Assembly (NCBI GenBank): GCA_016214745.1
Contig: JACRNW010000001.1
Coordinates: forward strand, 1,038 to 65,037
Length of the DNA stretch: 64,000 nt
From: Candidatus Falkowbacteria bacterium
GTDB taxonomy: Bacteria; Patescibacteriota; Patescibacteriia; XYB2-FULL-38-15
Direction: 5' to 3'
Part shown: in pieces, positions 1 through 64,000 of the stretch
Layout of the letters: every line of letters starts with the position of its first letter
Numbering within the stretch: position 1 is the stretch's first letter
Program-made: the position numbers and the translations under genes
The notes under the pieces: generated by a model
Database searches by the model: none
What the model was told of the DNA's origin: nothing
The model's input: only the letters and a program-made list of their open reading frames with translations

Positions 1-1043
1 CCGCGGATTTTTAAATCTTCGCGCAAATGATCGTCGGTCAAAACGCGATTAATTCCTTCGGCCATGTTTTCCGGCGAATATGGATCAACCAAATACGCCG
101 CCTCGCCCGCAACTTCGCGAAGCGCCGGAATTCCGGAAGCAACGACCGGCGTACCGCAAGCCATGGCTTCCAAAACCGGGATGCCAAAACCTTCGTAAAG
201 AGATGGAAAAACAAAAGCCGCCGCGCCGTTCATCAAATGCGGCAAATCTTGCTTTCCAACCCAGCCGGGCATTATCACGTCATTTTGTAAATCATTATCC
301 GCAATGGCTTTGGCGACTTTTTGAAACCCGAAACCCCGCTGGCCTACCAAAACTAATTTTAAATTTTCTTGATGATTTTTTTTCAAAATTTTAAACGCCT
401 TAATCAATGCTGCCGTGTTTTTCTTTTCCTCCATCCGTCCGGCGTACAAAATATACGGCTCGGTAATTTTATATTTTTCCAAAACTTTAGCCACCACCTC
501 TTTGTCTTCAATAACTTTATACCGCTCGCTGTCATATCCATTTGGCACAACTACAATCCGCTCCGGAGAAATTTTAAAAAATTCTATGAGCTCATTTTTT
601 GTAAATTCTGAGACGGAAATTATTTTTGCCGCGTGGCGAATGGCAAATTTGATGGCAAATTTATGATATTTCAGAGCCAACCAATCGTAGGCCTCCGGCA
701 ATCGCAGGAATGCCACGTCGTGGCAGGTGGTCACAACTCTGTTTGGATGAATGAACGGAATGGTGTGGGCCGGAATAAAAAGCATTTCCGGCGGCCGCTG
801 CCACATTTCCCAGGATAATCTGATTTGCGTCCAAAGTTTTTTGGGCGGCCAATTCAAAATCCTGCTTTGCCAGTTCGGCGGCAAATCTCCGATTTCATCG
901 CGCAACTTTTCCGGCGAATACAAAACAAACTGATCTTTTGGATCAGCTATTTTTTTCAATTCCTGTATCAAGTGATGTGAATACCACTCGGTTCCCGTCT
1001 TTTCCGATTTATTCGCGCGTGAGGCGTCGATGCCAATCGTCAT
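1..1043 (-). CDS. glycosyltransferase family 4 (GT-B fold), partial; C-terminus lies beyond window start
   Basis: Reverse complement of 1..1043 is one open frame from ATG (1043..1041). It reads MTIGIDASRAN...TTCHDVAFL...ILYAGRMEEKKN...SLYEGFGIPVLEAMACGTPVVAS...LVDP..., the typical GT4 motifs. It is missing from the ORF track because there is no stop codon inside the window. Confidence 0.8.
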   Translation of the reverse strand, partial: MTIGIDASRANKSEKTGTEWYSHHLIQELKKIADPKDQFVLYSPEKLRDEIGDLPPNWQSRILNWPPKKLWTQIRLSWEMWQRPPEMLFIPAHTIPFIHPNRVVTTCHDVAFLRLPEAYDWLALKYHKFAIKFAIRHAAKIISVSEFTKNELIEFFKISPERIVVVPNGYDSERYKVIEDKEVVAKVLEKYKITEPYILYAGRMEEKKNTAALIKAFKILKKNHQENLKLVLVGQRGFGFQKVAKAIADNDLQNDVIMPGWVGKQDLPHLMNGAAAFVFPSLYEGFGIPVLEAMACGTPVVASGIPALREVAGEAAYLVDPYSPENMAEGINRVLTDDHLREDLKIR

Positions 1044-1058
1044 GTGTGATATTTTTAT

Positions 1059-2066
1059 TTACTTCGTCGCTAAAATGCTCTTTTTGTAAGATTCCAAATT
1101 TTCCAAAGCAATGCCTGTACCTTTCGCCACGCAAAGCAATGGCTCGTTCGCCACGTAAGCCGAAATGCCAGTCGCTTGGGAAATTAATTGATCAATATTC
1201 CGGAGAAGCGCCGTCCCGCCGGAAAGAACAACTCCTTTATCAATCACGTCGGCGGAGAGTTCTGGCGGAGTATTATACAAAACTTCCTTGACCGCGGCGA
1301 TGATGCCGTCAAGTTCGTTTGCCACCGCGTCGGTCACGTCGTCTGAGGTGACAATAATCGTTCGCGGCAAACCCGTAATCATGTCGCGGCCGCGCACTTC
1401 CATTCTTAATTTTTCTTCAAGATAAAGCGCTGAACCTATTTCTATTTTAATTTGTTCCGCCGTCCTCTCTCCGATTGCCAAACCATATTTCCGACGGGTA
1501 AATTCCGCGATGGCCGTATCTAATTTATTGCCGCCGATTCTAACCGAGGCGGAAGAAACAATGCCGCCGAGTGAAATCACAGCCATTTCCGCCGTACCGC
1601 CGCCGATATCAATAATCATATGGCCCGAAGCGCTGCCGATCGGAATGTTCGCGCCGATTGCGGCCACTATCGGCTCTTTAATAACATAAGCCGCTTTGGC
1701 GCCGGCCGTAATCGTCGCGTCAATCACCGCTCTTTTTTCCGTTGAAGTAATTCCTGCCGGCACGGCAACCATCACTTCGGGACGAAAAAGCCGCACGCCG
1801 CCCAATGCCTTATTGATAAAATATCTGAGCATTGTTTCGGTTGTTTTGTAATCGGCAATCACGCCGTCTTTAAGCGGCCGTCTCGCGACGATTGTTTCCG
1901 GAGTTCGACCGAGCATTTCCTTGGCTTCATGACCAACGGCTAAAATTTTTCTATCAGAAACAGAAAGCGCAACCACCGACGGCTCGTTGATGATAATTCC
2001 CCTCTTGGGAACATGGACCAAAACATTCGTTGTTCCAAGATCAATTCCGATCTTTTTTCTTAACAT
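1059..2066 (-). CDS. mreB: rod shape-determining protein MreB (actin homolog)
   Basis: 335 aa. Starts IGIDLGTTN, has DIGGGTAE and ends VLSGGTALLRNID..., the full actin/MreB phosphate-binding and adenosine motifs. Confidence 0.9.
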   Translation of the reverse strand: MLRKKIGIDLGTTNVLVHVPKRGIIINEPSVVALSVSDRKILAVGHEAKEMLGRTPETIVARRPLKDGVIADYKTTETMLRYFINKALGGVRLFRPEVMVAVPAGITSTEKRAVIDATITAGAKAAYVIKEPIVAAIGANIPIGSASGHMIIDIGGGTAEMAVISLGGIVSSASVRIGGNKLDTAIAEFTRRKYGLAIGERTAEQIKIEIGSALYLEEKLRMEVRGRDMITGLPRTIIVTSDDVTDAVANELDGIIAAVKEVLYNTPPELSADVIDKGVVLSGGTALLRNIDQLISQATGISAYVANEPLLCVAKGTGIALENLESYKKSILATK

Positions 2067-2088
2067 ATCTTTATAAAACCTACTACTA

Positions 2089-2168
2089 CAATTAGTTACT
2101 TAATTACCTAGTTACCATTAGTTACTTTTTTACATCGGTAACCAAGTAATTGGGTAACTAAGTAATTC
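2089..2168. repeat. AT-rich TAATTAC-unit palindromic intergenic element (family 2, copy A)
   Basis: The left arm (caattagttacttaattacctagttacc...) is an imperfect reverse complement of the right arm (ggtaaccaagtaattgggtaactaagtaattc). The two arms flank a central TTTTTT. A homologous element lies at 40191..40282. Confidence 0.5.
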
Positions 2169-2179
2169 TGTCGTTTTTA

Positions 2180-4177
2180 TTAAAATCGAACTTCTATTTG
2201 CCTATCAACTTTTAAGTCTGTCTGCAATTTATACGCGGTGTCGCCCCAATATCTCTCTTCTTCCGCCGGACTGGCTTGTTTAATATTTTTACCAAAATTC
2301 AAGTTTAAAGTCAAGGGATGGGCAATTGTGCCAGACTGCTTTTGAACAAATAATTTATACGACCCTCCGCTGATTTGATTTTTTATTTTTTCCGGCAAAA
2401 CATATTCAAAACTGAGTGTCCCCTCTTTTCCGGGCTCAATGGAAATAAATGCGCCAAAAAAAGTTTTACTAAATTCTTCTCCGGTATCAATTTTTCCGGG
2501 CCGGCCTGCGGGATTGTAAATCCTGTCGTTTTCCATCATCCCGCTGCCGCCGACAAGCGTACTTCCGGCCGGAACGTAAACACGGGTGTATGTTCGGTAA
2601 CGCGTAGTTTTCCAGGTGAAGGTTCCGTTGTTCTTGTAAGTGATGCTCACTTTGGCGCGAATATCACCTGAGGCATCTTTGGATAAAGAATAATTTATTT
2701 TTCTGTCCATCACTCCGTCGGTTTTCAAACTGGCCAAGTTGGCGTCAATTACCGAAAGATAATCTCCATCTGAATCCAAAATTTTTCCGCTCCATCCTTC
2801 GCGGGCGATAATTGTCTGCAATTCCTCGTCCTTGCTCCAAAAAAGAAGCTGCTTTTCGGTCAGAGCTTTTTCCGTCACGCCAAAAATACTTGACCATTTA
2901 GATGACGGGAGATTGGCCAGACGGTTGAAAATAATTTCTCCCAATTTCCCGACGATGTCTTTACGCTGAACTTCGGGAATCCCCTTTTCATAATATTCTT
3001 TTTCAACTTTGTATTGGAGAACGTCCATCAAATTATCCGGCGTGAATGTTTCTCCGTCCATTTCAATGTTGCCGATCTGGCGCAGAATATCTGAAATTAT
3101 AGTCGGGGTAACGGCAATGACGGCGTCAATTTTTTTCTCCGCGCCACCTTCAGCGTGATAAAACCAATCGGCCTTGGCCGCGGCGGTCGGAAAATCCGGC
3201 GACCAGTTGGAATCGCGCATAAACCAAGCGCCGACTCTTAAATATTTCGCGAGCGGCGCAGGCGGCGGAACGCGAAGATACTTTTCGGCTGCGCCGTCCA
3301 GGGCGTAAATATTATCTGTATCAAAAGTTTCCACCTCGCCGTCTTTCACTTTCACGATTCCGTACGTACCGATAAAGCCGCCTGTCGGACGAAGTTCATC
3401 GCTGTTTTGTAAAAGAAAAAGATAAGTCTTTTCACTGGGATAGCCGGCAATCTGCGGTAAAATCTCAGCCGCCGGAATGGCTTTGACAAGAATATTTCTG
3501 ATTTTAATTAATGTTTCTCTTACCGGACCCAGCACTTTCAAAAGTTGGCCCGCGACTTTATCTTCCTGAATCTGATCCAGAGCCAAGAGCGCTAAATCTA
3601 TTTTTGCTTTGGCTCCCTGAAGTCGCGGCGGGGAAACAAAAAGTTTCTGTAAAAGTTCCCGTTTTTTTTCGGGACTAATCTCCGCGAAACTTGTCCCGGC
3701 GCCAACTTCCGGAATGCCTCCGACTACCGATTGGGCGTCAGTGGCGACGTTCATAATTTCGCGAGCCACGTCGGCCAAATCTCCCAGTGCCGATGAAGTT
3801 TCAATTCCCGACCGGAGAAGACCGGCAACCGCGTCGTATTGATTGCCAATCCAGGGAAATTTACTTAAAAATTTTAATTTATTAAAACTCTCTTCGGCTT
3901 CCTTAAAATTATTTTCCGCTTCCGATAAATAAAAACCCGCCTTCTCTAAATTCAGGGCGGAAATTTCGGCTGAAGCCAATTCTAAATTTTGTTTGCCTGT
4001 TTCTGATAAATTATAAACTTTTCGGGCGGTCCCAAAATAAATGCCGACAATAATTAAACTGATCGCGACTGCCGCGGCGACAGTGTAAAGTAAAATTTTA
4101 ACGAACAAAACCGTCCTCCGCTTTTCCGCTCTTGCGGGATGGATAATATCCAAAAAATTTGTCCCCCTAAATTTCAT
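2180..4177 (-). CDS. large membrane-anchored hypothetical protein (DUF4012-like; family assignment from memory only)
   Basis: 665 aa with an N-terminal TM helix, then a long extracytoplasmic region including DELRPTGGFIGTYGIV. Proteins of this kind sit next to GT clusters in CPR genomes. Confidence 0.45.
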   Translation of the reverse strand: MKFRGTNFLDIIHPARAEKRRTVLFVKILLYTVAAAVAISLIIVGIYFGTARKVYNLSETGKQNLELASAEISALNLEKAGFYLSEAENNFKEAEESFNKLKFLSKFPWIGNQYDAVAGLLRSGIETSSALGDLADVAREIMNVATDAQSVVGGIPEVGAGTSFAEISPEKKRELLQKLFVSPPRLQGAKAKIDLALLALDQIQEDKVAGQLLKVLGPVRETLIKIRNILVKAIPAAEILPQIAGYPSEKTYLFLLQNSDELRPTGGFIGTYGIVKVKDGEVETFDTDNIYALDGAAEKYLRVPPPAPLAKYLRVGAWFMRDSNWSPDFPTAAAKADWFYHAEGGAEKKIDAVIAVTPTIISDILRQIGNIEMDGETFTPDNLMDVLQYKVEKEYYEKGIPEVQRKDIVGKLGEIIFNRLANLPSSKWSSIFGVTEKALTEKQLLFWSKDEELQTIIAREGWSGKILDSDGDYLSVIDANLASLKTDGVMDRKINYSLSKDASGDIRAKVSITYKNNGTFTWKTTRYRTYTRVYVPAGSTLVGGSGMMENDRIYNPAGRPGKIDTGEEFSKTFFGAFISIEPGKEGTLSFEYVLPEKIKNQISGGSYKLFVQKQSGTIAHPLTLNLNFGKNIKQASPAEEERYWGDTAYKLQTDLKVDRQIEVRF

Positions 4178-4196
4178 AAATTTTTTTAATTATTTT

Positions 4197-5003
4197 TTAC
4201 CTTCCGGCTGCTATTGTTTCCCGCCCCCATTTTTTAAAATATTTTAGCCAACTTGCCAGATGAATTCTCGTAACTTTTTTAAAAATTCCACTCCACCAAT
4301 GACCTTCGGCCGACTCGCGGCGGTGAAAATGAATTACGGAAATTTCCGGATGATAAACCACTTTCCATTTTTTCTCCCACATGCTCCGGCATAAATCAAC
4401 GTCGTCAAAATAGGCAAAATATCTTTCGTCCAAAAGCCCGACGTCGTCCAAAGATTTTCTTCTGATTAATAAACATCCGCCCAAAAGCCAATCAACTTCC
4501 CGCGTGGAATTATGATCAAAATCTTTCATAAAATAATGATCCAATTTCTTTTTAGCAAAACCAAGGCGGCCGAGCGGCGTCCGGCGGTAAACCGGTTCCC
4601 AAAAATCCGGAAAACGATAACATGAATATTGCAAAGATTTATCGGGATTTAAAAGTTTTGGTCCGACAATTCCCGCATCTTGCCTCGCATCTAAAAATTG
4701 AACTAACTTTTCAAGTACTCCGGAAAAAACAATAATATCAGGATTCATAATCATCACGTAACGGCCGCGCGCTTTTTTTATTCCCAAATTATTGCCCTTG
4801 GCGTAGCCTAAATTTTTATCTGAAGCGACAAAAGTAATTTCCGGAAAATTTTCGCGCATCATTTGCGCGGTTCCGTCGCCCGAAGCATTATCAACCACGA
4901 TAATTTCATAATCCAGTTTCGGCTGGACCATTTTAATGCCTTTCAAACATTCCTTTAGGAGTCCGCGCGCCCGGTAGTTTAAAATGATAATTGATAAATC
5001 CAT
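4197..5003 (-). CDS. glycosyltransferase family 2
   Basis: MDLSIIILNYRARG...VVDNASGDGT...MNPDII, the GT2 N-terminal DxD-type fold motifs. Confidence 0.8.
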   Translation of the reverse strand: MDLSIIILNYRARGLLKECLKGIKMVQPKLDYEIIVVDNASGDGTAQMMRENFPEITFVASDKNLGYAKGNNLGIKKARGRYVMIMNPDIIVFSGVLEKLVQFLDARQDAGIVGPKLLNPDKSLQYSCYRFPDFWEPVYRRTPLGRLGFAKKKLDHYFMKDFDHNSTREVDWLLGGCLLIRRKSLDDVGLLDERYFAYFDDVDLCRSMWEKKWKVVYHPEISVIHFHRRESAEGHWWSGIFKKVTRIHLASWLKYFKKWGRETIAAGR

Positions 5004-5006
5004 ATT

Positions 5007-6005
5007 TTAAGAAAACCACTTTTTTATTTCCGCCATATCAACTTTTCTGTGCGCCACAATCCATCTTCTTTTTCTCCACATCTTCGGAAGTTTTTTAAAA
5101 AATTCTCCTAAACCTTTTAGCGTCCTCGGCTCCAAAAATAAAAGATAAATAAATTTTTTAAATTCGTACCATTTTATCCGATAGCCCCAGCGCCACCACA
5201 GTTCCGCCGGAACATCTTTAAAGAGAAAAAATAAATGATTTTTGTAAGAATGATAATTAACAAAAGCCGATTTCTTTTTTCTCTGGCGCGCCGCCGCGAG
5301 ATCTCCCGCGCCGATACTTCTTGCCGAGCGATCATGATAAGCGCGGGCCGACGACAAAAACCATGCTTTAAAACCCGCGAGACGCAGACGATACACCAGA
5401 TCCACGTCTTCTTTATAACTGAAAAAATCTTCGTCAAAAAATTCTCCGTTAATCGCTATTTCGTTTAATGCTCTACGCCGATAAACCGGCGCGGCGCCGG
5501 AAACGCCAAAAACCTCTTTCGCTTCGTTCCACTTTTGGTCGTCCATCTCCCCCGCCCCCAATTCCACTCCCCGATGATTTTTAAAAATTTTTATGCCGAC
5601 GGAATCAATCAAATCTGTTTTTTGATTATTCGGAAAATCCCAGTGAAGCAATTTTCCCGTCACGGCCGCCACTTCGCTGTGGCTGTCTAAAAATTTAATT
5701 ATTTCTTCTAAAAAATTCTGTTCTAAAATTATATCCTGATTTAACATTAAAACATAATCACTCTCCGTTGCGCGGAGCGCCTGATTATGGCCGGCGGCAA
5801 AACCGACATTTTCCTCATTAAATTCCAGCCGGCAATTCCCGACCGGCAACAGGGAATTTTTTAAATATTCCACCGTTCCGTCAGTTGAACCATTATCCAA
5901 AATGAATAGCGAAAAATCGCGGAAAGTTTGTTTGGCAATTGAATCCAAACAATGTGGCAAATATTTTTTTCCGTTCCAAGTTACTAAATTTATGGAAACC
6001 TTCAT
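5007..6005 (-). CDS. glycosyltransferase family 2
   Basis: VSINLVTWNGKKYLPHCLDSI...ILDNGSTDGT...LNQDII. Confidence 0.8.
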   Translation of the reverse strand: MKVSINLVTWNGKKYLPHCLDSIAKQTFRDFSLFILDNGSTDGTVEYLKNSLLPVGNCRLEFNEENVGFAAGHNQALRATESDYVLMLNQDIILEQNFLEEIIKFLDSHSEVAAVTGKLLHWDFPNNQKTDLIDSVGIKIFKNHRGVELGAGEMDDQKWNEAKEVFGVSGAAPVYRRRALNEIAINGEFFDEDFFSYKEDVDLVYRLRLAGFKAWFLSSARAYHDRSARSIGAGDLAAARQRKKKSAFVNYHSYKNHLFFLFKDVPAELWWRWGYRIKWYEFKKFIYLLFLEPRTLKGLGEFFKKLPKMWRKRRWIVAHRKVDMAEIKKWFS

Positions 6006-6008
6006 AAT

Positions 6009-7523
6009 TTACTTCCTCGCTTTTTCCGTTACCCAAAAACCGAGATATTTTCCGAGCATTAATCTTGTCTGCGCTTCCACGGCCGGAATTGAACCGAACA
6101 AAATTAAAGACACCGGAAGCAGCACCCATTGCGCAAGCATAATGACAAATTTAAACGGACTCTGATTTTTCGGCCGAGGCGGAAGCAAAAACAAAAATAA
6201 AATCGCCGAAACAACCATGCCGAGCATGGCGGCGGTAAGGAGCCACTGCAAAACAAGCGGCGCGGTCTGAAAAAACGCTGTGGCGCCGATTTTTTCTTTG
6301 CCAAACCAAAGCGGCAGTTTACTTAAAACAAACATCAAAATCGGCGCGGTCGCCCAGGAGTACATTCCTTCACCCAAATTCCAAAGATATTTAAATCTTT
6401 TCCAAAACGGGATTCTCGGCACCGCGATTTCTCCCCTGTCGGTTTTTAAAGTTCCGCGGGAAAAATGCCAAACCATATACGGAAAATGCTCAACGCCCCA
6501 AGCCCAACGCCGCTGTTGCTTATAAAGATTGACTAGACTGCGCCATGGCGTTTCGGCCATAACCGTATCCATGGAAACCGGAATATACATCGGCACAACT
6601 TCAAAATCTCCGCCGTAACGGATAAAGCATTGCAAAAAAATTCTTGAATCGTCGGTGACAATATCTTTTTGCCAAAAATCAACATCAACCAAAGCTTTGA
6701 AAGCGATGCTATGCGAAGAAAAAGTAAAAAGCCGGTCGGGTTTCGCAAGTTCGGTCAGGAGCCAAAAGGTCGTGCCGCAAGCCGCGACGCGCATAAGAGA
6801 CATTGAATCCCAAATATTGTTATTGTAAAGCGCCACCGGCTGGAAAGCTGCCCGTTCGCGTTTTGGATGAGTAATATATTTATAAGCGAGACAAGCAAAA
6901 TATTCCGGATGGACGCAAGTATCGCTGTCAAAATATGAAACAACGATTTTTTCGTAAGGAATTTTTAATTCGTCAACCAATTCTTTCGCCTTAAATCCCG
7001 CCCAATGAGCGTTCGCGCCTTTTCCCTTGATCTCGCCGGCCAAATTATCCGGATGAGTGATAATCAAAAGTTTTAAAAATTTTTCGCCAAATTCTTTTTC
7101 TATAATTTCAGCGTTCCTGTCAAAATTTTCTTTATTTCTCTCTTCGCCCGACAAGACGACAATCATTTTATCAAGCGGGTAATGCGAAGCAGCCAAATTA
7201 GAAAATGTGGAGCGCAGCACTTCAATCGGCTCTTTTGAAGTTGGCATGACCACCATGTGATAATAATTCTCCCAGCCGGGCAAAGCGCGAACTTTTTCCA
7301 ACCAATCAGTATGGATGTCTCTCTGATAACGCCGCCAAGAAACTGCCATGTAAAAAACAAAATAAAGAACGCGGAAAAGCCAATACACGGAAAAAATGAT
7401 GACAAAATAAATTACCCAAAGCGGCTTCACAAAAGAAAGCACGACAGCCAAAATAAAAGTCAACCAGACAAGTGTGCCTGGGATCATTTCTAACAATCTA
7501 TATTTTTTTCTATCGGAAAGCAT
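6009..7523 (-). CDS. membrane-embedded processive GT2 glycosyltransferase (cellulose/chitin-synthase-like, QxxRW motif)
   Basis: 504 aa with N-terminal and C-terminal TM segments. It has DSDTCVHPEYF (DxD) and QQRRWAWG (Q[QR]xRW). Confidence 0.7.
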   Translation of the reverse strand: MLSDRKKYRLLEMIPGTLVWLTFILAVVLSFVKPLWVIYFVIIFSVYWLFRVLYFVFYMAVSWRRYQRDIHTDWLEKVRALPGWENYYHMVVMPTSKEPIEVLRSTFSNLAASHYPLDKMIVVLSGEERNKENFDRNAEIIEKEFGEKFLKLLIITHPDNLAGEIKGKGANAHWAGFKAKELVDELKIPYEKIVVSYFDSDTCVHPEYFACLAYKYITHPKRERAAFQPVALYNNNIWDSMSLMRVAACGTTFWLLTELAKPDRLFTFSSHSIAFKALVDVDFWQKDIVTDDSRIFLQCFIRYGGDFEVVPMYIPVSMDTVMAETPWRSLVNLYKQQRRWAWGVEHFPYMVWHFSRGTLKTDRGEIAVPRIPFWKRFKYLWNLGEGMYSWATAPILMFVLSKLPLWFGKEKIGATAFFQTAPLVLQWLLTAAMLGMVVSAILFLFLLPPRPKNQSPFKFVIMLAQWVLLPVSLILFGSIPAVEAQTRLMLGKYLGFWVTEKARK

Positions 7524-7663
7524 TAAAGTTTGGTTACTAACTTTAGTTAACTTCGACGCGGGAACCGGCCTCCCGGACCTTTCTAAAAACCTTAAAACAA
7601 AGCCTAACTTTTCCCATAATTAAGCTAAAATCTGTCTAAATCATAATTCTTTTTGCTGATTTT

Positions 7664-7775
7664 GTCAACCCCATCCGAGATAAAGGTGAATTTATATAAT
7701 CAGTAAGCAAATAACCAGAAAAAATTGTTGCTCCGCCGGAAACATCAATTAACCTAAATCTCGGACGGGGTCAAC
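7664..7775. repeat. pair of 18-bp imperfect inverted repeats (7664..7681 / 7758..7775) enclosing ~75 bp
   Basis: gtcaaccccatccgagat and atctcggacggggtcaac match in 15 of 18 positions as reverse complements. They sit at the junction between the AT-rich backbone and the GC-rich gene at 7851. Confidence 0.4.
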
Positions 7776-7850
7776 CTCCCCCGAATAAAGCCTTATTTTA
7801 AAATAAAAAAACCGGCCGGGCCTAAAAGACCAAGCCGGACGGACAACGAA

Positions 7851-8456
7851 CTACGATTGACCGTTTTCCCTCCGCTCGCCGCGCAGACGCCGGAGAAGCC
7901 GCCAGGCAACCCAGTGGTAGATCGTGACCAAAGAGTCGAATGTCACACCGAGCGTGTCTACTCCTTCACGGGTCACTGTGTGAGGTTCCTTGCCCTCGCG
8001 GCAAGTCACCTTGAAGGTGACTTGGACATGGTGGCTGTGTTCGTAGTCAACCGCAAAAACCGAATAGCCGACAATCCGTACGCACCCGAGATGCTGTTCG
8101 ATCTCCGGCCAACGCTTGATGAGCGCTTTGCGTAAAGCGCGCTCCATAAGGTCAACCGATCCGAGGCGACCCTCAAAAGCGGCGCCATTCTTTACGCGTT
8201 GGCTCACCGCCTGCTCGTCGGCAATCTCAACCACCTGGCCGTCCAGGAGCGTGCTGATTTCAATGCGGAAACAGCTAGCCACCTTCCCGTCATCCACTCG
8301 GCGTTGTTTGTGAAAACCAAAACTGAGTACCTCAAATTGGGGCGCCTTGCCGGCGGCGATTGCTCCCGCAAGCTCTCTTTCGAGAGAATTTTTCCCCTTC
8401 CCTTTTACGGCCGGACCCGTATTCACTGCCACATCTATTCCCTCCTCCCTCCCCAT
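7851..8456 (-). CDS. hypothetical protein, GC-rich (~60% GC) gene of likely foreign origin
   Basis: 201-aa ORF with high GC3, set in 38% GC surroundings. A strong SD (GGGAGGGAGGG) precedes an in-frame GTG about 8 codons into the ORF, so the true start may be near 8432. No family was recognised. Confidence 0.5.
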   Translation of the reverse strand: MGREEGIDVAVNTGPAVKGKGKNSLERELAGAIAAGKAPQFEVLSFGFHKQRRVDDGKVASCFRIEISTLLDGQVVEIADEQAVSQRVKNGAAFEGRLGSVDLMERALRKALIKRWPEIEQHLGCVRIVGYSVFAVDYEHSHHVQVTFKVTCREGKEPHTVTREGVDTLGVTFDSLVTIYHWVAWRLLRRLRGERRENGQS

Positions 8457-8509
8457 TTAGAAAAACGGATCCGTCAATCCGTTTTTAATAATTTATCATA
8501 ACAAATAAA

Positions 8510-8548
8510 AAAAGCAAGTCCAAAATCAACCGGACCTGCTTTTTAAAA
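8510..8548 (-). terminator. rho-independent terminator downstream of 8551..8862 gene
   Basis: On the minus strand the sequence is GCAGGTCCggttgattttGGACTTGC followed by TTTTTTT. Confidence 0.5.
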
Positions 8549-8550
8549 AT

Positions 8551-8862
8551 TTATTTCATGTGCTTTTGAATGTCGCTCCATTTACTTTTTAATTCCGCCA
8601 TTACTTCCTGAATTTGCTTTTCCGCCATTTTTTTTCTTTTTCCGTATTCCACGACTGCTTTCTCCACTACCTCTTCATATTTTTCCTTACTCATCACTTT
8701 CATTTTTTCCACTTCCTTCAAAATCTTAGCGAAAAGATCAGACGACATTTTCTTTAATTCCGCGCGACGTTCCTCACCGGTTTTTTTGGTGGTGAGGAGA
8801 GCGGCGGCCGTGCCGATCAGGGCGCCGAGAAGTGCTCCCTTGAAAAATTCTTTTTTCCCCAT
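8551..8862 (-). CDS. YtxH-like small protein (N-terminal Gly-zipper TM + coiled coil)
   Basis: MGKKEFFKGALLGALIGTAAALL, then a K/E-rich helix. Composition is native AT-rich. Confidence 0.5.
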   Translation of the reverse strand: MGKKEFFKGALLGALIGTAAALLTTKKTGEERRAELKKMSSDLFAKILKEVEKMKVMSKEKYEEVVEKAVVEYGKRKKMAEKQIQEVMAELKSKWSDIQKHMK

Positions 8863-8991
8863 AAAATTTTAATTAATTATTATAAAATTTATTTAGAAAT
8901 CTCTTTTTATTATTTTACCACAAATTAATAAATAAAAAAATCCCGTACCCTGTCCGAGGACAAAATACGGGACGAACCGCCAAGATTCTCC

Positions 8992-9579
8992 TTATCCGAC
9001 GGCTGGCTGACTTCGCGCGAAGAGAATGCGCGCGTGGAAAACGACGCTCAAAACGGCAAAGACGAGTGCCACCCACAAGGCGATGTTCGCAACGTCGAGC
9101 GTCCAGCCGGCGCCAACGACAAGACCGATCACGGCCGTGCTCTGCAACCACATCTTGATCTTGCCGAAAGCATTGGCCTTGCCCGATTTGCCGAGCAGAG
9201 ATGCGAGCAACCGGCCAAGGGCAAGAATCACTTCAATGGAAGCCGTTACGATGATGAGCTCAAATGGGAAATGCCCCCGGCCGTTGGTCAGAAGAATCCC
9301 AACGACCATCACTTTGTCGGCACAGGGGTCAAGCCATTCGCCGAGCTTAGTCTGCTCACCCCGCCACCTGGCCAGAGCTCCGTCCAGCGCGTCCAAGAAC
9401 ACGGCAAAAGCGATAAACAGAATGCCCAGGAAATGGCTGCCGACCCTGAGCAAAACCGCCACGAACAGAGCAACGAGCATGCGAGCAAAAGAAAGGTGAT
9501 TGGGCTTGATCCAGAGCGGGGTTCGCTTCACGATCGGATTCAGCAACCAATCTCCCCAGCTGAGTTTTTTCTCCTCCAT
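8992..9579 (-). CDS. CDP-alcohol phosphatidyltransferase (PgsA-like), GC-rich
   Basis: FLDALDGALARWRGEQTKLGEWLDPCADK matches the D-G-x2-A-R...G-x3-D-x3-D signature, and the protein has multiple TM helices. The likely start is MEEKKLSWGDW at 9579, preceded by a strong SD (AAGGAGGGAG); the ORF track extends to 9681. The gene is about 60% GC. Confidence 0.75.
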   Translation of the reverse strand: MEEKKLSWGDWLLNPIVKRTPLWIKPNHLSFARMLVALFVAVLLRVGSHFLGILFIAFAVFLDALDGALARWRGEQTKLGEWLDPCADKVMVVGILLTNGRGHFPFELIIVTASIEVILALGRLLASLLGKSGKANAFGKIKMWLQSTAVIGLVVGAGWTLDVANIALWVALVFAVLSVVFHARILFARSQPAVG

Positions 9580-9707
9580 CACTCCCTCCTTGGCTCCGGA
9601 CACTGCGAAATTGTCCAGGCCTTCATTTGTCCTATCATAAATAAAAAAATTCTGCAAACAAAAACAGAGTGATTTTTCCACTCTGTTTTTAAAAATCTTC
9701 TAAGATT

Positions 9708-10802
9708 TTATTGTCGCGGCGTAAAAGAAACTCGAGTTGAGCCAGTGCCGCCGCCAAATGACGCCGAGATATCAACCAAAACTTTGTAACCGACTTCAGC
9801 ACTCGTTCCAATTTTGAAAGAAACCGCATAAACACCGCCGCCAGAATGAACAAGAGTGTAGGTGATGTTGCCCGAATTGTAATGGGCCACGGCTTTGACC
9901 GTCGCATTAGTTATCGGATTGCCCGCGCCGTCTTTTACTGTCGCGGTGATTGTCTCATTGCCCCTGACGTTTGGCGTCGGATTGCTGATTTGTCCCACGA
10001 CGCCAATAATTATTGCTGGCGGTGGCGGCGCGGTGTTGGTATTGGTATTTGTGTTTGTAGCCGTATTCGTGTTAGTTTCGGTATTTGTGTTCGCGTTAGT
10101 GTTCGCGCCTGCTTCCGCATTAGTGTTGACCGCCGCATTCACGTTCTCGTTAGCATTAGTTTCAATAATCGGCACATAAGTCACAGTTTCAGTAGTGCTG
10201 GCAAGATTGCCGGCCGGATCAGTCGCCGTCACGGTTAAATTATTTTCTCCGGACGTTAGCGGAATGTTCGCGCTCCAGGTACCGTCGGCGCCCACAGTGG
10301 CGGCAACGCCGTTCACGGTGACTATTGAACCTGGCGCCGCTTTGCCGCTCGCAATATAATTTTTATCATTTACAACTAAACCCGCGGCAGACTGCACTTC
10401 AAGCGTCGGCGCAGCTGTATCAAATTTTATGACAATTTCGCCTGAAGTGCGGCTCGATCTTCTAACCGCGTTAAGCGCCCGAGCCGTAAATTTATTTTCT
10501 CCGGCGACAAGCGAAACATTTTCAAAAATAAAATTTCCTTCCGCGTCCGCGCTTGCCATAGCCACCGCTTTTTTATCCTTATCAAAAATTACAACTACTG
10601 CGTCCGCCCTGGCTGTTCCCCTGAGCGTCACTTTTTCTTGATTAGTGACGGTAGGAAATCCGGTAAACTTTGGCGCCGGCAAATAAATCACTGCCAGCCA
10701 AATAATAAGGCCGACTGCTAACAAAAACAACGCTGCCGAAATGGCGCACCAAATCAGCCTCTCGCGCGTTAATTTTGTCTTTAAAACAAAAGGTAAATCC
10801 AT
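9708..10802 (-). CDS. membrane-anchored surface protein with bacterial Ig-like domains and a (TN)n low-complexity linker
   Basis: N-terminal TM helix. The body is T/A/G/V-rich beta-strand-like sequence. It contains NTNTETNTNTATNTNTNTNTAPPPP. Confidence 0.55.
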   Translation of the reverse strand: MDLPFVLKTKLTRERLIWCAISAALFLLAVGLIIWLAVIYLPAPKFTGFPTVTNQEKVTLRGTARADAVVVIFDKDKKAVAMASADAEGNFIFENVSLVAGENKFTARALNAVRRSSRTSGEIVIKFDTAAPTLEVQSAAGLVVNDKNYIASGKAAPGSIVTVNGVAATVGADGTWSANIPLTSGENNLTVTATDPAGNLASTTETVTYVPIIETNANENVNAAVNTNAEAGANTNANTNTETNTNTATNTNTNTNTAPPPPAIIIGVVGQISNPTPNVRGNETITATVKDGAGNPITNATVKAVAHYNSGNITYTLVHSGGGVYAVSFKIGTSAEVGYKVLVDISASFGGGTGSTRVSFTPRQ

Positions 10803-10871
10803 AAATTTGGAATTAATAATAAATTACCTCTTGTCTTATAACGAAGAAGTATCAATTTTCTTACACCTAAA

Positions 10872-11234
10872 TTACGCCTGCGTTTGAGGCATTACCGACG
10901 CTTTTTTAACCCGCAAAAGCGGCGCTAAAACTCCAAGGCCGTAACCGAGCCAAAGTGTCCAATCCCCGAAGATCGCTGGATTAAACCGCATCGTCACAAT
11001 GACGTCTAAAATCACGCCAACCACGAGCCAAGAAAAACCATAGCCCAAGGCCAAACCATAATTTTTTGGCTTAACGTAACCAGCAAAAATGAAAGAAAGG
11101 ACGCCGGCAATAATGGCGAAGCCAATACTTAACCAAAGAGATTCTTGGACTTTAAAACCAATAAAAGCAGAAACAATCACAAACATCAACGCCCAAATAA
11201 TAGCGCCAAAACCGATAGCTTTTTTCCAATTCAT
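10872..11234 (-). CDS. small integral membrane protein (3-4 TM), hypothetical
   Basis: 120 aa, hydrophobic throughout. Confidence 0.5.
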   Translation of the reverse strand: MNWKKAIGFGAIIWALMFVIVSAFIGFKVQESLWLSIGFAIIAGVLSFIFAGYVKPKNYGLALGYGFSWLVVGVILDVIVTMRFNPAIFGDWTLWLGYGLGVLAPLLRVKKASVMPQTQA

Positions 11235-11295
11235 AAATTCACCCCCTTTTCAAAAAATTTATACTAAAACCCCGGAATTAATCCGGGGTAAATTT

Positions 11296-12021
11296 TTATT
11301 GTGCCAAAGGAAGCGCGGTCAGGTTGGTATTGTTAATACCCAAACCGAGTTCTCTCATAATCCTGAAGGCGTCGTCAGGCCGGCCGAGATAATATTTTTT
11401 TCTGTCTTTCGGATAAATGTAGTAGGCCTCGCCGTGCGACTGGACATCGAGCAAAATTCTTCCGACAACATTCGTCGGAAAATAAGTCGTGTTGGTTATG
11501 AAGTCGTGCGTGGCGCCGAGCCCGAGCGTTCGCATCACATTAAATGCGTCAGTCGGACGGCCGAGATAATAACCTTTCTTGTCCACCGGATAATAGTAAT
11601 AGGCCTCGCCGTTTTTTTCTACGGCCAAAAAAATGTAGCCGAGATATTTAGTCAAACTTGTCGCGGAAGTTCCGGTCCCGCTCGAAGTGCCGGAAGTATT
11701 TGTTAAAGCTTTGTCGGTAAGTTGCATCAAAACCGCGCCGACCCAGCCGACCGTACCGTCAGCCAGCTGCACTTTGTACCAGCCGTCAGTTTCACCGATT
11801 ACCTTAATTACCGAACCCTTAACCACGGTTTTTAAAATTGTTGAGTTAACTGTGCAAGGCTCGTTTCGGACGTAAGCGCTAATAATCACTTCGCCGCGCA
11901 AATCGCGATCGTAAATCGGATCGCAACCGCAACACTCTGTGGCGGCCGAGACATGATTTACTGGCCAGAAACCGAAGGCTAAAATAGCCAAAACTACAAT
12001 GGAAAATGCCTGTTTTTTCAT
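11296..12021 (-). CDS. secreted protein with SH3b-like domain and two GEAYYxYP-x-DxKxYYLGRPxDAFxxMRxLGLG repeats
   Basis: Signal peptide MKKQAFSIVVLAILAFGFWPVNHVSA. GWYKVQLADGTVGWV is SH3b-like. There is an internal duplicated ~45-aa motif. Confidence 0.6.
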   Translation of the reverse strand: MKKQAFSIVVLAILAFGFWPVNHVSAATECCGCDPIYDRDLRGEVIISAYVRNEPCTVNSTILKTVVKGSVIKVIGETDGWYKVQLADGTVGWVGAVLMQLTDKALTNTSGTSSGTGTSATSLTKYLGYIFLAVEKNGEAYYYYPVDKKGYYLGRPTDAFNVMRTLGLGATHDFITNTTYFPTNVVGRILLDVQSHGEAYYIYPKDRKKYYLGRPDDAFRIMRELGLGINNTNLTALPLAQ

Positions 12022-12100
12022 AATCTTAAAATTATGACTTAGGCGGACACTGATTTTATTTTATCATTTTTAAAAATCAGCGTCCATTTTCATTGTAACG

Positions 12101-12481
12101 TTAATACACCCTTTTAAATTTCACGACAAAAACCGGTTCATATTTATTTTCGTACTCATCAGTCACCTGAACCGTCTCGCCTTTCACAAAAGTATTTAAA
12201 GCAAGGTCGGAAAGCATTTCCGCGTCGGTTTCCGTGTCCGCTTTTAAAGTTTCAAGCTCATTAAACTCGGAAGAAAAATCTCCCCGCACGTCCATTTCAA
12301 TTTTTTTCTTTTTCTCGCGAAGAGTTTTTAAATCCTCCACAATTTTTCCATAATCAGCGCTTTGGGTAAGCGCGTCTTTGTACGCGGATCTAATTTCTTT
12401 CTGTTTCTTTTTTGTTTTTTGCATGCGGAGCCAAACTTCTTGAAGATTTGCCATACTTCGTAATGTTAAAAATTTAATCAA
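12101..12481 (-). CDS. hypothetical coiled-coil protein
   Basis: 126 aa, K/E-rich. Confidence 0.4.
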   Translation of the reverse strand: MIKFLTLRSMANLQEVWLRMQKTKKKQKEIRSAYKDALTQSADYGKIVEDLKTLREKKKKIEMDVRGDFSSEFNELETLKADTETDAEMLSDLALNTFVKGETVQVTDEYENKYEPVFVVKFKRVY

Positions 12482-12523
12482 AAAACCAGTTACTTTCTTC
12501 TCCGAATAACCGGTAAATAAATT

Positions 12524-12715
12524 TTAACCAAAAAGTTTAATTATTTTATCAACAATAATTTGATGTTCTCTTTCGTCATTTCTAATGTGTTCAATGTCGC
12601 CGCGCCAGCCGTTGGCCAAAAGTTCTTTTAAAATCAAATCACAGTTATCCTCAGCTATTTTTTCCATCTTTTTCGCTTCGGCAAGTATTGATTCAACTTC
12701 CGGTCTGCTCGGCAT
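12524..12715 (-). CDS. small hypothetical protein with ExxH motif (possible C-terminal half of a split ferritin-like gene)
   Basis: Contains DEREHQ. Its start lies 1 nt beyond the stop of the upstream ORF, in a different frame. Confidence 0.35.
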   Translation of the reverse strand: MPSRPEVESILAEAKKMEKIAEDNCDLILKELLANGWRGDIEHIRNDEREHQIIVDKIIKLFG

Positions 12716-12716
12716 A

Positions 12717-12941
12717 TTATTTTAAATTATTAATAATATTTTCCAAAACTTTTTTATGTCCAGAACTTTGCGCGATTAAAATTTCCAAATATTTTTTAAC
12801 TTCTTTGCGGTCGGTTTCGGAAAAAATTTCCATAAAACCCTCGTCTCTAATCAATTCCATATAAAGAGTAATAAAATCGTCTTCGTAAATAATCCCCTGT
12901 TTAATCAAGTTTTCCACTCCTGTAATTTTTTGATCATCCAT
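12717..12941 (-). CDS. small hypothetical protein (possible N-terminal half of split gene)
   Basis: The likely start is MDDQKITG at 12941, which avoids overlap with rluA-like. The ORF track starts at 12995. Confidence 0.35.
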   Translation of the reverse strand: MDDQKITGVENLIKQGIIYEDDFITLYMELIRDEGFMEIFSETDRKEVKKYLEILIAQSSGHKKVLENIINNLK

Positions 12942-12954
12942 AAATTTTAAGTGC

Positions 12955-13623
12955 TTACAAATATTTTTTCCACTCCTTCGGCCAAGGTAGTTCAACCGTT
13001 TTTATTTCATCGCTCGTGGCCAAGTGAAACGAAAGCGACGCGGCAAAAAGAGCAATAGATTTATCGGGCAGAGGTTCGCTTGCGCCGTATTTAAGATCGC
13101 CCAAAATCGGGTGGCCGATTGAGGTAAGCTGGGCGCGAATCTGGTGCGCCCGGCCTGTTCCTAATTTTATTTTTAATAAAGAATTTTTAGCGCCAACTTT
13201 TTCCACTTCCCAAAAAAGTTCAGCACGTGCCGTTCCTGGCATTTCATGATCAAAAACTTCCACCACATTTTTCTTTTCATCTTTTTTCAAAAAACTTACA
13301 ATTTCGCCGCTCGATTTTTCCATTTTTCCAACTACAACCGCATAATAATATTTTTCAACCGCGTGCTCGCGAAATTGCGCCGAGATCCTTGACGCGCCTT
13401 TGCTTGTTTTCGCGAAAAGCACAACGCCGCCGACCGGCCGATCCAGCCGATGGACAAGCCCCAAAAAAACATTGCCAGGTTTTTTATATTTTTCTTTTAA
13501 ATATTTTTTCACTTCGTCCATTAAACACGGATCACCCGTTTTATCCGCCTGCACAAGCATTCCGGCTGGTTTTTCCACGACGATCAAATGATTATCTTCA
13601 TATAAAACATTGAGTTTCATCAT
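12955..13623 (-). CDS. RluA-family pseudouridine synthase
   Basis: LVHRLDRPVGGVVLFAKT (HRLD catalytic-Asp motif) and ...GRAHQIRAQL. Confidence 0.85.
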   Translation of the reverse strand: MMKLNVLYEDNHLIVVEKPAGMLVQADKTGDPCLMDEVKKYLKEKYKKPGNVFLGLVHRLDRPVGGVVLFAKTSKGASRISAQFREHAVEKYYYAVVVGKMEKSSGEIVSFLKKDEKKNVVEVFDHEMPGTARAELFWEVEKVGAKNSLLKIKLGTGRAHQIRAQLTSIGHPILGDLKYGASEPLPDKSIALFAASLSFHLATSDEIKTVELPWPKEWKKYL

Positions 13624-13781
13624 AGACCTTTTGCGGGATAATTTTTCGTCGCGAAATTCATAAATTTTGAGCGAAAAATATGAAAGACGAGGAGGTTTAT
13701 TAATAATAAGCCGACGAGTTTTGAATATTTTGCAGCCAAAATTTATAATTGCAGCAGAAAGGATTATCCCGTAAAAGGTCT
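13624..13781. repeat. 19-bp inverted repeat pair bracketing the whole intergenic region (13624..13642 / 13763..13781)
   Basis: agaccttttgcgggataat and attatcccgtaaaaggtct match in 18 of 19 positions as reverse complements. Confidence 0.4.
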
Positions 13782-14646
13782 AACTCCAGCGAGCAAAAAT
13801 ACCGCAAGGCAGTAGCCGACCGCTTCCTTTTTCTTCAATCGTCAATTCCCCTGCCTCAAGCGTTCCGCCATGCTTTTCCAAAAGCGGCAATAAATTATTT
13901 TTGTAAGCGGTCGCGGAATACCCGGAAGCATAACCATTAATTAGAAAAAATAACGGTTTATCCGTAAGTAATTCAAAACACAGCTTCATTAATTCCAAAA
14001 AATTATCTTCAATTTTCCAAAGTTCGCCGCCCGGCCCGTGGCCAAACGCCGGCGGATCCATCACGATGCCATCGTAGCGCCGGCCGCGTTTGATTTCCCG
14101 TTTCACAAACTTCACGGCATCCTCCAAAATCCAGCGAATCGGTTTTTCCTCCAAGCCGGAAAGAGCCGCGTTGTCGCGCGCCCAGGTAATGGCGACTTTT
14201 GAACCGTCCAAGTGGCATACTTCAGCGCCGGAGGCCGCAGCGGCAAGCGTCGCTCCGCCCGTGTAGCCAAAAAGATTAATCACGGAAATTTGTCTTTTCG
14301 CTCCGCCAACTAATTTTTTAATCCACTCCCAATTTCCGACTTGTTCCGGAAAAATTCCCAAATGTTTAAAAGTTGTGGGCTTTATCCAAAAATCCAAACC
14401 CGCCAGATTTATCTGCCAACGGCCAGGAACTTCTCTTTTTATTTTCCATTCTGCCGATTCAGCGCTTCGTTTAAATTCGCCGTCAACTTTTTTCCACGCG
14501 GCTAAATTTAATTTCGGCCAAAGCGCCTGCGGATCAGGACGCGAAAAAACAAACCGCCCGTAGCGTTCCAATTTCTCTCCCTCGCCGGAATCCAGCAACT
14601 CGTAATCCGCTGAGGATTTTGTTTTTAAAATTAAATAGTCAATCAT
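13780..14646 (-). CDS. class I SAM-dependent methyltransferase (RlmI/RlmK-like catalytic domain)
   Basis: VINLFGYTGGATLAAAASGA...VMDPPAFGHGP. Confidence 0.7.
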   Translation of the reverse strand: MIDYLILKTKSSADYELLDSGEGEKLERYGRFVFSRPDPQALWPKLNLAAWKKVDGEFKRSAESAEWKIKREVPGRWQINLAGLDFWIKPTTFKHLGIFPEQVGNWEWIKKLVGGAKRQISVINLFGYTGGATLAAAASGAEVCHLDGSKVAITWARDNAALSGLEEKPIRWILEDAVKFVKREIKRGRRYDGIVMDPPAFGHGPGGELWKIEDNFLELMKLCFELLTDKPLFFLINGYASGYSATAYKNNLLPLLEKHGGTLEAGELTIEEKGSGRLLPCGIFARWS

Positions 14647-14662
14647 TTCAAGTTAATTCAAC

Positions 14663-16657
14663 TTACTGTCTGGTGCCAGAACCAGTTAGGGTGCAACTCA
14701 TGTAGTTAACTGTTCCATCAGTCGCGTAACCGACTGCATCCATAGACCCGCTACCGGAAAAAGCCGCGCCGCCGTCCTGCTCACTGAAAGCAAAGTAAAA
14801 TATTGCCGAAGCATAAGCAGTGCCACCCTCTACGGGCATTGACATCTGAAAGGATTCAATGGCCGCACCCGAATCGTCAATCGCGACATAAGTATTTACT
14901 GTGCTGTCAAACGTAACATTATTTATCACCGTAAAATCAAGCCCAAACGTATCTGAATAGGTTGGCCTACCCGGAACAGTGGTCACACAGTTGCCGGTCA
15001 ATGTTCCTGTATAATGCCCGTCCCACTGACCACCGGCCTCTCCTTCCGCCTGTAACTCGGCGGTGCTGGGCAAAAGATTTTTTTCCGTACAACCAGACTC
15101 ACCTCCCATATATCTGCCGCCAGAGTATGTCAAGAAATCCCAACACTGGGTATTGTTATTACCAATTTTGTAGTCGCAAGTATAACCAAATTCGGCGGTG
15201 GGAAGGCGGCTCTTGGCAAGCCCGGCCCCGCCTACGGTTCCGCCCTTGGCCACGCAGTCGTCGTAAAATTTTTGCACGGTCGGACTGTGGCCAGAGGATG
15301 AAGGTTCGCCGATATAGATAACGCCCATTCCTTCCAAATTATGCCAACCATTTTCCCAATCTTTTCCCGAATTCTTTTCCCCTTTAGCAAAACCTATCGC
15401 CGAAGCATCAATGCCATTTGTTGATTGCATTATCTCTTCAACACAATAAACGTTGGTCGGCCCGCCCGAACCGGTACTAATCCCGCCGCGACCAATGCAG
15501 ATTTTTCTGGCTGGCGGCTGATTACTGGTGCCACCGGTTGTACCACCAGTTGTGCCGCCGCCCGAGACGTTTCCTCCAGTATTTTGTTTCTGCTGATTAG
15601 TTTGATTTTGTTGTTGATTATTAGTTTGTGTTTGTTGTCCTGACGGTTTACACCTCGTGTCGCAATTGTACATCCGTCTTTGGTAGTCAGTCATCTTAAC
15701 GGTCGGATCACTGCAAACCTGACAAGTAACATCCATCCCCGGCCCGATGTCCGGAACTGGCGGCAAGGCAGCAAAAGCCGAAGGAATAAAATCAAACGAG
15801 AAGAAACCCGCTTTCTCGGAATGCGTAATGCCATTCAACCAATGACGCTCTACTCTTAATTTGGCGCCGACGTAAAGCATTGACACCTGATTTTTCATTT
15901 GGATGGCGCCGTCACCAAATTCTTTAAGCTCGGAAATTTTTTGGACGCTATGCTCAAATAATTGCTTGGCTTTTCTGTCGCTCAATTTTAATTTAAAATC
16001 GCCCGGGTCGTCCCTCACATCTCCCCAAACTTTTGGATCTAAAGATGCGATTCCAACTTCGTTGACCCAGTCTACGGCCGCCTCTTTATAACTCTCCAAT
16101 TCTTTGGGCACACTAAGATCTTTCAATCTTCCCGACACCATCTGAGTTTCAATGCCGACTCTCTGCCAGGAAGCGGTAACGAGTGGTTTTTTTTCTACCA
16201 ATGAATCGCCCATTATTTTTGCCACAGTCGCTTCAGCCAAATTATCCTGAATTAAAAAAAGTGAATCGGAAAATTTTTTATCGTTCAAGTCGGTTAAATA
16301 GACATAAACCCCGAAACCGGCCAAAAGCAAAATCACACCGATGATGATTGAACCGATAATCGGTTGTCGGATGATGAGACGGATTAAGGAATAAAATATA
16401 AAATAAATAAGATAAAGAATGCAAATTGCAAAAAAGGCGAGAAACGCGGATATTCCCAAAATTTCTAAACGGCTGTACTCTGCAAAGCTAGACACTCCAC
16501 TTTCCATAAAATAAAACACTGGAATTAAAACCACAAAACCCACGAACCAAATAGTGAAAAAATCAGGCTCATTGTCTTTTGTTTGGCGGTAACTGGCGTG
16601 CCGCATTTGGGGCAAAATTTCAAAAAGGCCCCCAAATTCCGGCCGCATTTTGCGCAA
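14663..16657 (-). CDS. large hypothetical membrane protein with Q/N/G/T-rich low-complexity linker and Cys-containing C-terminal region
   Basis: 664 aa with N-terminal TM helices and QQQNQTNQQKQNTGGNVSGGGTTGGTTGG. Confidence 0.55.
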   Translation of the reverse strand: MRKMRPEFGGLFEILPQMRHASYRQTKDNEPDFFTIWFVGFVVLIPVFYFMESGVSSFAEYSRLEILGISAFLAFFAICILYLIYFIFYSLIRLIIRQPIIGSIIIGVILLLAGFGVYVYLTDLNDKKFSDSLFLIQDNLAEATVAKIMGDSLVEKKPLVTASWQRVGIETQMVSGRLKDLSVPKELESYKEAAVDWVNEVGIASLDPKVWGDVRDDPGDFKLKLSDRKAKQLFEHSVQKISELKEFGDGAIQMKNQVSMLYVGAKLRVERHWLNGITHSEKAGFFSFDFIPSAFAALPPVPDIGPGMDVTCQVCSDPTVKMTDYQRRMYNCDTRCKPSGQQTQTNNQQQNQTNQQKQNTGGNVSGGGTTGGTTGGTSNQPPARKICIGRGGISTGSGGPTNVYCVEEIMQSTNGIDASAIGFAKGEKNSGKDWENGWHNLEGMGVIYIGEPSSSGHSPTVQKFYDDCVAKGGTVGGAGLAKSRLPTAEFGYTCDYKIGNNNTQCWDFLTYSGGRYMGGESGCTEKNLLPSTAELQAEGEAGGQWDGHYTGTLTGNCVTTVPGRPTYSDTFGLDFTVINNVTFDSTVNTYVAIDDSGAAIESFQMSMPVEGGTAYASAIFYFAFSEQDGGAAFSGSGSMDAVGYATDGTVNYMSCTLTGSGTRQ

Positions 16658-16736
16658 CGCATAGTGTTTTAATTAATGTTAAAACTATTATTAGTTTACC
16701 ACATTTTGACTCGGTGGAATAGCATTTAATCCACAA

Positions 16737-16765
16737 CAAAAACCGCCGAAAGCGGTTTTAATAAT
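16737..16765. terminator. bidirectional hairpin terminator
   Basis: AAAACCGCcgaaaGCGGTTTT, a perfect 8-bp stem flanked by A and T runs. Confidence 0.5.
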
Positions 16766-16779
16766 TTTTGAGACCAAAC

Positions 16780-16851
16780 TCCGAGACTTGGATTCGTCCG
16801 GTCATTCGACCGGACGCCCCGTCGGATGACGGGGCGAACTCCCGCCCTAAT
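16780..16851 (-). repeat. tRNA-linked GC-rich hairpin element, ending in a degenerate copy of the tRNA-Gln 3' end
   Basis: Read in tRNA orientation: after tRNA-Gln comes GGGCGGGAGTTCGCCCCG, then hairpins CCCCGTCatccGACGGGG and GTCCGGTCgaatGACCGGAC, then CGAATCCAAGTCTCGGAG. That last stretch copies the tRNA 3' end CGAATCCAGGTCCCCGAG. Confidence 0.55.
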
Positions 16852-16922
16852 CTCGGGGACCTGGATTCGAACCAGGATAGCCACCTTCAAAGGGTGGTGT
16901 CCTACCGTTAGACGATCCCCGA
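16852..16922 (-). tRNA. tRNA-Gln (anticodon UUG)
   Basis: Manual fold: acceptor UCGGGGA/UCCCCGA with the U1:A72 typical of bacterial tRNA-Gln, D-arm GTCT/GGAC, anticodon stem CCACC/GGTGG with loop CTTTGAA, T-arm CCTGG-TTCGAAT-CCAGG, discriminator G. No CCA is encoded. Confidence 0.8.
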
Positions 16923-16947
16923 GAGCAGAGCGAGAAATTTAAATAAA

Positions 16948-16978
16948 AAAATACAGACTTTTGACTTGTCTGTATTTT
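16948..16978. terminator. hairpin terminator downstream of ftsX
   Basis: ATACAGACttttgacttGTCTGTAT with flanking T/A runs. Confidence 0.5.
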
Positions 16979-16990
16979 AACTTTTTTCTT

Positions 16991-17905
16991 TTAAACTTTC
17001 AAGTACCGGCCCACCGCCAAACTACTTGTCACAATATTTAAGAGCACAACGCCCACGAATTGCCAGCCAAAAATCTGAAGAAAATTTTGGGAAAAATAGC
17101 CGAGTAAATTAAATTCCGCGCCGCCGAAAAATCCGGCCAGATACGGTTCGGCAAAACCGATCGCCGGAAAGGTAAGAAGTATCGTAAAGAAAACGGCAAA
17201 AATTCCGTAGAAAACTCCGCTCGCGAGGAATGGCGCCCGGACAAACCAGTTGGCCGCGCCGACCAATTTCATTACTCCTATTTCTTCGCGGTGAGTGTAA
17301 ATCGTCATCCTGACCGTGTTAAATCCGATTAAAACCGCGACAACGGCAAAAAGTCCGGCTATGCCAAACCCCGTACTCTTGGCTTTTTCTGAAATGGAAT
17401 CAATTTTTTTAATTATTGCCTCGTGATCTTCAAAACTTTTCTCTTGAATAATATTTGCGTATTGCGCGTCGTCAAAAACTTCTAAAATTTCCGGGTAATC
17501 GGCGGGGTCATGCGCTTTAACAATAAGGGTCGCGCCGAGCGGATTTTCCCCGACTTCCTCAAGAGATTCTTTTATCACCGCGTCGTTTTCATGTTTTTTT
17601 GTAAAATCCCTGAGCGCCTCTTCCGGCGAAACATAAATTACATCTTTTACTCCAGACAAACTCAAAAGATATGATTTTATATTTCCAATCTCGCTTTCAG
17701 CCACTCCTGGTTTGAAATAAACACTGACGTCAATTTTATCTTCCACTTGGGCGACCGCTGTTTTGGTCAAAAAATTCAAAGTAATCAAAAAATTTATTGA
17801 AACTAAAGTCAAAACTAAAACCACGACCGTGGCCGTAGTAAGCCAAAAATTTCGCCAAAAATCTTGCGAAGAAAATTTAATAATGCGGAATAGCGCTGCA
17901 AACAT
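16991..17905 (-). CDS. ftsX: cell division permease-like protein FtsX
   Basis: N-terminal TM helix, large periplasmic domain and C-terminal 3-TM FtsX domain (GVMKLVGA...). It lies adjacent to ftsE. Confidence 0.85.
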   Translation of the reverse strand: MFAALFRIIKFSSQDFWRNFWLTTATVVVLVLTLVSINFLITLNFLTKTAVAQVEDKIDVSVYFKPGVAESEIGNIKSYLLSLSGVKDVIYVSPEEALRDFTKKHENDAVIKESLEEVGENPLGATLIVKAHDPADYPEILEVFDDAQYANIIQEKSFEDHEAIIKKIDSISEKAKSTGFGIAGLFAVVAVLIGFNTVRMTIYTHREEIGVMKLVGAANWFVRAPFLASGVFYGIFAVFFTILLTFPAIGFAEPYLAGFFGGAEFNLLGYFSQNFLQIFGWQFVGVVLLNIVTSSLAVGRYLKV

Positions 17906-17929
17906 ATGCTAGAATTTAGAAAATAGAAG

Positions 17930-18280
17930 CTAGAATTTAGAATTAACAAAGTTATTTAATATTTTCATCACCTCTACTAAGGTAATCTCTACTCCTTTAA
18001 AACTTAATTTCGGAAATAAAACTTTAGCAATTTCGATCTGGCTTTCCAATTCTGACCCAGAACCAAACGCAACGCACAATAATTGTTTCTTTTCTTTGGC
18101 GTGAAAACGATGATAGCTCTCAGCAATATTGGAAGAAATAGAAATTACAGCTCTTCTCATCTGATTCGTTAAACCATACACTTCAGAATGAGGAAATTCA
18201 TCTGTCAACCGATAAATCTCTACAGCCAAATCACGCGCTTTCTGCCAAACCACCAATTCCTTAAAAGATTTTGTGGCCAT
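17930..18280 (-). CDS. four-helix-bundle protein (23S rRNA intervening-sequence protein family, TIGR02436-like)
   Basis: 116 aa. VVWQKARDLAVEIYRLT...ISSNIAESY is characteristic of this family. It is inserted between ftsE and ftsX. Confidence 0.7.
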   Translation of the reverse strand: MATKSFKELVVWQKARDLAVEIYRLTDEFPHSEVYGLTNQMRRAVISISSNIAESYHRFHAKEKKQLLCVAFGSGSELESQIEIAKVLFPKLSFKGVEITLVEVMKILNNFVNSKF

Positions 18281-18313
18281 AAATTCTATTTTCTATTTTC
18301 TACTTTCTAGATT

Positions 18314-18994
18314 CTACAATACGTATTTTCCAACCTCTTGATCGCTGATAACCGTCCCCTGCTCAAGCGTTACGACTCGCCGGCGCAAAGAATTAACCAA
18401 CTCGCGATTATGAGAAACCAAAAGAACGGTCGTGCCAAACTCATTGATTTTCAAAAGTAAATCAGCGATTTCTCTCGTATTGATTGAATCAAGATTTCCG
18501 GTTGGCTCGTCGGCCACTAAAATCTTCGGCCGATGAATCAGGGCACGGGCGATAGCGACTCTCTGCTGCTCGCCGCCCGAAACTTGTTTTGGATAACGGT
18601 CAGCTTTTTCATCCAAACCGACAATTCTCAAAACTTGCGGAACAATTGTTTTGATTCTTCCAACTGAGGCACCGCAAACTTCAAGAGCAAAGGCGACATT
18701 TTCAAAAATAGTTTTCTTGGGCAAAAGTTTAAAATCCTGAAAAATAACTCCGATCTGCCGCCGCAAAGTCGGAATTTCCGAGCGTCTGATTTTTGTAATA
18801 TCCCAATCGCCGATCGTGATCTTACCGCGCGTCGGACGCTCTTCCGCAGTCAGCAATTTGATAAGCGTCGTTTTGCCGGTCCCCGACTGGCCGACAATAG
18901 AAACAAATTCTCCGGCGTTAATTTTTAAATTTACGCCCTGCAGGGCGACTGTGTTCGGCGGATAAATTTTTTCTATACCTCGAAACTCAATCAT
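18314..18994 (-). CDS. ftsE: cell division ATP-binding protein FtsE
   Basis: Walker A GQSGTGKTT, ABC signature VSGGEQQRVAIARAL and Walker B ILVADEPTGNLD. Confidence 0.9.
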   Translation of the reverse strand: MIEFRGIEKIYPPNTVALQGVNLKINAGEFVSIVGQSGTGKTTLIKLLTAEERPTRGKITIGDWDITKIRRSEIPTLRRQIGVIFQDFKLLPKKTIFENVAFALEVCGASVGRIKTIVPQVLRIVGLDEKADRYPKQVSGGEQQRVAIARALIHRPKILVADEPTGNLDSINTREIADLLLKINEFGTTVLLVSHNRELVNSLRRRVVTLEQGTVISDQEVGKYVL

Positions 18995-19089
18995 ATTAAT
19001 ACATTATATGCGATTATCAAAAAAATGCCAACCCCAAAATCTAAGAAAAGGTCTTGACTTGATTTTTCTCTTAAAACGTCCTAAACTAA

Positions 19090-19265
19090 GATTAATATTT
19101 ACAAAAAGGCGCGGGATTAGTATAGTGGCAGTATGCGACCTTCCCAGGCCCCCACACCAAATTCGCGAGAGTAGTTCAATGGTAGAATGCGTGCTTCCCA
19201 AGCACGAGACGGGGGTTCGATTCCCCTTTCTCGCTGATTTGGTGTAGGGGCAAGTTGAGGCGCCG
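19090..19265 (+). other. outer tRNA-Gly(CCC)-like sequence interrupted by ~105 nt that contain a complete tRNA-Gly(CCC) (probable disrupted or pseudo tRNA)
   Basis: The 5' part GCGGGAT-TA-GTAT-AGTGGCA-GTAT-G-CGACC-TTCCCA(G) is a tRNA 5' half with a CCC anticodon loop. The 3' part (A)AGTTG-AGGC-GCCGG-TTCGATT-CCGGT-ATCCCGC-T supplies a T-arm and a complementary acceptor strand. The two parts are separated by 19127..19230. Confidence 0.4.
19144..19214 (+). tRNA. tRNA-Gly (anticodon CCC)
   Basis: GCGAGAG-TA-GTTC-AATGGTA-GAAT-G-CGTGC-TTCCCAA-GCACG-AGAC-GGGGG-TTCGATT-CCCCT-TTCTCGC-T, a clean cloverleaf. It is bracketed by a 14/15-bp helix (19127..19141 pairing with 19216..19230). Confidence 0.85.
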
Positions 19266-19282
19266 GTTCGATTCCGGTATCC

Positions 19283-19424
19283 CGCTTTGAAAATACAAAT
19301 AAATTTTGGCGGAATCGAACGGGAAGGGTTTGGGAAACGGGAGTTTCCCACCTTTTCGGCGGAAAACAGTTGGGGAAAACCGCCGGTTTGCCCCAAGCGC
19401 AGTCCCGCCATGGCGGGACGAGTA
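19283..19424 (+). ncRNA. tRNA-linked structured element (copy 1) ending in a duplicate of the preceding tRNA 3' end
   Basis: TTTTGGCGGAATCGAACGGGAAGGG, hairpin GGGAAACgggaGTTTCCC, hairpin CGGCGG...CCGCCG, hairpin GCGCAGTCCCGCCATGGCGGGACGAGTAGTGAG, then ATTCCGGTATCCCGCT, which copies 19250..19265. A homologous copy lies at 28989..29120. Confidence 0.55.
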
Positions 19425-19447
19425 GTGAGATTCCGGTATCCCGCTTT

Positions 19448-19523
19448 TAAAAACTTGGCGCAATCTTTGCCGACGTAGCTCAGCCAGCAGAGCAATGCTT
19501 TCGTAAAGCAGAGGTCGTGGGTG
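19448..19523 (+). tRNA. tRNA-Thr (anticodon CGU), CCA encoded
   Basis: GCCGACG-TA-GCTC-AGCCAGCA-GAGC-A-ATGCT-TTCGTAA-AGCAG-AGGTC-GTGGG-TGCAAAT-CCCAC-CGTCGGC-T-CCA. Confidence 0.8.
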
Positions 19524-19524
19524 C

Positions 19525-19558
19525 AAATCCCACCGTCGGCTCCAGAAAACAGCAATTC
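19525..19558 (+). terminator. rho-independent terminator after tRNA-Thr
   Basis: AAAACAGCaattcatttttgaagGCTGTTTTTT. Confidence 0.55.
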
Positions 19559-19562
19559 ATTT

Positions 19563-19583
19563 TTGAAGGCTGTTTTTTGATTT
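19563..19583 (+). repeat. degenerate duplicate of tRNA-Thr 3' end
   Basis: AACTCCCACCGTCGGCTTAGG versus the tRNA 3' end AAATCCCACCGTCGGCTCCA. Confidence 0.5.
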
Positions 19584-19642
19584 AACTCCCACCGTCGGCT
19601 TAGGAAAAACGGACTTTTAGAGAAAGGCCGTTTTTCTTTTTC

Positions 19643-20653
19643 CTAAATTTTTATAAACCGCCAAATTCTTGCCTTTGCTGATTCTTCAGTCAGATAATCG
19701 TCCAAACTCTTTGTCTTTATTAAAATATGCTCCGCCCGTACTTGGATGACTTCGCCATTTTCATCTTTAACTTGCTCCGTAACTTTTATAATATGGTAAC
19801 CATAACTCGTTAAAACCAAATCGCTTGTCTCTCCGACTCCGAGAGCAAACGCCGCCGCTTCAAATTCCGGGACCATGGTTCCTCGGCCAAAATAACTCAG
19901 GTCGCCGCCATCCTCCGCAGTCGTGTCTTCACTGTATTCTTTTGCCAAATCCTCAAAACTTTTTTCTCCCCTTTTCACTTCAGCCAAAACATTTTCAGCT
20001 TTTTGTTTCGCCTCTTGGTTTAATGTCTCGTCTTTGGAAATGGCTTCCTGCAATTTTTGCTGGATTAAAAACGGCTTTAAAACTTTTTCCTTAAACTCTT
20101 CAATGCCCCAGCCGTATTGTTCTTGCAAAGTTTTTTCAACATTTTCCCTTGATTCGTCTTGAGAGACAATCTTTTCCACTTCCGCTTCCAGCTCGCTGTC
20201 TGAAACGCTCACATTATATTTTTTTGCCAATTGATAAGAAAGTTCATTTTTCAAAAGCCGATCCAAAACCTGGCTTTTAAGTTCTTGCTCGCTCGGTATC
20301 TCCGCTCCCAATTCCGCGCCCTGGCTCGCAAAAAAAGTCTTTAAAGTTTCCAGGTCATCCGCGTAATCGGAAAATCTGACCGGATGCCAATTAACAAGAG
20401 CGGCGGGATATGGCGCAACTTTGGTAATTTTTGCGACGACTTCTCCGCTCCAGCCAAAACGATAAATTCCGATGCCGAAAATTACCGCGGCTAAAACTAA
20501 AATTGAAAGCGCTCCCAAGCCAAGTCCCAAAAAGAATTTTTTCAGGCCGCCTTTTTTAGAATCAGACATTGTCTCGCCCGCGCCGGCTGTTTCGGGAATA
20601 GATTCAGAAACTTCCATCTCTTTTTCCTCGTTCTCTTTTAATGGTAAATCCAT
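19643..20653 (-). CDS. membrane-anchored parvulin-type peptidyl-prolyl isomerase (PrsA/SurA-like)
   Basis: N-terminal TM helix and a SurA_N-like helical region. The C-terminal PpiC domain reads GGDLSYFGRGTMVPEFEAAAFALGVGETSDLVLTSYGYHIIKV. Confidence 0.7.
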   Translation of the reverse strand: MDLPLKENEEKEMEVSESIPETAGAGETMSDSKKGGLKKFFLGLGLGALSILVLAAVIFGIGIYRFGWSGEVVAKITKVAPYPAALVNWHPVRFSDYADDLETLKTFFASQGAELGAEIPSEQELKSQVLDRLLKNELSYQLAKKYNVSVSDSELEAEVEKIVSQDESRENVEKTLQEQYGWGIEEFKEKVLKPFLIQQKLQEAISKDETLNQEAKQKAENVLAEVKRGEKSFEDLAKEYSEDTTAEDGGDLSYFGRGTMVPEFEAAAFALGVGETSDLVLTSYGYHIIKVTEQVKDENGEVIQVRAEHILIKTKSLDDYLTEESAKARIWRFIKI

Positions 20654-20666
20654 AAATTTTGGCTAT

Positions 20667-20778
20667 CTACAAATTACGAATTTTGATACAAATATACAAA
20701 TTCCTTCTGACGCGTTAATTCACCAAAAAATGTTCTTGGCCGTTATTTGTATATTTGTAAATGATTTGTAATTTGTAG
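20667..20778. repeat. MITE-like palindromic intergenic element, family 1 copy R1 (~112 bp: ~35-bp inverted arms + conserved ~45-bp core)
   Basis: Left arm CTACAAATTACGAATTTTGATACAAATATACAAAT. Right arm ATTTGTATATTTGTAAATGATTTGTAATTTGTAG. Core ...GACGCGTTAAT...AAATGTTCTT...GTT. About 80% identical to 55051..55160. Confidence 0.6.
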
Positions 20779-20788
20779 TAATATTTAT

Positions 20789-21178
20789 TTAACTTTTAAA
20801 AAAATAATTCCACCACTTTTCCGGATTGCCGGAGGCCGTCTCTTCTCCCGCGTCTCCCGCGCCGCCATTCGCCTCTTTTTCATCTCTTGCCGGAATAATC
20901 ACGACTGATTCGCCGGGTTTTTGCAAATTAAATTTCAGCCGGGCCTCCTGCTCTAAAAAATCATCCGTCCCCAAAAAATTCAAAAAACTTCCGAGTTCTT
21001 CATTCTTTGTTTCAAGCCGCGCGATTTCATCCTGCGCCGACTTTATTTCTTCATCAATTTCCCGGCTCTCTAAAAACTTTTTTCCAAAAGAAAAAATCAA
21101 AAAGCCCAAAACGATGAGGCCCAAAAATAAAAAAAGTTTTGAAGCAAGAAATCGCTTGGCCGAAAATGGCTTCTTCAT
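20789..21178 (-). CDS. septum formation initiator family protein (FtsB/DivIC-like)
   Basis: N-terminal TM helix, then the coiled coil EIDEEIKSAQDEIARLETKNEEL. Confidence 0.55.
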   Translation of the reverse strand: MKKPFSAKRFLASKLFLFLGLIVLGFLIFSFGKKFLESREIDEEIKSAQDEIARLETKNEELGSFLNFLGTDDFLEQEARLKFNLQKPGESVVIIPARDEKEANGGAGDAGEETASGNPEKWWNYFFKS

Positions 21179-21202
21179 AAAACCTCTTACGAAGTAATTA
21201 TA

Positions 21203-21919
21203 TCAATTTTTTCCGCCTGCGTCGACCCCACGAAAATTATCTCGGTTAAAATTCTTCAGCTGTTCTAATTTTTTTAATTTTATCTGCCGCAATTTATTTC
21301 TCACCAAACCGTCCAGTTCCTCAAGCTGTTTTTCGTCAAGATCTTCAATGCTTTTTTTAATAATATTAAATTGTTCGGCGTTTGGCGGCGGAACTCGTAA
21401 ATCCAGCATGCCGTCCGGCCTGCGCTTTTCTAGATGCGAAAGGTCGGCGATTAACTGCTGGACGCTTTCCGGAGAACGGACATTTTTTATTTCAAGTCCG
21501 ATGTCTGTTCCCGCGGCCGCTATTCTCACGTCGCCGTAGCGAAAGATTGTCTGCCAAATTCCTTTTCGACGATATGAAACATCTTGAATTTTTTCGTAAA
21601 CCGCTTCGGAAACAATCCGTTCAAAAAATCCGCGCTGGTCAATATCAACAACCCGACAATTTGTGATGATGAAGGCGTTGTAATACCAACTGACAAAAGT
21701 TTGGACGGCATAAATTATGCCAAGTATGATGGGAAAAAGAAAAAGAACCACGCCCCAATAACCCCACTTGAAAAGCGGAAAAATAAAAAAGAAAGGTAAA
21801 ATCAAAAGCAAAAACACGGCCAAAATTTTCGGCCAAAAAGTCAAGCCAAAGTGGCGGACAACGACGACCACTTCTTCTCCGGCTTTCGGATTTATTTTTT
21901 TGATGATAAGATCTTCCAT
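21203..21919 (-). CDS. membrane protein with bacterial PH (bPH_2/YdbT-like) domain
   Basis: Two TM helices flank the region RVVDIDQRGFFERIVSEAVYEKIQDVSYRRKGIWQTIFRYGDVRI. Confidence 0.5.
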   Translation of the reverse strand: MEDLIIKKINPKAGEEVVVVVRHFGLTFWPKILAVFLLLILPFFFIFPLFKWGYWGVVLFLFPIILGIIYAVQTFVSWYYNAFIITNCRVVDIDQRGFFERIVSEAVYEKIQDVSYRRKGIWQTIFRYGDVRIAAAGTDIGLEIKNVRSPESVQQLIADLSHLEKRRPDGMLDLRVPPPNAEQFNIIKKSIEDLDEKQLEELDGLVRNKLRQIKLKKLEQLKNFNRDNFRGVDAGGKN

Positions 21920-21930
21920 CTCAAATAAAA

Positions 21931-22281
21931 TTAAAAACTCATTCTGTCTTTATAGTCTCTAAAAATTTTATTTAACTTTTCAACTTCTTCCGCGCTAAAG
22001 TCTGCATCGTAGGAAATGCCATGCTTTTCACAAAAAGCGACTAAACTTTCAATTTCCCGATAATCACCATGGCGGCGAACTTTATCTTTTAATACTTCAC
22101 GAATAACCTGGCCAACTTCCGCAGAAACCCCCTCCTTCTTTAAATCATTAATTATCGTTTCTATTTCCTCTACGGTCAACGGATACTCCGCAAATTTATA
22201 TCTTAGAGTTTCTTCCAATATTGTTTCCCCAGTCACGGTTCTTTCTTTTCCGTCAAATCCACGGCGCGTATATTCTGCCAT
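21931..22281 (-). CDS. hypothetical protein
   Basis: 116-aa ORF with compact spacing within the operon. Confidence 0.4.
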   Translation of the reverse strand: MAEYTRRGFDGKERTVTGETILEETLRYKFAEYPLTVEEIETIINDLKKEGVSAEVGQVIREVLKDKVRRHGDYREIESLVAFCEKHGISYDADFSAEEVEKLNKIFRDYKDRMSF

Positions 22282-22285
22282 AAAA

Positions 22286-23599
22286 TTAAAATTTATTTTT
22301 TAAAATTTCCCTGACTTTTTCCCGGTCATCCCAGGGAATTTTTTTATTGTCGACCACGCAGATCGCTTGTTCCGATCCTTTACCGGTAATTATTACCAAA
22401 TCATTTTCGCGAGCAAGGCCGAGCGCTTTGGCGATTGCTTCGCCGCGGTCCAAAATTTTAAATAAATTCACTCCATCTTGTTTGCCAGCAGCTCCAGCCG
22501 CCACTTGATTTATAATTTCCATCGGATTTTCATCATACGGATCTTCGTTCGTAATTATAACATAATCAGCATTTTCCGCGGAGATTCCACCAAGAATCGT
22601 CCGACGAGATTTATCGCGGCCGCCGCCGGCTGAACCAAGAACATGAATTATTTTTGCTCCACTAACTATGAACTGTAAACTATGAACCGTCTTGTACAAT
22701 TGCCTCATTGATTCCGGCTCTGGCGCGTAATCAACTAAAACTTTAAAATTCTGTCCTTCGTCAATAAATTCCATTCTGCCCGGGACTCCGCGAACTTTTT
22801 CTAACACTGACGAGATCGTGTCTAATGTCAAACCTTGCGACAATCCGACCGCCACTGCGGCTAAAACATTATAAACATTAAACTCGCCTAACAAATTTAA
22901 ATGAAACAGCACGCCGCGAACCGTGAAGTCCACGCCATTACTTCCGAGCGCTACATTTTCCGCCCGAACATCCGATTGATTTTTTATTCCATATTTAATT
23001 TTTTCATCTGCTGAAAATTCCGCGAAATATTTTGCGTGTTCATCGTCAAGATTTACCACGCTAACTTTATTTATTTTTTTTCCGTCAATCATTTTTCGCG
23101 GCTTAGCCGTCAAATGCTGGAAAAATTTTCCTTTTGCCTTTTTATAATTTTCAAAACCGCCATGCGCTTCAATGTGTTCCGGCGTTAAATTGGTAAAAAC
23201 CGCCACGTCGTAATTTACGCCAAGATGACGAAATTGTTCCACGCCTTGCGATGAAGTTTCAATTATTGCATACCGGCAGCCAGCCGCGACCATCTGCCGC
23301 AATAATTTTTGCAGAGCAAACCGGCCGAGCATAGTCATCTTTTTTTTATTCAAACATTCTTCGCCCGCCACTTTAAAACCAACCGTGGAAGTCGCGCCGA
23401 CTTTAAAACCAGCACCTTCAAACATTTTAGCGATTAGATGAACCGTGGTTGATTTTCCGTTCGTGCCCGTCACACCGATCACAATTAACTTATTTGACGG
23501 AAAACCATAAAAAATATTCGCCGCCAAAGCTAAAAGTTTGTGGTACCACCCGAGCAAAAACCCCGGAATAAATTTTTTGATTATTTCTTTTATGCTCAT
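22286..23599 (-). CDS. Mur ligase family protein, MurE-like (UDP-MurNAc-tripeptide synthetase-like) lacking the usual N-terminal domain
   Basis: VIGVTGTNGKSTT P-loop and the C-terminal YVIITNEDPYDENP (DNPR-type motif). It overlaps the murD stop by 4 nt. Confidence 0.65.
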   Translation of the reverse strand: MSIKEIIKKFIPGFLLGWYHKLLALAANIFYGFPSNKLIVIGVTGTNGKSTTVHLIAKMFEGAGFKVGATSTVGFKVAGEECLNKKKMTMLGRFALQKLLRQMVAAGCRYAIIETSSQGVEQFRHLGVNYDVAVFTNLTPEHIEAHGGFENYKKAKGKFFQHLTAKPRKMIDGKKINKVSVVNLDDEHAKYFAEFSADEKIKYGIKNQSDVRAENVALGSNGVDFTVRGVLFHLNLLGEFNVYNVLAAVAVGLSQGLTLDTISSVLEKVRGVPGRMEFIDEGQNFKVLVDYAPEPESMRQLYKTVHSLQFIVSGAKIIHVLGSAGGGRDKSRRTILGGISAENADYVIITNEDPYDENPMEIINQVAAGAAGKQDGVNLFKILDRGEAIAKALGLARENDLVIITGKGSEQAICVVDNKKIPWDDREKVREILKNKF

Positions 23600-24936
23600 T
23601 TTATTTTTTTAACTTCTTTCAAAAATTTGTCTCCGCGCTCAAATTCATTTTTAAACATCCCAAAACTAGCAGCCGATGGTGATAGAAGCACCACATCGCC
23701 GCGCGCGGCAAATTTCCGCGCAGTTTTTACGGCTTCTGACATACTGCGAACGACAGTAATTGGTAATTGGTAATTAGTGATTAGTAATTGTTTTTGGAGT
23801 TTTGGCGTGGCCGTACCACTTAGAAGCACGACTGCTTTGGCGTATTTTTTAATCACCGGCGCCAAATTTTTAAAATTCAAATTTTTATCCGCCCCGCCGC
23901 AAATTAAAATATTTTTTTTACCACCTATAGCACGCAACGCTGCAATCGTCGCTTCGGGCATGGTTGAAGTCGTGTCGTTATAATATTTCACGCCGCCGAT
24001 TTCGCGCACAAATTCCAATCGTCCAGGCACGGCTCCAAGATTCTCCACTATTTTTTTTATTTTCACGGCTGGGATGTCTAAAATTTTTCCTACCGCCATG
24101 GCCGCGGCAATATTTTCCAAATTATGTTCTCCTAAAATTTTCAGATTCCATTCGCGCGGTACGTCGCCCGCAGAAAACCAAATTACTTTTCCTTTTGCTT
24201 TCTTCGCAAATTTCCGGCACCACGCACAATTTTTATTTAAAACTAAAAAATCATTTTTTGTTTGATTTGTAAAAATCGCTTCTTTATCATGGACATATTT
24301 TGCCATGCTGTTTTTATAATAATTCTGGTGGTCGGGATAAATATTAGTCACGACGGAAATACGCGGACTAATTCCAAGGTCACGCCAACCCTGAAGTTGC
24401 CAACTGGAAAGTTCCAAAACAACGAAATCATTTTTTTTAACTTTTTCCAAAAGCGGAAGCGTCGCCATTCCGCGGACATTTCCGCCGAAATATGTTTTTT
24501 TACCGGTTGTTTTTGTAATTTCATAAATTAAATTTGAGGTCGTTGTTTTCCCGCGCGTTCCGGTAATGCCGATAATTTTACACTCCGCCTCGCGAGCAAA
24601 TAACGCATCATCCATAAAAATCGGCACGCCGTTTTTCTTTGCCTCGGCGATAAACGGCGAATCAAGCGGCACACCCGCAGCTTTAAAAACCATGTCCACA
24701 TTTTTAAAATCTTCCGGCCGATGTTTGCCTAAAATAAATTTTATTGGATGCGCCCATTTTTTATTTTTTAAAAAATTCTTTATTTCCCGGATCGATGATG
24801 CTAAGTCTTTTGCACTTTTTAAATCTGTCACTGTTAACCGCGCGCCCTTTCCCGCCAAATATTTAACAATTCCAATCCCCCGGCCCAGAAGGCCGAGTCC
24901 CATCACCGTTATTTTTTTGTCACGAAAATTGATCAT
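23596..24936 (-). CDS. murD: UDP-N-acetylmuramoylalanine--D-glutamate ligase
   Basis: N-terminal Rossmann motif ITVMGLGLLGRG, IIGITGTRGKTTT and C-terminal GDVVLLSPSAASFGMFKNEFERG. Confidence 0.85.
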   Translation of the reverse strand: MINFRDKKITVMGLGLLGRGIGIVKYLAGKGARLTVTDLKSAKDLASSIREIKNFLKNKKWAHPIKFILGKHRPEDFKNVDMVFKAAGVPLDSPFIAEAKKNGVPIFMDDALFAREAECKIIGITGTRGKTTTSNLIYEITKTTGKKTYFGGNVRGMATLPLLEKVKKNDFVVLELSSWQLQGWRDLGISPRISVVTNIYPDHQNYYKNSMAKYVHDKEAIFTNQTKNDFLVLNKNCAWCRKFAKKAKGKVIWFSAGDVPREWNLKILGEHNLENIAAAMAVGKILDIPAVKIKKIVENLGAVPGRLEFVREIGGVKYYNDTTSTMPEATIAALRAIGGKKNILICGGADKNLNFKNLAPVIKKYAKAVVLLSGTATPKLQKQLLITNYQLPITVVRSMSEAVKTARKFAARGDVVLLSPSAASFGMFKNEFERGDKFLKEVKKIK

Positions 24937-24937
24937 T

Positions 24938-25438
24938 TTACTTAAACAAATAAAGCCCGCCGCCCGTTATTAACCCAACAATAATTCCCGCTATTATAAC
25001 GCCAATCGCGATTAGAATCAAGGCGCGCCGCGGCGGAATGCCAAAAAGAAAAGCGGCCACGGCTCCGGACCAGGCGCCAGTCAAGGGCAAGGGAATCGCC
25101 ACAAAAATTACGAGCGCCAAATTTATGCCGTATTTTAAAATTCCGTCTTCAAATTTGCGGCGCACGCGATTAAACCACCAGTTAAAAAATCGCCGGGCCA
25201 AGCCCCAATGTTTCATCAAAAAATCCACTACCGGTTTTATAAGATAAACAATGAAAAAAATCGGCACCATGTTGCCGAGCACCGACCAAAGAAACGCCGA
25301 CCAAAAAGACATTCCGTAAACTAAAAGCGCGACCGGCAACGCCACGCGCAATTCAGCGATGGGAATCATGGCGACGAGAGCCGTCGCCGCCTCGGGCGGA
25401 AAATTTTTAAATATTTCTGCGTAATTTATTCCGAACAT
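24938..25438 (-). CDS. putative small multidrug-export-like membrane protein (PF06695-like; low-confidence family call)
   Basis: 166 aa, 4 TM helices, IPIAELRVALPVAL motif. Confidence 0.4.
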   Translation of the reverse strand: MFGINYAEIFKNFPPEAATALVAMIPIAELRVALPVALLVYGMSFWSAFLWSVLGNMVPIFFIVYLIKPVVDFLMKHWGLARRFFNWWFNRVRRKFEDGILKYGINLALVIFVAIPLPLTGAWSGAVAAFLFGIPPRRALILIAIGVIIAGIIVGLITGGGLYLFK

Positions 25439-25441
25439 ATT

Positions 25442-25855
25442 TTACAATTTTAACAAAAACTCATTTGCTTTTTCCAAAACCTTTTTCCCATTTTGAAAAG
25501 TAATTTGTTCCATAGCCTCCGCGTAAGGCAACCACTTAAAATCAATATGCTCATCGGAAAGTTTTACCCCTTCTGTTTTTGTTTCCGCTAAATAAAAAAT
25601 TGCTTCTTTATAAATTGTTTTTCCTTCTTTTTTATAAAACCAAAAAATTTTCTCCCTAAAACTGGGGAGAAAAATCAAATCAGTAATTCCCGTTTCTTCA
25701 TTTGCTTCTCTCCGCACCGTCTCTTCTTCTTTTTCTCCAAGTTCAATCGCTCCCCGCGGAAAATCCCAGTGGCCTGATTCGTAACGTAAAAGCAAATATT
25801 TAATTTCGCCGTCTCGTCTAAAGATTACGGCGCCGGCGGAAATTTCTTTTGGCAT
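25442..25855 (-). CDS. NUDIX hydrolase
   Basis: The Nudix box RGAIELGEKEEETVRREANEETGI fits Gx5Ex7REUxEExGU. Confidence 0.75.
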   Translation of the reverse strand: MPKEISAGAVIFRRDGEIKYLLLRYESGHWDFPRGAIELGEKEEETVRREANEETGITDLIFLPSFREKIFWFYKKEGKTIYKEAIFYLAETKTEGVKLSDEHIDFKWLPYAEAMEQITFQNGKKVLEKANEFLLKL

Positions 25856-25880
25856 ATTTTTCTTTATTTATATTTTCCCC

Positions 25881-26453
25881 CTACTCTCTCATTTTCACGT
25901 CGTAAAGTATTTCTTCAGCGCGCCGCAGATTTTGTTTGGCCTGATCATATTTTGTCCGCAAATATCCGGTCAAATTCATTTTAATCAATTCACCGATAAC
26001 GTCGCGAACACCGGCTACAAACTCCTCAACTTTTTTAAATTTTTTCTCCGTGGCCGCAAGAACCGTCTTCCGAACAAGTTCACCAGTAAAATCACAAAGT
26101 CCACCCAAATAACTGTCGGCGTCAATTTCCATTCCCTTGATAAAATCTATTTTCCCGTCTTCTAAAAACCGGCCAAAAAATTTTGCCTCCACGTATTCTT
26201 CAAGCGCCGCCCGATATGCCCCCTCATAGCGCAACTCCGGTTCTTGTTTAGATTTCTTTTCCAAATCTTGAAAAATCACCTCCACTTCGGCGAGTAATGC
26301 ATTACCACCTTTTAAATCGTCCCGATGAAAAGCAAAAATCGCCTGCTTGGCCCTCATCAATGCTTCATTGGAAACACCGATTAATTTTCTTCTTTCCTCT
26401 CCGTAAAATTCAAAATCTTTTTTTAACTGCTGAAATAATTTTTGGTTAATCAT
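25881..26453 (-). CDS. translin-family protein (bacterial/archaeal translin-like)
   Basis: DSYLGGLCDFTGELVR and the C-terminal YDQAKQNLRRAEEILYDV resemble the translin motifs EDYLGGVLDLTGEL and RYDGLKYDVKKVEEVVYD. The match is recalled from memory. Confidence 0.5.
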   Translation of the reverse strand: MINQKLFQQLKKDFEFYGEERRKLIGVSNEALMRAKQAIFAFHRDDLKGGNALLAEVEVIFQDLEKKSKQEPELRYEGAYRAALEEYVEAKFFGRFLEDGKIDFIKGMEIDADSYLGGLCDFTGELVRKTVLAATEKKFKKVEEFVAGVRDVIGELIKMNLTGYLRTKYDQAKQNLRRAEEILYDVKMRE

Positions 26454-26459
26454 ATATCT

Positions 26460-26525
26460 CTACGAATTACAAATTATTTACAAATGTACAAATTTGTATA
26501 TTTGTATTTGATTCGTAATTTGTAG
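26460..26525. repeat. palindromic element, family 1 short copy R3 (arms only, no core)
   Basis: CTACGAATTACAAATTATTTACAAATGTACAAAT directly abuts its inverted partner ATTTGTATATTTGTATTTGATTCGTAATTTGTAG. Confidence 0.55.
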
Positions 26526-26528
26526 TAA

Positions 26529-27638
26529 TTAAATACAATTATCGCATTTAACGGCTAAAAGTAAAATAATGGAATTTCTTGTTACAAGCCCCACCACTTT
26601 TTCATTTTCCACGACCGGCAAACGGCCGAATTCATTTGACGCCATCTTCAAAAAAGCGTCGTAAGCCGTATCAGCCGATCGGATTGTTAAAAGTTTATCC
26701 GCGCTGGTCATCACTTCTCCGACGGCCGTCTTCGCCCATTTCGTCCGCGGAACTTGGCGTAAATCTTCTATCGTGATAATTCCCAGAAGTTTATCATTTT
26801 CTTCAACCGGAAATCCTCCTTGTTTATAATCCAAAAACGCTTTGCCCAAATCTTTTAAAGTCATATTCCTCGGCACGCTCTTAAAATCTTTTTCCATAAT
26901 CTGATCAATCTTAAAACGCGAAAGAACTTCTTCCATTCTCTGTTGTTTCAAACTTGATCCGGCGGCCTGAAGGAGGAACCAACTGATTAAAATTATCCAA
27001 AGTCCGCCCAAAAAATCATTATCAAGAAGCATTTTTAAACCCCAAAGAGTAAAAAGAAAAGCGATAAAACGGCTCACGCCGACAGCCCGACGAGTGGCCC
27101 GCTCAATATCTTTATATTTTGCCCAAAGCGCGGAACGGAAAATTCTCCCTCCGTCCAGAGGAAAAGCCGGAACCATATTAAAAACCGCCAAAATTCCGTT
27201 GATTAAAAAAAGATAATTTGTGATGGCCGCGCCGGCGACCCCGATCTCAAAACCAGAAATAAACCAAAAAATACCGGCCAAAATTATGCTGAGGATCGGA
27301 CCGGCGATGGCCATATCAAATTCATCCGACGGTTTTTTTGGCTCGGTAACCATCTCCGCCACGCCGCCAAAAACAAATAACGTGATGCTTTTTACAATAA
27401 TATTCTTCCGTTTTCCAACCAACGAATGGGAAAGCTCATGGAGCAACACCGAAATAAAAAGCAACGCTGCGGCGATTCCTCCGGAAATCCAATAAGCCGA
27501 ACTGCTCCACCCCGGATAATTTGCCGGAAAATAAAAATCAGCCAGTGACCAAACTACGAGAAATAAAATCAAAAACCAGGAATAGTGAATTTTAATTTCT
27601 ATATTTCTGATTCTTCCGAACGAAAAAGAATTGTGCAT
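26529..27638 (-). CDS. site-2 protease family (M50) zinc metalloprotease with C-terminal CBS pair
   Basis: HELSHSLVGK (HExxH) in TM helices, LDGGR motif and C-terminal CBS-like repeats. Confidence 0.8.
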   Translation of the reverse strand: MHNSFSFGRIRNIEIKIHYSWFLILFLVVWSLADFYFPANYPGWSSSAYWISGGIAAALLFISVLLHELSHSLVGKRKNIIVKSITLFVFGGVAEMVTEPKKPSDEFDMAIAGPILSIILAGIFWFISGFEIGVAGAAITNYLFLINGILAVFNMVPAFPLDGGRIFRSALWAKYKDIERATRRAVGVSRFIAFLFTLWGLKMLLDNDFLGGLWIILISWFLLQAAGSSLKQQRMEEVLSRFKIDQIMEKDFKSVPRNMTLKDLGKAFLDYKQGGFPVEENDKLLGIITIEDLRQVPRTKWAKTAVGEVMTSADKLLTIRSADTAYDAFLKMASNEFGRLPVVENEKVVGLVTRNSIILLLAVKCDNCI

Positions 27639-27656
27639 AATTACGTTAAAATTATT

Positions 27657-28799
27657 TTAAATATTTTTATAAACTTTTTCCGTTTCGAAAACTATCATCT
27701 CCCAATTAAAATTTTCTTTGATAAATTTTTTACCTCGCTCTCCCCGCCCCGCCACAATCTCGGGAACAGCCATCAGATAAACTAATTTATCATAGAGATC
27801 ATTAATATTTTTTGTTTCAAAAGAAAATCCGGAATGGTCAATTGTTTCCATATTCTCCGGAATATTACTGATTAAGACGCATGTTCCATAAGACATCGCT
27901 TCTAAAATTGTAATGGAAAGCCCTTCGGCCTCGGAAGGGTGGACATAAAGATAAGCGTTCGCAAAAAGTTGTTTCAGCGGCTCGCCCACCTGAAATCCGG
28001 TAAAAATAATGTTTGGACTTTGTTCGGCGAGTTTATTCAAATAAGCATAGTAATCATCGGTAAAACTTGGCGCGCCGACAATTACTAATTTTTTAATCTT
28101 GCCGCCCGGCCAATTTTTCGGATCTTCACCAAAAGTATTTTCCATTTTCCGATAGGCCTGGATTAAATAGTGGATTCCTTTGTGTTTTATCAACCTTGCT
28201 ACCGTCAAAATATATGAATCTTTTTTCAGACCTAATTTTTCTATTTGGTCCGTCCCGCCGACTTTTTCCACGGCAACTCCGTTTGGAATATAGACAACTT
28301 CTTTTTTAAATTTTTCTCTACAATATTTTTGGATGGATTGGGAAACGGCAATGGTCTTATGCGCGAAATGAACCGCGGTCCATTCGCCCCAGCCAAGATA
28401 AATTCTCGCGAAGCGTCCCCATTTTTTATGAAATCGATCAATGCTATGAAAAGTAACAACAACTTTTGCTCTGGGTTTAAAAATTCTCGGAATCCAGGCC
28501 AGAGTAGACGGACCAATACCGTGGTAATGGATAACATCAACTTTTTTGAAAAGAACATTAATCGTTGCTAAAAAAGTATGAGTAATCGTGTCCAGATTTT
28601 TTGTGGCAATTGAGGGCAGGGAAATCAACCGAACGCCTTTATAATTTTTTTGACCGTTTATAATAAAACGGGGCCGGACGTAAGCTGAAACTTCGTGGCC
28701 GTTCGCGGCAAGCCGAACCGACAATTCCTCTACGTGCCGTTCTACTCCCCCGTCCCGAATAAACGGAATGCCCTTTTGGCCGAGCATGGCTATTCTCAT
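27657..28799 (-). CDS. glycosyltransferase family 4
   Basis: MRIAMLGQKGIP...HYHG...PSEAEGLSITILEAMSYGTCVLISNI... carries the E-x7-E region of GT4. Confidence 0.8.
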   Translation of the reverse strand: MRIAMLGQKGIPFIRDGGVERHVEELSVRLAANGHEVSAYVRPRFIINGQKNYKGVRLISLPSIATKNLDTITHTFLATINVLFKKVDVIHYHGIGPSTLAWIPRIFKPRAKVVVTFHSIDRFHKKWGRFARIYLGWGEWTAVHFAHKTIAVSQSIQKYCREKFKKEVVYIPNGVAVEKVGGTDQIEKLGLKKDSYILTVARLIKHKGIHYLIQAYRKMENTFGEDPKNWPGGKIKKLVIVGAPSFTDDYYAYLNKLAEQSPNIIFTGFQVGEPLKQLFANAYLYVHPSEAEGLSITILEAMSYGTCVLISNIPENMETIDHSGFSFETKNINDLYDKLVYLMAVPEIVAGRGERGKKFIKENFNWEMIVFETEKVYKNI

Positions 28800-28900
28800 A
28801 AAACTCTTGCCAAAAATAAAATGCCTTGGTATTATTATATCAAATTAAGACTAAAACGGCTATCAACGACTTCCTCGTTCTTTTTTTAAAATTTCATTAT

Positions 28901-28973
28901 GACCCGGTAGCTCAGCTGGTAGAGCATCTGCCTTTTAAGCAGAGTGTCCTGGGTTCGAGCCCCAGCCGGGTCA
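28901..28973 (+). tRNA. tRNA-Lys (anticodon UUU)
   Basis: GACCCGG-TA-GCTC-AGCTGGTA-GAGC-A-TCTGC-CTTTTAA-GCAGA-GTGTC-CTGGG-TTCGAGC-CCCAG-CCGGGTC-A. Confidence 0.9.
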
Positions 28974-28988
28974 TTTTTTATTTGCTAA

Positions 28989-29120
28989 TTTTTGGCTGGG
29001 CTCGAACGGGAAGGGGTCGGGAAACGGGAGTTTCCCGATTTGCGGAAATATTAAAACCGCAGGGTTTTAAAGCGCAGTCCCGCCATGGCGGGACGAGCAG
29101 TGAGCGCCCCAGCCGGGTCA
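28989..29120 (+). ncRNA. tRNA-linked structured element (copy 2) ending in duplicate of tRNA-Lys 3' end
   Basis: TTTTTGGCTGGGCTCGAACGGGAAGGGG, hairpin CGGGAAACgggaGTTTCCCG, hairpin TGCGG...CCGCA (compensatory relative to copy 1), GCGCAGTCCCGCCATGGCGGGACGAGCAGTGAGC, then GCCCCAGCCGGGTCA plus TTTTTTATTT, which duplicates 28958..28983. Confidence 0.55.
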
Positions 29121-29141
29121 TTTTTTATTTCCCCATAATTT

Positions 29142-29169
29142 AAAAAACCTTCAAAGCAAAGGTTTTTTC
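29142..29169 (+). terminator. hairpin terminator
   Basis: AAAAAACCTTcaaagcaAAGGTTTTTT. Confidence 0.5.
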
Positions 29170-29176
29170 TTTTATC

Positions 29177-29205
29177 TTGACAAAATCGATGATTTAACCT
29201 AAGAT
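29177..29205 (+). promoter_or_regulatory. sigma70-type promoter for the GGDEF gene
   Basis: TTGACA (29177..29182), a 17-nt spacer, TAAGAT (29200..29205). The SD AAGGAGG lies 7 nt before ATG 29258. Confidence 0.5.
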
Positions 29206-29257
29206 TTGAGGTCGCATGGATAGTACTTTCCCAAGACCACAAGAAGGAGGTGGGGCT

Positions 29258-29938
29258 ATGGGTTGTGAAAATGATTTTGACCAGCTACGTGATCTTACCG
29301 CGCGGCAACTGTGGATGGCACTCGCGGCGGCCTACCAGGCGCTCGCGGCGGACGAAGCCCAGATCAGGGGGTTCGGTGCCGTAGTCGTAGAGGCCGATGC
29401 TCGAATCGAGGAACTCGAGAGCGAGGTCAAGCGTCTGCGACGGCTCTTGGGCATTGACTTCTTGACCGGAGTCCCAAATCACTACCACATCATGGGGCTT
29501 CTGGAAAGAGAAATCGATCGCTCTAGGCGTTCCGGCTCCACTTTCAGCCTACTCTTCCTGGACATCGACCGCTTCAAGAACGTGAACAGCAACTACGGAC
29601 ACGAGGTCGGCAGTGCTGTCCTCCACGAACTGGCCAAACGGCTCGAGGCAGCTCTGCGACTCTCCGACGCCTTGGGACGATACGGCGGAGAGGAATTCAT
29701 CTTCATCCTTCCCAATGCGCCGCGAAAGGGAGCGGAAATCGCCGCCGAACGACTTCGGAAACTCGTCGCCGCCGAACCCTTCAAGATCGGCGACAAGTCC
29801 GTGGCCGTGACAGTGAGTATCGGCGTTGCCGAGTTCCGACGGACGGATACGGCGTCAAGCCTGATCGAAGCGGCGGATATGGCCATGCTCCAAGCCAAGG
29901 ACTTGGGCCGTAACCGCGTCGTCTCGGCTGAGCGATAG
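29258..29938 (+). CDS. GGDEF-domain diguanylate cyclase with N-terminal coiled coil, GC-rich (~62% GC)
   Basis: RYGGEEF is the GG[DE]EF active site, with upstream DxLTG-like DFLTGVPNH and ...FLDIDRFKNVN. The likely start is ATG 29258 after a strong SD; the ORF track starts at 29216. Confidence 0.85.
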   Translation: MGCENDFDQLRDLTARQLWMALAAAYQALAADEAQIRGFGAVVVEADARIEELESEVKRLRRLLGIDFLTGVPNHYHIMGLLEREIDRSRRSGSTFSLLFLDIDRFKNVNSNYGHEVGSAVLHELAKRLEAALRLSDALGRYGGEEFIFILPNAPRKGAEIAAERLRKLVAAEPFKIGDKSVAVTVSIGVAEFRRTDTASSLIEAADMAMLQAKDLGRNRVVSAER

Positions 29939-29945
29939 AGAAGGA

Positions 29946-30000
29946 TCTCAAGGACAGAAAATCCCGCAACAAGGAGGTGCGGGACCGATTCTGTCCTTTT
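29946..30000. terminator. bidirectional hairpin terminator between convergent GGDEF and murG
   Basis: GGACAGAAAATCCCGCA...TGCGGGACCGATTCTGTCC followed by TTTTCTTTTTTT. Confidence 0.5.
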
Positions 30001-30014
30001 CTTTTTTTAATTTT

Positions 30015-31097
30015 CTATCTTTTTATCACTTTTAAAATCTCTTCTGTTATCTTTTCCGCCGCGCCGGAGGGCATAACTTCTTTAATATTTCTGCTCAAAC
30101 TTTCCAATTCTACTTCATTATTTAATAACTCTCCGACCGCTCCGACAAAATTTTCCGGCGTCAAATTATTTTCATCCCAAAAAACGACGGCGTTTTGTTT
30201 TTTAAAATAATAAACGTTTTCTTCTTGGTGACTCCCGGAAATCGGGATCACGGCCGTCGGTTTTCCGAGCATGGCAAGTTCAGTCAAGGTCGCCATGCCG
30301 GCGCGGGAAATCACAAGATCAGCCGCGGCAAAAACATCCGGCAAATCTTTCGTTAAAAAATCAACCGTGTGATAGCGCGCGGTTTCTCTTTTTATATTTT
30401 CAATTTTCATCCGCAACGACTCATCAATTCTTCCTCCGGTCATATGAATAACCTGACAAAATTTTACGAGTTCAAGCGCCGATGCGACAACAATCTTATT
30501 CAACTCCAGCGCTCCCGTCCCGCCGCCCAAAATGAAAAGTATCGGCAGATCTTTTTCCAGATTAAAAATTTCCGCGATTCTCTCTTTGCTTCCGGAAAAT
30601 ATTTCTTGCCGCACGGGATTTCCCGTCACGACGGCGCGAGAAAAATATTTTAGAGAATCGGAAAATGTCACTGTGATAATTTTTGCAAAACGCGCGGTTA
30701 ATTTATTCGCCAATCCCGGCCGGATATCTTGCTGATGAATTAAACTCGGCACGCGCAAAAACCATCCCGCCCAGACGACCGGCACGGCGACAAATCCGCC
30801 GGCCGACAAAATCATCTGCGGTTTAAATTTAAAAATCAGCCAAAGAGATTTAAAAAATCCCGCGAGAAGTAAAAAGGGCATCAAAAAATTCCATCCGGAA
30901 AAATACCGGCGCAATTTTCCCGCTGGCACAGCCGCGAATTTAATATTGCGCGATTCAATTATTTTTTTCTCCGGCCCGTTTTTTGTTCCGAACCAAAAAA
31001 ATTCCGCGTCGGGTACGCGCTTTTTTAATTCTTCCGCCACGGCCAGTAGCGGCGTCACCGATCCCATTGTTCCCCCGCCGGTCAAGATTATTTTCAT
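30015..31097 (-). CDS. murG: undecaprenyldiphospho-muramoylpentapeptide beta-N-acetylglucosaminyltransferase
   Basis: MKIILTGGGTMGSVTPLLAVAEEL...GGGTGALELN...ISRAGMATLTELA. Confidence 0.85.
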   Translation of the reverse strand: MKIILTGGGTMGSVTPLLAVAEELKKRVPDAEFFWFGTKNGPEKKIIESRNIKFAAVPAGKLRRYFSGWNFLMPFLLLAGFFKSLWLIFKFKPQMILSAGGFVAVPVVWAGWFLRVPSLIHQQDIRPGLANKLTARFAKIITVTFSDSLKYFSRAVVTGNPVRQEIFSGSKERIAEIFNLEKDLPILFILGGGTGALELNKIVVASALELVKFCQVIHMTGGRIDESLRMKIENIKRETARYHTVDFLTKDLPDVFAAADLVISRAGMATLTELAMLGKPTAVIPISGSHQEENVYYFKKQNAVVFWDENNLTPENFVGAVGELLNNEVELESLSRNIKEVMPSGAAEKITEEILKVIKR

Positions 31098-31122
31098 ATC
31101 AATAAATAAACTATAAGTAAAA

Positions 31123-31714
31123 GGAGTTCACCCTTTAGGGTGTAAGTTCTAATCGCCCTCAACTGTAAAATCCACAATCGGATGTAACTCAAAAACCGAT
31201 TCTATCCACCCCAATCCTCTTTTTCCAATCCACTGCCCAGCGCTTGAAAATGGGTATTGAAAAGCCTCTGTTTGAGTTTTGCACAAACCGTGCTTTACTG
31301 GTTGATGATGAATATAATTAAAGTGCTTCCAAAAATCAACTTCATCGCGAATGCAATGATCCCAATAATTAAACCAAATTTTTCGTTTTTGTACGCGATC
31401 AATTTTATTTAATTGGAAAGCGCTTTTACCATTAATTGTTTGAATAAAGTCGGGTAAATCTTTTCCTCTGGCCATTTTAAAAAGCAGATGATAATGATTG
31501 GAAAGAATGCTCCAAGTATAAAAATTACTCTGAAATTTTCTCCCCGCCTCCCCAATTGTTTTATACAAAATTAATTTTTTATTTTGGCTGGAAAAAAATA
31601 GTTCCTGATTTACCGTTCTCGCCGTAATAAAATAAATTTGCTGGTCAACATACAAATGGGGCGGATAATGTGGTTTGAACATTAAAATATTCTACAGGCT
31701 AAAGCCTGAACTCC
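31123..31714 (-). mobile_element. REP-associated tyrosine transposase (RAYT/IS200-like Y1 transposase) unit flanked by inverted REP-like hairpins
   Basis: The Y1/HuH transposase gene (31149..31682) sits between GGAGTTCACCCTTTAGGGTGTAAGTTC (31123..31149) and its imperfect reverse complement TTCTACAGGCTAAAGCCTGAACTCC (31690..31714). The stems show compensatory changes (CACCC/GGGTG versus CAGGC/GCCTG). Confidence 0.65.
31149..31682 (-). CDS. Y1 (HuH) tyrosine transposase, IS200/RAYT family
   Basis: 177 aa. HYHLLF is the HuH motif, with a conserved Tyr in ...FNYIHHQPVKHGL. The size and motifs fit PF01797. Confidence 0.7.
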   Translation of the reverse strand: MFKPHYPPHLYVDQQIYFITARTVNQELFFSSQNKKLILYKTIGEAGRKFQSNFYTWSILSNHYHLLFKMARGKDLPDFIQTINGKSAFQLNKIDRVQKRKIWFNYWDHCIRDEVDFWKHFNYIHHQPVKHGLCKTQTEAFQYPFSSAGQWIGKRGLGWIESVFELHPIVDFTVEGD

Positions 31715-31729
31715 AAAAAAAATATAAAG

Positions 31730-32833
31730 CTACTCCTTGGAATATTTTGAAATATTTGCCATGATTCCCGCGGCGGCAAGACAAACGGTCAGTGCCGTTC
31801 CGCCGTAACTTACAAAAGGCAAAGGAATTCCGGTCAACGGCAAAATACCCGCCATGGCTCCAATATTTATAAATGATTGCAAAACAAACCAACTCGTAAT
31901 CCCAATCGCGAGCAGCCGACCAAAACCGTCCGGAGCATTTTTGGCGATTTTAAATCCGCGGATAGCCAGAAAAACTAATGCCGCGACAAACAAAATCATA
32001 AAAAGAAAACCCAATTCCTCGGCCATGACGGCAAAAATTGAATCGCCGGCGACTTCGGGCAGATATTGAAATTTTTGCCGTGAAAGACCCAGACCCAATC
32101 CAAAAAATCCACCCGAGCCGATAGCGAGCAGTGCCTGATTGATATGATAACCAACTCCTTGCGGATCAAGTTCCGGATGCAAAAAGGTCATCAATCGCGC
32201 TGTCCGGTAAGGAGCAAATCTAACCAAAAGAAAAAATAACAGTGCTCCCGCTCCGGAAATCCAGGCAAGATGCGAGAGCGGCGCGCCGGCCGCAAAATAA
32301 ACAATCAAAGAAATCATCGCGATTACGGAAAGAGTGCCGATGTCCGGCTGCAAAACCATCAAAACGACAATAATCCCGAAAACCGCCGCAAAAGGAATAA
32401 AACTCGTCCCGGCCTCCTGCATATCTCGCCCGCCGCGTTTTGGCCCAAGCCACGCGGCAAGATAAATTAAAAAAGTCAGTTTAACGATTTCCGCCGGTTG
32501 AAGCGACATGCCAAAAATATTTATCCAACTTTTAGAAGTTCCGTAATCGGCGGCCAAGCCGGGAATAAAAACTAAAAGTAAAAGCCCGATTGAAACAACT
32601 AAAAAAGGCAAGGCGTATCTTTTCCATTTTCGGTAATCAAGCCGTAGCATCAAAAGAAAGGCGATAACTCCGGGCGCCAGGCCAAACATAAGCTGGTGTT
32701 TCAAATACCAATAATTATCGCCAAATCTTTCGTAAGCCGCCGCCGAGCTCGCCGAAGAGAGCATTACTAAACCAAAAACGGCAAGTGCCGCCACAAGACC
32801 AATGAAAACGTAATCCGGTTTTTTCATGGACAC
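31730..32833 (-). CDS. ftsW: SEDS-family peptidoglycan polymerase FtsW/RodA
   Basis: 367 aa, 10 TM helices, dcw-cluster context next to mraY. Confidence 0.8.
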   Translation of the reverse strand: MSMKKPDYVFIGLVAALAVFGLVMLSSASSAAAYERFGDNYWYLKHQLMFGLAPGVIAFLLMLRLDYRKWKRYALPFLVVSIGLLLLVFIPGLAADYGTSKSWINIFGMSLQPAEIVKLTFLIYLAAWLGPKRGGRDMQEAGTSFIPFAAVFGIIVVLMVLQPDIGTLSVIAMISLIVYFAAGAPLSHLAWISGAGALLFFLLVRFAPYRTARLMTFLHPELDPQGVGYHINQALLAIGSGGFFGLGLGLSRQKFQYLPEVAGDSIFAVMAEELGFLFMILFVAALVFLAIRGFKIAKNAPDGFGRLLAIGITSWFVLQSFINIGAMAGILPLTGIPLPFVSYGGTALTVCLAAAGIMANISKYSKE

Positions 32834-32842
32834 TTTTTAAAT

Positions 32843-33898
32843 TTAAAATCCTTTATCTATAAGCGAGATTACAAAACCCACTACCGCCGCCACTCCGGCG
32901 ATTACCCAAAAACGCATCACGATCTTTGGTTCAGGCCAACCCTTTGCTTCAAGATGATGATGAATCGGCGTTGAAAGAAAAACTTTTTTCCCGCGAATTT
33001 TTTTGGAGATAATTTGGATAATCACGGAAATTGATTCCACCGCGAACAAAAATCCGATGATTGGCAAAAGCAAAACGGAATTGGTAAGCATGGCCACAAT
33101 GCCGAGCGTTACGCCAAGCGACATTGCTCCCGTGTCGCCCATAAAAAATCTTGCCGGATTAATGTTAAACCAAAGAAAAGCTAAAAGAGCCCCGTCAATC
33201 GCGCCGCAAAAAGCGGCCAAATCAAATTTGCCTTGCGAAAAAGCAATCGCGCCATATGCGGCAAAAGCGGCCAAGAGCAATCCGCCGGCCAAACCATCCA
33301 GCCCGTCGCTTTCATTCACGGAAAAAGACGTCGCCACAATTATAAAAATAAAGAGCGGGAAGTACCACCAGCCGATGGAAAAATTTCCGAGAAACGGCAC
33401 ATGGATGAAGTTCCAATCAAGTTTAAAATAAAACCACCAGGCGCCGACAATAGCTATAAACGTATAAATCAAAAGTCTGTGGCGCATTCTAAATCCCCCG
33501 CCGTTCGGCCCGATTTTCCGCGCGTTCAGATAATCGTCAACCAAACCGACAATTGCCGAAGCAACTAAGGCGCCAAGCGGCAGAAGCGTCTGCGAACGCG
33601 TTAAAAAATTTAGATTTTTTAAAATTTCCCAATTGGTCCACTGGCCTAAATAAAAAAATAATAAAGCCAAAAATAAAACTGTAACCCAAATTAAAACTCC
33701 GCCCATAGTCGGCGTGCCGGATTTTGCCTTGTGGAGCGCCGACATTATCGGCGCAGATTTTTCATCCCTGATTTGTTTGCCCAACTTATACTTAAACAAA
33801 AAGTGTGTCAGGGCCGGAGTCCAGGCCATGGCAATAATAAATGAAAGGGTTGTCAGAATAAAAATTTTAATGATTGCAAAACTATCCATGAGATTCAT
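32843..33898 (-). CDS. mraY: phospho-N-acetylmuramoyl-pentapeptide transferase
   Basis: Has the typical MraY motifs ...VDDYLNARK...NESDGLDGLAGG... Confidence 0.9.
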   Translation of the reverse strand: MNLMDSFAIIKIFILTTLSFIIAMAWTPALTHFLFKYKLGKQIRDEKSAPIMSALHKAKSGTPTMGGVLIWVTVLFLALLFFYLGQWTNWEILKNLNFLTRSQTLLPLGALVASAIVGLVDDYLNARKIGPNGGGFRMRHRLLIYTFIAIVGAWWFYFKLDWNFIHVPFLGNFSIGWWYFPLFIFIIVATSFSVNESDGLDGLAGGLLLAAFAAYGAIAFSQGKFDLAAFCGAIDGALLAFLWFNINPARFFMGDTGAMSLGVTLGIVAMLTNSVLLLPIIGFLFAVESISVIIQIISKKIRGKKVFLSTPIHHHLEAKGWPEPKIVMRFWVIAGVAAVVGFVISLIDKGF

Positions 33899-34287
33899 TG
33901 GTTAATCATAATAACCGCGTAAGCGGCAAGAGATAATAAAACCTGAATAAAGGCGGAGACGCCGGCCAAAAAATAACTTGTCACTTTGTCGCGCAGATAA
34001 ATTATGTCCGCCAAAATAAGATTGATGATAATAAAAAAAATTCCCACTAAAGGCATAATAAATATTTCATACCATCTGCCGATAAAATCAACTCCAAAAT
34101 AAATATTGTAATGCAGGGGCAAAACTTCTCCAATCGACCGGAACTCAGAAAATTTAAGATAAAGAATAGCCCAAAGAAATAAATTTAACGCCAAAGAAGT
34201 AATTAACAAAATTCTGAAAAAACCGTCCTTAAAAACTAAGACGGTGAAAATTTTAAAAAATTTTTTAATGGCGGAGAAAAAAAACAT
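33895..34287 (-). CDS. small integral membrane protein, hypothetical
   Basis: 130 aa, 4 TM helices, 4-nt overlap with the mraY start. Confidence 0.45.
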   Translation of the reverse strand: MFFFSAIKKFFKIFTVLVFKDGFFRILLITSLALNLFLWAILYLKFSEFRSIGEVLPLHYNIYFGVDFIGRWYEIFIMPLVGIFFIIINLILADIIYLRDKVTSYFLAGVSAFIQVLLSLAAYAVIMINQ

Positions 34288-34289
34288 AA

Positions 34290-35489
34290 TTACTTTTTGA
34301 TGGGCGACATCTTTCTGAGCCGCGCCACAATTCCGGGTAAAACTTTTAAAAGACGCTCCACGTCTTCTCGGGAATTATCTTTACCAAAAGTGACGCGCAC
34401 GCTGCCATGAGTCACTTCTGGGGAAACGCCCATGGCCGTTAAAACATGGGACGGCTCCAGCGATCCGGAAGAACAAGCCGAGCCGGTGGAAACCGCGATG
34501 CCTTCCATATCAAGCATTAATAAAATACTTTCACCTTCAACATTTTTAAAACAAAAATTAGCGTTTCCGGGTACGCGCTGTTTTAAATCGCCATTTAAAA
34601 TAGCGCTTGGAATTTTTTTAAGAATTTCCCCGACCAACTTGTCGCGTAATTTTTTAATATTCGCGTTTATTTTTTTTATTTCATTTTTATCAGTCAACAT
34701 TTCCACCGCCCTGCCCATTCCAACTATACCGGCAACGTTTTCCGTTCCCGAACGGATTCCCCGCTCTTGATGTCCGCCAAAAATAATTGGTAAAAGCGGC
34801 GTACCAGATTTTATAAAAAGAACTCCTGTTCCTTTTGGTCCGTAAATTTTATGAGCCGAAAGAGAAAGCATATCAACTCCGAGCCAATCTACCCGGCAGT
34901 CGCAAAAATTCGCCGCCTGAACCGCGTCGGTATGGAAATAAATTTTGTCTTCCTTACCGCGACCGGCATTTACTTCTTTGATAATCTGGCTAATCTCTTG
35001 TATCGGCTGAATAGTACCGACCTCATTGTTAACATACATTATGGAAATCAAAATTGTTTCCGGCCGAATTGCTTTTTTCACGTCCTCTAATCTGACAAGT
35101 CCGGCACGGCTTACCGGCAAATAAGTAACTTCAACTTCTTCTTTTTTTAATTCCCGGCAAACTTCAAGAACTGCCGGGTGTTCAATCGCCGAAGTAATAA
35201 CGTGAACTTTTCTTTTTAGATCAAGCGCTCTCGCCCGGCGAACTAAACCAAAAAGAGCCAAGTTGTTGCTTTCTGTCGCGCCGGAAGTAAAAATGACTTC
35301 TTTTGATTCGCATTCTAAAAATTTTGCCACTTGCTCCCGCGCTTTTTCAACCCCAGCCCGCGCTTTCTGTCCAAAACTGTGGAGCGATGAGGCATTACCA
35401 AAATCAGCCGTAAAGTACGGCTTCATCGCCCGCAAAACTTTGGGATCAACCGGGGTAGTAGCTGAATGATCTAAATAAATGCGCTTCAT
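34290..35489 (-). CDS. iscS: cysteine desulfurase (IscS/NifS, class V aminotransferase)
   Basis: YLDHSATTP...SLSAHKIYGPKGTGVL...SSGSACSS. Confidence 0.9.
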   Translation of the reverse strand: MKRIYLDHSATTPVDPKVLRAMKPYFTADFGNASSLHSFGQKARAGVEKAREQVAKFLECESKEVIFTSGATESNNLALFGLVRRARALDLKRKVHVITSAIEHPAVLEVCRELKKEEVEVTYLPVSRAGLVRLEDVKKAIRPETILISIMYVNNEVGTIQPIQEISQIIKEVNAGRGKEDKIYFHTDAVQAANFCDCRVDWLGVDMLSLSAHKIYGPKGTGVLFIKSGTPLLPIIFGGHQERGIRSGTENVAGIVGMGRAVEMLTDKNEIKKINANIKKLRDKLVGEILKKIPSAILNGDLKQRVPGNANFCFKNVEGESILLMLDMEGIAVSTGSACSSGSLEPSHVLTAMGVSPEVTHGSVRVTFGKDNSREDVERLLKVLPGIVARLRKMSPIKK

Positions 35490-35557
35490 GATTATTTTGT
35501 ATTTTATATCTAGTATTTAAATTTCAAAATACTTTATACTTGATACTTTATACTTTT

Positions 35558-35782
35558 TTACACCGCCTGCACTTCTTTCACGCCTTTAACTTTTGCTTTC
35601 AGAGCTCTCTCAATTCCCTGCTCCAGGGTCATCGCGGCCATGGGGCAATGATGGCAGGCGCCGACGAGTTTAACTTTTACCACGCCGGTTTTTTCATCAA
35701 CATCAACCAATTCCACATCGCCGCCGTCAGCCTGAAGCGCTGGACGTAATTCGTCTAAGATTTTTTTAACACTATCTTCCAT
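35558..35782 (-). CDS. NifU-like (Nfu) Fe-S cluster carrier domain protein
   Basis: VKVKLVGACHHCPMAAMTLEQGIE has the CxxC motif of the Nfu domain. Confidence 0.8.
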   Translation of the reverse strand: MEDSVKKILDELRPALQADGGDVELVDVDEKTGVVKVKLVGACHHCPMAAMTLEQGIERALKAKVKGVKEVQAV

Positions 35783-35793
35783 AAAATTATAAT

Positions 35794-36189
35794 TTACTTT
35801 TTTAATTTTTTAATCGCGTCATGCAATGCCTCAACCGCGAGCACCGAACAGTGAAGTTTAATCGGCGGCAGACCGCCGAGCGATTCGGCGATATTGGCTT
35901 TTGTAACTTTCGCCGCGACTTCCAGAGGCTGGCCTTTTACCAAATCCGTAATCATAGAAGAAGTAGCAATGGCCGCGGCGCAACCCAAAGTTTCAAATTT
36001 TATATCTTTAATATAATCAACCTCTTTTCCGCCGACTTTTTTCTTATCAATCTTTAAATATAATTTCATCATGTCGCCGCAAAGAGGATTTCCCGATTCG
36101 CCAACCACAGTCGGATTTTTAATCACGCCTTGATTGTGCGGACTCTTAAAATGTTTGATGACTTCCTTTGAATATATAACTTGAGACAT
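35794..36189 (-). CDS. iscU: Fe-S cluster assembly scaffold IscU
   Basis: GNPLCGD...GCAAAIATSSM...LPPIKLHCSVLA (LPPVK-type motif). Confidence 0.85.
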   Translation of the reverse strand: MSQVIYSKEVIKHFKSPHNQGVIKNPTVVGESGNPLCGDMMKLYLKIDKKKVGGKEVDYIKDIKFETLGCAAAIATSSMITDLVKGQPLEVAAKVTKANIAESLGGLPPIKLHCSVLAVEALHDAIKKLKK

Positions 36190-36199
36190 AAAAAATAAA

Positions 36200-36577
36200 T
36201 TAAGCTGCTATTCTCTTTTTTTGATTTAAAAAATCGTCTAAACGCCGATAGTAATCTTTTATTTCTTCCTTCCCGCTCCCGTCTTCTCTTTCCAAAATTT
36301 TTCTATTTTGCTCCAACGCTTCCTTAATATCACCAACAATCTCCATATCATTGGGAGCGAGTGCTTTGTCCAATTTCTCAAACAATTTATCAATCTTCAC
36401 AACCGCCACCATTCTTCTTTTTCCCTCAACAACCATTTCTTTTGACATTTCTTCTTCACCATCTTTTAAAGACTCATTGTATGCCCTTTTTTCTTCTAAT
36501 ATTTTTTCTAACGTTTCTTCTGGTAGTTCTTCCTCCTCGTCTATCTCCGGGAAAGAAGAAATTTCTGATTTTTTCAT
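36200..36577 (-). CDS. acidic hypothetical protein
   Basis: 125 aa, E/D/K-rich. Confidence 0.4.
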   Translation of the reverse strand: MKKSEISSFPEIDEEEELPEETLEKILEEKRAYNESLKDGEEEMSKEMVVEGKRRMVAVVKIDKLFEKLDKALAPNDMEIVGDIKEALEQNRKILEREDGSGKEEIKDYYRRLDDFLNQKKRIAA

Positions 36578-36586
36578 AAATAAATT

Positions 36587-36841
36587 TTAAGCCGCTTTTT
36601 TAATGGCGCTCTCAAGTCTTTTATAATAAGTGTCTATCGTCTCTTGCGCTTCCTTGCCAAAAAGTTTATGGTATCTTTTTAACGCCTCCCTTGCTTCGCT
36701 GGCTATTTCTCCTTGCTGTTCCTCGGGCAAATTGCCTTTCTCCAGTTCTCCCAACAATCGGTCAAGTGTTGCCATTATTTCCACCTCAGCCGTAGCTTCC
36801 GGAGACATCGGCTCCCTATCGTCATATTGTGGTTTTCCCAT
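36587..36841 (-). CDS. hypothetical protein
   Basis: 84-aa ORF. Confidence 0.4.
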   Translation of the reverse strand: MGKPQYDDREPMSPEATAEVEIMATLDRLLGELEKGNLPEEQQGEIASEAREALKRYHKLFGKEAQETIDTYYKRLESAIKKAA

Positions 36842-36916
36842 ATAAAATAAACTAAAGATTTAATCCTCCATTTTTCAATTATATCTTATTCTCACTTAAA
36901 ATTCAAGGGGTGTCAT

Positions 36917-36945
36917 TTGACATTTTAGGAACAATCATCTAAAAT
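36917..36945 (+). promoter_or_regulatory. sigma70-type promoter upstream of 36980 gene
   Basis: TTGACA (36917..36922), a 17-nt spacer, TAAAAT (36940..36945). Confidence 0.5.
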
Positions 36946-36979
36946 GGGAATATAAAAAAATAATCTTAAATTAAACAAT

Positions 36980-37297
36980 ATGGGACCAGAAAGAAGAGAG
37001 GCGCCACCACAAGAATACGGCGTGGAACAATTTAAGGGTGACTTGCAAAGAGAACTTGAGCAAGAATTACGAGATTGGGAACTCGATCTCCAATCGCGAG
37101 ATCAAGGAGATACCGATGCCTTAGAAATAGCGCTAAAGCACGTACGATTTAAAAGGGGCAAAAAGGATGAAGAAGGGGTAAGTGAAGAAATCGAAAATAG
37201 CGCCCAGGGATTTATAACAAGAGAATTGGAAAGAGAAGATATCCGCAGAAGGATGGAAGCGATTAGACGCGTCCTTGCCAAACTTTCCGGAAAATAA
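36980..37297 (+). CDS. hypothetical protein
   Basis: 105-aa ORF located directly after the promoter. Confidence 0.45.
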   Translation: MGPERREAPPQEYGVEQFKGDLQRELEQELRDWELDLQSRDQGDTDALEIALKHVRFKRGKKDEEGVSEEIENSAQGFITRELEREDIRRRMEAIRRVLAKLSGK

Positions 37298-37352
37298 ATT
37301 ATATCCAGTAACTTTCAACTTTACAAACTTTATAACTTTATAAACTAAAAAT

Positions 37353-37637
37353 ATGGCTCATAAAAAAGCAGGCGGTTCTACTAGTTTAGGCCGCGATTCA
37401 CAAGCTCAACGCTTAGGCGTAAAAATGACCGAAGGCCAAATGGCTTTTCCTGGCCGGATTTTGGTTCGCCAACGCGGAACAAAAATCCATCCCGGTAAAA
37501 ACGTCCGCCGAGGAAGCGATGATACTTTATACGCCGTCGCCGAAGGAATGGTAAAGTTCACCACGAGAAAAAAGACTAAATTTGACGGACATTTACGCAT
37601 GACAAAAATTGTAAACGTCATGCCTAAAGAAGCATAA
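37353..37637 (+). CDS. rpmA: 50S ribosomal protein L27
   Basis: [24 protein letters not shown]...[10 protein letters not shown]. Confidence 0.9.
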
Positions 37638-37704
37638 ACCAAGACAAAATATTTAACTAAAAGGACAGTCCTCGTACACAAGGACTGTCCTTTTAGAAAC
37701 TATA

Positions 37705-38499
37705 TTATTTTTCCACGACCACCATTACCCGCGCGCCAGTTCTCATATCTGGTTCTGGCCGAGGATCCTGGTAGGCCCGCACCCCGCCCACCCAATCATG
37801 TACTGCCCAAAGCAAATCACCGTACAAATAACGATACGCTTCGCCGCGGCGCGTCCCCGGGTCATTTGTAATGAACTCGGTCTGATTATAACCGCGAATC
37901 ACGAGCATATGATAAAGCGGCCCCGGTTGTTTATAATATGGATTGCCGACGTCCCGGCCAGCCAACGGCACAATAATTAAATCTCCGGCGACTAATTTTT
38001 TCTTAATTTCCGTTTCCGTCACCATTTTATCAAGAGACGACTTGAGACCAAAATATTTGTCTAAAACTTCCACCACTTGCGCCGCGGTCAAATCAAGCGG
38101 ATAACCGTTGTCATCCTCCCATTTTACCAACTTCAAAATTTCCTCTGCCATTATGTTATTGTCCAATTTTTCATTTTTAAAATATTTCGCGACCATAATC
38201 ATTGATGCTTCCTCGCAGGCCTCCTGATATGGCATACTCCAATCTCCAAGCGGCGCCTGAGAAGCAAAAGCAACTGGCGCGAGAAAATCAGCGGGCAGGG
38301 CGGACGACGTCTGAATTGCGTTAACATTTGCCGGCGGAACTTGCGACGCGCTATTAGTGTTCGCGCTTGTATTTGTGTTTACATTATAGTTAGTCGGCTG
38401 GCTATTCTGATTATTTTGATTATTAACAATTGACGACTGTGTTCCGCAGCCGGCGCCGACGAGAAATAAAATTGCGACGATGAAAAATAAACGTTTCAT
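37705..38499 (-). CDS. lipoprotein with peptidase-C39-like domain
   Basis: Lipobox LVGAGC, an N/Q-rich linker, then a C39-like fold region containing ...EACEEASMIMVAKYF... Confidence 0.5.
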   Translation of the reverse strand: MKRLFFIVAILFLVGAGCGTQSSIVNNQNNQNSQPTNYNVNTNTSANTNSASQVPPANVNAIQTSSALPADFLAPVAFASQAPLGDWSMPYQEACEEASMIMVAKYFKNEKLDNNIMAEEILKLVKWEDDNGYPLDLTAAQVVEVLDKYFGLKSSLDKMVTETEIKKKLVAGDLIIVPLAGRDVGNPYYKQPGPLYHMLVIRGYNQTEFITNDPGTRRGEAYRYLYGDLLWAVHDWVGGVRAYQDPRPEPDMRTGARVMVVVEK

Positions 38500-38550
38500 G
38501 GACTTTAATGATCTTACGTTTTAACAAATTAACCCGACCCCTCTTCCAAT

Positions 38551-40176
38551 TTACTTGCGTGATTTTAAACACGCTGAAATAAATTCTTTAAAAAGCGGGT
38601 GTGGATTTAATGGACGCGACTTGAATTCTGGATGAAATTGCACTCCGACAAAAAACGGATGATCTTTGATTTCAATAATTTCTACTAAAGAATTATTCGG
38701 CGAAGTGCCGGCAATCACAAGCCCCGCTTTTTCAAACTGCTCCCGGTAAGCGTTATTAAATTCATAGCGATGGCGATGACGCTCGGAAATATTTCTTTGG
38801 CCGTAAGCTTTATAACTCAGAGATTTCTTATTTAAAATGCAGGGATACGCGCCAAGCCGCATTGTCCCGCCATATTTTTTATTTTTGATTAGATTACCCT
38901 GCTCCTCCATAATATGGACGATTGGATTTGTTGTTTTGGGATTGATTTCCGCGGTGTTAGCGTCCGCGAGTCCGCAAATATTTCTTGCGAACTCCACCAC
39001 CGCCATCTGCATTCCGTAGCATAATCCAAAATAAGGAATTTTATTTTCCCGGCAATATTGAATTGCCTTAATTTTACCCTCAACGCCGCGTGATCCAAAA
39101 CCGCCCGGCACAATTACTCCGTCAAGTTGTTTTAAATCTTTAAGTTTAGACGGGTCTTTTTCAAACTCTTCCGAATTCAACCAAGTCAAAACTGGTTTAC
39201 AATTATGCGCCCAAGCCGCATGTTTGATTGCTTCAATCACGGAAATATAGGCGTCGGACAAAACAAAATTTCCGGTGGTAAAATATTTTCCGACAATGCC
39301 GACGCGCACTTCGCCCTTGGCTGTTTTTATTGTCTTAATGAGCTTCTTCCAATCAGCCAAATCTTTCTGCCGCGCGCGCATATAAAATTTAGAAAGAATT
39401 CTCTGACCTAGCTGCTCTTTTTCAAAGTTGAGCGGCACTTCATAAATTGTATCAATATCCGGCGCGGAAATAACATCGCGTTTGTCCACGTTACAAAAAA
39501 TTGAAATTTTTCTTTTTCTCGGTTCGTCAAGCGGCTGTTCGGCGCGGCACAAAATAAAATCCGGCTGAATTCCCGCGGCGTTTAAAAGCTGAGCTGCCTG
39601 CTGAGTCGGTTTGGTTTTCATTTCTCCGATTTTTGACGGAATCGGCAAATAACTAACTAAAACAAAAAGGACGTCGTCCGGACGCCGCTGATGAAGCATT
39701 CTCGCCGCTTCCAAAAATAAAACATTTTGATATTCGCCGACCGTGCCGCCGACTTCCACGATGACAAAATCCGCCTTGGCAATTTTTCCCGCCCGCCGGA
39801 TTCTTCTGATGACTTCTTCCGGAACGTGCGGCACAACTTCCACGCATCGGCCGCCGTACTCCAAGTTTCTTTCTTTTTGAATAACCGTCTGGTAAACCCG
39901 GCCAGTTGTCATGTAGTTGTCGGAATAAATATTTTCGTTCAAAAAACGTTCATAATTTCCAATGTCCTGATCTGTCTCATCGCCGTCTTCGGTGACAAAA
40001 ACTTCACCGTGCTCAACCGGGTTCATTGTCCCGGCGTCAATATTAATGTAAGGATCAATTTTTACCGCCGTCACGCGGAAGCCCTTACCTTGTAAAATTT
40101 TCCCGATGGAGGCCGAAGCTGTCCCCTTGCCGACTCCGGACATCACGCCGCCAACCACAAAAATAAATTTAGGCAT
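38551..40176 (-). CDS. pyrG: CTP synthase
   Basis: MPKFIFVVGGVMSGVGKG... and the C-terminal GATase domain GLCYGMQ...HRHRYE. The start is set at ATG 40176; the ORF track uses an upstream TTG at 40185. Confidence 0.95.
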   Translation of the reverse strand: MPKFIFVVGGVMSGVGKGTASASIGKILQGKGFRVTAVKIDPYINIDAGTMNPVEHGEVFVTEDGDETDQDIGNYERFLNENIYSDNYMTTGRVYQTVIQKERNLEYGGRCVEVVPHVPEEVIRRIRRAGKIAKADFVIVEVGGTVGEYQNVLFLEAARMLHQRRPDDVLFVLVSYLPIPSKIGEMKTKPTQQAAQLLNAAGIQPDFILCRAEQPLDEPRKRKISIFCNVDKRDVISAPDIDTIYEVPLNFEKEQLGQRILSKFYMRARQKDLADWKKLIKTIKTAKGEVRVGIVGKYFTTGNFVLSDAYISVIEAIKHAAWAHNCKPVLTWLNSEEFEKDPSKLKDLKQLDGVIVPGGFGSRGVEGKIKAIQYCRENKIPYFGLCYGMQMAVVEFARNICGLADANTAEINPKTTNPIVHIMEEQGNLIKNKKYGGTMRLGAYPCILNKKSLSYKAYGQRNISERHRHRYEFNNAYREQFEKAGLVIAGTSPNNSLVEIIEIKDHPFFVGVQFHPEFKSRPLNPHPLFKEFISACLKSRK

Positions 40177-40190
40177 AAATATCAAAACAA

Positions 40191-40282
40191 TTAATTACCT
40201 AATTACAATAAATTACTTAATTACACTTTTTTCTAAAAAGCAACGAGGTAACTGGGCAACTAGGTAATTAAGTAACTCAAAA
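40191..40282. repeat. AT-rich TAATTAC-unit palindromic intergenic element (family 2, copy B)
   Basis: TTAATTACCTAATTACAATAAATTACTTAATTACAC-TTTTTT-...GGTAACTGGGCAACTAGGTAATTAAGTAACTC is homologous to 2089..2168. Confidence 0.5.
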
Positions 40283-40729
40283 TTATTTCTCTTCTACTAC
40301 CCTCACCAAAATCTTCACATCCAGTCCCTGACCTAATTTTACCATAACTTCGTGTCCACCAACATCCTTAATCGATTTTTCTAATTTTATCTGGTCCTTA
40401 TCTATTTCAAAACCTTTTTTCGCGAGTTCAATCGCTATTTCCGAAACACCGATGGATCCGTAAAGTTTTCCGCCTTCACCAACCTTGGCCGCGATTTTAA
40501 TTTCCACGCCGGAAAGTTCTTTAGCTAATTTTTTTAATCGTTTCTCCTCGTGTGCCGCTTTTTCCGCCGCCGCCTTCTTCTCCATCTCAACTTTTGTCAC
40601 CGCTCCGGCCGTGGCGAGCCGCGCTAAACCCTTCGGAATTAAAAAATTCCGGGCGTAACCCTCGGCCACCTCTTTTGTCTCCCCCGCCCGTCCGACTTTA
40701 TCCACATTTTTAAGAAGAATAACTTTCAT
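40283..40729 (-). CDS. rplI: 50S ribosomal protein L9
   Basis: [36 protein letters not shown]. Confidence 0.9.
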
Positions 40730-40750
40730 ATCAGTTTATTATAGCACAAA

Positions 40751-41713
40751 TTATAAAGTAGTAATTGGCCTGGACTGGACGATGTAAAATTTCCTTTTTT
40801 CCAGTGCCCATTCAATATCGCAAGGAAATTTATAATGCTTTTCAATCGCCGCGCAGATTTTTGCGAGATCAACAATTTGCCGGCCGTCCAGTTTCTGGCG
40901 GTTCCGCAACTTTCCCGGCACTGGTTTCCTAAAAACCCCGGCAGGGCCTTTCCTTGTCCGCATCATTTCCTGCTCGCTTACATTTATGTCTAAAATTTCC
41001 CAATGCCTTTTGTCTAAAACATATGCATCCGGCGTTACTTCCCCGCCGACAAGCGACTCCCCAAGCCCAAAACAGGCTTCAATTATCATCTGATTTTTAT
41101 CACGCGTCACGGGATGGACCGTAAAACAAACGCCAGCCACTTCCGATTGCACCATTTTTTGCACCACGACCGCCACAGAAACGTGCGACCGGCGCAAACC
41201 TTTTTCATTACGGTAAAAAATCGCCCGCTCCGTAAAAAGCGACGACCAACATTTTTTTACCATGCCTAATAAATTTTGCCGCGTCACATTTAAATATGAT
41301 TCCAACTCTCCGGCCCAGGAAGCCTGCGAAGAATCCTCGGCCGTTGCCGAAGAACGAACCGCCACAAGCAAATATTTTGACGCCGCAGTTTTGGCCAAAA
41401 CGTCGTAGGCAGACAAAATTTCTTTTTGCAAATCAATTGGCATTCGCGCGTCATGGATCAAATCACGAATTTTTAGCGAGGCCTGATCAACCGAATTTAC
41501 ATCTTTATAATTTATTTTATCCAAAGCCGCTTCAATTTCCACTCCCAAATCCGTTTCTTTCAAAAATCTTTCAAACGATTGGGCTGTTACCACAAATCCG
41601 GGCGGCACATTAATTTTTGCGCTGGTCATTTCTCCGAGCGACGCTCCTTTTCCCCCGGCTAATTTCACGTCTTTTTTAGAAATTTTTGAGAATGGCAAAA
41701 TAAATTCTTTCAT
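40751..41713 (-). CDS. stand-alone PPDK_N ATP-grasp domain protein (PEP synthase / pyruvate phosphate dikinase N-terminal nucleotide-binding domain)
   Basis: VKLAGGKGASLGEMTSAKINVPPGFVVT...AVRSSATAEDS...IVQSRPITTL. It has the PPDK_N domain and no His or TIM domain. Confidence 0.8.
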   Translation of the reverse strand: MKEFILPFSKISKKDVKLAGGKGASLGEMTSAKINVPPGFVVTAQSFERFLKETDLGVEIEAALDKINYKDVNSVDQASLKIRDLIHDARMPIDLQKEILSAYDVLAKTAASKYLLVAVRSSATAEDSSQASWAGELESYLNVTRQNLLGMVKKCWSSLFTERAIFYRNEKGLRRSHVSVAVVVQKMVQSEVAGVCFTVHPVTRDKNQMIIEACFGLGESLVGGEVTPDAYVLDKRHWEILDINVSEQEMMRTRKGPAGVFRKPVPGKLRNRQKLDGRQIVDLAKICAAIEKHYKFPCDIEWALEKRKFYIVQSRPITTL

Positions 41714-41723
41714 ATAATTTAAA

Positions 41724-43340
41724 TTATTTAATAATTTTTACCACGCCGTGATTGGCGTCCACCTCTACTATATCGCCATCTTTTAAAACCTTTGTCGCGA
41801 TTTTGGTGCCGATGACACAGGGAATACGAAGTTCGCGAGCCACAATTGCCGCATGAGAAGTTACCCCACCCTGCTCCGTAACAATAGCTGCGGCTTTTTT
41901 CATGGCTGATACTAAATCTGGATTAGTGGCGATAGAAACTAAAATATCGCCCTTCCGCATCTTTTCCATGTCTTCGGGATTGATAACAATTCTCACCGCA
42001 CCCTTCGCTTTTCCTACACAACCACACTGACCTTTTATTTCGCTGACTTCTTCTGCCCCTTTTTCCCGAACTGATTCCGCTAACCTTTTTGCCTTCTCGC
42101 CCGTAAAGACCACGTCTCTCTCCTTTTCGGCGTAATAAACGCAAAGTTTTGTCCGCTTCTTAATTTCTTTTTTATCAAGTCTACTTTTCAAAAGAGCTGC
42201 CCCAACTTCCTGCGGCAGCATAAATTTTACTTGCATCAAACTCAAACCCAGTCTTCTTCCGATCTCCCGTAAAATCGCTTCCATTTGATAAATAGCAAAT
42301 ATCTGCGCATAACGGCGGTATATTTTTGTAATCATAAAATTGCCAAAAGCATCAAAAATTTTTCTCCAGCCGCCTTTGATTTTCAATTTTTTAATCAATG
42401 CATTTCTTTTTCGAACGCCCACTTTAAACTCCTGCTGCATTTCTTGATATTTCTTTTCCAAATCACCTGATACCACAAGCCTCACCAATTCTTTCAGATA
42501 ATGATCAAAACTGTAAATCCCCTGCTTTTCAGTAAAAAGATATCTCATGTAAAAATACTTAAGATAATGTTTTTCTAAAAGTTTATAAATTTCCGGACCA
42601 ATTCTTTCTTTGATTTTTCCCGCTTCTTGCTCAAACAGTTCTTCATATTTTTTTGAATGGGTTTTAAAACCGTACTTTGTTACCTCCCCCTCTTTAAACT
42701 TTTTAAATAATTCCAGAAATAATTTGAGCTGATTTTTGTCTTGTTGAACTTTTTGACCAATTTTCAAAAGTTCCTCTTGTTCAACTTGAATAAGAGATTT
42801 TTGGATTGGCTGAGTAAGAATGACTAGATGTTCATTTATTTTTTCTTCGGAAATTCCAGCGTCTCGCAGATGCTCTTTTAATCGATTAGTCAGATTATTG
42901 TGAAACATGTCAGCAGCAACCGGAATCCATCCCCAACAATAATAGTCAGTGTGAATTTGGTCATGCTTATTGTAAAATTTCCACAACTCTCGTTTAGACA
43001 ATTGCGATAAATTATCTTGTGGCAAAGTATTGGCGTAATTTCTTAACTTATCTGACCAGATTATAATCTCTTTGTTGACCCGCTCGGCGAACTTTGGATT
43101 TTTAATAAATTTTTGGACTATATTCTCACCAACCTCAAAGGAATCATTTTCCCCGTAATAAAACCAAAGATGATAACCGCGATAAATACAAATAATTTTT
43201 TTATAAGCACGACCAGTGAATCTCTTAAATTCATTAACAAAATTTGAAAGCCAGATCTGAGAAAATAAAAAATCGCAATTTGGAATCTCTTCCCCCAACA
43301 TCCACAAGTCTTTGTCATTTAAATATTTCAGCTTTTTCAT
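41724..43340 (-). CDS. PEP-utilising-enzyme mobile (phosphohistidine swivel) domain protein with ~380-aa helical N-terminal domain, paralog 1
   Basis: C-terminus [30 protein letters not shown]. Confidence 0.75.
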
Positions 43341-44839
43341 ATTTTTAATTGTTTCACAACTTTTATTACTCCTTTTGTAGCGTCGACTTCCACTAAATCT
43401 CCATCTTTTAAAACTTTAGTTGCGATTTTGGTGCCAATGACGCAAGGAATTCCCAACTCGCGGGAAATAATGGCGGCATGGGAAGTTATACCGCCCTCGT
43501 CCGTAACAATAGCCGCGGCTTTTTTCATCAAAGGCACATATTCCGGCCTCGTCATGCCGGCTACTAAAATTTCTCCTTTTTCAAGCTTAGCGCCTTTTGG
43601 ATTTAATACTACACGCACCCGCCCCCGAACTTTTCCTCCGGAAGCCGCTGAACCCTTCAATATATTATCTTTGATTTGAATATTTTGAGCAATGATCTTT
43701 TCGGCAAACTTTAAATATTTTTTTCCAGACAAAATTATTCTTTCTCCGTCGTCTTTGTTAATTGATATAAATAACTTTTGGCGCCGTTTTATTTCTTCTT
43801 TGTCATATTGACCATTGGATTTTAAAAATTCAATAAACTCCGGCGCAATCATAAAATGTAAATCAACAAAGGGGACGTTAAACTTTTTGGCTGCTAATTC
43901 CATAATTGTACCGACGGCGTAATTCATATATAAGCCGGTTTTCTTTCTAGCATCTTGCCAAAAACTGGCCACGGCAAACATTTCTAAAAATTGTGCGTCT
44001 TTTTTTAATATTAAATATTTTTTAATCAATTCCCGTTTTTTAGATTTAATATTTTGTTCGTAGTTTTCCAATTTTTCTATTTCTCCCTTGATCTCCCGCC
44101 GAGATTTACCCCTAGTAAGTTCTTGGGCACTTCGCCAAAATTCCCTTTCGCTCACATTTTTATGTTCATAATAACCATTCTCTATCCAAAAATATTTCTT
44201 TTGATGAGATTGAATTAATTGTTTTATTTCTCGAGAAGCCGATCCGTAAGATTTGATTAATTGATCTTTGGCTTTCAGCGCAATGCGCATCAAACCAAGA
44301 TTATTTTCCGCCGAGAAACTCAAACGAGGCTCTTTTAATAATTTAAACAAATCATCGCCGGAAATTTTATATTTATTCTTTATTCCATTTATGTCCTCTT
44401 CGCCAATCATTGATGGCGCTTCAGGTATTGTGGCTCGCCCAAATTCGTAATGAAATTTTTCGGTAATCAATCTATATGATTCCAACAATGGCAGAAAATT
44501 GTTTCTTGCTCTTTGCTGGACAAGGTCAATAAATTCTTTCGCTTCTTTCTGCCAAATGTCAAAATGGTCTTGCACTTTTTTAATATTTTTCTTAAACCAT
44601 TTATAATTCTTAGCCAATTCCGCCTTGTCAAGCACCCAATGAGCTTTCCTGCCGCCATCAAAAATCACACTAAATAAAAATGTATTCATTGAAAACCCAA
44701 GCGTGTCTTTGCTACCGGCACACCAGGCCTCCTCCGCGAGATCATCAAAATGCGGACGCAAAACCGGACCATAAATAGATTTATCCTTTATTGCCTTCAA
44801 TTTTTCTTCCAATATTTGTAATTTTTCCCGGTCATCCAT
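43337..44839 (-). CDS. phosphohistidine swivel domain protein, paralog 2
   Basis: [30 protein letters not shown], plus the shared N-domain motifs ([12 protein letters not shown]; ...[10 protein letters not shown]). Confidence 0.75.
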
Positions 44840-45118
44840 ATATTTATTTTTTGTTCATGTTTCTTTTTCAGTCTCCTTGTCCAATCTAATCGCGTCGCAA
44901 TAATGCGCAGACACCGCACCCATTTGACAAAATTTTCAAAATAGATTATACTATATTGTTTGGTAAAGGTGAAAAATTGTCTGATTCTAGACAATTTTTC
45001 CCATACTAAATTGCACTTTGATAGTGGGCAAAAATTGTTTGGAGACGCTCTATTTATCTCGGTTGAGGTAACGAGAGCGTCTTCAAACAACCGCCCCGAG
45101 GGGGCAAGGAGGAGATCA

Positions 45119-45727
45119 ATGCCCGCAACGATCGTCGTGGTTCGCCATCCCGAGAAGGACGGAGACAAGATCACCCCGCACGGCGCAGAGCAGGCCTTTG
45201 CGGCGGCGCTGGCGCTCGGCGAACGGTTCAAGAACTTCGAAGGGTTCGACCGGCTCATCCACTCCGGCGCGCACCGCGCCTGGCAAGCGCTCCGCGTCAT
45301 GGCCGCGGCCCTGGGTCTGAAACTCCCGGACGAAGAGCGCTCCTTCTTGAACTTCACGGCCACACTCACGCAGACGCTCGGCAGCTCCGACGCGTTCTAC
45401 GCCGAAGTGGCCAAGATGAAGGCGGCGGAAGGAACGGACCGGCTGACGCTCGCCATGGCGCTCCGCCACAGCGAGTTCGCTCGCCAAGGCCGCCAGATCA
45501 TGATCAATGGTCTCCTCGGTCTTGCCTGTGACATGGCGATGAGGGGCCAGGCGACGGCACTCACCGTTTCCCATTCGCCCTGGCTCGAACTGGCGTCCTT
45601 CGACACCGAGAACACGCCCTACGGCATCGGCGAAAGCGATGCCGTGATCTACGTCGTGGCGGGCGACGAAATCCTCGTCGGGAGCGAACTCGTCCGAGCC
45701 CCGCTCCCCGGCAAGCCGCTTTTCTAG
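45119..45727 (+). CDS. histidine phosphatase superfamily protein (SixA/PGAM-like), GC-rich (~64%)
   Basis: MPATIVVVRHPEKDGDKITPHG (RH-type catalytic motif) and a later TVSHSPW. A strong SD CAAGGAGGAG precedes ATG 45119. The ORF track's longer frame from 44960 is AT-rich leader. Confidence 0.55.
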   Translation: MPATIVVVRHPEKDGDKITPHGAEQAFAAALALGERFKNFEGFDRLIHSGAHRAWQALRVMAAALGLKLPDEERSFLNFTATLTQTLGSSDAFYAEVAKMKAAEGTDRLTLAMALRHSEFARQGRQIMINGLLGLACDMAMRGQATALTVSHSPWLELASFDTENTPYGIGESDAVIYVVAGDEILVGSELVRAPLPGKPLF

Positions 45728-45757
45728 CCTACCTCACCTTTCCCACCGAAGTGCATC

Positions 45758-45796
45758 TCCCACGCCCGGTCTCCTGACTGGGCGTTCTTTTTTTAT
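45758..45796 (+). terminator. rho-independent terminator
   Basis: CACGCCCGGtctcctgaCTGGGCGTTCTTTTTTTATTT. Confidence 0.5.
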
Positions 45797-46051
45797 TTAC
45801 CCTGTTAAATAAGATTTGAGCCGATTCCTTAAAAATAACTTGCCGAGATAGGTCTTTAAATACTTTTCTCTATGGGTGGCATCTTGTTGATTCAAACAAG
45901 CCTCATAATATATTAAAACTAATGGCCCTCTGTCTTTAGTAGATTCAACTTTCCTTTTTTGATGAAGCTCAAATCTTGATTTTAAATCTTTGGTATAACC
46001 TGTGTAGAATTTTTTATCCTTTAAGGACATCAAAACATATACGTAATGCAT
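45797..46051 (-). CDS. GIY-YIG nuclease superfamily small protein
   Basis: 84 aa. HYVYVLMSLKDKKFYTGYTKDLKSRFELHQ is the GIY-(10-11)-YIG module. Confidence 0.7.
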   Translation of the reverse strand: MHYVYVLMSLKDKKFYTGYTKDLKSRFELHQKRKVESTKDRGPLVLIYYEACLNQQDATHREKYLKTYLGKLFLRNRLKSYLTG

Positions 46052-46061
46052 AGATTTAAAA

Positions 46062-47576
46062 TCATTTAACGGGGTGAATTTTTTTAACTACTCCTTTTGT
46101 CGCGTATACTTCAACTAAATCTCCATCCTTCAAAACCTTCGTCGCGATTTTTGTTCCGATGACGCAAGGTTTTTTCATTTCTCGGGCGACAATGGCCGCG
46201 TGGCACATAATGCCGCCTTCGTCAGTGACAATAGCCGCAGCTTTGCGAATGGCGGGCATTAAGTTTGGGCTAGTGGCGGCGGAAACCAAAATATCTTTTT
46301 CATTCATTTTTTTTATTTCTTCGGGAGTATTTATCAACTTCACCTTTCCCCTTGCCTTACCCTTAAAGGCGACTGCCCCAGTAATTTCCTTCACCGCTTT
46401 TATCTCTTTCTCTTTCCCGGCATTCTCGTGAAAAAAATCTTGCGCCTGTTTACCGGTCAGACAAAGTTTTCTTCCGCCCTTTCTCCCGTAAACAACTAAT
46501 TTAATTCGTTCGTTAATAACGCCAGAATTAATTTTCCCCCTAAGCAATGCCTCTTCCATTTCTTCCGGCAACATCATCCTGACTTGTTTCAAACTTAGAC
46601 GTAAACGTTTTGCAATTTCTTTTAGTAAAAATTCTGCGTGATAGTATGACCAGGTTTGTAATTCGCGGCGATAAGGTTTGAAAAAGACCAAATCCCTGGC
46701 TAACTCAATGATATTCCGCTCGTAATCGTTGGCTTTAATTTGTTTTAATATTTTCTTTTGCTGTGATCTAATATCTGATTTACTCTTTTTGTGTTCTGCT
46801 ATTTCCTTGGAGGGATTTATTTCCCGACGAATAAAATCTTTGATTATATCAAGAAAATAAATATGATCTGCCGCCGGTCCCTCGTAAACGTAATGCACCC
46901 AAGCGTATCTTTGGGTATGATTATCCACCAACCGCCAAACTTTTTTATTATTCTCCCTAATATATTTTACTAATTCTTGTGAATCTAAAACTTTAAATTT
47001 CTTTTCCAAATTTTTATATTTTTTAATTTGAATCAAAACTTTCAAGAGATCCAACTCCTGCTGTTTATTAAAGGTTTCACGCAAGGGCGTAGTCAGTTCT
47101 CCAAAATATTTTTCCGCTTTTTTATTTTTAAGAATTCTATTTAATTCATCCGATAAAAAAGTCGTGTTTTGATAATCCAAGAGGGGAGAAATTAAACCAT
47201 ACGCATACACTTCTTGATTTGATAACACATAATGCTGATAATAATTGTTCAAAACTCTATTACTCTTTCCTTTTAAATTACTTTTAAAAATTTTCGTAAA
47301 AGATGCCTGTTCCAAACCAAGTTTTTCCATTTGCGAAAAAATATTTCTCAAAAAATTTTGATTTTTCTTAATTAGTTTTACAATTGCAAAATGTGCCGCG
47401 CCCCAATTACTCGGCAGATGATAATACTCAATCGCGTTATTCTCAATTTTGAAAAAAAGGTCCCCCGACTTCCCTATTATCTTTTTTATATTTTTGCTGA
47501 ACGCTTCTACCATCGTGAATATGGGAAATAGAGAAACAACATATTCATTGGCTATCTTTTGCCATTTTTCTTTCAT
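46062..47576 (-). CDS. phosphohistidine swivel domain protein, paralog 3
   Basis: [30 protein letters not shown], plus the shared N-domain motif QRYAWVHYVYEGP. Confidence 0.75.
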   Translation of the reverse strand: MKEKWQKIANEYVVSLFPIFTMVEAFSKNIKKIIGKSGDLFFKIENNAIEYYHLPSNWGAAHFAIVKLIKKNQNFLRNIFSQMEKLGLEQASFTKIFKSNLKGKSNRVLNNYYQHYVLSNQEVYAYGLISPLLDYQNTTFLSDELNRILKNKKAEKYFGELTTPLRETFNKQQELDLLKVLIQIKKYKNLEKKFKVLDSQELVKYIRENNKKVWRLVDNHTQRYAWVHYVYEGPAADHIYFLDIIKDFIRREINPSKEIAEHKKSKSDIRSQQKKILKQIKANDYERNIIELARDLVFFKPYRRELQTWSYYHAEFLLKEIAKRLRLSLKQVRMMLPEEMEEALLRGKINSGVINERIKLVVYGRKGGRKLCLTGKQAQDFFHENAGKEKEIKAVKEITGAVAFKGKARGKVKLINTPEEIKKMNEKDILVSAATSPNLMPAIRKAAAIVTDEGGIMCHAAIVAREMKKPCVIGTKIATKVLKDGDLVEVYATKGVVKKIHPVK

Positions 47577-47591
47577 ATTTTTACTATTAAT

Positions 47592-49127
47592 TTACTTAAT
47601 TACTTTTACCACTCCCTTTGTCGCGTCTACTTCCACCAAATCTCCGTCTTTTAAAATTTTACTAGCATTTTTTGTACCAATAATACATGGCTTATTCATC
47701 TCGCGCGCGACGATTGCCGCATGAGAAGTAATGCCGCCGATATCTGTCACGAAAGCCGCGGCTAATTTCATGGCTGGCAAAAGCTGAGGAATGGTTTGAA
47801 CTGCCACTAGAATATCATCTTTTTTTATTTTCTTCATCTCGTACGGCTCGTTGATAATTTTCACCACTCCCCTAACCTTGCCGGCGCAGGCAATATTACC
47901 TTTAATAACACCTGTTTTGACTACCCGCTCGATCTGGAATTTTTCTCTGATAATTTTTTCGGCTTTTTCCCCGGTAAAAATTCTTAAATCGTTAAGATCC
48001 TTAACGTAATTTACGCAAAAATTATATCTTTGTCTCAACATGCTAACCCTGGGAATTTTTCCGCCCCTTAGCATTCTAATGAACTCGAATCTGGTTAAAT
48101 TTTGTAAATCCTTGTAATCTTTTCCTGAACTCCGGGCAAATCTTTTTAAGGATAAGGTCAAAAGGTAAAAAGTGAAAAATAGTAATTCTGAACGAATCAT
48201 CTTTGCTCCGGCAAATTCTCGGGCAGTCTCAAAATAATGCCTTTCACCCTCATCCAAATTAAGCTCTTTGAAATACTGCTCTTGCAATTTAATCAAAGGT
48301 CGCAAGTCAACTGATTCTTTTAAATTTCCTAATTCTTTTTTATCTTCTAAAATCACCTCTATTTTTTCTATTAATTTTTTCAGATCCATTTCTGGGCCAA
48401 TGTGACCGTAGTCTATCCATCTAAACTGATAAACCAAATCATTCAATCCCGAGAACAAGGCGGGGTAATTCCTTTTCAATAATGAAAATAACCTTGGGGT
48501 CGGGCTTTCCAAAAAAATATTTTTTATTTTTAATCTTTCTATTTCCTGACAAATATCAAATAATTTCTTTTTAAAAATAAAACTTTTTGTTTTTAACGAT
48601 GTCTTACCTAAAACGCCCACATAACTCCCAAGGGATCTTTTCAATTTATATTGCTCAATCTTTTTATTAACAATTTTTTCCAAAGCGTTGGAAAGCCCGT
48701 AGTGACTTAAATCGGCCATCACTGCTCCAAACCCCACGCTGCAAATTTTAAAAAATGTTTCAATTGCCTCTTCCCATTTATCGGCTATCTTTTTGAAATT
48801 GGGATTTTCATTTTCCAACAAATCAAAGATTTCATAATATTTTTTATAAAGATCAACCGCAATCTCTTCGGTTTTGATCAATATCTTTTTCCCATAATTT
48901 TTTTCACTATGAATCTTCTTGGCAATTTTTTCTCCCAAAACCCGCAAAATATCTGGATTGCAAAACCATTCTTCCGTGCCTCCTTTAAAGAGGACATAAT
49001 TATCTCTCATCCGGGGCAATCCCAAATATTCCTCTATTAATTTATGAGAAAATGCTTCTTGGTTAATGGTAATATTAAGAAAAACGGTATTATTTTCTTT
49101 GTGGGTTGAAACGTATTTCTTTTCCAT
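47592..49127 (-). CDS. phosphohistidine swivel domain protein, paralog 4
   Basis: [30 protein letters not shown], plus the N-domain motif QFRWIDYGHIGP. Confidence 0.75.
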   Translation of the reverse strand: MEKKYVSTHKENNTVFLNITINQEAFSHKLIEEYLGLPRMRDNYVLFKGGTEEWFCNPDILRVLGEKIAKKIHSEKNYGKKILIKTEEIAVDLYKKYYEIFDLLENENPNFKKIADKWEEAIETFFKICSVGFGAVMADLSHYGLSNALEKIVNKKIEQYKLKRSLGSYVGVLGKTSLKTKSFIFKKKLFDICQEIERLKIKNIFLESPTPRLFSLLKRNYPALFSGLNDLVYQFRWIDYGHIGPEMDLKKLIEKIEVILEDKKELGNLKESVDLRPLIKLQEQYFKELNLDEGERHYFETAREFAGAKMIRSELLFFTFYLLTLSLKRFARSSGKDYKDLQNLTRFEFIRMLRGGKIPRVSMLRQRYNFCVNYVKDLNDLRIFTGEKAEKIIREKFQIERVVKTGVIKGNIACAGKVRGVVKIINEPYEMKKIKKDDILVAVQTIPQLLPAMKLAAAFVTDIGGITSHAAIVAREMNKPCIIGTKNASKILKDGDLVEVDATKGVVKVIK

Positions 49128-49136
49128 AAAATATTC

Positions 49137-50675
49137 TTAAATTTTTTTCACAATCCCCCTTGTCGCATCAACCTCCACTAAATCTCCATCCCTCAAAACT
49201 TTCGTAGCAATTTTCGTGCCGACGACACAGGGAATTTTTAATTCCCGAGAGACAATCGCCGCATGGCACGTCAAACCGCCAACGTTCGTAACAATAGCCG
49301 AAGCAAGTTTCATGGCCGGAACAAGAGCCGGATAAGTTGTTTCGCTCAACATCACATCTCCCTTTTTCATTTTTTTCAAATCATCTACTGTCTCAATTAT
49401 TGACACTCGCCCCTTCGCCCTTCCTGGCGAAGCGCAAATCCCAAATAATTTTTCTACTTTTTTAACTTTCTGTTCAACAAATGTAGATCTGTCCAGAAAT
49501 TCCTGCGCCGCCTTACCGATATAAACCACCGGCCGATGAACGCTATCGGTATAAATCAGACTAAAATTATATCTCTCATTTAATTTGTTGGCATCATACT
49601 TATCTTTTAATAATGCGTCTTTCACCTCCCAATTACAGAAAAATCTTACCTGCCTTAAACTTAAACCAAGTCTTCGTCCAATTTCTTTGGCTATTTTATC
49701 CAAAACATAGGCGCCATAATACATACAATCTTTGCGCCAACTCTTCAACCAAACAATATCTCTTGCGATATCAAAAAGTTTTTTCTCTTTCTTGCTAAAA
49801 TTTAATTGTTTAAAAATTTTTACCCTTTTTTTCTTTATCTCCGCAAATTTATTCTTACCCTCTTCTATCAATTCCTCAATATTATTTTGTTTCAGAAGTC
49901 CTCGCCAAATTTCCAAAAAATATTCTAATTCAAGAACTGGCCCTTCGTAGTTATAGTGTAACCAAAGATATTTTTGATAATGCTTTTTTATCTTCTGTTG
50001 TAAAGAGGGGCTAATCTTGTTCAGATTTTTTTTGATCTCATCAATATTATTTTTCAAAAATAAATTTTTTGTTTTCTGATCTTTTTTCAACAACTTAACT
50101 AACTCTAATGATTCTTTTGATTCAATCTCAATAAAACTGGATTTTTCGGGGGTGGTAAGAACACTAAATGTCTCTGATAATTTTTGATCAGATTTAACTT
50201 TCTTTTTTAATAAATCTAAAAGATAATTACTAAAAAGTTGGCGATCAGCTTCCAGGAGCCACGTGGTTATTTGTCCAGGAAGATGAGACCAATATTGGCG
50301 GTCAATCAATTGATCAAAAACTCCCGCCAATTGCTTGCCTGATAGTGCCGAAAAATCTTTATTTTCTAAACTTTTTGCAAAAGAAAAATAATTCTTGGTA
50401 TATTTTACCAATTCTGAATTTCTTTTTTCTGTCCATTCGGGATATTTAACAGTTTTATTGAGCAAAAAATTTATACCCTTAGTAAAATCATCTCTTAAAT
50501 AACAAAGTGTAAGCGTGCCTTCATTTACAATAAATAAAACATGCTTGAAGTGTGGGCCGCCGCCTTTTTTCTCTATGTAAGTACCGTACTCTTCAAGAAA
50601 CGGCACAAGCATAAGGTAGTTGCACTTTGGGATTTTTTCAATTTTGAACCATCTAAATTTCTTTATTTCTTCCAT
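49137..50675 (-). CDS. phosphohistidine swivel domain protein, paralog 5
   Basis: ASAIVTNVGGLTCHAAIVSRELKIPCVVGT, plus N-domain motifs QKYLWLHYNYEGP and [13 protein letters not shown]. Confidence 0.75.
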   Translation of the reverse strand: MEEIKKFRWFKIEKIPKCNYLMLVPFLEEYGTYIEKKGGGPHFKHVLFIVNEGTLTLCYLRDDFTKGINFLLNKTVKYPEWTEKRNSELVKYTKNYFSFAKSLENKDFSALSGKQLAGVFDQLIDRQYWSHLPGQITTWLLEADRQLFSNYLLDLLKKKVKSDQKLSETFSVLTTPEKSSFIEIESKESLELVKLLKKDQKTKNLFLKNNIDEIKKNLNKISPSLQQKIKKHYQKYLWLHYNYEGPVLELEYFLEIWRGLLKQNNIEELIEEGKNKFAEIKKKRVKIFKQLNFSKKEKKLFDIARDIVWLKSWRKDCMYYGAYVLDKIAKEIGRRLGLSLRQVRFFCNWEVKDALLKDKYDANKLNERYNFSLIYTDSVHRPVVYIGKAAQEFLDRSTFVEQKVKKVEKLFGICASPGRAKGRVSIIETVDDLKKMKKGDVMLSETTYPALVPAMKLASAIVTNVGGLTCHAAIVSRELKIPCVVGTKIATKVLRDGDLVEVDATRGIVKKI

Positions 50676-50736
50676 ATATTTTGATACTTTATGTATTTTA
50701 TCTAATTTTACTCCTATTCTCCCCCTTTTGCCAAAT

Positions 50737-50893
50737 CCCGTTAGAAGTTCTCGTCATAAAAATTTACCGAAAATTTTTATGAGCAAAAACCGTCGAAGTT
50801 ATTATTTTTTAATATCTTTGCTCAACTATTTTTTAACTTAGATCAAACAAACTTCTAACGGGACAAACCATTCTTCATCTTTTCGTCATAAAA
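50737..50893. promoter_or_regulatory. divergent promoter region with inverted 13-mer (CCCGTTAGAAGTT / AACTTCTAACGGG) and direct 11-mer (TCGTCATAAAA x2) repeats
   Basis: 50737..50749 pairs with 50850..50862 as an inverted pair. 50751..50761 and 50883..50893 are a direct repeat. The region lies between the paralog-5 start and the Zn-ribbon gene. Confidence 0.4.
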
Positions 50894-50910
50894 TAAATAT
50901 ATAATAAAAG

Positions 50911-51204
50911 GTGGTAAAATTTAAGATTAAAAATATGGACCAAGATTTGTGCTATTGCGGCGAAAGAGCTGTCCGCGGCGAAGGACTACTCCGGAATACA
51001 ATGTCCTGCCCGGCTTGCGGCAGTGAGTGGGAAATCACTCATTGTTGGAATTGCGGCGAACAAATTGACGGACGCTTTTCTTCCACCTGCCGCTCATGCA
51101 GCTGGTATCTCTGCGCCAAATGCGGGGCCCACGAACCGGATTGCACGCACACAATCAAGGCAAGTTTGAAAAACGCCGCCCACTACCAGGGCACTTTTAT
51201 CTAA
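50911..51204 (+). CDS. small Cys-rich zinc-ribbon protein (4x CxxC)
   Basis: CYCGE...CPACGSEW...CWNCGE...CRSCSWYLCAKCG. The start could be GTG 50911 or ATG 50935. Confidence 0.5.
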   Translation: MVKFKIKNMDQDLCYCGERAVRGEGLLRNTMSCPACGSEWEITHCWNCGEQIDGRFSSTCRSCSWYLCAKCGAHEPDCTHTIKASLKNAAHYQGTFI

Positions 51205-51257
51205 ACATCTAAAAAAATTAAAAAAAAGGCCGCGTCGCCTCTTTTTTGTTATCTAAA

Positions 51258-52508
51258 TTATTTTGCTGGACTATTTATAATTTCAATCGCTTTGTCCATC
51301 TGCGGATCGCGATTAGCGTTGTAATCTTCCTCGGTCAGTTTAATTTCCACGTCTGGCGCTATTCCCTCTTTATCAATTTGCCTGCCTTTTGGCGTGAGCC
51401 ACTCGGCCACGGTAATTTTCACTGCCGAGCCGTCTGGCAACGGTTCCAAGTTTTGAACTGATCCTTTGCCAAAAGTTTTTTCTCCCACAAGCGTTGCCTT
51501 GCCATAATCTTGCAGAGCACCGCCAACAATTTCCGAAGCCGAGGCAGAACCCTGGTTTACCAAAACCACGGTTTTTAAATTTTCCAATCTGGCAAGCCCG
51601 CTTGAACGTTCTTCATTTTTTTGACCGTCGTCCATTTGTTCCACCACAATAACGTCGTTTGAAACCCACTCACCCGCCACTTCCACCGCCGTGTCCAAAA
51701 ATCCGCCGGGATTATTTCTAAGATCCAAAATTAAACCCTTGGGATTTTTTGCGATAAGTTCCGTGACGGCCTGGTTAAATCTTCTTGTCGTATCTTCATT
51801 AAAATGATTAATTTCTATGTAGGCAATATCACCTTTCATTTCCCATTTAACGCTCGCAACTTCAATCTGATCGCGCGTAATTTTAAAATCCTCTGACTTT
51901 TCCCAACCTTCTCGCCAAATGGTCAAAGTAACATCCGTTCCTTTTTCTCCGCGAATAATGCTCACGGCATAATCAAGCGCCATATCGGTCGTGTCCTTGC
52001 CGTCAATGGCCAAAATCCTGTCGCCCGCTTTGAGTCCGGCTTTCTCGGCCGGCGTATCGGGTAATGGCGCGATAATTGTCAGTTGTTTATTTTTAATTCC
52101 AAGCTCGGCGCCAATTCCGGAAAAAGTTCCTTCCAATTCCTTTTTAAAATCTTCCGCGGTTTGGGGATCAAAAAAAACTGAATACGGATCATCCAGCGAA
52201 GAAATAATTCCCGCGAGCGCTCCATAAAAAAGTTTCGTGTCCTGAACCGGCTGATGAACATAATCATTTTTTGCCAAATCCCAAACTTGCCAGAAAAGAT
52301 TAAAATCAATATCTTTAGACAAATATTCCGGAATCTGATTTCTATTCTGGACTTGCCCGCCGTAAAATTCTTTTTCTGCTTCAATTTTTCCTTGCCTCGC
52401 TCCCAACGCCATGCCGCCCAAAAACCCGCCCAAAACTAAAATCGCGAGAACATAAACAGCGGCGTATTTAAAAATAAATTTGTGTTTTTCAATAAATTTA
52501 AATATCAT
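51258..52508 (-). CDS. carboxyl-terminal processing protease (S41, CtpA-like) with PDZ domain
   Basis: N-terminal TM helix, PDZ (GLKAGDRILAIDG) and catalytic LVNQGSASASEIVGGALQD with the following Lys. Confidence 0.85.
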   Translation of the reverse strand: MIFKFIEKHKFIFKYAAVYVLAILVLGGFLGGMALGARQGKIEAEKEFYGGQVQNRNQIPEYLSKDIDFNLFWQVWDLAKNDYVHQPVQDTKLFYGALAGIISSLDDPYSVFFDPQTAEDFKKELEGTFSGIGAELGIKNKQLTIIAPLPDTPAEKAGLKAGDRILAIDGKDTTDMALDYAVSIIRGEKGTDVTLTIWREGWEKSEDFKITRDQIEVASVKWEMKGDIAYIEINHFNEDTTRRFNQAVTELIAKNPKGLILDLRNNPGGFLDTAVEVAGEWVSNDVIVVEQMDDGQKNEERSSGLARLENLKTVVLVNQGSASASEIVGGALQDYGKATLVGEKTFGKGSVQNLEPLPDGSAVKITVAEWLTPKGRQIDKEGIAPDVEIKLTEEDYNANRDPQMDKAIEIINSPAK

Positions 52509-52542
52509 AAATTATTTTAAAACTTATTATTTATTAATTATT

Positions 52543-53799
52543 TTATTCAACTCTTTTTATTTTTGCTCCCAATCCATTGAGCCGCTCTTCAATTTTTTCA
52601 TATCCTCTATCCACAACCTGCGCTTCGTTAATAATTGTTTCGCCGGAAGCAATGAGGCCGGCAATAATTAAAGTGGCTCCGGCCCGTAAATCAAAACTTT
52701 TTATTTCCTGGCCTTGGAGTGGCGTCGGACCGGTAATAACCACCCTGTGCGGATCGGCCACGATGGCGTTCGCGCCCATTTTCACGAGTTCTCCGACATA
52801 ACCCATTCTTCCCTCAAAAAGCGGATCCTGGATTAGGGTCGTTCCCTGGCACTGAGTCGCCAAAACGCCGAACGGCGCCTGGAGATCGGTCGGAAAACCC
52901 GGGTACGGCAATGTTTGCAATCGGAAAGCCCGCAAAAATTTTCTCGGTTTAATTTTTAAATAATCTTTGCCAACTTCTAAATTCACGCCTGCTTCTTGCA
53001 ATTTAAGCAAAATAATTTCAAGATGGGCCGGAATAATATTTTCAATCGTAACCTCGCCGCCCGATACCGCCGCGGCCACGGCCAAAGTTCCGATTTCAAT
53101 CTGGTCAGGAATCAAAGTATGGCGCGGGCCGGAAAGTTTCTCCACACCATCTATAATCAACGTGTGAGTTCCTCCCCCGCTGATTTTCGCGCCCATACTG
53201 TTTAAAAATTTAATCAAATCCTGAACGTGCGGCTCGGCGGCGGCCAAATGAACCTCGGTTCTGCCTTTGGCCAAACTCGCGGCCATCAAGAGGTTCTCTG
53301 TTGCCGTAACGGAAAATTCTGGTAGAATTATAAGTGAACCAGTAAGACCTTCTGCTTCCAGAGTAAAACTGCCGTCCTTGCGCGTAATTTTCGCGCCAAG
53401 TTTTCCCAGGGCGTAAAAATGCGTGTCCGGCGGCCGGTTGCCGATAATGCAACCCCCCGGCTCGGGAATCGCCACTTTTTTAAAACGAGCCAAAAGCGGG
53501 CCTAAAAATAAAATTGATGAACGCATACTTTTGACAGCCTTTTCATCAAGCAATTTTATGTCGGCATCTTTAGCGCAAATTGTAACCTCATGATCTCCGG
53601 TCCATTCTACGCTTGCTCCCAAACTTTTTAAAATATCAAGCATTCGTATCACGTCGGAAATTTTCGGAACATTTGAAATTACGCATTCTTCGGAAGTTAA
53701 AAGAGTCGCCGCGATAATCGGCGTCGCCGCGTTCTTCATGCCGCTGGCTCTGATTTTTCCGCGCAAAGGCGCGCCCCCTTGAATAACAAATTTAGACAT
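52543..53799 (-). CDS. murA: UDP-N-acetylglucosamine 1-carboxyvinyltransferase
   Basis: MSKFVIQGGAPLRGKIRASGMKNAATPIIAATLL... shows the EPSP-synthase fold, with the active-site Cys in ...PGGCIIGNRP. Confidence 0.9.
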   Translation of the reverse strand: MSKFVIQGGAPLRGKIRASGMKNAATPIIAATLLTSEECVISNVPKISDVIRMLDILKSLGASVEWTGDHEVTICAKDADIKLLDEKAVKSMRSSILFLGPLLARFKKVAIPEPGGCIIGNRPPDTHFYALGKLGAKITRKDGSFTLEAEGLTGSLIILPEFSVTATENLLMAASLAKGRTEVHLAAAEPHVQDLIKFLNSMGAKISGGGTHTLIIDGVEKLSGPRHTLIPDQIEIGTLAVAAAVSGGEVTIENIIPAHLEIILLKLQEAGVNLEVGKDYLKIKPRKFLRAFRLQTLPYPGFPTDLQAPFGVLATQCQGTTLIQDPLFEGRMGYVGELVKMGANAIVADPHRVVITGPTPLQGQEIKSFDLRAGATLIIAGLIASGETIINEAQVVDRGYEKIEERLNGLGAKIKRVE

Positions 53800-53894
53800 A
53801 TTATAACAGTTTAACTTTTTATAACAAAAAAATCAAGAGTCTATTTTCCGGTAAAATATTTAAACAAACTTAAAATAAAATTAAAAAATATTTT

Positions 53895-55049
53895 ATGAAT
53901 ATTCGCTACCGACGCATCGTTTATCTCTCTTTCATTTTTATATTCCTTATCATCACTCCCGTCGTCATTCTCTATACGGCCGGGTATCGTTATAATTTTC
54001 AAAAAAATAAAATTCAGAAAACCGGCATTTTGATTCTAAAATCAAATCCGTCGGGAGCATCAATTTATTTGAACGACGAATTAAGAACGGAAAAAACTCA
54101 GGCAAGAATCGCAAACCTCATGCCCGACGATTACAACATAAAAATTGAAAAAGAAAATTTTTATCCGTGGCAAAAAACTCTTCCCGTCCAAAGCCGCCTG
54201 ACCACTTTCGCGGAAAACATCACTCTTTTTGAAAAAAATTTACCGGTGGAAGTTGTTGAAACTAATTCCGAACTTTTTAGTCTTTCGCCCGATAAAGTAA
54301 AAATTGTTTATCTGGATAAAAAAGAAACTGGGGACGAAGTTTGGCTTTTAAATTTTAAAAATAATAAAAAAGATTTAATCTACAGAGTTTCTCGGGATTC
54401 GGGCGAAATCGCCAATTTGGAATGGAGCAATGACAACCAAAAAATACTGATTACCCTAAACGCTATCAACGGAACTGGACAAAATAAATATGTAATGTTA
54501 AATACGCAAACCGACGAAGTATTAATCTATCAAAAACTATCTGATTTTTACTTCACTTTCAAGGGCGTACCCATGAGTATCGCCGACGCTTCCCGCCTCC
54601 CTGACCTTGCTCTCTCGTCGGGGTATTCCGGCGTGGTCGCCGTGCTGGATAAAAAAACGAAAAATCTTCAAGTTCTTGAACCGACTACGGAAAACGTTAT
54701 TTTTGAAACAACGGCCGACAAGGCAATCTGGTCGGCCGACGCCAGAAAAATTTTATACACTACTGATTTCGAAATTTGGATTTACGATTTTAATACTTCG
54801 GGAAAAAAGCTCGTCAGCCGCTATAGCCAAGAAATAAAACAACTTGATTGGGTCAATGAAAATTATATTGCCGTCCTTTTAGACAACACCATAAAAATAA
54901 TTGAACTTGACGAACGGGACCAGAGAAACGTTGTTGACATTATTGCCCTAGATGAGATTAAAGATTTCTCTGTTGATCCGACTGAACAAAAAATCTACTT
55001 TTCCGGAATTGTCGGAAACAAAAAAGGAGTTTTCGCACTCCCATATTAA
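53895..55049 (+). CDS. membrane-anchored PEGA-domain protein with C-terminal beta-propeller-like region
   Basis: N-terminal TM helix. The PEGA domain reads ILKSNPSGASIYLNDELRTEKTQARIANLMPDDYNIKIEKENFYPWQKTL. Confidence 0.55.
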   Translation: MNIRYRRIVYLSFIFIFLIITPVVILYTAGYRYNFQKNKIQKTGILILKSNPSGASIYLNDELRTEKTQARIANLMPDDYNIKIEKENFYPWQKTLPVQSRLTTFAENITLFEKNLPVEVVETNSELFSLSPDKVKIVYLDKKETGDEVWLLNFKNNKKDLIYRVSRDSGEIANLEWSNDNQKILITLNAINGTGQNKYVMLNTQTDEVLIYQKLSDFYFTFKGVPMSIADASRLPDLALSSGYSGVVAVLDKKTKNLQVLEPTTENVIFETTADKAIWSADARKILYTTDFEIWIYDFNTSGKKLVSRYSQEIKQLDWVNENYIAVLLDNTIKIIELDERDQRNVVDIIALDEIKDFSVDPTEQKIYFSGIVGNKKGVFALPY

Positions 55050-55050
55050 T

Positions 55051-55160
55051 CTACAAATTACAAATTTAGTACAAATATACAAATCCTTGCCAACACGTTA
55101 ATCTAATAGAAATGTTCTTCACTGTTATTTGTATATTTGTAAATGATTTGTAATTTGTAG
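55051..55160. repeat. MITE-like palindromic intergenic element, family 1 copy R2
   Basis: CTACAAATTACAAATTTAGTACAAATATACAAAT...CACGTTAATCTAATAGAAATGTTCTTCACTGTT...ATTTGTATATTTGTAAATGATTTGTAATTTGTAG. It fills the whole intergenic gap. Confidence 0.6.
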
Positions 55161-55163
55161 TAT

Positions 55164-56234
55164 CTACAATTCCACCACCGAGTTGTCGCCAATAATCATT
55201 TTATGACCGAGCGGCAAACTGTCAGCGGACGAGGCAATCACCGCGTTATGACCGATTAAACTGTCAACAATCCTCTTGCCGCATTTTATTTCCGCGTTAT
55301 CAAAAATGATTGAGTGTTCAATTTCTGTATTTGTGATTTTGGTGTTATCGCCGATTGAAGTGTAGGGACCGATGTAACTGTCGTTAATCATACAATTCTT
55401 GCCGATTACAACCGGACCGCGAATCAATGATCTACCGCCGACATAAGTTCCTTTTTCAATTTTTACTTTTCCTTGGATAATTACTCCCGGGGCCACGTTG
55501 GCCTCATTTTTTATATCAGATAAATCATGCAAAATTAACTGATTGCCTTCAAGTAAATCTTCCGGTTTTCCCGTATCTTTCCACCAACCGGTAATTTCTT
55601 CATAACCGACATTAAATCCTTTTTCTATCAAATAAGTGTTGGCATCGGAAATTTCATATTCGCCGCGAGGTGATGGCGGAATATTTTCCACCGCGTCAAA
55701 AATACGATGGTCATAAATATAAATTCCCGTCTGAGCAAAATTGCTTTTGGGCTGATTTGGTTTTTCCTCAACGCGAAGAACTTTTCCGTTAGAAATCACC
55801 GGCACGCCGAATCTTTCAGGATCGGGTACGCGGGCAAAAGCTAAAAGAACATTAAGATTTTCGTTGACAAATTTATCAACAAATCTTTTAATGCTTCCTA
55901 AAATAATATTATCGCCAAGATAAAAAATAAAAGGTTCATCTCCGAGAAAATCTTTGGCATTTCGGACAATATGCGCCAGACCTTTAGGACCGCCCGTCTG
56001 TTCAATGTAGGAAATCTTGAGACCCCAACGGCTGCCGTCGCCAACTGCTGGCTGAATTTCTTTTTCGCCGGGATTGATATTAATGCCAACCTCTTTTATA
56101 CCAGTCTCAGCTATTTTTTCCAACGCGTAAAAAAGCATCGGCTTATTGGCGATGGGAATCAAATGTTTATTGGTTGTATAGGTAATCGGTCGGAGTCTTG
56201 TGGCGCGTCCTCCGGCCGTGATCAATGCTTTCAT
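55164..56234 (-). CDS. sugar-phosphate nucleotidyltransferase (RmlA/glucose-1-phosphate thymidylyltransferase-like) with C-terminal left-handed beta-helix
   Basis: MKALITAGGRATRLRPITYTTNKHLIPIANKPML, then C-terminal hexapeptide repeats. The start is taken at M16 of the track ORF (56234) to avoid overlap with rfbD. Confidence 0.7.
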   Translation of the reverse strand: MKALITAGGRATRLRPITYTTNKHLIPIANKPMLFYALEKIAETGIKEVGININPGEKEIQPAVGDGSRWGLKISYIEQTGGPKGLAHIVRNAKDFLGDEPFIFYLGDNIILGSIKRFVDKFVNENLNVLLAFARVPDPERFGVPVISNGKVLRVEEKPNQPKSNFAQTGIYIYDHRIFDAVENIPPSPRGEYEISDANTYLIEKGFNVGYEEITGWWKDTGKPEDLLEGNQLILHDLSDIKNEANVAPGVIIQGKVKIEKGTYVGGRSLIRGPVVIGKNCMINDSYIGPYTSIGDNTKITNTEIEHSIIFDNAEIKCGKRIVDSLIGHNAVIASSADSLPLGHKMIIGDNSVVEL

Positions 56235-56239
56235 AAATC

Positions 56240-57082
56240 TTATTTTGTTTTTAAGTACTCGGCCAACGCCTCTTCCCATTTTCGGATTGGCGGAAGTTTA
56301 GTATTCAGCAATAATGAATATTTCGGCCTTTTGGCGGGCCTTGGAAATCTATCCGCGCCCACCGGTATTAATTTAACATTTTTACCGGATAATTCAAATA
56401 TTTTCTTTGCCCAGCCGTACCAGGTGCAGCCGCCTGCGTTTGTTACATGATAAATGCCAAACGGTTTTTTCCATTCAATAATTTCTCTCGTTCGCTTCGC
56501 TAAATCAGAAACGTAAGTCGGCGAACTAAATTCTTCATCAACCAATTCCAGACAATCTTTTTCTTCGGCGCATTTTATCATCACGTCAACAAAACTTTTT
56601 TTTGCTCCCTCGGTCTCTGCCTGTTTGCCAAACAACCGCGAAGTCCTGATTAAATAAAATTTTTTATTTTTCAGTTGCCGCTCACCAATCAATTTTGATT
56701 CTGCGTACACGCTCTCGGGATTCGGCTCATCATTTTCTTTATAGCCATCAATCTCTTTTCCGTCAAAAACATAATCTGTGCTGTAGTGGATTAAAGTTGC
56801 GTCTACCACGCCGGCTGCTTCCGATACATTCCCCACCGCGTAACCGTTCACTGCCAGAGCCAAATCTTTTTCTCCTTCTTCAATTTTGTCCACCGCGTTA
56901 TAAGCCGCGGCGTTAATAATAATTTCCGGTTTCAAATCGGAGATTTTTTTTCTGACATCTTCTTTCTTAGTTATATCAATTTCTTCTTTATCCCAAGAGA
57001 TAACCTCATAGCCGTTTCCGCCGAATTCTTGGACCAACTCTTGCCCCAACATTCCTTTTGCCCCGATGATTAAAACCTTCAT
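56240..57082 (-). CDS. rfbD: dTDP-4-dehydrorhamnose reductase
   Basis: MKVLIIGAKGMLGQEL...YSTDYVFDG...YAESK (YxxxK) matches the RmlD length and motifs. Confidence 0.8.
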   Translation of the reverse strand: MKVLIIGAKGMLGQELVQEFGGNGYEVISWDKEEIDITKKEDVRKKISDLKPEIIINAAAYNAVDKIEEGEKDLALAVNGYAVGNVSEAAGVVDATLIHYSTDYVFDGKEIDGYKENDEPNPESVYAESKLIGERQLKNKKFYLIRTSRLFGKQAETEGAKKSFVDVMIKCAEEKDCLELVDEEFSSPTYVSDLAKRTREIIEWKKPFGIYHVTNAGGCTWYGWAKKIFELSGKNVKLIPVGADRFPRPAKRPKYSLLLNTKLPPIRKWEEALAEYLKTK

Positions 57083-57211
57083 ATATTAAAAATTAATCTC
57101 TTTTGCTCCTTAATCCTAATAAAATACGTGTTTTTTGTCAATTTAAAAAAACACCGCTTCGGCAATGTTTGGTTGCCAAAACGGTGTGTCACCTCCTTCT
57201 CCTTGTCGCGA

Positions 57212-57430
57212 TCAGGCCGCGGCGGGCTTGCGCGCCTTCGCCGCCTTGACCATGGCGCGAAGCTCCTCGCTGCAGAGATCGTGCCAACGCGCGATGAAAT
57301 TGTCCACCTTCTCCTGCGGACAACAGCCGCCCGCTTCAGCAAGATGGATGAGCCGGACAACCTGAACCTTCTCGTGCCGAATCCTGGCCAGCTCACTGCG
57401 CCTCTTTCTGGGCTTGTGCCTTCTCGCCAT
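57212..57430 (-). CDS. small basic hypothetical protein, GC-rich
   Basis: 72 aa, MARRHKPRKRRSELARIRHEK..., high GC3. Confidence 0.35.
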   Translation of the reverse strand: MARRHKPRKRRSELARIRHEKVQVVRLIHLAEAGGCCPQEKVDNFIARWHDLCSEELRAMVKAAKARKPAAA

Positions 57431-57451
57431 AACGCGCCTCCTGCAGCCGAA

Positions 57452-58040
57452 CTACAGCCCGGCCTTGGCCAGAGCCGCGAGCGACCGACCGTCGGTGGAC
57501 TGCCTCCGGAACTCGTCCGGGGTCATGCCCTCCGCATCCGGGAAGTCGGCGTTCACGAAGGTAGACGGCGATCACGCCCGCAATGCGCTGAGGATTCGAC
57601 TCGAAGAAGTTCGAATCGTAGAAGTTGCCGACGAGCTTGCCCTTGTCGGCCAATTCGCCCTTGGAGATACTGGACGGCCTGAGCTCCAAAACCTCGCCGT
57701 TCAGGCCCTTGGTCCTTCGCACCCGCACCCGCGGCGCGCCGTATCTGTTCATCTCGATCACGACGTGGCCCACGACGCGCGGACTGCCGTCCTCGGGCGG
57801 CGGGACATTCGGCTCTTCGTAGAGCGCGATCTGTCCCCAACCGCCGCGATCCACGTAGCGGGCGTCGTGGAACTTGCCGTCACCTCGACCACTTCGACCC
57901 GTCGCCGGGTCGAAGCACCAAAGCTCGGCGGCCTTGCCTCCGCCGATCTTGGCGCCGCGCACGTCATCGGGTTCGAGACAGACGACGACATTCTCGCCCA
58001 GACGCCTTTGCGCCTCTTCCAACGTGATGATCTCCGGCAT
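57452..58040 (-). pseudogene. GC-rich hypothetical gene with apparent frameshift near 57545..57575
   Basis: A strong SD (AAGGAAGGAGAGGAG) precedes ATG 58040 (MPEIITLEEAQRRL...). A high-GC3 frame runs to ~57560, where GC3 signal switches to another frame that ends ...TFVNADFPDAEGMTPDEFRRQSTDGRSLAALAKAGL* at 57452. The tail of the track ORF (57393..) is an Arg/Gly-rich off-frame readthrough. Confidence 0.45.
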
Positions 58041-58165
58041 CTCTCCTCTCCTTCCTTGAAGCCCCCTTGGCTTCTTGTTGATATTGATAAGATTAAAGTA
58101 AAAAATTAAAAATGTCAAGAATCAAAAAGCGGCCTTGCGGCCGCTTGCTTTTTATTTAATATTTT

Positions 58166-58354
58166 TTATTTTTCTTTCTCTTTTGGATGCAAAAGATTAT
58201 GTAATTTTCTTAATGCTTGCGTTCTCTGTTCTGGTGTACCGCGTTCTGCCAACTTTTGTAATTCGGCAATCCGCCGTTGTTTCTCCGCCAATTCTGCCTC
58301 AGTCCGCTTTTTTTCTTCAAGCGCCGCCGCAAATTGTGATTCTTGTTCTCCCAT
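58166..58354 (-). CDS. small coiled-coil hypothetical protein, GC-rich
   Basis: 62 aa, E/K/R/Q-rich. Confidence 0.35.
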   Translation of the reverse strand: MGEQESQFAAALEEKKRTEAELAEKQRRIAELQKLAERGTPEQRTQALRKLHNLLHPKEKEK

Positions 58355-58392
58355 ATTTTTATAATTATCTTGAGTTACGAACGATTCACTTT

Positions 58393-58520
58393 CCCCTCCC
58401 TCGACGGGAGGGGATTAAGGGGAGGGTGGCAAAGCTAATATTTTCACCCTCACCCCTGCCCGCAACGCCAGCGCTAGCGTGGCAGGCGGGCCAACCCTCT
58501 TCCGTCAAGGGAGAGGGGGC
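58393..58520. other. block of four consecutive GC-rich hairpins including a G-quadruplex-type motif
   Basis: CCCCTCCCtcgacGGGAGGGG, then GGGGAGGGTG...CACCCTCACCCC, then GCCCGC...GCGGGC (with inner AGCGCTAGCGT), then CCCTCTtccgtcaaGGGAGAGGG. The plus strand carries GGGAGGGGATTAAGGGGAGGGTGG (G3-4 x4). Confidence 0.45.
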
Positions 58521-58933
58521 ATCTTTTGATAATAAGGGCTCGCTTTCTTAAATTCTTCGTAGTCCTCAATATAATCGCTCCGATCTGGGTTATAGTTAGT
58601 AGATGATAATGCTAAGAGCACCGCGTCAGGAGAAAAATCTTTAAAATGGTGCCAAACAAAATTCGGAACGTAGATCGCGCCGGTCGGTCCGACGAGCGGA
58701 ATTTCTTCAAGACCTTGGCCTTTATCAATCACTGCTAAGCAACTTCCCTGAATCAAAACAAAAAATTCTTCTTCAACTTTATGACAATGCGCGCCGGTCG
58801 GAGCCGCGGGTTTCGTAATAAAATAAACTCGCTTCACTTCAAAATCAATATAATCTTTCAGTTCCACCGGACTCATCACGAATTTTGGCGTGTCAACTTT
58901 TTTTAGTTCAAAAACTTTAAATTCTTTTGCCAT
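58505..58933 (-). CDS. cupin-fold sugar 3,4-ketoisomerase-like protein (FdtA/WxcM C-terminal domain family)
   Basis: 142 aa. KRVYFITKPAAPTGAHCHKVEEEFFVLIQGSC resembles the FdtA RG.HAHK region. It is not RmlC (no RGLHFQ-type motif). Confidence 0.55.
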   Translation of the reverse strand: MAKEFKVFELKKVDTPKFVMSPVELKDYIDFEVKRVYFITKPAAPTGAHCHKVEEEFFVLIQGSCLAVIDKGQGLEEIPLVGPTGAIYVPNFVWHHFKDFSPDAVLLALSSTNYNPDRSDYIEDYEEFKKASPYYQKMPPLP

Positions 58934-58937
58934 AATT

Positions 58938-59951
58938 TTATTTGATATGCGGATTCAATTCTTCTTTTCGCTTTTGCAATTTTTCTACCCATTCTTTATT
59001 CGCCAAATACCATTCCACTGTTTCCTTTAAACCCTGTTCAAATTTATCGCGGCTATATTTTGGTTGCCAGCCTAACGCTAAAATTTTTGAGGCATCAATA
59101 GCATAACGACGATCATGGCCCGGCCGGTCAGTCACATGTTCAATCATCTCTTCTCCCTTGCCCATGATTTTCAACATCATTTTTGTAACTTCCATATTGC
59201 TGCGTTCGTTGTCCACGCCAATGTTATAAACTTCACCCGCGACGCCTTTATGGAGTAATAAATCCAGAGCGGCGGCGTGGTCAGTCACGTGAATCCAGTC
59301 ACGGACATAAAGTCCGTCGCCGTAAACTGGAACTTTTTGGTTATTTATCAAACGAAAAATAAAAAATGGAATTATTTTTTCGGGAAATTGGTATGGCCCG
59401 TAATTATTGGAGCAATGAGTTACGACGACCGGAACTTTATGCGTCACAAAATATGCATTGCACATTAAATCTCCACCAGCCTTGGCCGCGGCATAAGGCA
59501 TATTTGGCCAGATCGGGGTCGCCTCCGTGAATTTTCTATCTTCATCAAGTCCGAGCGCACCGTAAACTTCATCAGTTGAAACATTAACAAACTTTTCTAT
59601 ATTATTGGCTCGCACCGCATCCAAAATCATCTGCACGCCCAAAGTATTAGTCATAACAAAATCTTTGCAGCCGCCGTGGATTGAGCGGTCAACATGAGTT
59701 TCTGCGGCAAAATTTATGACATGTGTAATTTGATGTTCTTTAATAACCTGGTTTAATTTTTCTAAATCGCAAATATCACCCTGAACAAAAATATAGTTCT
59801 GATTTTTTTCTACATCACGTAAATTATCTAAATTTCCAGCGTAAGTCAGCTTATCATAATTTACGATTTTATAATCCGGATATTTTTGGAGCATTTGCCG
59901 GACAAAGTTTGAACCAATAAACCCCGCCCCGCCACAAACCAATAAATTCAT
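58938..59951 (-). CDS. rfbB: dTDP-glucose 4,6-dehydratase
   Basis: MNLLVCGGAGFIGSNFV...YAAAKAGGD (YxxxK)...HVTDRPGHDRRYAID. Confidence 0.9.
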   Translation of the reverse strand: MNLLVCGGAGFIGSNFVRQMLQKYPDYKIVNYDKLTYAGNLDNLRDVEKNQNYIFVQGDICDLEKLNQVIKEHQITHVINFAAETHVDRSIHGGCKDFVMTNTLGVQMILDAVRANNIEKFVNVSTDEVYGALGLDEDRKFTEATPIWPNMPYAAAKAGGDLMCNAYFVTHKVPVVVTHCSNNYGPYQFPEKIIPFFIFRLINNQKVPVYGDGLYVRDWIHVTDHAAALDLLLHKGVAGEVYNIGVDNERSNMEVTKMMLKIMGKGEEMIEHVTDRPGHDRRYAIDASKILALGWQPKYSRDKFEQGLKETVEWYLANKEWVEKLQKRKEELNPHIK

Positions 59952-59961
59952 ATTTATTCCA

Positions 59962-60495
59962 TTATTTTATAAAATATTTTCTCGCCATTGCCCAGGCGGC
60001 CAGAACTTGCCCATCCCAAATTTCATTTGTTTCTATCATTTTATCAATCTCTTCCGGTGTCTTGAACAAAATTTCAATCTCCTCTGTCTCGTCAGGATGA
60101 CTCTCTGTTTTTTCTAACTTCTTGGCTAAAAATACTTTTATCATCTCGTCAACCAATCCCTTACAAGAAGCCATTTCGCCAACAAAACTCAATTCACCTA
60201 TTTTGTAGCCAGCCTCCTCTTCAAGTTCGATTCGAGCGGCCTCTTCATAAGATTGATTTTCTTTCAGTCCACCGATAGGGAACTCTATGTTTTCTCGTTT
60301 AAAAAGATAACGCCACTGTTTAGTCATAATAATACGCCCGTCATCTAAAACAGGAATCACCGAAGCGCCACCATTCGTGTGCATATAATAGTAATCCCCT
60401 TCTTTACCCTTCGGCAAGACGTACTTTTCGTGTCTGTATGTCCACCACGGATTTTTGTGCAAAATTTCTTCACTTAATTTTTCCCACTTTTTCAT
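59962..60495 (-). CDS. NUDIX hydrolase (ADP-ribose pyrophosphatase-like)
   Basis: Nudix box GGLKENQSYEEAARIELEEEAGY. Confidence 0.75.
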   Translation of the reverse strand: MKKWEKLSEEILHKNPWWTYRHEKYVLPKGKEGDYYYMHTNGGASVIPVLDDGRIIMTKQWRYLFKRENIEFPIGGLKENQSYEEAARIELEEEAGYKIGELSFVGEMASCKGLVDEMIKVFLAKKLEKTESHPDETEEIEILFKTPEEIDKMIETNEIWDGQVLAAWAMARKYFIK

Positions 60496-60899
60496 ACAAT
60501 TTCTTTTCTAATTTTTTCTCCGATCTCCGCCATCTCGCCTTGTTTGTATTCTTTTCTCGACCAAGGCTCGAGCCCGTCGTCCGGAAAACGCGGAATAATG
60601 TGCCAATGCAAATGCGGAACAATCTGGCCGGCCACCGCGCCGTTATTCTGCCCGACGTTAAAACCCTTGAGATCAAATGCGCGGGTTATGCCCCATGCCA
60701 CTTTTTTAATCGTAAGCATTATTTCTTTCAAAATTTCCTCGCCGCCATCAAGCAAATTTTCAAAATGCTCTTTGGGCACGACCAACGTATGGCCGTGATT
60801 TACCGGATTAATATCCAAAAAAGCCACCACTTTATGGTTTTCATAAACTTTAACCGAGGGAATTTCGCCTCTGATAATTTTACAAAAAATACAATCCAT
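60492..60899 (-). CDS. HIT-family (histidine triad) nucleotide hydrolase
   Basis: MDCIFCKIIRGEIP...VNHGHTLVVP...VPHLHWHIIPR (HxHxHxx). Confidence 0.85.
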   Translation of the reverse strand: MDCIFCKIIRGEIPSVKVYENHKVVAFLDINPVNHGHTLVVPKEHFENLLDGGEEILKEIMLTIKKVAWGITRAFDLKGFNVGQNNGAVAGQIVPHLHWHIIPRFPDDGLEPWSRKEYKQGEMAEIGEKIRKEIV

Positions 60900-60902
60900 A
60901 AT

Positions 60903-60956
60903 CCTAAGGATCGTAAGGATCCTAAAGATCTTAAGGATCCTTGGGATCGCGACGAT
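60903..60956. repeat. tandem 9-bp repeat (6 units, consensus CCTAAGGAT) immediately upstream of HIT start
   Basis: cctaaggat cgtaaggat cctaaagat cttaaggat ccttgggat cgcgacgat. It contains GGATCC/GATC palindromes. Confidence 0.6.
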
Positions 60957-60965
60957 CTATATTTA

Positions 60966-61157
60966 TTATTTTATTTTCCCAAATAGTACTGTCAGAATAC
61001 CAGAAACTAACGGAATTATCAAGAGTAAACTGAAGCTGATGTAAAAACTGACAAAACCTGGCTCAAACCATTCAAAAATGCCAAAAACAATCAGCGTGAT
61101 AAAAGAAATCACAAATGCGTCTCTAAAAATTTTATAAAAAAATTCTTTTATCGTCAT
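60966..61157 (-). CDS. small membrane protein, hypothetical
   Basis: 63 aa, 2 TM helices. Confidence 0.4.
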   Translation of the reverse strand: MTIKEFFYKIFRDAFVISFITLIVFGIFEWFEPGFVSFYISFSLLLIIPLVSGILTVLFGKIK

Positions 61158-61747
61158 AAAATTTCATTTAACCGCCGAACTATTTCGTCCAAAATTTTAT
61201 TGGCTATTTCTTTTTCAGTCATTGGTTTGCAAATAAAAAGCGCTCTGATTTTATAAATCAGAATATCGCCGGTTTGTAGCCCCGGCGCGGAAAAACCAAA
61301 CCTGAACTTTTTTCCTTCCGGAGAAAGCTTTCCCAATTCAAAAATTTCAGTTTTTGTTTGCAGGGCGCCCGCGGTCGGCGGCAATTCGCGAAAATCAAAA
61401 GTCCAGGCGTCTTTATTTGCGAGGCCGCCGAATTTTATCGGCACATCGGCTGAATTTTTATATTTTATCGTGACGGCCACTTTTTCAAAATTACTGTTTG
61501 GGCTCAAATCAAAATAAACTGGTTCAGAAAGCAGCGTCCGATAACTTTCGCCATCAATATCTTCCTCTGCCCCGGAAACTCTATCTTTCGGATAAAGTTT
61601 AGAAATAAATGGCGACTCACGCCGCATATCATAAACTGCTTCCATTTTTCCGCTCGGCGAAATCGCTTTCACGGTGAGCCAGCCCAAAATGATAATGGGA
61701 ATGAAAATCAAAATAACGCGGATAAATTTATGCCAAAAAGAAAGCAT
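61154..61747 (-). CDS. membrane-anchored hypothetical protein
   Basis: 197 aa, N-terminal TM helix, 4-nt overlaps with both neighbours. Confidence 0.45.
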   Translation of the reverse strand: MLSFWHKFIRVILIFIPIIILGWLTVKAISPSGKMEAVYDMRRESPFISKLYPKDRVSGAEEDIDGESYRTLLSEPVYFDLSPNSNFEKVAVTIKYKNSADVPIKFGGLANKDAWTFDFRELPPTAGALQTKTEIFELGKLSPEGKKFRFGFSAPGLQTGDILIYKIRALFICKPMTEKEIANKILDEIVRRLNEIL

Positions 61748-61750
61748 AAT

Positions 61751-63376
61751 CTATTTTAAATATTTCAATTGATAAAGCGATTCCGCTCCAAAATTTTTTA
61801 TTTCAATTATTTTTATTTCTTCTTTATTAATTCTGCCATCATAAAGATAATCCATTTCTTTTTCCGTCAAAGGCAGGCCATAATAATAAAGCGGCAAAAT
61901 TTTCGCGAGTTCGGGAATCAGGGCGTAAGTGCTATCATCGCGGAGCGGCGAGACAACCCTGTGTTCTGGAAAAAATATCTTATCGGCGCGATCAACAATA
62001 ATCACTGCCTCGGAAGGAATAAACAAATCTACCGATTTGGCGATCGCGGCGTAATCGTGCACGTTTTTATAAACATAAGCCAATCCGTCATTTTTATCAA
62101 AAAAAGTTAATTTCACCCCAAAAAGAATAAAAATTAAACAAAGAACTGCGGCAAAAAGTTTTTGTTTTAGGGGACGGATAAAATCAACTAATTTTATAAG
62201 GGTAAACGCGACGAGCGGCAATGATAAAATATAAATTGGCAACCAATACCGAACGTAAGAAGTTCCGATTGACGCTTCCTTGGCCGGGTTATCATAAAAA
62301 AACCAACTGCCGTAATATAAAAATAAAAATAGAGAAACAAATCCGCCGACCAGCAAATAAATTTTTATTTTTTTATCCAATTTCCCGGCAATTAATCTTT
62401 TGATAAAAACCGCCACGCTGAAAGCCGCAGGAATAGCGAACCACCAAAACATCCCGACAAAATAAGTGGAAAAATTTTTCAAAACATTTTTAATTTCAAG
62501 ACCAAAGGGAAAAATGAATTTCGCGGCCGAAACAAGCCATGCCGCCCCGCCGCCCGCCGGACTCCCCTCACCCAAATTATAAGCGGTAGTAAGCGGCTCG
62601 CCGTAAATTGTCCGGTTGTAAATAAAAATAGGAATAAAAGCTATGCCAGCGGAGAGAATAAAAATAATCAATTCGGACCATTTTACATTTTTTCTATAAA
62701 TTAAAAATAATATAAAGAGCGCTGCGCCAACCCAAATTATTTCCGACAACCTGACGGTTAATGCCAAACCAAAAAATAATCCGGCTAAAATATAATCAAG
62801 ATAATTTAATACCAACGTCTTAGACTTTTTATGTCCGACTAGAAAATAAAATCCTGCCAGGATTAGCGAAACAAATAAAATGTTTGGGAAGAGACCGCGG
62901 CTCGCATAATACCAAAAAGCCGGATGGACCAAAAACAAAAATGATGACCAAAGAGCAACCCGCCGGTCAAAGATATTTTTCACAATTCCATAAAAACAAA
63001 AAACCGCCGCACTGGCGAAAAATGGCGTGAGCCACCAAACTACCCCCAAAGTAAAAATTTTCGCGAGCCATCCATAAATCAAAATTAATCCCAAAAAACT
63101 CCCGGGCACAAGATATCCGCCGACTACCGCAATACTTCGCGGATGAATCATTCCGCCAGTTGTAAGATTCAGCGGCTCAAAAACTTTAAGCGTTCCGCTC
63201 ACGACGTAATTTTTTATGAAAAAATAATTAGCCGCCTCATCCGGCGAATTGAATTTTGCCGTCGCAGCCGCGGTCCCCAAATAAAACCAAGAATAAATAA
63301 AGAAAAAAATAACGGCAAAAAAAATCAGCGCCGTTTCCGCCCTATTTCCCTTTATCCATTTTGTGATAGAATACAT
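61751..63376 (-). CDS. polytopic membrane glycosyltransferase, GT39/ArnT (PMT_2)-like
   Basis: 541 aa, about 12 TM helices, N-terminal ...FNSPDEAANYFF..., a typical ArnT/PMT family architecture. Confidence 0.55.
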   Translation of the reverse strand: MYSITKWIKGNRAETALIFFAVIFFFIYSWFYLGTAAATAKFNSPDEAANYFFIKNYVVSGTLKVFEPLNLTTGGMIHPRSIAVVGGYLVPGSFLGLILIYGWLAKIFTLGVVWWLTPFFASAAVFCFYGIVKNIFDRRVALWSSFLFLVHPAFWYYASRGLFPNILFVSLILAGFYFLVGHKKSKTLVLNYLDYILAGLFFGLALTVRLSEIIWVGAALFILFLIYRKNVKWSELIIFILSAGIAFIPIFIYNRTIYGEPLTTAYNLGEGSPAGGGAAWLVSAAKFIFPFGLEIKNVLKNFSTYFVGMFWWFAIPAAFSVAVFIKRLIAGKLDKKIKIYLLVGGFVSLFLFLYYGSWFFYDNPAKEASIGTSYVRYWLPIYILSLPLVAFTLIKLVDFIRPLKQKLFAAVLCLIFILFGVKLTFFDKNDGLAYVYKNVHDYAAIAKSVDLFIPSEAVIIVDRADKIFFPEHRVVSPLRDDSTYALIPELAKILPLYYYGLPLTEKEMDYLYDGRINKEEIKIIEIKNFGAESLYQLKYLK

Positions 63377-63384
63377 AAATAAAT

Positions 63385-64000
63385 ATGACCCTCAGATTAC
63401 CTTATTGTATCATCATTTCTTTGATTTTAATAGTCGGCTTGCTCGGCAATTTTTTCCTTTGGGAAAGCACGTTACTCGGCCTGACTTTCGGCCCGGCCTA
63501 TCTAATTTTTTACGGATTTTTGCTCGGCTTTATCCTCTTTCGCGCCCGGCCTGATCTTTTTAAATTTCTCTACGGACTTTTATTTTTTCTCGCCGGCCTT
63601 TCGCTTTTCGGCGCCCTAATTTACTTTTTTTATAAATTAAACACCCTGGCGCTTGGAACGCTTGTGCTTTTGCCGCCATTCGTGATTCTCCCATTTCTAC
63701 GTTTTGGCAATCATCCCGAATCAGAAAAACATTTTAATCCTCTTCAAATCAATCCTCACATTTTACGAACCACTCTGCTTCTGGCCGTTTTTATTTTTTT
63801 GACGATTTTAAATTTACGCCATCTCTTGGCCGCCGGAACAGTTGAAGCGATCCGCACTCCCTGGAAAATTTTGCCTTTTGATTTTTTTATAAATTACTTT
63901 GTCGCTACTCTTGCCCTCCTATACTTTGTTTTAAAAAGTCAAAAAGAAGGACTAAACTTAATTTTAATCTCCGTTCACACTTTTTTAACGGTCGCCCTCG
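63385..64000 (+). CDS. integral membrane protein, N-terminal 205 codons (runs past window end)
   Basis: ATG 63385 opens a frame that continues without a stop to the end of the window. Hydrophobic helices throughout (MTLRLPYCIIISLILIVGLL...). Confidence 0.5.
   Translation, partial: MTLRLPYCIIISLILIVGLLGNFFLWESTLLGLTFGPAYLIFYGFLLGFILFRARPDLFKFLYGLLFFLAGLSLFGALIYFFYKLNTLALGTLVLLPPFVILPFLRFGNHPESEKHFNPLQINPHILRTTLLLAVFIFLTILNLRHLLAAGTVEAIRTPWKILPFDFFINYFVATLALLYFVLKSQKEGLNLILISVHTFLTVAL

Follow-up and report, generated by a model that had tools for sequence, protein, structure and literature searches.

The two similar regions at 19283-19424 and 28989-29120 of the window, by which we mean the whole 64-kb stretch of DNA that was analysed, are both insertions, and we tentatively read the block of about 130 nt that they share as the body of a gene-less, non-autonomous integrative element of Patescibacteria of about 125-160 bp. 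That the element is mobile, site-specific and integrative is probable. It is seated in the 3' part of tRNA genes, always in tRNA orientation, and the two window copies, referred to here as A and B, each lie directly downstream of a tRNA gene in the same orientation as that gene. An earlier note on this DNA had described the two regions as similar, and this was confirmed: they share 76% column identity in a MAFFT alignment over wider regions including the flanks, their cores are about 80% identical, and all of the blocks quoted in that note are present in both. Together with a related copy from another genome (copy C, L001), the cores show 80% identity. Both regions exist at the coordinates given at the time, with limits that are slightly off, as the conserved core covers 19315-19429 in copy A and 29002-29104 in copy B; the inserted DNA spans 19289-19447 (159 nt) and 28984-29130 (147 nt), respectively, and no conserved ORF was found in either insert. 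The 24-nt block GCAGTCCCGCCATGGCGGGACGAG and the 18-nt block GGGAAACGGGAGTTTCCC each occur exactly twice in the window, where shuffled sequences lead one to expect 0.00 and 0.03 occurrences, and a profile built from five cores matched only copies A and B within the 64 kb.

Two insertions behind tRNA genes and their empty sites

From 5' to 3', the element consists of a proximal repeat (S1), a spacer, an arm, the core, the junction GAGYAGTGAG and a distal repeat (S2). S1 duplicates the tRNA from T-loop nucleotide 59/60 onward, extends 1-10 nt beyond the gene and completes a working tRNA, while S2 is the displaced original 3' part of the tRNA. In copies A, B, C, D, E and H the direct repeats, which start from nucleotide 59/60, are perfect over 15-25 nt (19 nt in A, 25 nt in B and 15-19 nt in C, D, E and H). 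The spacer comprises 10-60 nt and is either AT-rich or contains a terminator-like hairpin, which separates tRNA from arm in copies C, D, E and H; in one case the spacer extends to 1.1 kb and holds an ORF. The arm is complementary to its own tRNA from position 53 to about position 63-69 and has the constant end TCGAAC; in every tRNA-linked copy except F it is an exact 10-16-nt complement of the local tRNA starting from G53. At its 5' end, each copy carries the T-loop and T-stem sequence of its own tRNA in reverse complement, and the shared block TCGAAC is therefore an anti-T-loop. At the right junction, tRNA positions 53-58 are replaced by AGTGAG(N) and identity begins only at nucleotide 59/60, which gives the element the ends NTCGAAC and GTGAG(N), with GTTCGC in copy E. 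Across the eight copies, arms and repeats differ by target. The repeats of the tRNA 3' end together with the target-complementary arm indicate an insertion into a tRNA gene and not a free-standing small RNA gene; neither of these features, nor the empty sites in relatives described below, was part of the earlier note.

The target of copy A is the resident tRNA-Gly(CCC) at 19111-19286 (+ strand, as are all features of both copies), which matches the uninterrupted tRNA-Gly(CCC) of the relative L047 except for a nested insert at about 19147-19253, by which the target gene is itself split; at this locus ARAGORN and Rfam call only the inner tRNA, at 19165-19235. S1, GATTCCGGTATCCCGCTTT (19270-19288), is the tRNA 3' end and an exact 19-nt direct repeat of 19429-19447. 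It is followed by an AT-rich spacer (19289-19309), which is missing from L047 at that position, and by the arm CGGAATCGAAC (19310-19320), an exact 11-nt reverse complement of tRNA positions 53-63 (GTTCGATTCCG). The core, TCGAAC...GAGTAGTGAG (19315-19429), is supported by a profile match (E=1e-22), by its fold (z=-3.1) and by the pair table, and contains the helices P1 (19331-19350), P2a (19357-19362 paired with 19380-19385), P2 (19370-19396) and P3 (19402-19419). S2 (19429-19447), the displaced original 3' part, then passes into the native flank, ...ACTTGGCGCAATCTT, which matches the L047 sequence downstream of tRNA-Gly. Because the tRNA-Gly(CCC) of L047 is uninterrupted and is directly followed by the post-S2 sequence of the window, copy A represents a gain of 159 nt.

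Copy B is inserted at tRNA-Lys(TTT), which was called at 28900-28974 by ARAGORN and Rfam. Its S1, GCCCCAGCCGGGTCATTTTTTATTT (28959-28983), is an exact 25-nt direct repeat of 29106-29130 and reaches from T-loop nucleotide 59 to 10 nt beyond the tRNA; the interval between the tRNA-Lys gene and the copy contains no promoter-like site. The spacer GCTAATTTTT (28984-28993) is missing from all seven empty sites, and the arm GGCTGGGCTCGAAC (28994-29007) is, apart from one missing base, the reverse complement of GTTCGAGCCCCAGCC. The core (29002-29104; profile match E=2e-28, fold z=-4.1, pair table) contains P1 (29018-29037), P2a (29041-29045 paired with 29057-29061), P2 (29051-29070) and P3 (29077-29094) and ends in the 3' junction GAGCAGTGAG (29095-29104). 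S2 (29106-29130) is the displaced original 3' part of tRNA-Lys with its trailer, followed by the native terminator, and farther downstream the sequence runs colinearly with L051, L047 and L049 at their empty sites. These were among seven syntenic relatives with a tRNA-Lys gene free of any insert (L047, L049, L051, L056, L058, L060 and L064), whose contigs were reached through homologues of the neighbouring GT4 glycosyltransferase, a protein that is 80-91% identical between the window and these relatives. In the empty sites, tRNA-Lys runs directly into the trailer, which starts with TTTTTTATTT in four of the seven, and into the same terminator that follows the second repeat of copy B. Given seven relatives with an intact, insert-free tRNA-Lys, copy B is a gain of 147 nt, as seven precise losses would be a far less parsimonious history than one gain in a single lineage. 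The empty sites thereby bear out the suggestion of a mobile mini-element that had been made from the window alone. At both copies it is the distal and not the proximal repeat that continues into the native flank, from which we infer that the proximal tail and the spacer arrive with the element.

Further copies and the conserved fold

By the terms of the earlier note, a lack of further copies anywhere would have counted against it; pattern scans and a profile search revealed six more (C-H) in other genomes and metagenomes of Patescibacteria. Copy C, from a Candidatus Paceibacterota MAG (L001), is located at tRNA-Ser(CGA), copy D (L005, the same as L013) at tRNA-Arg(CCG), copies E and F from groundwater Patescibacteria (L014/L052) in tandem at tRNA-Gly(TCC), copy G (L058) just past the stop codon of pyrG, and copy H (L074) at a second, different tRNA-Lys. 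This brings the total to eight copies at six different targets in at least five lineages, a copy count that is not to be read as family size, as the two-anchor pattern of the metagenome scan was overly strict towards the element and overly permissive towards the background: of its 45 matches, 40 fell by chance in GC-rich coding DNA, and another two were either ambiguous or duplicates. Copies A and C are each situated between tRNA genes of the same orientation, and no neighbouring gene is common to the loci of copies A-E. An ATG in P3 of copies A and B is missing in copies C, D and H, and a conserved peptide was rejected as an explanation. Four pattern scans of IMG/VR gave no match or chance matches in coding DNA, and blastn searches of phage GenBank and PLSDB gave no match to the element, so that a viral, plasmid or phage origin was rejected.

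In the tandem of L014, copy E is next to the tRNA and has a perfect S2, and copy F lies 1.1 kb farther out with a degenerate S2, an order that would result if each new unit entered at the live tRNA and displaced the older ones outward. Copy F is old and truncated; its arm is reduced to a remnant of 9 nt and its repeat contains two mismatches. Its 1.1-kb spacer holds an orphan ORF of 303 amino acids (ORF303), which had no Pfam, NCBIfam, PADLOC or PHROG match and no homologue, and which indicates that the spacer is able to hold cargo. At the locus of copy G, the functional pyrG end is followed by the core and then by a second, degenerate pyrG end of about 65 nt. Repeats of 3' ends of the same kind were found at tRNA-His with ORF148 (L052), at tRNA-Thr, at tRNA-Gln and at pyrG. 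The tRNA-His cassette in L052 has the repeat and lacks the arm and core, and core-less remnants are present at tRNA-Thr and tRNA-Gln in the window itself. Repeats of this style at several loci suggest that recombination targeted to 3' ends is common in these genomes. In the older repeats, namely copy F, pyrG and tRNA-Gln, S1 and S2 differ from each other, and at tRNA-Gln the displaced copy is closer to the gene of a relative than the resident gene is. A diversity-generating retroelement with template and variable repeats (TR/VR) was considered and rejected, as the S1/S2 differences at pyrG are, by eye, not adenine-specific.

Five copies that were folded independently by minimum free energy adopt the same closing helix and three hairpins, with z-scores of -3.1 to -5.5. 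In P0, the arm pairs with the start of S2, and the helix is extended by CGAAC:GUGAG with tandem G·A pairs; in copy E, GUUCG takes the place of GUGAG, which makes the extension fully Watson-Crick. Between arm and S2 the helix is 6-10 bp long and, in copies A, B and E, is interrupted by single bulges or mismatches at a distance of 5-7 nt from the junction. P1 (GGGAAAC/GUUUCCC) is nearly invariant. P2 is an 8-bp hairpin around AAACC-NNNN-GGUUU, for which copy D has AGGGC-GGAA-GCCCU. In P2a, an upstream GCGG-type run pairs with the end of the P2 5' strand and the loop, with the polarity swapped in copy D (CUGCC:GGCGG), and in P3 the outer GUCC/GGAC pairs are kept and the inner pairs are variable. 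Since MAFFT misaligns the fully compensated P2 of copy D as well as the P1 loops in C and H, the helices were extracted by hand for the pair count. In these helices, changes on both sides of a pair were found at six of the eight positions of P2, at all five of P2a and at two each of P1 and P3, counts that come from eight hand-aligned sequences and owe much of their P2/P2a signal to copy D. In total, these helices contain 173 Watson-Crick pairs, 6 G·T pairs, 1 A·C pair and 6 other mismatches. The excess of G·T over A·C points to the tRNA-sense strand (+) as the folded one; judged by sequence it may be either RNA or single-stranded DNA.

Pair tables and folds thus agree with the original description of a conserved structured element with compensatory changes. 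The hairpin on which that description rested (CGGCGG..CCGCCG versus TGCGG..CCGCA) is real and is upheld in the six additional copies. It corresponds to P2a and overlaps the better-supported AAACC-NNNN-GGTTT hairpin, P2, which had not been recorded. As the overlap amounts to 2-3 nt, the two helices are either alternatives or a strained pseudoknot.

Comparison with known RNA families and mobile elements

In a search against Rfam 15 only tRNAs passed the gathering threshold, and even at E<=10 no group I intron (RF00028), known ribozyme, riboswitch or IS605-type RNA was detected around copies A, B and D. The best sub-threshold match, to the AdoCbl riboswitch, was weak (21 bits against a threshold of 50), occurred in copy B only and was not reproduced in A or D, and it was rejected. 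The element thus has no Rfam match, in agreement with its earlier description as novel.

That the element might be a REP-like sequence mobilised by a RAYT protein had been proposed because of a shared GGAGTT motif. A RAYT-like Y1 gene is indeed located at 31149-31682, 2 kb from copy B and flanked by inverted REPs (31123-31714), and it is itself an insertion, as in relatives ftsW is neighboured at this position by murG or a NUDIX gene. The window is bacterial and of patescibacterial origin; among the other proteins that it encodes are FtsEX, MurG, FtsW and DivIC, and its GT4 glycosyltransferase is 100% identical to a protein assigned to Candidatus Falkowbacteria. The REP flanking the RAYT gene consists of GGAGTT and a 5-bp hairpin, and a hairpin directly behind GGAGTT was found on both sides of the RAYT gene, in the tRNA-Gln insert and at one site in a coding region (38995, -); neither copy A nor copy B has this arrangement. 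The GGAGTT of the element falls within the loop and the 3' strand of helix P1 and not 5' of a hairpin, and it is missing in copies C and H (CAGCCGGTTT, CGAAGTTTT). This position within P1, the absence of the motif from C and H and the lack of target repeats of 15-25 nt in REPs leave the proposal unsupported for the element, and the RAYT/REP link was rejected for copies A and B. The element resembles REPs and REPINs in being short, gene-less, hairpin-rich, strand-specific and intergenic; however, it has target repeats and a tRNA-specific arm, its GGAGTT is not conserved, and it is present twice in the visible 64 kb. The tRNA-Gln block, which had been regarded as analogous, does share the architecture of tRNA, insert and duplicated tRNA 3' end, but its insert is a different one and, with GGAGTT and a hairpin, REP-like. 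The RAYT-like Y1 gene was the only gene for a DNA strand transferase among the approximately 50 ORFs of the window that were scanned; a Pfam scan of these ORFs revealed no tyrosine or serine recombinase including intI, and no DNA strand transferase gene was seen among the ORFs sampled near copies C, D and E/F.

Integrative elements that target tRNA genes by means of tyrosine integrases have reportedly been described (Reiter 1989; Williams 2002), as have integrase-less derivatives (CIMEs). Like these, the element is inserted in the 3' part of the tRNA, forms a tail repeat of which the proximal copy keeps the tRNA intact, accretes in tandem and sometimes uses the 3' end of a protein gene. In contrast to them, it comprises only 125-160 bp, is gene-less and was found with no integrase, its repeat starts from nucleotide 59/60 where theirs covers the T-loop (7-nt crossover), and its interior holds both the target sequence in inverted form and a structured core that is conserved. 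With integron attC sites and the attP sites of CTX phage and IMEX, which form only when a single strand folds, it shares inverted target-like arms about 100 nt apart, an imperfect bulged stem and strand specificity, and with integron cassettes the ORF-less units, one unit with a single ORF in the spacer, and the position of the newest unit beside the attachment point. However, its ends are not RYYYAAC/GTTRRRY as in attC, nor are they dif, its centre is conserved where theirs is variable, its attachment site is in the tRNA T-loop and its repeats are longer (15-25 nt). No intI was found among the window ORFs scanned, and one two-unit tandem is present in L014.

The PATEs of IS200/IS605 and the guide RNAs of TnpB and IscB likewise have, at one end of the mobile element, a structured block of about 100 nt that passes immediately into target-derived sequence; in both cases the target could plausibly be recognised by base pairing, and insertion takes place next to a constant motif (GTTCGA). 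The element differs in that no TnpA or TnpB is nearby, no IS605-type Rfam match was obtained, and IS200/IS605 insertion is not known to produce a duplication. A TnpB-type guide RNA was rejected, because a guide formed by S2 would match S1 as well and thus target the element itself. Terminal inverted repeats are not apparent by eye in copy B, and the repeats of 15-25 nt, not 2-10 bp, set the element apart from MITEs of DDE-transposase origin; a true MITE with terminal inverted repeats and a 5-bp duplication is present in L064 and L056. Full-text literature searches for tRNA-linked elements of Patescibacteria yielded only group I introns in the anticodon loop of tRNA genes (PMC13011429), and more general ones likewise gave nothing resembling the element. 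These introns occur in the same hosts, target tRNA genes and contain sequence pairing with both sides of the insertion point, whereas the element is located in the T-loop, has a core of about 100 nt, has no RF00028 match and leaves a tRNA that is complete without splicing. In summary, the element misses at least one defining feature of each family tested; it shares its repeat signature with the tRNA-targeting integrative elements and its hairpin-site logic with cassettes and IMEX. We could not match the design as a whole, a supply of tRNA tail combined with a folded core and a target-complementary arm, to any described element.

Integration into the T-loop and its biological meaning

The flanks show that the element inserts in one orientation at a fixed point of the T-loop, that the proximal repeat keeps the tRNA intact and that the native tail and flank are displaced downstream. 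The geometry of the element comprises two inverted target copies about 100 nt apart, an imperfect stem formed by one strand, a constant half-helix, direct repeats and proximal accretion. Tyrosine recombinases act on integron attC and on the attP of CTX phage in the form of folded single strands; only one strand is exchanged, and replication resolves the product. By analogy with these sites, the leading, though doubtful, account is that the element brings its own S1 and recombines through a folded single-strand site. Integration, specific for site and orientation, would proceed by recombination at a point between nucleotides 58 and 59/60 of the T-loop, and the enzyme would be provided in trans. 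As substrate it would use a folded single strand in which the duplex of arm and S mimics the target and the constant CGAAC:GUGAG helix with its tandem G·A pairs serves as the fixed half-site. The element would carry its own tRNA tail, and the essential tRNA gene would survive because this tail is supplied. Several points argue against this account. No recombinase was found among the ORFs scanned and the element has no ORF, and the repeat leaves out T-loop nucleotides 54-58, the overlap region that a classical T-loop integrase would need. The perfect repeats extend into the locus-specific trailer (10 nt in copy B), past the pairing of the hairpin, and could equally be target-site duplications, and the account does not explain the match of arm and S to a new tRNA. 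Finally, the repeat of the tRNA-His cassette occurs without arm or core, which suggests that the core may be cargo and not the recombination site.

A true target-site duplication would arise if the element inserted by guide-directed transposition or retro-insertion, which we consider unlikely. In that case a single strand of the element, RNA or DNA, would pair via TCGAAC and the arm with the sense T-loop and T-stem, cuts would be made at 58/59 and 15-25 nt downstream on the other strand, and fill-in would duplicate the tail; the enzyme might be an HUH/Y1 protein such as the window RAYT, a reverse transcriptase or an RNA-guided recombinase. Such a course would agree with repeats that are 100% identical in six copies, with one repeat end that is fixed exactly where the constant part of the arm meets the variable one while the other varies and runs into the local trailer, with an arm complement that is uninterrupted across the insertion point, with the strand-specific fold, and with a Y1/RAYT gene in the same window that relatives lack at that position. 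However, the target-specific arm would have to pre-exist, as duplication does not create it, no terminal inverted repeats are seen by eye at the ends of copy B, no reverse transcriptase was seen, and HUH/IS200-type elements are not known to make a duplication. The differences between S1 and S2 in older repeats and the displaced copy at tRNA-Gln fit an element-borne tail instead, and the tRNA-His cassette has its repeat without any guide. More far-reaching, and very unlikely in our estimate, is a homing device in which the core, closed by the tandem-G·A helix, uses a built-in anti-T-loop guide, TCGAAC with a tRNA-specific extension, to find the universally conserved T-loop motif GTTCGA. It would insert between nucleotides 58 and 59 by itself or via a host enzyme, either as an intron-like self-inserting ribozyme or as the RNA or single-stranded DNA partner of an undescribed recombinase, and a change of the arm would retarget it to any tRNA.

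Just as unlikely as guide-directed transposition is an origin of the copies as remnants or satellites of double-stranded integrase islands (CIME-like), either deleted down to the attR-proximal end or moved as minimal derivatives by an integrase in trans, with the core as a small RNA gene or a binding region for accessory proteins beside attP. Direct repeats of the 3' part of tRNA or protein genes are said to be the classical island signature, the core also lies beside the 65-nt duplicate of the pyrG 3' end, ORF-bearing cassettes exist, and core-less remnants are found at tRNA-Thr and tRNA-Gln of the window. Yet independent deletions would not end at one and the same point in seven tRNA-linked copies at five tRNA species, a double-stranded circle of 150 bp is a poor substrate for recombination, a lambda-type attP has no use for a target-complementary arm of 10-16 nt situated about 100 nt away from the junction, and the hairpin covariation indicates selection on a single strand. 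The element could also be an RNA device that is co-transcribed with the tRNA and acts on its maturation or abundance through the anti-T-arm; in the extreme form, an intron-like ribozyme would pair its guide with both sides of 58/59, and S1 or S2 would complete the tRNA. Group I introns possess a P1/P10 guide that pairs with both sides of the insertion point, and the arm is laid out in the same way. Further arguments for such a device, which nevertheless strikes us as quite improbable, are the lack of a promoter-like site between tRNA and copy B, the location of copies A and C between co-oriented tRNAs, and the G·T and tandem G·A pairs on the sense strand. In predicted folds of the whole precursor, moreover, the arm pairs with S1 and the 5' acceptor strand of the tRNA with S2, which implies that either tail could complete the tRNA. 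On the other hand, close relatives do without the element, the tRNA is already complete upstream, which makes splicing unnecessary, the core, about 100 nt in size, corresponds to none of the known ribozymes or riboswitches, and terminator-like hairpins separate tRNA and arm in copies C, D, E and H.

Patescibacteria have tiny genomes with few recognised mobile elements, and here the comparison of a 64-kb window with close relatives reveals that small insertions have been directed at tRNA genes repeatedly. By bringing a replacement tail along, a parasite of about 150 bp is able to reside in an essential gene without killing it. On a conservative reading, the element is a new structured motif and a candidate for Rfam, it explains why tRNA 3' ends are duplicated and tRNA calls 'broken' in these genomes, and it provides a marker of recent gene flow among uncultured lineages. 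If the arm does guide integration, the element would represent a compact, naturally retargeted system of site-specific insertion with the T-loop as its anchor, which would be of interest for the study of guide-dependent recombinases and of integration into tRNA genes.

Lineage-specific insertions, a MITE and a run of tandem ORFs

The RAYT-like Y1_Tnp gene (31149-31682, minus strand) lies within a unit at 31121-31720 of the window, with a REP-like hairpin on either side in inverted orientation: GGAGTT-CACCC-TTTA-GGGTG on one side, GGAGTT-CAGGC-TTTA-GCCTG on the other. The hairpin stems covary. The entire unit is absent between ftsW and murG in three contigs of relatives (L056, L058 and L074), and in a fourth, L047, a NUDIX gene is found at its position. 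At 17930-18280, ftsE and ftsX are separated by a gene for an Avd-like four-helix-bundle protein, a "23S rRNA intervening-sequence protein"; since ftsE and ftsX are direct neighbours in L047, L056 and L058, this gene represents another lineage-specific small insertion. L056 and a further relative, L064, share a MITE of the conventional kind, which ends in the terminal inverted repeats CCCGTTTAGAAGTT...AACTTCTAACGGGG and has duplicated 5 bp of its target (CTTGC / CCAAC). In L064 it occupies the tRNA-Lys promoter region (approximately 1045-1140, reverse strand), and in L056 the SurA/FtsE intergenic region, upstream of tRNA-Gly; the window does not contain this MITE. The window also contains five ORFs of about 500 aa each, arranged in tandem at 41724-50675 (41724-43340, 43337-44839, 46062-47576, 47592-49127 and 49137-50675); the domain scan covered the first three, and a C-terminal PEP-utilising "mobile" domain was found in each of these.

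Duplicated tails at tRNA-Thr, tRNA-Gln and tRNA-His

At 19545-19642, tRNA-Thr(CGT) is followed by a native-like terminator and then by 57 extra nt. Within this extra stretch, the tRNA 3' part is repeated at 19587-19600 (TCCCACCGTCGGCT) and another terminator is present; neither occurs in L047 or L058. At the tRNA-Gln locus (16770-16923, minus strand), a 55-nt insert consisting of GGAGTT, CGCCCCGTC..GACGGGGCG and GTCCGGTC..GACCGGAC follows the gene and precedes a degenerate tRNA tail, GAATCCAAGTCTCGGAG, which is closer to the tRNA-Gln of L047 than to that of the window, the two genes differing over their entire length. Downstream lies a 664-aa ORF (14663-16657), which had no family match and does not occur at the corresponding position in L047. 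On the groundwater Patescibacteria contig L052 (14730-15281), a 148-aa ORF located immediately 3' of tRNA-His(GTG) is followed by a 21-nt tRNA-His duplicate beginning at the T-loop start (TTCAAATCCCGATAGGCACCC). This tRNA-tail cassette holds a single ORF and contains neither the target-complementary arm nor the conserved folded core of the tRNA-tail insertion element.

tRNA genes nested within tRNA genes

The resident tRNA-Gly(CCC) at 19111-19286 is interrupted at approximately 19147-19253 by an insert carrying a complete tRNA-Gly(CCC) gene (19165-19235), with a 14-bp inverted repeat (CCCCCACACCAAAT / ATTTGGTGTAGGGG) on both sides of the inner gene. The insertion point is position 37/38 of the anticodon loop, and the L047 counterpart of the resident gene is uninterrupted. 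L056 shows a comparable arrangement on the reverse strand of 19114-19653, where the anticodon loop of its tRNA-Thr(CGT) contains another, entire tRNA-Thr(CGT). Both arrangements look like tRNA-in-tRNA replacement cassettes, and these appear to be a second type of tRNA-targeting insertion, distinct from the arm/core element.

Follow-up and report, generated by a model that had tools for sequence, protein, structure and literature searches.

A clade-inherited stalk-GGDEF gene in Falkowbacteria-like Patescibacteria, with altered base-pocket residues in one copy

How did a GGDEF gene come to lie beside a tRNA-Lys gene in a Falkowbacteria-like genome, and does its product make c-di-GMP? We examined it within a 64-kb stretch of one contig (the window), for which a first-pass annotation had proposed a c-di-GMP synthase, acquired next to the tRNA and unexpected in a minimal-genome lineage. 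The surprise was overstated, as a count of diguanylate cyclase genes in ultra-small Patescibacteria genomes was already available (PMC9938205); that gene-count remark was all that we found in the literature on c-di-GMP in Patescibacteria.

The open reading frame is present on the forward strand at 29216-29938, but ATG 29258 is a better start than 29216, since it lies 7 nt after GGAGG and agrees with a 226-aa NCBI protein model (P0001, 100% identity) and with the starts of all homologues. The coding sequence, also supported by Pfam and AlphaFold2, is then 29258-29938 including the stop codon. Residues 66-223 (29453-29926) form the GGDEF domain, as delimited by Pfam, TIGR00254 and PDB alignments: PF00990 matches with E 3.9e-44 and 150.7 bits (cut-off 23.8) over profile positions 3-161 of 161, and TIGR00254 scores 154.2 bits against the 226-aa protein (cut-off 37.4). 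The AlphaFold2 model of that protein (mean pLDDT 95.1) has a GGDEF fold following an N-terminal helix, with an RMSD of about 1.0-1.5 Å to PleD and 3ign. The active-site motif GGEEF (residues 143-147, 29684-29698) is intact, as is the I-site, RLSD (29657-29668), an RxxD motif five residues ahead of GGEEF whose family consensus is RxYD. Conserved in the alignments along with GGEEF are the metal-binding residues D102 and D104, K107, N110, R141, K214 and R218, so that the protein has the motif set of a diguanylate cyclase (GG[D/E]EF, the metal-binding Asp, and the conserved Lys, Asn and Arg). Antisense ORFs in this GC-rich gene (101 aa in the window, 171-198 aa in relatives) have no Pfam match, and long frames of this sort arise by chance where GC is high.

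The gene has its own expression signals, of which the promoter and ribosome-binding site had been annotated at first. A sigma-70-type promoter, TTGACA-17-TAAGAT, lies at 29177-29205 (10 of 12 positions matching; three such sites occur in the region where 0.8 are expected), and its -35 and -10 elements, CTTGACAAAA and TAAnAT, are kept in the related assemblies L001, L002, L004 and L008. The Shine-Dalgarno site AAGGAGGTG (29244-29252) recurs in relatives as GGAGG or GGGAGG. Downstream, an inverted repeat at 29950-30008 forms a terminator, with a stem AAGGACAGAA/TTCTGTCCTT around an inner hairpin and then a T-run, facing the 3' end of murG; a terminator scan matched at 29981-29997, and the terminator is conserved in L001. 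Judged from its sequence, this is a real GGDEF gene of the cyclic-dinucleotide cyclase type, and expressible.

Its setting is shared with relatives. On the left is a GT4 glycosyltransferase gene on the reverse strand (27657-28799, identified with Pfam, 81-88% identity in relatives), followed by a promoter-like site, TTGCCA-17-TATTAT with an extended TG (28807-28835, forward, invariant in five relatives), and then tRNA-Lys with anticodon UUU (28900-28974, forward; found by ARAGORN, Rfam tRNA 71.6 bits), whose position beside the GT4 gene is identical in all relatives. On the right is murG (30015-31097, reverse; Pfam), which starts a murG-ftsW-mraY cluster that is syntenic in relatives. At least 12 independent related assemblies have a GGDEF gene at this one place, within the order GT4, tRNA-Lys, GGDEF and, on the other strand, murG-ftsW (carriers are L001-L004, L008, L058-L062, L064 and L066-L069). 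In every member examined the slot runs from tRNA-Lys, or from a radical-SAM gene, to the 3' end of murG, and among the relatives only the outgroup L005 does not have the gene. The sameness of the slot throughout indicates that the gene was inherited within the clade and not gained by this genome; a private acquisition is contradicted by this synteny. It is plausible that the gene was gained long ago, at the root of the clade, given the outgroup without the gene and the foreign composition of the coding sequence.

The first-pass annotation had instead suggested a recent horizontal acquisition at a tRNA-Lys hotspot, marked by a duplicated tRNA 3' end. The gene does stand out in composition (GC 0.60 and GC3 0.69 in a 0.42 genome), adjoins tRNA-Lys and a 25-nt duplication, and is missing from L005. 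Yet the flanking genes of the shared slot have diverged to a dS of about 1 or more among the 12 or more relatives that carry it, and the duplication itself does not bracket the gene. The exact 25-nt direct repeat lies at 28959-28983 (the end of the tRNA region) and at 29106-29130, both upstream of the GGDEF gene; no third copy was found in the window, allowing up to 3 mismatches, and none downstream of the gene. L001 and L004 bear the gene but lack the duplication, and a radical-SAM gene lies between the tRNA and the GGDEF gene in L003 and L061. A genomic island would have its cargo bracketed by tRNA 3' repeats, usually with an integrase; here the cargo is not so bracketed, and no integrase was found between GT4 and murG among ORFs or by Pfam. 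Nor is there a close viral relative (43% identity or less) or a GC-rich donor, and the GC-richness is limited to the coding sequence, leaving the promoter and terminator AT-rich and conserved. Recent acquisition is thus very improbable.

What separates the two repeat copies is a 122-nt hairpin-rich insert, which with the second copy spans 28984-29130 (forward) and lies outside the GGDEF cassette. It is found in L002 and L068 and is missing from L001 and L004. Its predicted folding energy is -61.7 kcal/mol (z -2.2 relative to shuffles), and it has no Rfam family match. We rejected it as a conserved structured RNA: the z is modest, the third hairpin is not kept in L002, and the insert is single-copy in the window. 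We take it for a scar left by integration or deletion, with no relation to the GGDEF gene. At gathering scores, Rfam gave only tRNAs in or near the locus; a cobalamin riboswitch match seen at E<=1 was sub-threshold (21 bits, where 50 are needed) and was dismissed.

GC is 0.53-0.62 across the gene and about 0.38-0.45 in its surroundings, and the rise begins and ends with the coding sequence. All GGDEF alleles of the clade share the trait, with GC3 of 0.63-0.72 against about 0.43 in their genomes. The alleles are themselves divergent: two N-terminal modules occur in combination with GGDEF domains of four or more types, type I in L001 and type III in L008 among them, which share about 50% identity with one another, and identity matrices and trees show an allele distribution that conflicts with the flank phylogeny (the incongruence comes from neighbour-joining trees with saturated distances). 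Between L001 and L002, for example, the flank proteins are 90% identical and the GGDEF domains 52%, while at the nucleotide level the coding sequence is about 57% identical, down from about 84%. These comparisons show the slot, at the level of sequence, to be a mosaic locus with divergent alleles. Within allele types dN/dS is 0.05-0.38, indicating purifying selection, and the flanking genes have a synonymous divergence of about 1 or higher. With alleles shuffled between species and a high GC3 that persists over such divergence, to argue from GC-richness to recent acquisition is unsafe in these genomes. A second gene in the window displays the same pattern as the GGDEF slot, and the window has further GC-rich genes at 45119-45727 and 57393-58118.

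The family is tiny. The best non-self matches among 5.8 billion proteins are 55-63% identical, and among 1.84 billion proteins there are only two other family representatives; these searches show a family endemic to one genus-level clade of Falkowbacteria-like Patescibacteria. Three outside sources were considered and set aside. A GC-rich donor genome does not fit, as all members with readable context sit in the same AT-rich Patescibacteria slot. As to a phage origin, the GGDEF genes on viral contigs are all distant, at 43% identity or less. For an anti-phage defence system, PADLOC matched neither the protein nor its neighbors, and the flanks are the housekeeping genes GT4 and murG.

Ahead of the domain, residues 15-64 (29300-29449) form a stalk helix in the AlphaFold2 model, a putative dimerizing coiled coil with a single heptad register in which hydrophobic residues occupy 93% of a/d positions (58% overall). 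Residues 14-36 carry a family motif, RQLWxALAAAYxALAxDEAxIR. The 226-aa protein, modeled as one helix plus the GGDEF fold, has no sensor domain, so that the early description of a coiled-coil-like N-terminus lacking a sensor holds. The best fold matches of the model are the stalk-GGDEF structures SiaD (7e6g), GCN4-WspR (3i5c) and Caulobacter DgcB (6ttr), and a coiled-coil dimer is predicted for the window protein. The same three are the best sequence matches, and like the window protein they have a long N-terminal helix, a GGDEF domain, GGEEF and RxxD. The best NCBIfam model is that of SiaD, but the window protein scores 162 on this equivalog, under the cut-off of 290, and no SiaC-like partner gene lies near the window gene. 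The segment RQLWxALAAAY is specific to the window family. By likeness to these proteins, the family's stalk would form a parallel dimer joining two GGDEF domains, which would convert two GTP into c-di-GMP; the RxxD I-site would provide product inhibition, and control would be transcriptional or would be exerted by a partner bound to the conserved N-terminal motif.

The window copy departs from its family, and from SiaD, DgcB and GCN4-WspR, in the base pocket. At 38 columns otherwise invariant in the 18-member family, its only private changes are R75H, D119S and Y136S, the last falling in the I-site. His75 (codon CAC, 29480-29482) occupies the cross-dimer position, Tyr304 in GmGacA, by ungapped alignments to 6et7/5llx and 6d9m. 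Ser119 (codon AGT, 29612-29614) occupies the base-selectivity position (PleD Asp344, GmGacA Ser348), aligning ungapped to Asp of SiaD, WspR and an Idiomarina cyclase and to Ser348 of GacA. Positions 75 and 119 are Arg and Asp in each of the 17 remaining members of the family. The ungapped alignment to GmGacA (6d9m, E 3.5e-29) sets His against Tyr304, Ser against Ser348, and Glu145 of GGEEF against Asp374, the residue that Hypr enzymes carry there. Thus the selectivity Asp and the cross-dimer Arg of a canonical diguanylate cyclase are both replaced, and the Ser/Thr348 of Hypr enzymes is present (GHEVGS in the window protein, GHLVGS in GmGacA), while the central Asp of the Hypr motif GGDE[F/Y] is not.

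These positions have known roles. Arg at the cross-dimer position is found in 94% of predicted diguanylate cyclases and has a base-stacking role, Ser/Thr348 defines the Hypr, cGAMP-making GGDEFs, and cGAMP-dominant enzymes have Tyr, Ser, Ala or Gln at the cross-dimer position (PMC6456294). The His of the window protein is non-Arg and aromatic, and lies outside the characterized set (Tyr, Ser, Ala, Gln, Arg); about 8% of the nearest Asp-bearing homologues have it too, so it is not diagnostic alone. Proteins with Ser on a GGEEF background were inactive in every case tested, namely GacA D374E, WspR D226S and D-to-S mutants of four canonical GGEEF cyclases (PMC6456294). The c-di-GMP synthase of the first-pass annotation stands as a GGDEF protein with intact motifs, but its proposed function is doubtful given the Asp-to-Ser and Arg-to-His changes and this published inactivity. 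Going by its residues, this copy is probably not an ordinary c-di-GMP synthase.

That it might nonetheless be one, with Ser and His tolerated in the scaffold and c-di-GMP still made, is unlikely. Such a reading can point to the presence of GGEEF, the Mg-binding Asp residues, Asn110, Lys107, Arg141 and the I-site, to the high Pfam score, to canonical cyclases being the closest families, to His at the Arg position in Asp-bearing homologues, and to the D-to-S mutant of GSU3350, which was still an active diguanylate cyclase (PMC6456294). GSU3350, however, has the motif GGDEF, and all GGEEF-type D-to-S mutants were inactive (PMC6456294); moreover, both base-contacting residues are altered together here, and in this genome alone.

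We tentatively favor, by analogy with characterized enzymes, a clade-inherited stalk-GGDEF family of which this copy has a remodeled pocket and may have lost canonical GTP selection. The change of Asp119 to Ser and of Arg75 to His would have reshaped the base pocket at the two positions that separate Hypr from canonical cyclases, here on a GGEEF background. The protein would still dimerize and bind nucleotide, c-di-GMP output would be lost or strongly reduced, and whatever activity was left would resemble that of Hypr enzymes, taking adenine in addition to guanine to give 3'3'-cGAMP or c-di-AMP. As to activity, this reading is carried over from GacA, WspR and four further enzymes.

In the 'Goldilocks' model, Ser/GGEEF binds no substrate (PMC6456294), which favors a dead enzyme over a promiscuous one and so speaks against the altered-pocket reading. 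The protein may then be a pseudo-enzyme, in which Asp-to-Ser on GGEEF ended substrate binding, and which is either being lost or kept as an I-site c-di-GMP-binding or scaffolding protein. Consistent with this are the inactivity of every tested GGEEF protein with Ser, and the finding that natural Ser/Thr348 enzymes are exclusively GGDE[F/Y] in a set of 139,801 sequences (PMC6456294). Our own survey agrees: of 303 GGDEF domains taken from 149 diverse representatives, not one joins Ser/Thr with an intact motif, and loss of the selectivity Asp nearly always comes with a degenerate motif. Ser/His stands in a single sequence, from one metagenome-assembled genome, with no closer orthologue bearing the pair among 5.8 billion proteins (best 63%) or 1.84 billion representatives. 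Other Ser/GGEEF cases amount to 9 sequences, 98-100% identical, from one Blastocatellia species, so we discarded the idea of Ser/GGEEF as a conserved natural class, although these sequences show that the combination does occur in nature. The retained RxxD would also suit a receptor. Degenerate GGDEF domains such as PelD and PopA serve as I-site c-di-GMP receptors, and such receptors normally also carry a degenerate GG[DE]EF motif. The window protein resembles them in its kept RxxD and compromised active site, and differs in that its motif and its metal and phosphate ligands are intact.

Other features argue against decay. Neither the reading frame nor its promoter and ribosome-binding site is damaged, every other catalytic residue is in place, and the private substitutions are not in excess (3, where other family members have 0-3). 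Two of the three fall at specificity determinants, for which the chance with three random substitutions is 36/8436 = 0.004 (a post hoc value), and which looks directed. The Ser codon AGT is three nucleotide changes from the family's GAC, the codon of L001. A receptor without a synthase in a tiny genome, viewed here through the 64-kb window, would have nothing to sense. On balance we regard the pseudo-enzyme as possible, though less probable than the altered pocket.

As first noted, partner genes are absent: a search of about 57 window ORFs at E<=1e-4 gave no EAL, HD-GYP, PilZ or MshEN domain (with 32843-41713 covered by synteny with an annotated relative alone), and Rfam found no riboswitch of any kind in the 64-kb window, hence none for c-di-GMP or cGAMP, GEMM-Ib included. 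The comparison with the Hypr enzymes GacA/GSU1658, Gmet_1914 (6d9m/5VS9) and Bd0367, which make 3'3'-cGAMP, is mixed. The window protein is like them in its Ser at Ser348, with an identical 'VGS', and its non-Arg residue at Tyr304. It differs in having GGEEF and not GGDEF, no receiver domain, a His that is not among the cross-dimer residues tested, no GEMM-Ib riboswitch in the window, and in being a single sequence and no conserved clade.

A bolder proposal is that a GGEEF enzyme has independently gained the two Hypr changes, Asp to Ser and Arg to a stacking aromatic, and is an active, purine-promiscuous cyclase, making a dinucleotide other than c-di-GMP (cGAMP, c-di-AMP or another), encoded in a recombining cassette whose high GC is maintained. 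This is improbable; according to the authors of the Hypr work, only GGDEF enzymes lie on the mutational path to cGAMP synthesis (PMC6456294). If true, it would break the published rule that Ser/GGEEF cannot bind substrate, and the cassette's high GC would be kept by selection or biased gene conversion in an AT-rich, minimal genome.

Very little work has addressed signaling by nucleotide second messengers in Patescibacteria that are ultra-small and depend on hosts. Should the stalk-GGDEF family be active, one clade of Patescibacteria would possess a minimal, one-gene signaling module without a sensor domain. The window copy is in turn a natural experiment on nucleotide choice in GGDEF enzymes, bearing both Hypr-type pocket changes on GGEEF, a background that the structural model calls unworkable (PMC6456294).

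The open reading frame at 29216-29938 (+) was confirmed in the window, and the functional start of the GGDEF gene is almost certainly ATG 29258, since this codon is correctly spaced after AAGGAGGTG, gives the 226 aa of P0001 (the NCBI model, annotated as a GGDEF domain-containing protein of Candidatus Falkowbacteria bacterium) and supplies a first residue that aligns in all homologues. The expression signals are as the first-pass annotation described them: a strong Shine-Dalgarno, AAGGAGGTG at 29244-29252 (+), at suitable distance from the ATG, and a TTGACA-17-TAAGAT promoter at 29177-29205 (+), recovered by a promoter scan, with both hexamers kept in relatives. A terminator (hairpin and T-run) lies 3' of the stop codon. 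The 19-nt stretch with the Shine-Dalgarno (29237-29255, CCACAAGAAGGAGGTGGGG) recurs at 84% identity at 29964-29982 (CCGCAACAAGGAGGTGCGG), in the terminator loop region right after the stop, which may be chance; the terminator of one related locus, L001, likewise holds a GGGAGG-containing palindrome. The protein matches the Pfam GGDEF profile over its full length (E 3.9e-44) and TIGR00254 as well. AlphaFold2, with a 53-sequence alignment (mean pLDDT 95.1), predicts a single unbroken helix at residues 15-64 followed by the GGDEF fold, and one heptad register of this stalk is 93% hydrophobic at a/d vs 58% overall. Helix, heptads, profiles and structural matches bear out the coiled-coil N-terminus, lack of a sensor domain, GGEEF motif and RxxD I-site claimed at first pass, and that description is correct; in structure the protein most resembles proteins that join a stalk to GGDEF (SiaD, 7e6g; a GCN4-WspR fusion, 3i5c; Caulobacter DgcB, 6ttr).

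The composition of the gene is foreign to its genome: GC is 0.60 vs 0.42 for the window, and GC3 is 0.69 vs 0.38-0.47 in four flanking genes, the mean over the other 75 window ORFs being 0.43 ± 0.09. High GC coincides with the boundaries of the coding sequence; the conserved promoter and terminator are rich in AT. The gene had been read as an acquisition at tRNA-Lys, but it is syntenic in relatives, an outcome that the first-pass annotation itself had named as refuting that reading. The 567-kb contig of L001 carries M50-CBS protease, GT4, tRNA-Lys, GGDEF, murG and ftsW in the order and orientation of the window. Slots were surveyed with the GT4 protein (one genome per species), with a DNA pattern in metagenomes and by looking up exact proteins, and a GGDEF gene fills the same slot in L002, L003, L004, L008, L058-L060, L061, L062, L064, L066 (where the end of the contig truncates the copy), L067, L068 and L069. 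Only the outgroup L005, whose GT4 is 78% identical, lacks it there, holding a MiaB-like radical-SAM gene instead; L003 and L061 have both, the radical-SAM gene separating the GGDEF gene from the tRNA. No integrase was found, and neither a close viral relative nor a defence-system signature was found for the gene. Beyond the family, the closest matches belong to several phyla, at 45-49% identity.

The tRNA 3' duplication that had been tied to the gene proved unlinked to it. The window has only two copies of the 25-nt repeat (28959-28983 and 29106-29130), both upstream of the GGDEF gene. A 122-nt hairpin-rich insert and the exact second copy, 147 bp together (28984-29130, after tRNA-Lys), are common to the window, L002 and L068 and absent from L001 and L004, both of which still have the gene. 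Recombination between the repeats could remove or create this insert, which matched no Rfam family and whose third hairpin is not conserved. Because relatives fill the same slot and the duplication is unlinked to the gene, we conclude that the gene was inherited within the clade. The horizontal-transfer account is thus largely refuted, recent tRNA-targeted acquisition now being very improbable; a single old gain in the clade ancestor, without identifiable donor, is plausible.

A palindromic element of ~55 nt (…AGCGAGTGAGAGAAATGAAATTTTAATTTCATTTCCGAACGAGCG…), possibly a mobile repeat of the REP or MITE kind, lies on the minus strand of the locus in L001 (10745-10800, downstream of the GGDEF terminator) and L002 (about 5770-5820, between the tRNA and the insert); no window copy was found with ≤3 mismatches allowed. 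A REP-associated tyrosine transposase gene at 31149-31682 (-) (NF047646, 97.7 bits vs a cut-off of 80; Pfam Y1_Tnp) interrupts the murG-ftsW junction, with short hairpins on either side (about 31127-31147 and 31692-31715). L001 has no transposase there, leaving an alignment gap of 600 bp.

The slot is a mosaic locus with divergent alleles. At least four GGDEF-domain types occur among the 18 family members (stalk-GGDEF proteins, window copy included), with identities of 42-57% between and 68-91% within types, and two N-terminal modules, 'RQLWIALAAAY' and 'MFEGMTREE', are paired with GGDEF types. The flank tree is ((L001,L002),L004,window),(L003,L008); the GGDEF tree joins the window with L008, L001 with L004, and L003 with the homologues P0002 and P0011, leaving L002 alone. 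Four concatenated flanking proteins of L001 and L002 share 90% identity, their GGDEF domains 52%; nucleotide identity, about 84% otherwise, drops to about 57% across the GGDEF coding sequence, and dN is 0.45 for GGDEF vs 0.04-0.08 for the flanks. Within types, dN/dS is 0.05-0.38; the proteins are therefore under purifying selection. All GGDEF alleles have GC3 of 0.63-0.72, while flanking-gene dS between the same genomes is about 0.7-1.3, and 2.6-3.2 at the deepest split. That the alleles descend from a donor of very high GC and are decaying passively keeps some slight plausibility; that the high GC is maintained is the simpler reading, perhaps through biased gene conversion in a locus prone to recombination.

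The GC-rich pattern is repeated by a gene at 45119-45727 (+), on the strand opposite to its neighbours' (202 aa; GC 0.61, GC3 0.76; histidine-phosphatase-like, PF00300 at only E 0.002). Among 5.8 billion proteins its product has only 13 homologues. One, in the genome L070, is 50% identical, has GC of 0.62-0.65 in a 0.42 background and occupies the same slot, between PEP-utilizer paralogues. In the window these are five tandem ORFs of about 500-540 aa (41724-50675, -; PF00391, E 1e-23 to 1e-28), with the domain C-terminal only and ~420 N-terminal residues without a match; L070 has shorter relatives on both sides of its GC-rich gene. Two other GC-rich islands, at 57101-58100 (peak GC 0.68; ORF 57393-58118, -, 241 aa) and over ORF 7851-8456 (-, 201 aa; peak GC 0.57), hold ORFs with no match in Pfam, NCBIfam or PADLOC. 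Nearly all ORFs of the window (1-64000) are minus-strand, the few plus-strand features including tRNA-Lys, the GGDEF gene and the 45119 gene. A '23S rRNA-intervening sequence protein' family ORF (17930-18280, -; PF05635, E 1e-28) has ftsX on one side and an ABC ATPase gene on the other.

The catalytic pocket of the window copy is unusual. GacA, a Hypr (cGAMP-making) GGDEF enzyme, has Tyr304 at the base-stacking cross-dimer position, which 94% of diguanylate cyclases fill with Arg; enzymes with Tyr, Ser, Ala or Gln at this position yield mainly cGAMP (Hallberg et al. 2019, PMC6456294). By the 'Goldilocks' rule of the same work, Ser348 functions solely with the shorter Asp of GGDEF: natural Ser/Thr348 enzymes have GGDE[F/Y] exclusively, activity is lost in GacA D374E (Ser/GGEEF), mutants of WspR follow the same activity trends as GacA, and the four canonical cyclases that D-to-S inactivated all have GGEEF (PMC6456294). 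GmGacA (6d9m) aligns to the window protein without gaps (E 3.5e-29), pairing His75 with Tyr304, Ser119 with Ser348 and Glu145 with Asp374. SiaD, WspR and an Idiomarina cyclase have Arg and Asp opposite His75 and Ser119, as do all 17 other family members. Private changes affect three of the 38 columns invariant among those 17, namely R75H, D119S and Y136S (the middle of the I-site RxYD); other members have 0-3 each, which gives no indication of general decay in the window copy. Calculated post hoc, three hits placed at random would include both determinants with a probability of 0.004. All three positions of the Ser codon (AGT) differ from the GAC that L001 uses.

Ser with GGEEF is very rare. 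Among the 120 nearest homologues it occurs elsewhere in only nine sequences, 98-100% identical, from one Blastocatellia species, and in none of 303 further GGDEF domains (149 diverse representatives), where Asp loss nearly always accompanies a degenerate motif. The Blastocatellia protein (FHA-GGDEF, 313 aa; P0062, P0083, P0084, P0087, P0091-P0093, P0102, P0108) naturally combines Ser at the selectivity position, GGEEF and the cross-dimer Arg, and is a second natural exception to the reported rule that Ser/Thr348 goes exclusively with GGDE[F/Y].

From architecture and homology, family members would work as stalk-dimerised cyclases converting 2 GTP to c-di-GMP under feedback inhibition via RxxD, a likeness to other stalk-GGDEF cyclases in mode of working; control would be by transcription or, by analogy with SiaD/SiaC, by a partner binding the conserved N-terminal motif. 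For the window copy, the label 'c-di-GMP synthase' holds as far as a GGDEF protein with GGEEF and RxxD; the selectivity Asp has become Ser and the cross-dimer Arg His, and it is probably not a canonical c-di-GMP synthase. That it is an ordinary cyclase still, those retained motifs notwithstanding, seems unlikely. A dead enzyme, or one serving only as an I-site binder, is favoured by the published mutagenesis (PMC6456294) and is a lesser possibility, the gene being otherwise intact and the substitutions looking directed. For these same two reasons we favour, tentatively, a remodelled pocket with GTP selectivity lost or weak, and Hypr-like promiscuity if any activity is left. The protein is a member of the GGDEF domain family. 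Canonical diguanylate cyclases are defined by an Asp and an Arg that it lacks, and Hypr enzymes by a GGDEF with Asp that it also lacks, so we place it in neither class.

The claim that the window holds no EAL, HD-GYP or PilZ partner was upheld by a Pfam scan (E ≤ 1e-4) of about 57 of its ORFs, which found no MshEN either, 32843-41713 being judged solely via synteny with an annotated relative. Rfam found no c-di-GMP or cGAMP riboswitch in the 64 kb, four tRNAs being the sole matches. Such a gene had been called unexpected in a minimal-genome lineage, but diguanylate cyclase genes have already been counted in ultra-small Patescibacteria genomes (PMC9938205), so its presence is not unprecedented. 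With the pocket variant, a published structural rule could be tested directly and at low cost, and these genomes are odd in carrying a mosaic cassette that stays GC-rich.

Follow-up and report, generated by a model that had tools for sequence, protein, structure and literature searches.

A RAYT-type transposase gene flanked by inverted REP hairpins in the dcw cluster of a Candidatus Falkowbacteria bacterium

A transposase gene between ftsW and murG

The DNA analysed here (termed the window) is a stretch of 64 kb from a Candidatus Falkowbacteria bacterium, with a G+C content of 42%. On its - strand, mraY, ftsW, a gene for a RAYT (that is, a REP-associated tyrosine transposase, or TnpAREP) and murG follow one another, all four in the same orientation (Table 1), and mraY, ftsW and murG all score above the NCBIfam equivalog cutoffs. 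An earlier interpretation of this locus, made from the letters alone (termed here the sequence-only reading), had placed a transposase between ftsW and murG, where it would split an mraY-ftsW-murG string; both the NCBIfam identity of the neighbors and the empty sites found in relatives (see below) bear this out. Together with a hairpin on either side (termed REP-A and REP-B), the transposase gene makes up a unit of 592 bp, at 31123-31714, a span that the sequence-only reading had drawn at exactly the outer ends of both hairpins. The gene has a G+C content of 35% (GC3 32%) versus 44-47% (GC3 46-48%) for its neighbors, and its product is identical to GenBank entry MBI5071310.1; the MurG protein likewise has an identical GenBank counterpart. 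A single RAYT gene occurs in the window, and likewise in each of the 20-kb loci retrieved from 80 relatives.

Table 1. Features at and around the insertion site, in coordinates of the window.
Feature	Coordinates	Strand	Remarks
murG	30015..31097	-	TIGR01133, 252.1 bits vs cutoff 250.25; downstream neighbor, right side of the insertion site
AT-rich spacer, 25 nt	31098..31122		separates the murG start codon from REP-B
REP-B	31123..31145	+	GGAGTTCACCCTTTAGGGTGTAA; hairpin downstream of the RAYT gene
RAYT / TnpAREP gene, 177 aa, intact	31149..31682	-	matches to NF047646, PF01797 and 4ER8
REP-A	31692..31714	-	GGAGTTCAGGCTTTAGCCTGTAG, read on the - strand; hairpin upstream of the RAYT gene
AT-rich spacer, 15 nt	31715..31729		separates REP-A from the ftsW stop codon
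ftsW	31730..32833	-	TIGR02614, 346.6 bits vs cutoff 337.5; upstream neighbor, left side of the insertion site
mraY	32843..33898	-	above its NCBIfam equivalog cutoff

The encoded protein

The reading frame opens with an ATG and yields a protein as long as its homologues, in which the HuH motif is H63-Y64-H65 (within NHYHLLF; codons 31488-31496) and the catalytic tyrosine is Y123 (within FNYIHHQPVKHG; codon 31314-31316), the predicted metal ligands Q127 and H131 also being present. In an alignment of 23 homologues, H63, H65, Y123 and H131 are invariant. Moreover, H63, H65, Y123, Q127 and H131 align, respectively, with H59, H61, Y115, N119 and H123 of the E. coli TnpAREP structure 4ER8, which are the residues of the active site of that enzyme (Messing et al., PMC3479197). 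The sequence-only reading had recognized a HuH/Y1 transposase from HYHLLF and a conserved tyrosine, and had named a lack of the catalytic residues on alignment as evidence to the contrary; the invariance of these residues, their alignment with E. coli TnpAREP and the match to a RAYT model described next uphold its identification.

The protein scores 97.7 bits (cutoff 80) against the NCBIfam equivalog model for REP-associated tyrosine transposases, NF047646 (REP_Tyr_transpos), and the Pfam search that the sequence-only reading had called for yields a match to PF01797 (Y1_Tnp) at 33.4 bits. A profile built from the 23 homologues finds 4ER8 with E=7e-13, versus about 2e-3 for the IS608 TnpA and about 9e-3 for the ISDra2 TnpA; even the single RAYT sequence finds 4ER8, with E=2.6e-7. 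An AlphaFold model of the protein (pLDDT 86, pTM 0.83) has 4ER8 as its best Foldseek match in the PDB (TM 0.68/0.72, rmsd 2.7 A over 156 columns), and only reaches a TM of about 0.50 against the IS608 and ISDra2 transposases. The residues W103...D108-H109-x-x-R112 match W94, E100, H101 and R104, with which E. coli TnpAREP contacts its GTAG; at one of these positions D108 replaces E100, an E-to-D change that has been reported for subclasses 2.5 and 2.7 (Quentin et al. 2018, PMC6006769). The protein is a RAYT-type Y1 HuH transposase and, as such, belongs to a known system that a current curated model recognizes.

A transposase matching Pfam Y1_Tnp could also belong to an ordinary autonomous insertion sequence of the IS200/IS605 type, one that carries TnpA only and whose end hairpins have been mistaken for REPs. 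At the level of the protein, what speaks against such an insertion sequence is that the IS200/IS605 model NF033573 is not passed (17.5 bits versus a cutoff of 55) and the RAYT model is, and that no TnpA of IS608, ISDra2 or IS200 comes as close to the fold as 4ER8 does; further evidence bearing on this explanation comes from the hairpins and from the history of the locus.

The two flanking hairpins

Each hairpin consists of a tag, a 5-bp stem and a loop. In REP-B these are GGAGTT (31123-31128), CACCC/GGGTG (31129-31133 and 31138-31142) and TTTA (31134-31137); REP-A has a CAGGC/GCCTG stem and likewise a TTTA loop. The two hairpins are inverted with respect to one another, with their GGAGTT tags pointing outward, and they closely bracket the gene: the end of REP-A lies 10 nt from the ATG, and REP-B starts 4 nt past the stop codon. 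The inverted arms (31123-31144 and 31693-31714) are 22 nt long and 82% complementary, and all four of their mismatches are accounted for by two compensatory base pairs (CC/GG versus GG/CC). The claim that inverted hairpins with compensatory stem changes flank the gene is thereby confirmed; the size of 25-27 bp given for them is not, the conserved unit being 23 nt with a 5-bp stem. Within the tag, which in the window reads GGAGTTCA, GTTC stands where the canonical GT[AG]G has GTAG.

Because REP-A ends so near the start codon, there is no room for a promoter between hairpin and gene, which is therefore probably transcribed with the dcw operon by read-through. When the insert was scanned for promoters and terminators, a weak terminator-like score for REP-B on the - strand was the only signal above background. 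When folded together, REP-A and inverted REP-B (an A+B' doublet) give a long hairpin interrupted by two 2x2 internal loops, at -12.2 kcal/mol; a hypothetical A+A' doublet gives a perfect hairpin at -26.5 kcal/mol.

Hairpins at both ends of a mobile unit are also a feature of the insertion sequences considered above. In IS200/IS605 elements such as IS608 and ISDra2, however, the end hairpins lie on the same strand in direct orientation, unlike REP-A and REP-B, which are reverse complements of one another. A more mundane explanation would be that the hairpins have nothing to do with the gene and are either inverted repeats that arose by chance or intergenic terminators of the usual kind. Their stems are short, their folding energies are modest (-4.1 to -4.4 kcal/mol, with z-scores of -1.6 to -3.2), and one of them fits a terminator-like pattern; the hairpin motif, however, occurs twice in the 64-kb window versus 0.02 occurrences expected from shuffled sequences.

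The sequence-only reading had proposed a search for further copies of the hairpin. No third copy was found in the 64 kb, whether with up to 3 mismatches, with 6 substitutions, by a combined scan for tag, stem and loop, or with relaxed pairing. The relaxed scan, in which 4 of the 5 stem pairs were required, returned 16 matches versus 8.6 +/- 2.4 expected, and its matches other than REP-A and REP-B are AT-rich chance matches. One further candidate, at 18730-18755, was considered as a decayed REP and is not convincing.

The same hairpins beside close homologues and in metagenomes

Beyond the window, the same two hairpins recur in corresponding positions. The closest homologues from other genomic contexts are P0002, which is 71% identical and encoded upstream of uvrA (locus L081), and P0003, which is 72% identical and encoded directly after der/engA (locus L082). 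In both loci, as in the window, a CAGGC/GCCTG hairpin lies upstream and a CACCC/GGGTG hairpin downstream of the gene, and GGAGTT...AACTCC marks the exact limits of the similarity to the window. The REP-B 23-mer is found unchanged downstream of the homologues in L081 and L082, as well as in L124 and L125, two relatives that have the gene at the same site as the window; the REP-A variant occurs upstream of the homologues in L081, L082 and L125. The asymmetry between the A and B variants is thus maintained among homologues that have diverged to 71% identity. Moreover, L081 contains, at 900-958, a doublet of A plus inverted B without a transposase gene.

Metagenomes were scanned for the exact pattern GGAGTTCASSCTTTAGSSTGTAA, which allowed either G or C at each of the four variable stem positions. 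The motif was found in 41 metagenome loci, 37 of them without a RAYT in the stretch retrieved, from hosts with G+C contents ranging from 32% to 72%, several of the contigs sharing one sample. Most copies form inverted doublets, with a spacing of 3-57 nt, or tandem arrays, such as one of six copies in L114; among pairs of neighboring copies, 14 of 22 are inverted doublets with their tags outward. Since the variable stem positions were free to be either G or C, the pattern provides an unbiased test of pairing: of 40 distinct instances (which are phylogenetically non-independent), 39 have both variable pairs complementary, versus 25% expected, and all four complementary stem combinations occur. 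Of 78 copies, 63 have a pyrimidine (T or C) immediately 5' of the tag (position -1), and 64 have one at the position before it (-2). The uniqueness of the hairpins to this site, which the sequence-only reading had held would count against its interpretation, is not what is found, because the motif recurs beside the closest homologues and in the 41 loci from metagenomes.

Tagged hairpins across the RAYT family

The association between gene and hairpin extends well beyond these close relatives. Homologous loci (80 in all, encoding proteins at 35-55% identity) were collected from Patescibacteria, Chloroflexota, Planctomycetota and other phyla, and for the 74 loci with both flanks available the occurrence of hairpins beside the gene was compared with dinucleotide shuffles. 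GGAGT-tagged hairpins occur on both flanks in 41 of these 74 loci, versus 0.05 expected, and the density of tagged hairpins is 6.7 per kb within the 200-nt flanks versus 0.26 per kb elsewhere. Nearly all flanking hairpins in the family have GGAGT (or GGAAT or GGACT) 5' of the stem; this tag is conserved, as is the tetraloop, which is mostly TTTA or TTCA, whereas the stems differ between genomes. The type of REP covaries with a motif of the transposase, W-x-x-Y-W-D-x-C-I-R. Hairpins with the canonical tag, GGAGTAGC, are found in loci L008, L010, L013, L014, L025, L031 and L075, and in the Paceibacterota loci L008 and L013 there are at least 17 such REPs, mostly extragenic, in about 16 kb.

The hairpins are REPs, that is, a conserved and structure-constrained class of repeat that is tied to the RAYT family, and the arrangement that the sequence-only reading had likened to that of known RAYTs, with inverted REP-like hairpins around the gene, recurs in L081, L082, L124 and L125 and in the 41 of 74 family loci. 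Against an origin of the hairpins by chance or as terminators there now stand, besides their number in the window, the identical sequences that flank homologues at 71-72% and at 91.5% identity, the both-flank association in 41 of 74 loci (0.05 in shuffles) and the stem covariation in 39 of 40 instances; motif counts, metagenome doublets, family association and covariation together refute that explanation, to which only a negligible probability can be attached.

Insertion into the ftsW-murG junction

The sequence-only reading had further suggested comparing the dcw cluster among relatives, and this comparison corroborates an insertion. Relatives whose MurG is 88-89% identical (L124, L125 and L126) have ftsW, REP-A, RAYT, REP-B and murG arranged as in the window, and their RAYT is 91.5% identical to that of the window. 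By contrast, relatives whose MurG is 78-82% identical (L129, L130 and L131) have an empty site, with only 1-4 nt between ftsW and murG, and keep the surrounding synteny: mraY-ftsW-murG, followed by a GGDEF gene, a GT4 glycosyltransferase, an M50 peptidase and a translin-family gene. Because the 88-89% relatives are filled and the 78-82% relatives are empty, the cassette must have been gained once, in the ancestor of the lineage comprising the window, L124 and L125. For the RAYT gene dS is 0.32, like that of its neighbors (0.31-0.34 for ftsW and 0.28-0.37 for murG), and its dN/dS of 0.13 lies between those of ftsW (0.05-0.06) and murG (0.17-0.22), which indicates that the cassette, once acquired, was inherited vertically along with the dcw genes under purifying selection. 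The lower G+C content of the gene is consistent with a foreign origin, and the donor probably had a lower G+C content.

The outer AT-rich spacers (of 15 nt and 25 nt) are missing from the empty sites, are not shared with L081 or L082, and do not fit a clean insertion of 592 bp into a junction of 1-4 nt. There are T-runs on both outer sides of the cassette, which could represent a TTTT target, although such a target would not account for the spacers.

These observations also bear on the IS200/IS605 alternative. The unit evidently moved as a whole, as attested by the three contexts in which it occurs, by its lower G+C content and by the existence of an empty site, and this is how an insertion sequence would behave. 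Nevertheless, neither the window nor any of the 80 loci has more than one copy of the gene; gene-less doublets are dispersed with no transposase nearby; and a dS equal to that of the neighboring genes speaks for vertical inheritance. With the protein and hairpin evidence given above, this renders an ordinary insertion sequence very unlikely.

Proposed origin and mechanism

The locus is very probably a minimal REPtron, consisting of a RAYT gene between two inverted REPs, one per side, whose GGAGTT tags face outward. Its 592-bp unit entered the ftsW-murG junction, which in relatives without the unit measures 1-4 nt, in the ancestor of this Falkowbacteria lineage. Speaking against this reading are the lack of a third hairpin copy within the 64 kb, the 5-bp stems with their modest folding energies, GTTC in place of the canonical tag, and the outer spacers, which a clean insertion would not explain. 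If the protein acts as E. coli TnpAREP does, then it would bind tag and hairpin in single-stranded DNA and nick near the hairpin, Tyr123 becoming joined to the DNA as a 5'-phosphotyrosine and a metal ion being coordinated by H63, H65, Q127 and H131; by the same analogy, joining of ends by the enzyme might lead to the spread of REP doublets, or REPINs (PMC3479197, PMC6006769). Cleavage of single-stranded REP DNA that is Mn2+-dependent and carried out by a monomer is known only for E. coli TnpAREP (PMC3479197). Within this analogy, the A and B hairpin variants probably act as counterparts of the Y and Z REPs of E. coli BIMEs, and the pyrimidine-rich positions 5' of the tag resemble the CT cleavage site of E. 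coli, though this is only a hint.

The unit may also be mobile in its own right--that is, a REPIN carrying its own transposase, which jumped as a 592-bp cassette into the ftsW-murG junction, between two essential and translationally coupled genes of a reduced Patescibacteria genome--in which case the conserved asymmetry between the A and B hairpins may mark a left and a right end. Occurrence in three contexts, the preserved empty site and a G+C content lower by about 10 points are compatible with self-mobility, without proving it; acquisition by recombination, or by transfer in which the unit did not transpose itself, would account for them as well. Self-mobility is therefore put forward tentatively, as a possibility to which we give somewhat less than even weight.

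At the other extreme, the cassette could be a relic, or could have been domesticated: the RAYT would move nothing in this genome, there would be no REP population, and the hairpins would persist as passengers or as modulators of the dcw transcript (they might, for instance, be elements of RNA stability or attenuation between ftsW, the transposase gene and murG). Such a state would accord with the presence of just two hairpins within 64 kb, with a position that has been stable across lineages diverged to a dS of about 0.3, with a gene that is co-oriented with the operon and lacks room for its own promoter, and with the weak terminator-like site formed by REP-B on the - strand; it would also accord with E. 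coli TnpAREP being auto-inhibited and strongly down-regulated (PMC3479197) and with the generally housekeeping-like behavior of RAYTs (PMC5581495). Yet a dN/dS of 0.13 and intact catalytic residues mean that selection has acted on the protein, and not on the hairpins alone, and the 64 kb in which hairpins were counted cover just part of the genome. Furthermore, the occurrence of the cassette in three unrelated contexts and the existence of gene-less doublets of the same two variants argue that the system has been mobile in related genomes. A relic thus seems rather unlikely, and the minimal REPtron remains the preferred reading.

Comparison with known systems

The E. coli K-12 system provides the closest point of reference. 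The protein described here and TnpAREP (YafM, 4ER8) share the Y1 HuH fold, with its H-u-H motif, a tyrosine on helix alphaD, and N/Q and His ligands, and the D-H-x-x-R of the one corresponds to the GTAG-binding E100, H101 and R104 of the other; both genes are flanked by inverted, tagged hairpins, which in both systems come in paired subtypes (A/B here and Y/Z in E. coli BIMEs). The proteins, however, are just about 24% identical; there is one REP per side here, whereas there are three doublets in E. coli; the REPs here combine a GGAGTT(C) tag with an unbulged stem of 5 bp and a TTTA loop, where those of E. coli have GTAG and a longer, bulged stem; and the host is a small-genome member of the Patescibacteria, with no dispersed copies seen within 64 kb.

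Among the subclasses defined for TnpAY1, subclass 2.5 has short REPs, a tag located 1-2 nt from the stem and an E100-to-D change (Quentin et al. 2018, PMC6006769). With respect to these described features the present system is similar, having a short REP (foot plus stem of about 10-11 nt) and D108 in place of E100, with the W, H and R residues conserved; it differs in that its tag is not GT[AG]G. This tag is typical of most subclasses, yet it is not universal, classes 2.6 and 3 being without GT[AG]G (Quentin et al. 2018, PMC6006769).

With the IS200/IS605 transposases (of IS608 and ISDra2) the protein shares its HuH/Y1 superfamily and, presumably, recognition of hairpins in single-stranded DNA, as well as a glutamine after the tyrosine helix, which is found in the RAYT lineage described here and as Q131 in IS608. 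The structural similarity is weaker than that to E. coli TnpAREP, the hairpins are inverted rather than on one strand, and the 64 kb contain a single copy of the gene.

REPIN-RAYT systems have reportedly been described from Pseudomonas and Enterobacteria, by Bertels and Rainey in 2011 and by Bertels and coworkers in 2017. Genomes related to that of the window likewise have a RAYT together with dispersed, inverted REP doublets; alike, too, are the vertical inheritance and purifying selection at the dcw locus. Neither the window nor any locus retrieved contains a duplicate RAYT gene. What sets the present case apart is that the gene and its two REPs changed position together between lineages, an empty site having been kept.

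Significance

RAYT/REP systems are present in genomes of Patescibacteria (the candidate phyla radiation); a full-text search of a limited collection of papers found none linking RAYTs with this radiation. The filled sites (the window, L124 and L125) and the empty ones (L129-L131) constitute a clean natural experiment, in which a RAYT and two REPs are seen to have been inserted as one unit between essential genes, and this bears on whether RAYTs still move themselves and on how REPINs arose. It is this evidence of joint insertion, backed by a preserved empty site, that adds a little to the standard picture of RAYTs; the general picture of what RAYTs are is unchanged, the Falkowbacteria cassette being a textbook RAYT with flanking REPs. 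That the same 23-nt REP, with its pairing kept, occurs in hosts of 32-72% G+C points to a tight constraint imposed by the enzyme, horizontal spread or a combination of the two.

Other repeats in the window

The sequence-only reading had also suggested that the RAYT, if active, may mobilize the hairpin repeats located near the tRNAs. This suggestion fails, for these repeats have no tag, loop or stem in common with REP-A and REP-B. Rather than RAYT targets, they constitute a separate element of about 120-147 nt, with a core of about 120 nt and hairpins GGGAAAC-GGGA-GTTTCCC and GTCCCGC-CATG-GCGGGAC, which is inserted after tRNA-Lys, where an exact 25-nt repeat of the 3' end of the tRNA marks its boundary; in relatives the corresponding site is empty. 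An Rfam search of the window returned four tRNAs and nothing else. Several AT-rich palindromes (20728-20780, 26460-26525 and 55051-55160) were considered as REPINs and rejected, having ends of 5'-CTAC, no 5' tag and no relationship to the flanking hairpins. At the same intergenic site as in the window, relative L130 has an analogous palindrome with a different sequence.

The REP motif and the RAYT cassette in other hosts

The REP motif, a 23-nt hairpin that flanks the gene for the REP-associated tyrosine transposase (RAYT), recurs within a single metagenome sample, Ga0196963, on eight different contigs whose G+C content is about 70% (loci L096, L097, L100, L107, L118, L120, L122 and L123); on five of these eight contigs it forms doublets, the spacers of which are 54-57 nt long. 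Hence one REP sequence class is common to hosts that range from 32% to 72% in G+C content.

The entire RAYT cassette (roughly 600 nt) is 100% identical between L124 and L125, the two relatives that carry it between ftsW and murG, while the ftsW and murG genes beside it have diverged between the same two loci (dS of 0.17 and 0.29). An identical cassette within diverged surroundings suggests either recent recombination or gene conversion between the lineages or, alternatively, a chimeric assembly. Near murG lies a GGDEF diguanylate cyclase gene, the protein composition of which appeared G+C-rich at first look; because this gene is retained at the equivalent position in L125 and in two of the relatives lacking the cassette (L129 and L130), its recent acquisition is ruled out.

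Other small elements within the window

Besides that of RAYT, a second small cassette of the form inverted repeat/gene/inverted repeat separates two paired cell-division genes, an ftsE-like ABC ATPase gene and ftsX. Its gene encodes a '23S rRNA intervening sequence protein', and the inverted repeats on either side are 31 nt long and 87% complementary.

What looks like a small element targeting tRNA 3' ends is present in two copies. Immediately after tRNA-Lys(ttt) a 147-nt block has been inserted; it is bounded by an exact direct repeat of 25 nt, made up of the 3' end of the tRNA and its trailer (GCCCCAGCCGGGTCATTTTTTATTT). This site is empty in relatives L129 and L130. The roughly 120-nt core of this block, for which Rfam yielded no match, recurs between tRNA-Gly and tRNA-Thr, where the bounding repeat is a different one (GATTCCGGTATCCCGCTTT). 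Pairing between the core's 5' end and the duplicated strand of the T-stem is possible in both copies, with compensatory changes.

Two other kinds of hairpin differ from the RAYT hairpins. Of two adjacent G+C-rich hairpins near tRNA-Gln, one starts with GGAGTTC (GGAGTTCGCCCCGTCATCCGACGGGGC, minus strand); its stem and loop are not like those of the REPs. Members of a family of long AT-rich palindromes, which are composed of TTTGTA-like units and end in CTAC...GTAG, are unrelated to the RAYT hairpins; at the L130 site equivalent to 26460-26525 there is an analogous palindrome of different sequence. Two further repeats are listed in the table. One of them, a 214-nt segment that recurs five times at 67-72% identity, probably reflects a series of paralogous genes.

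Coordinates of the features discussed, in window positions
Feature	Position	Remarks
GGDEF diguanylate cyclase gene	29216-29938	between tRNA-Lys and murG
23S rRNA intervening sequence protein gene	17909-18310	116 aa; PF05635, 100 bits
ABC ATPase gene (ftsE-like)	18314-18994	
ftsX	16991-17905	
tRNA-associated element	28959-29130; 19270-19447	
Long AT-rich palindromes	20728-20780; 26460-26525; 55051-55160	all intergenic
Two adjacent G+C-rich hairpins	16790-16842	just downstream of tRNA-Gln
23-nt inverted repeat (AGTTACTTAATTACCTAGTTACC)	2094-2116; 40255-40277	96% complementary; copies 38 kb apart
214-nt segment	41736-49359	spacing 1.5-2.7 kb
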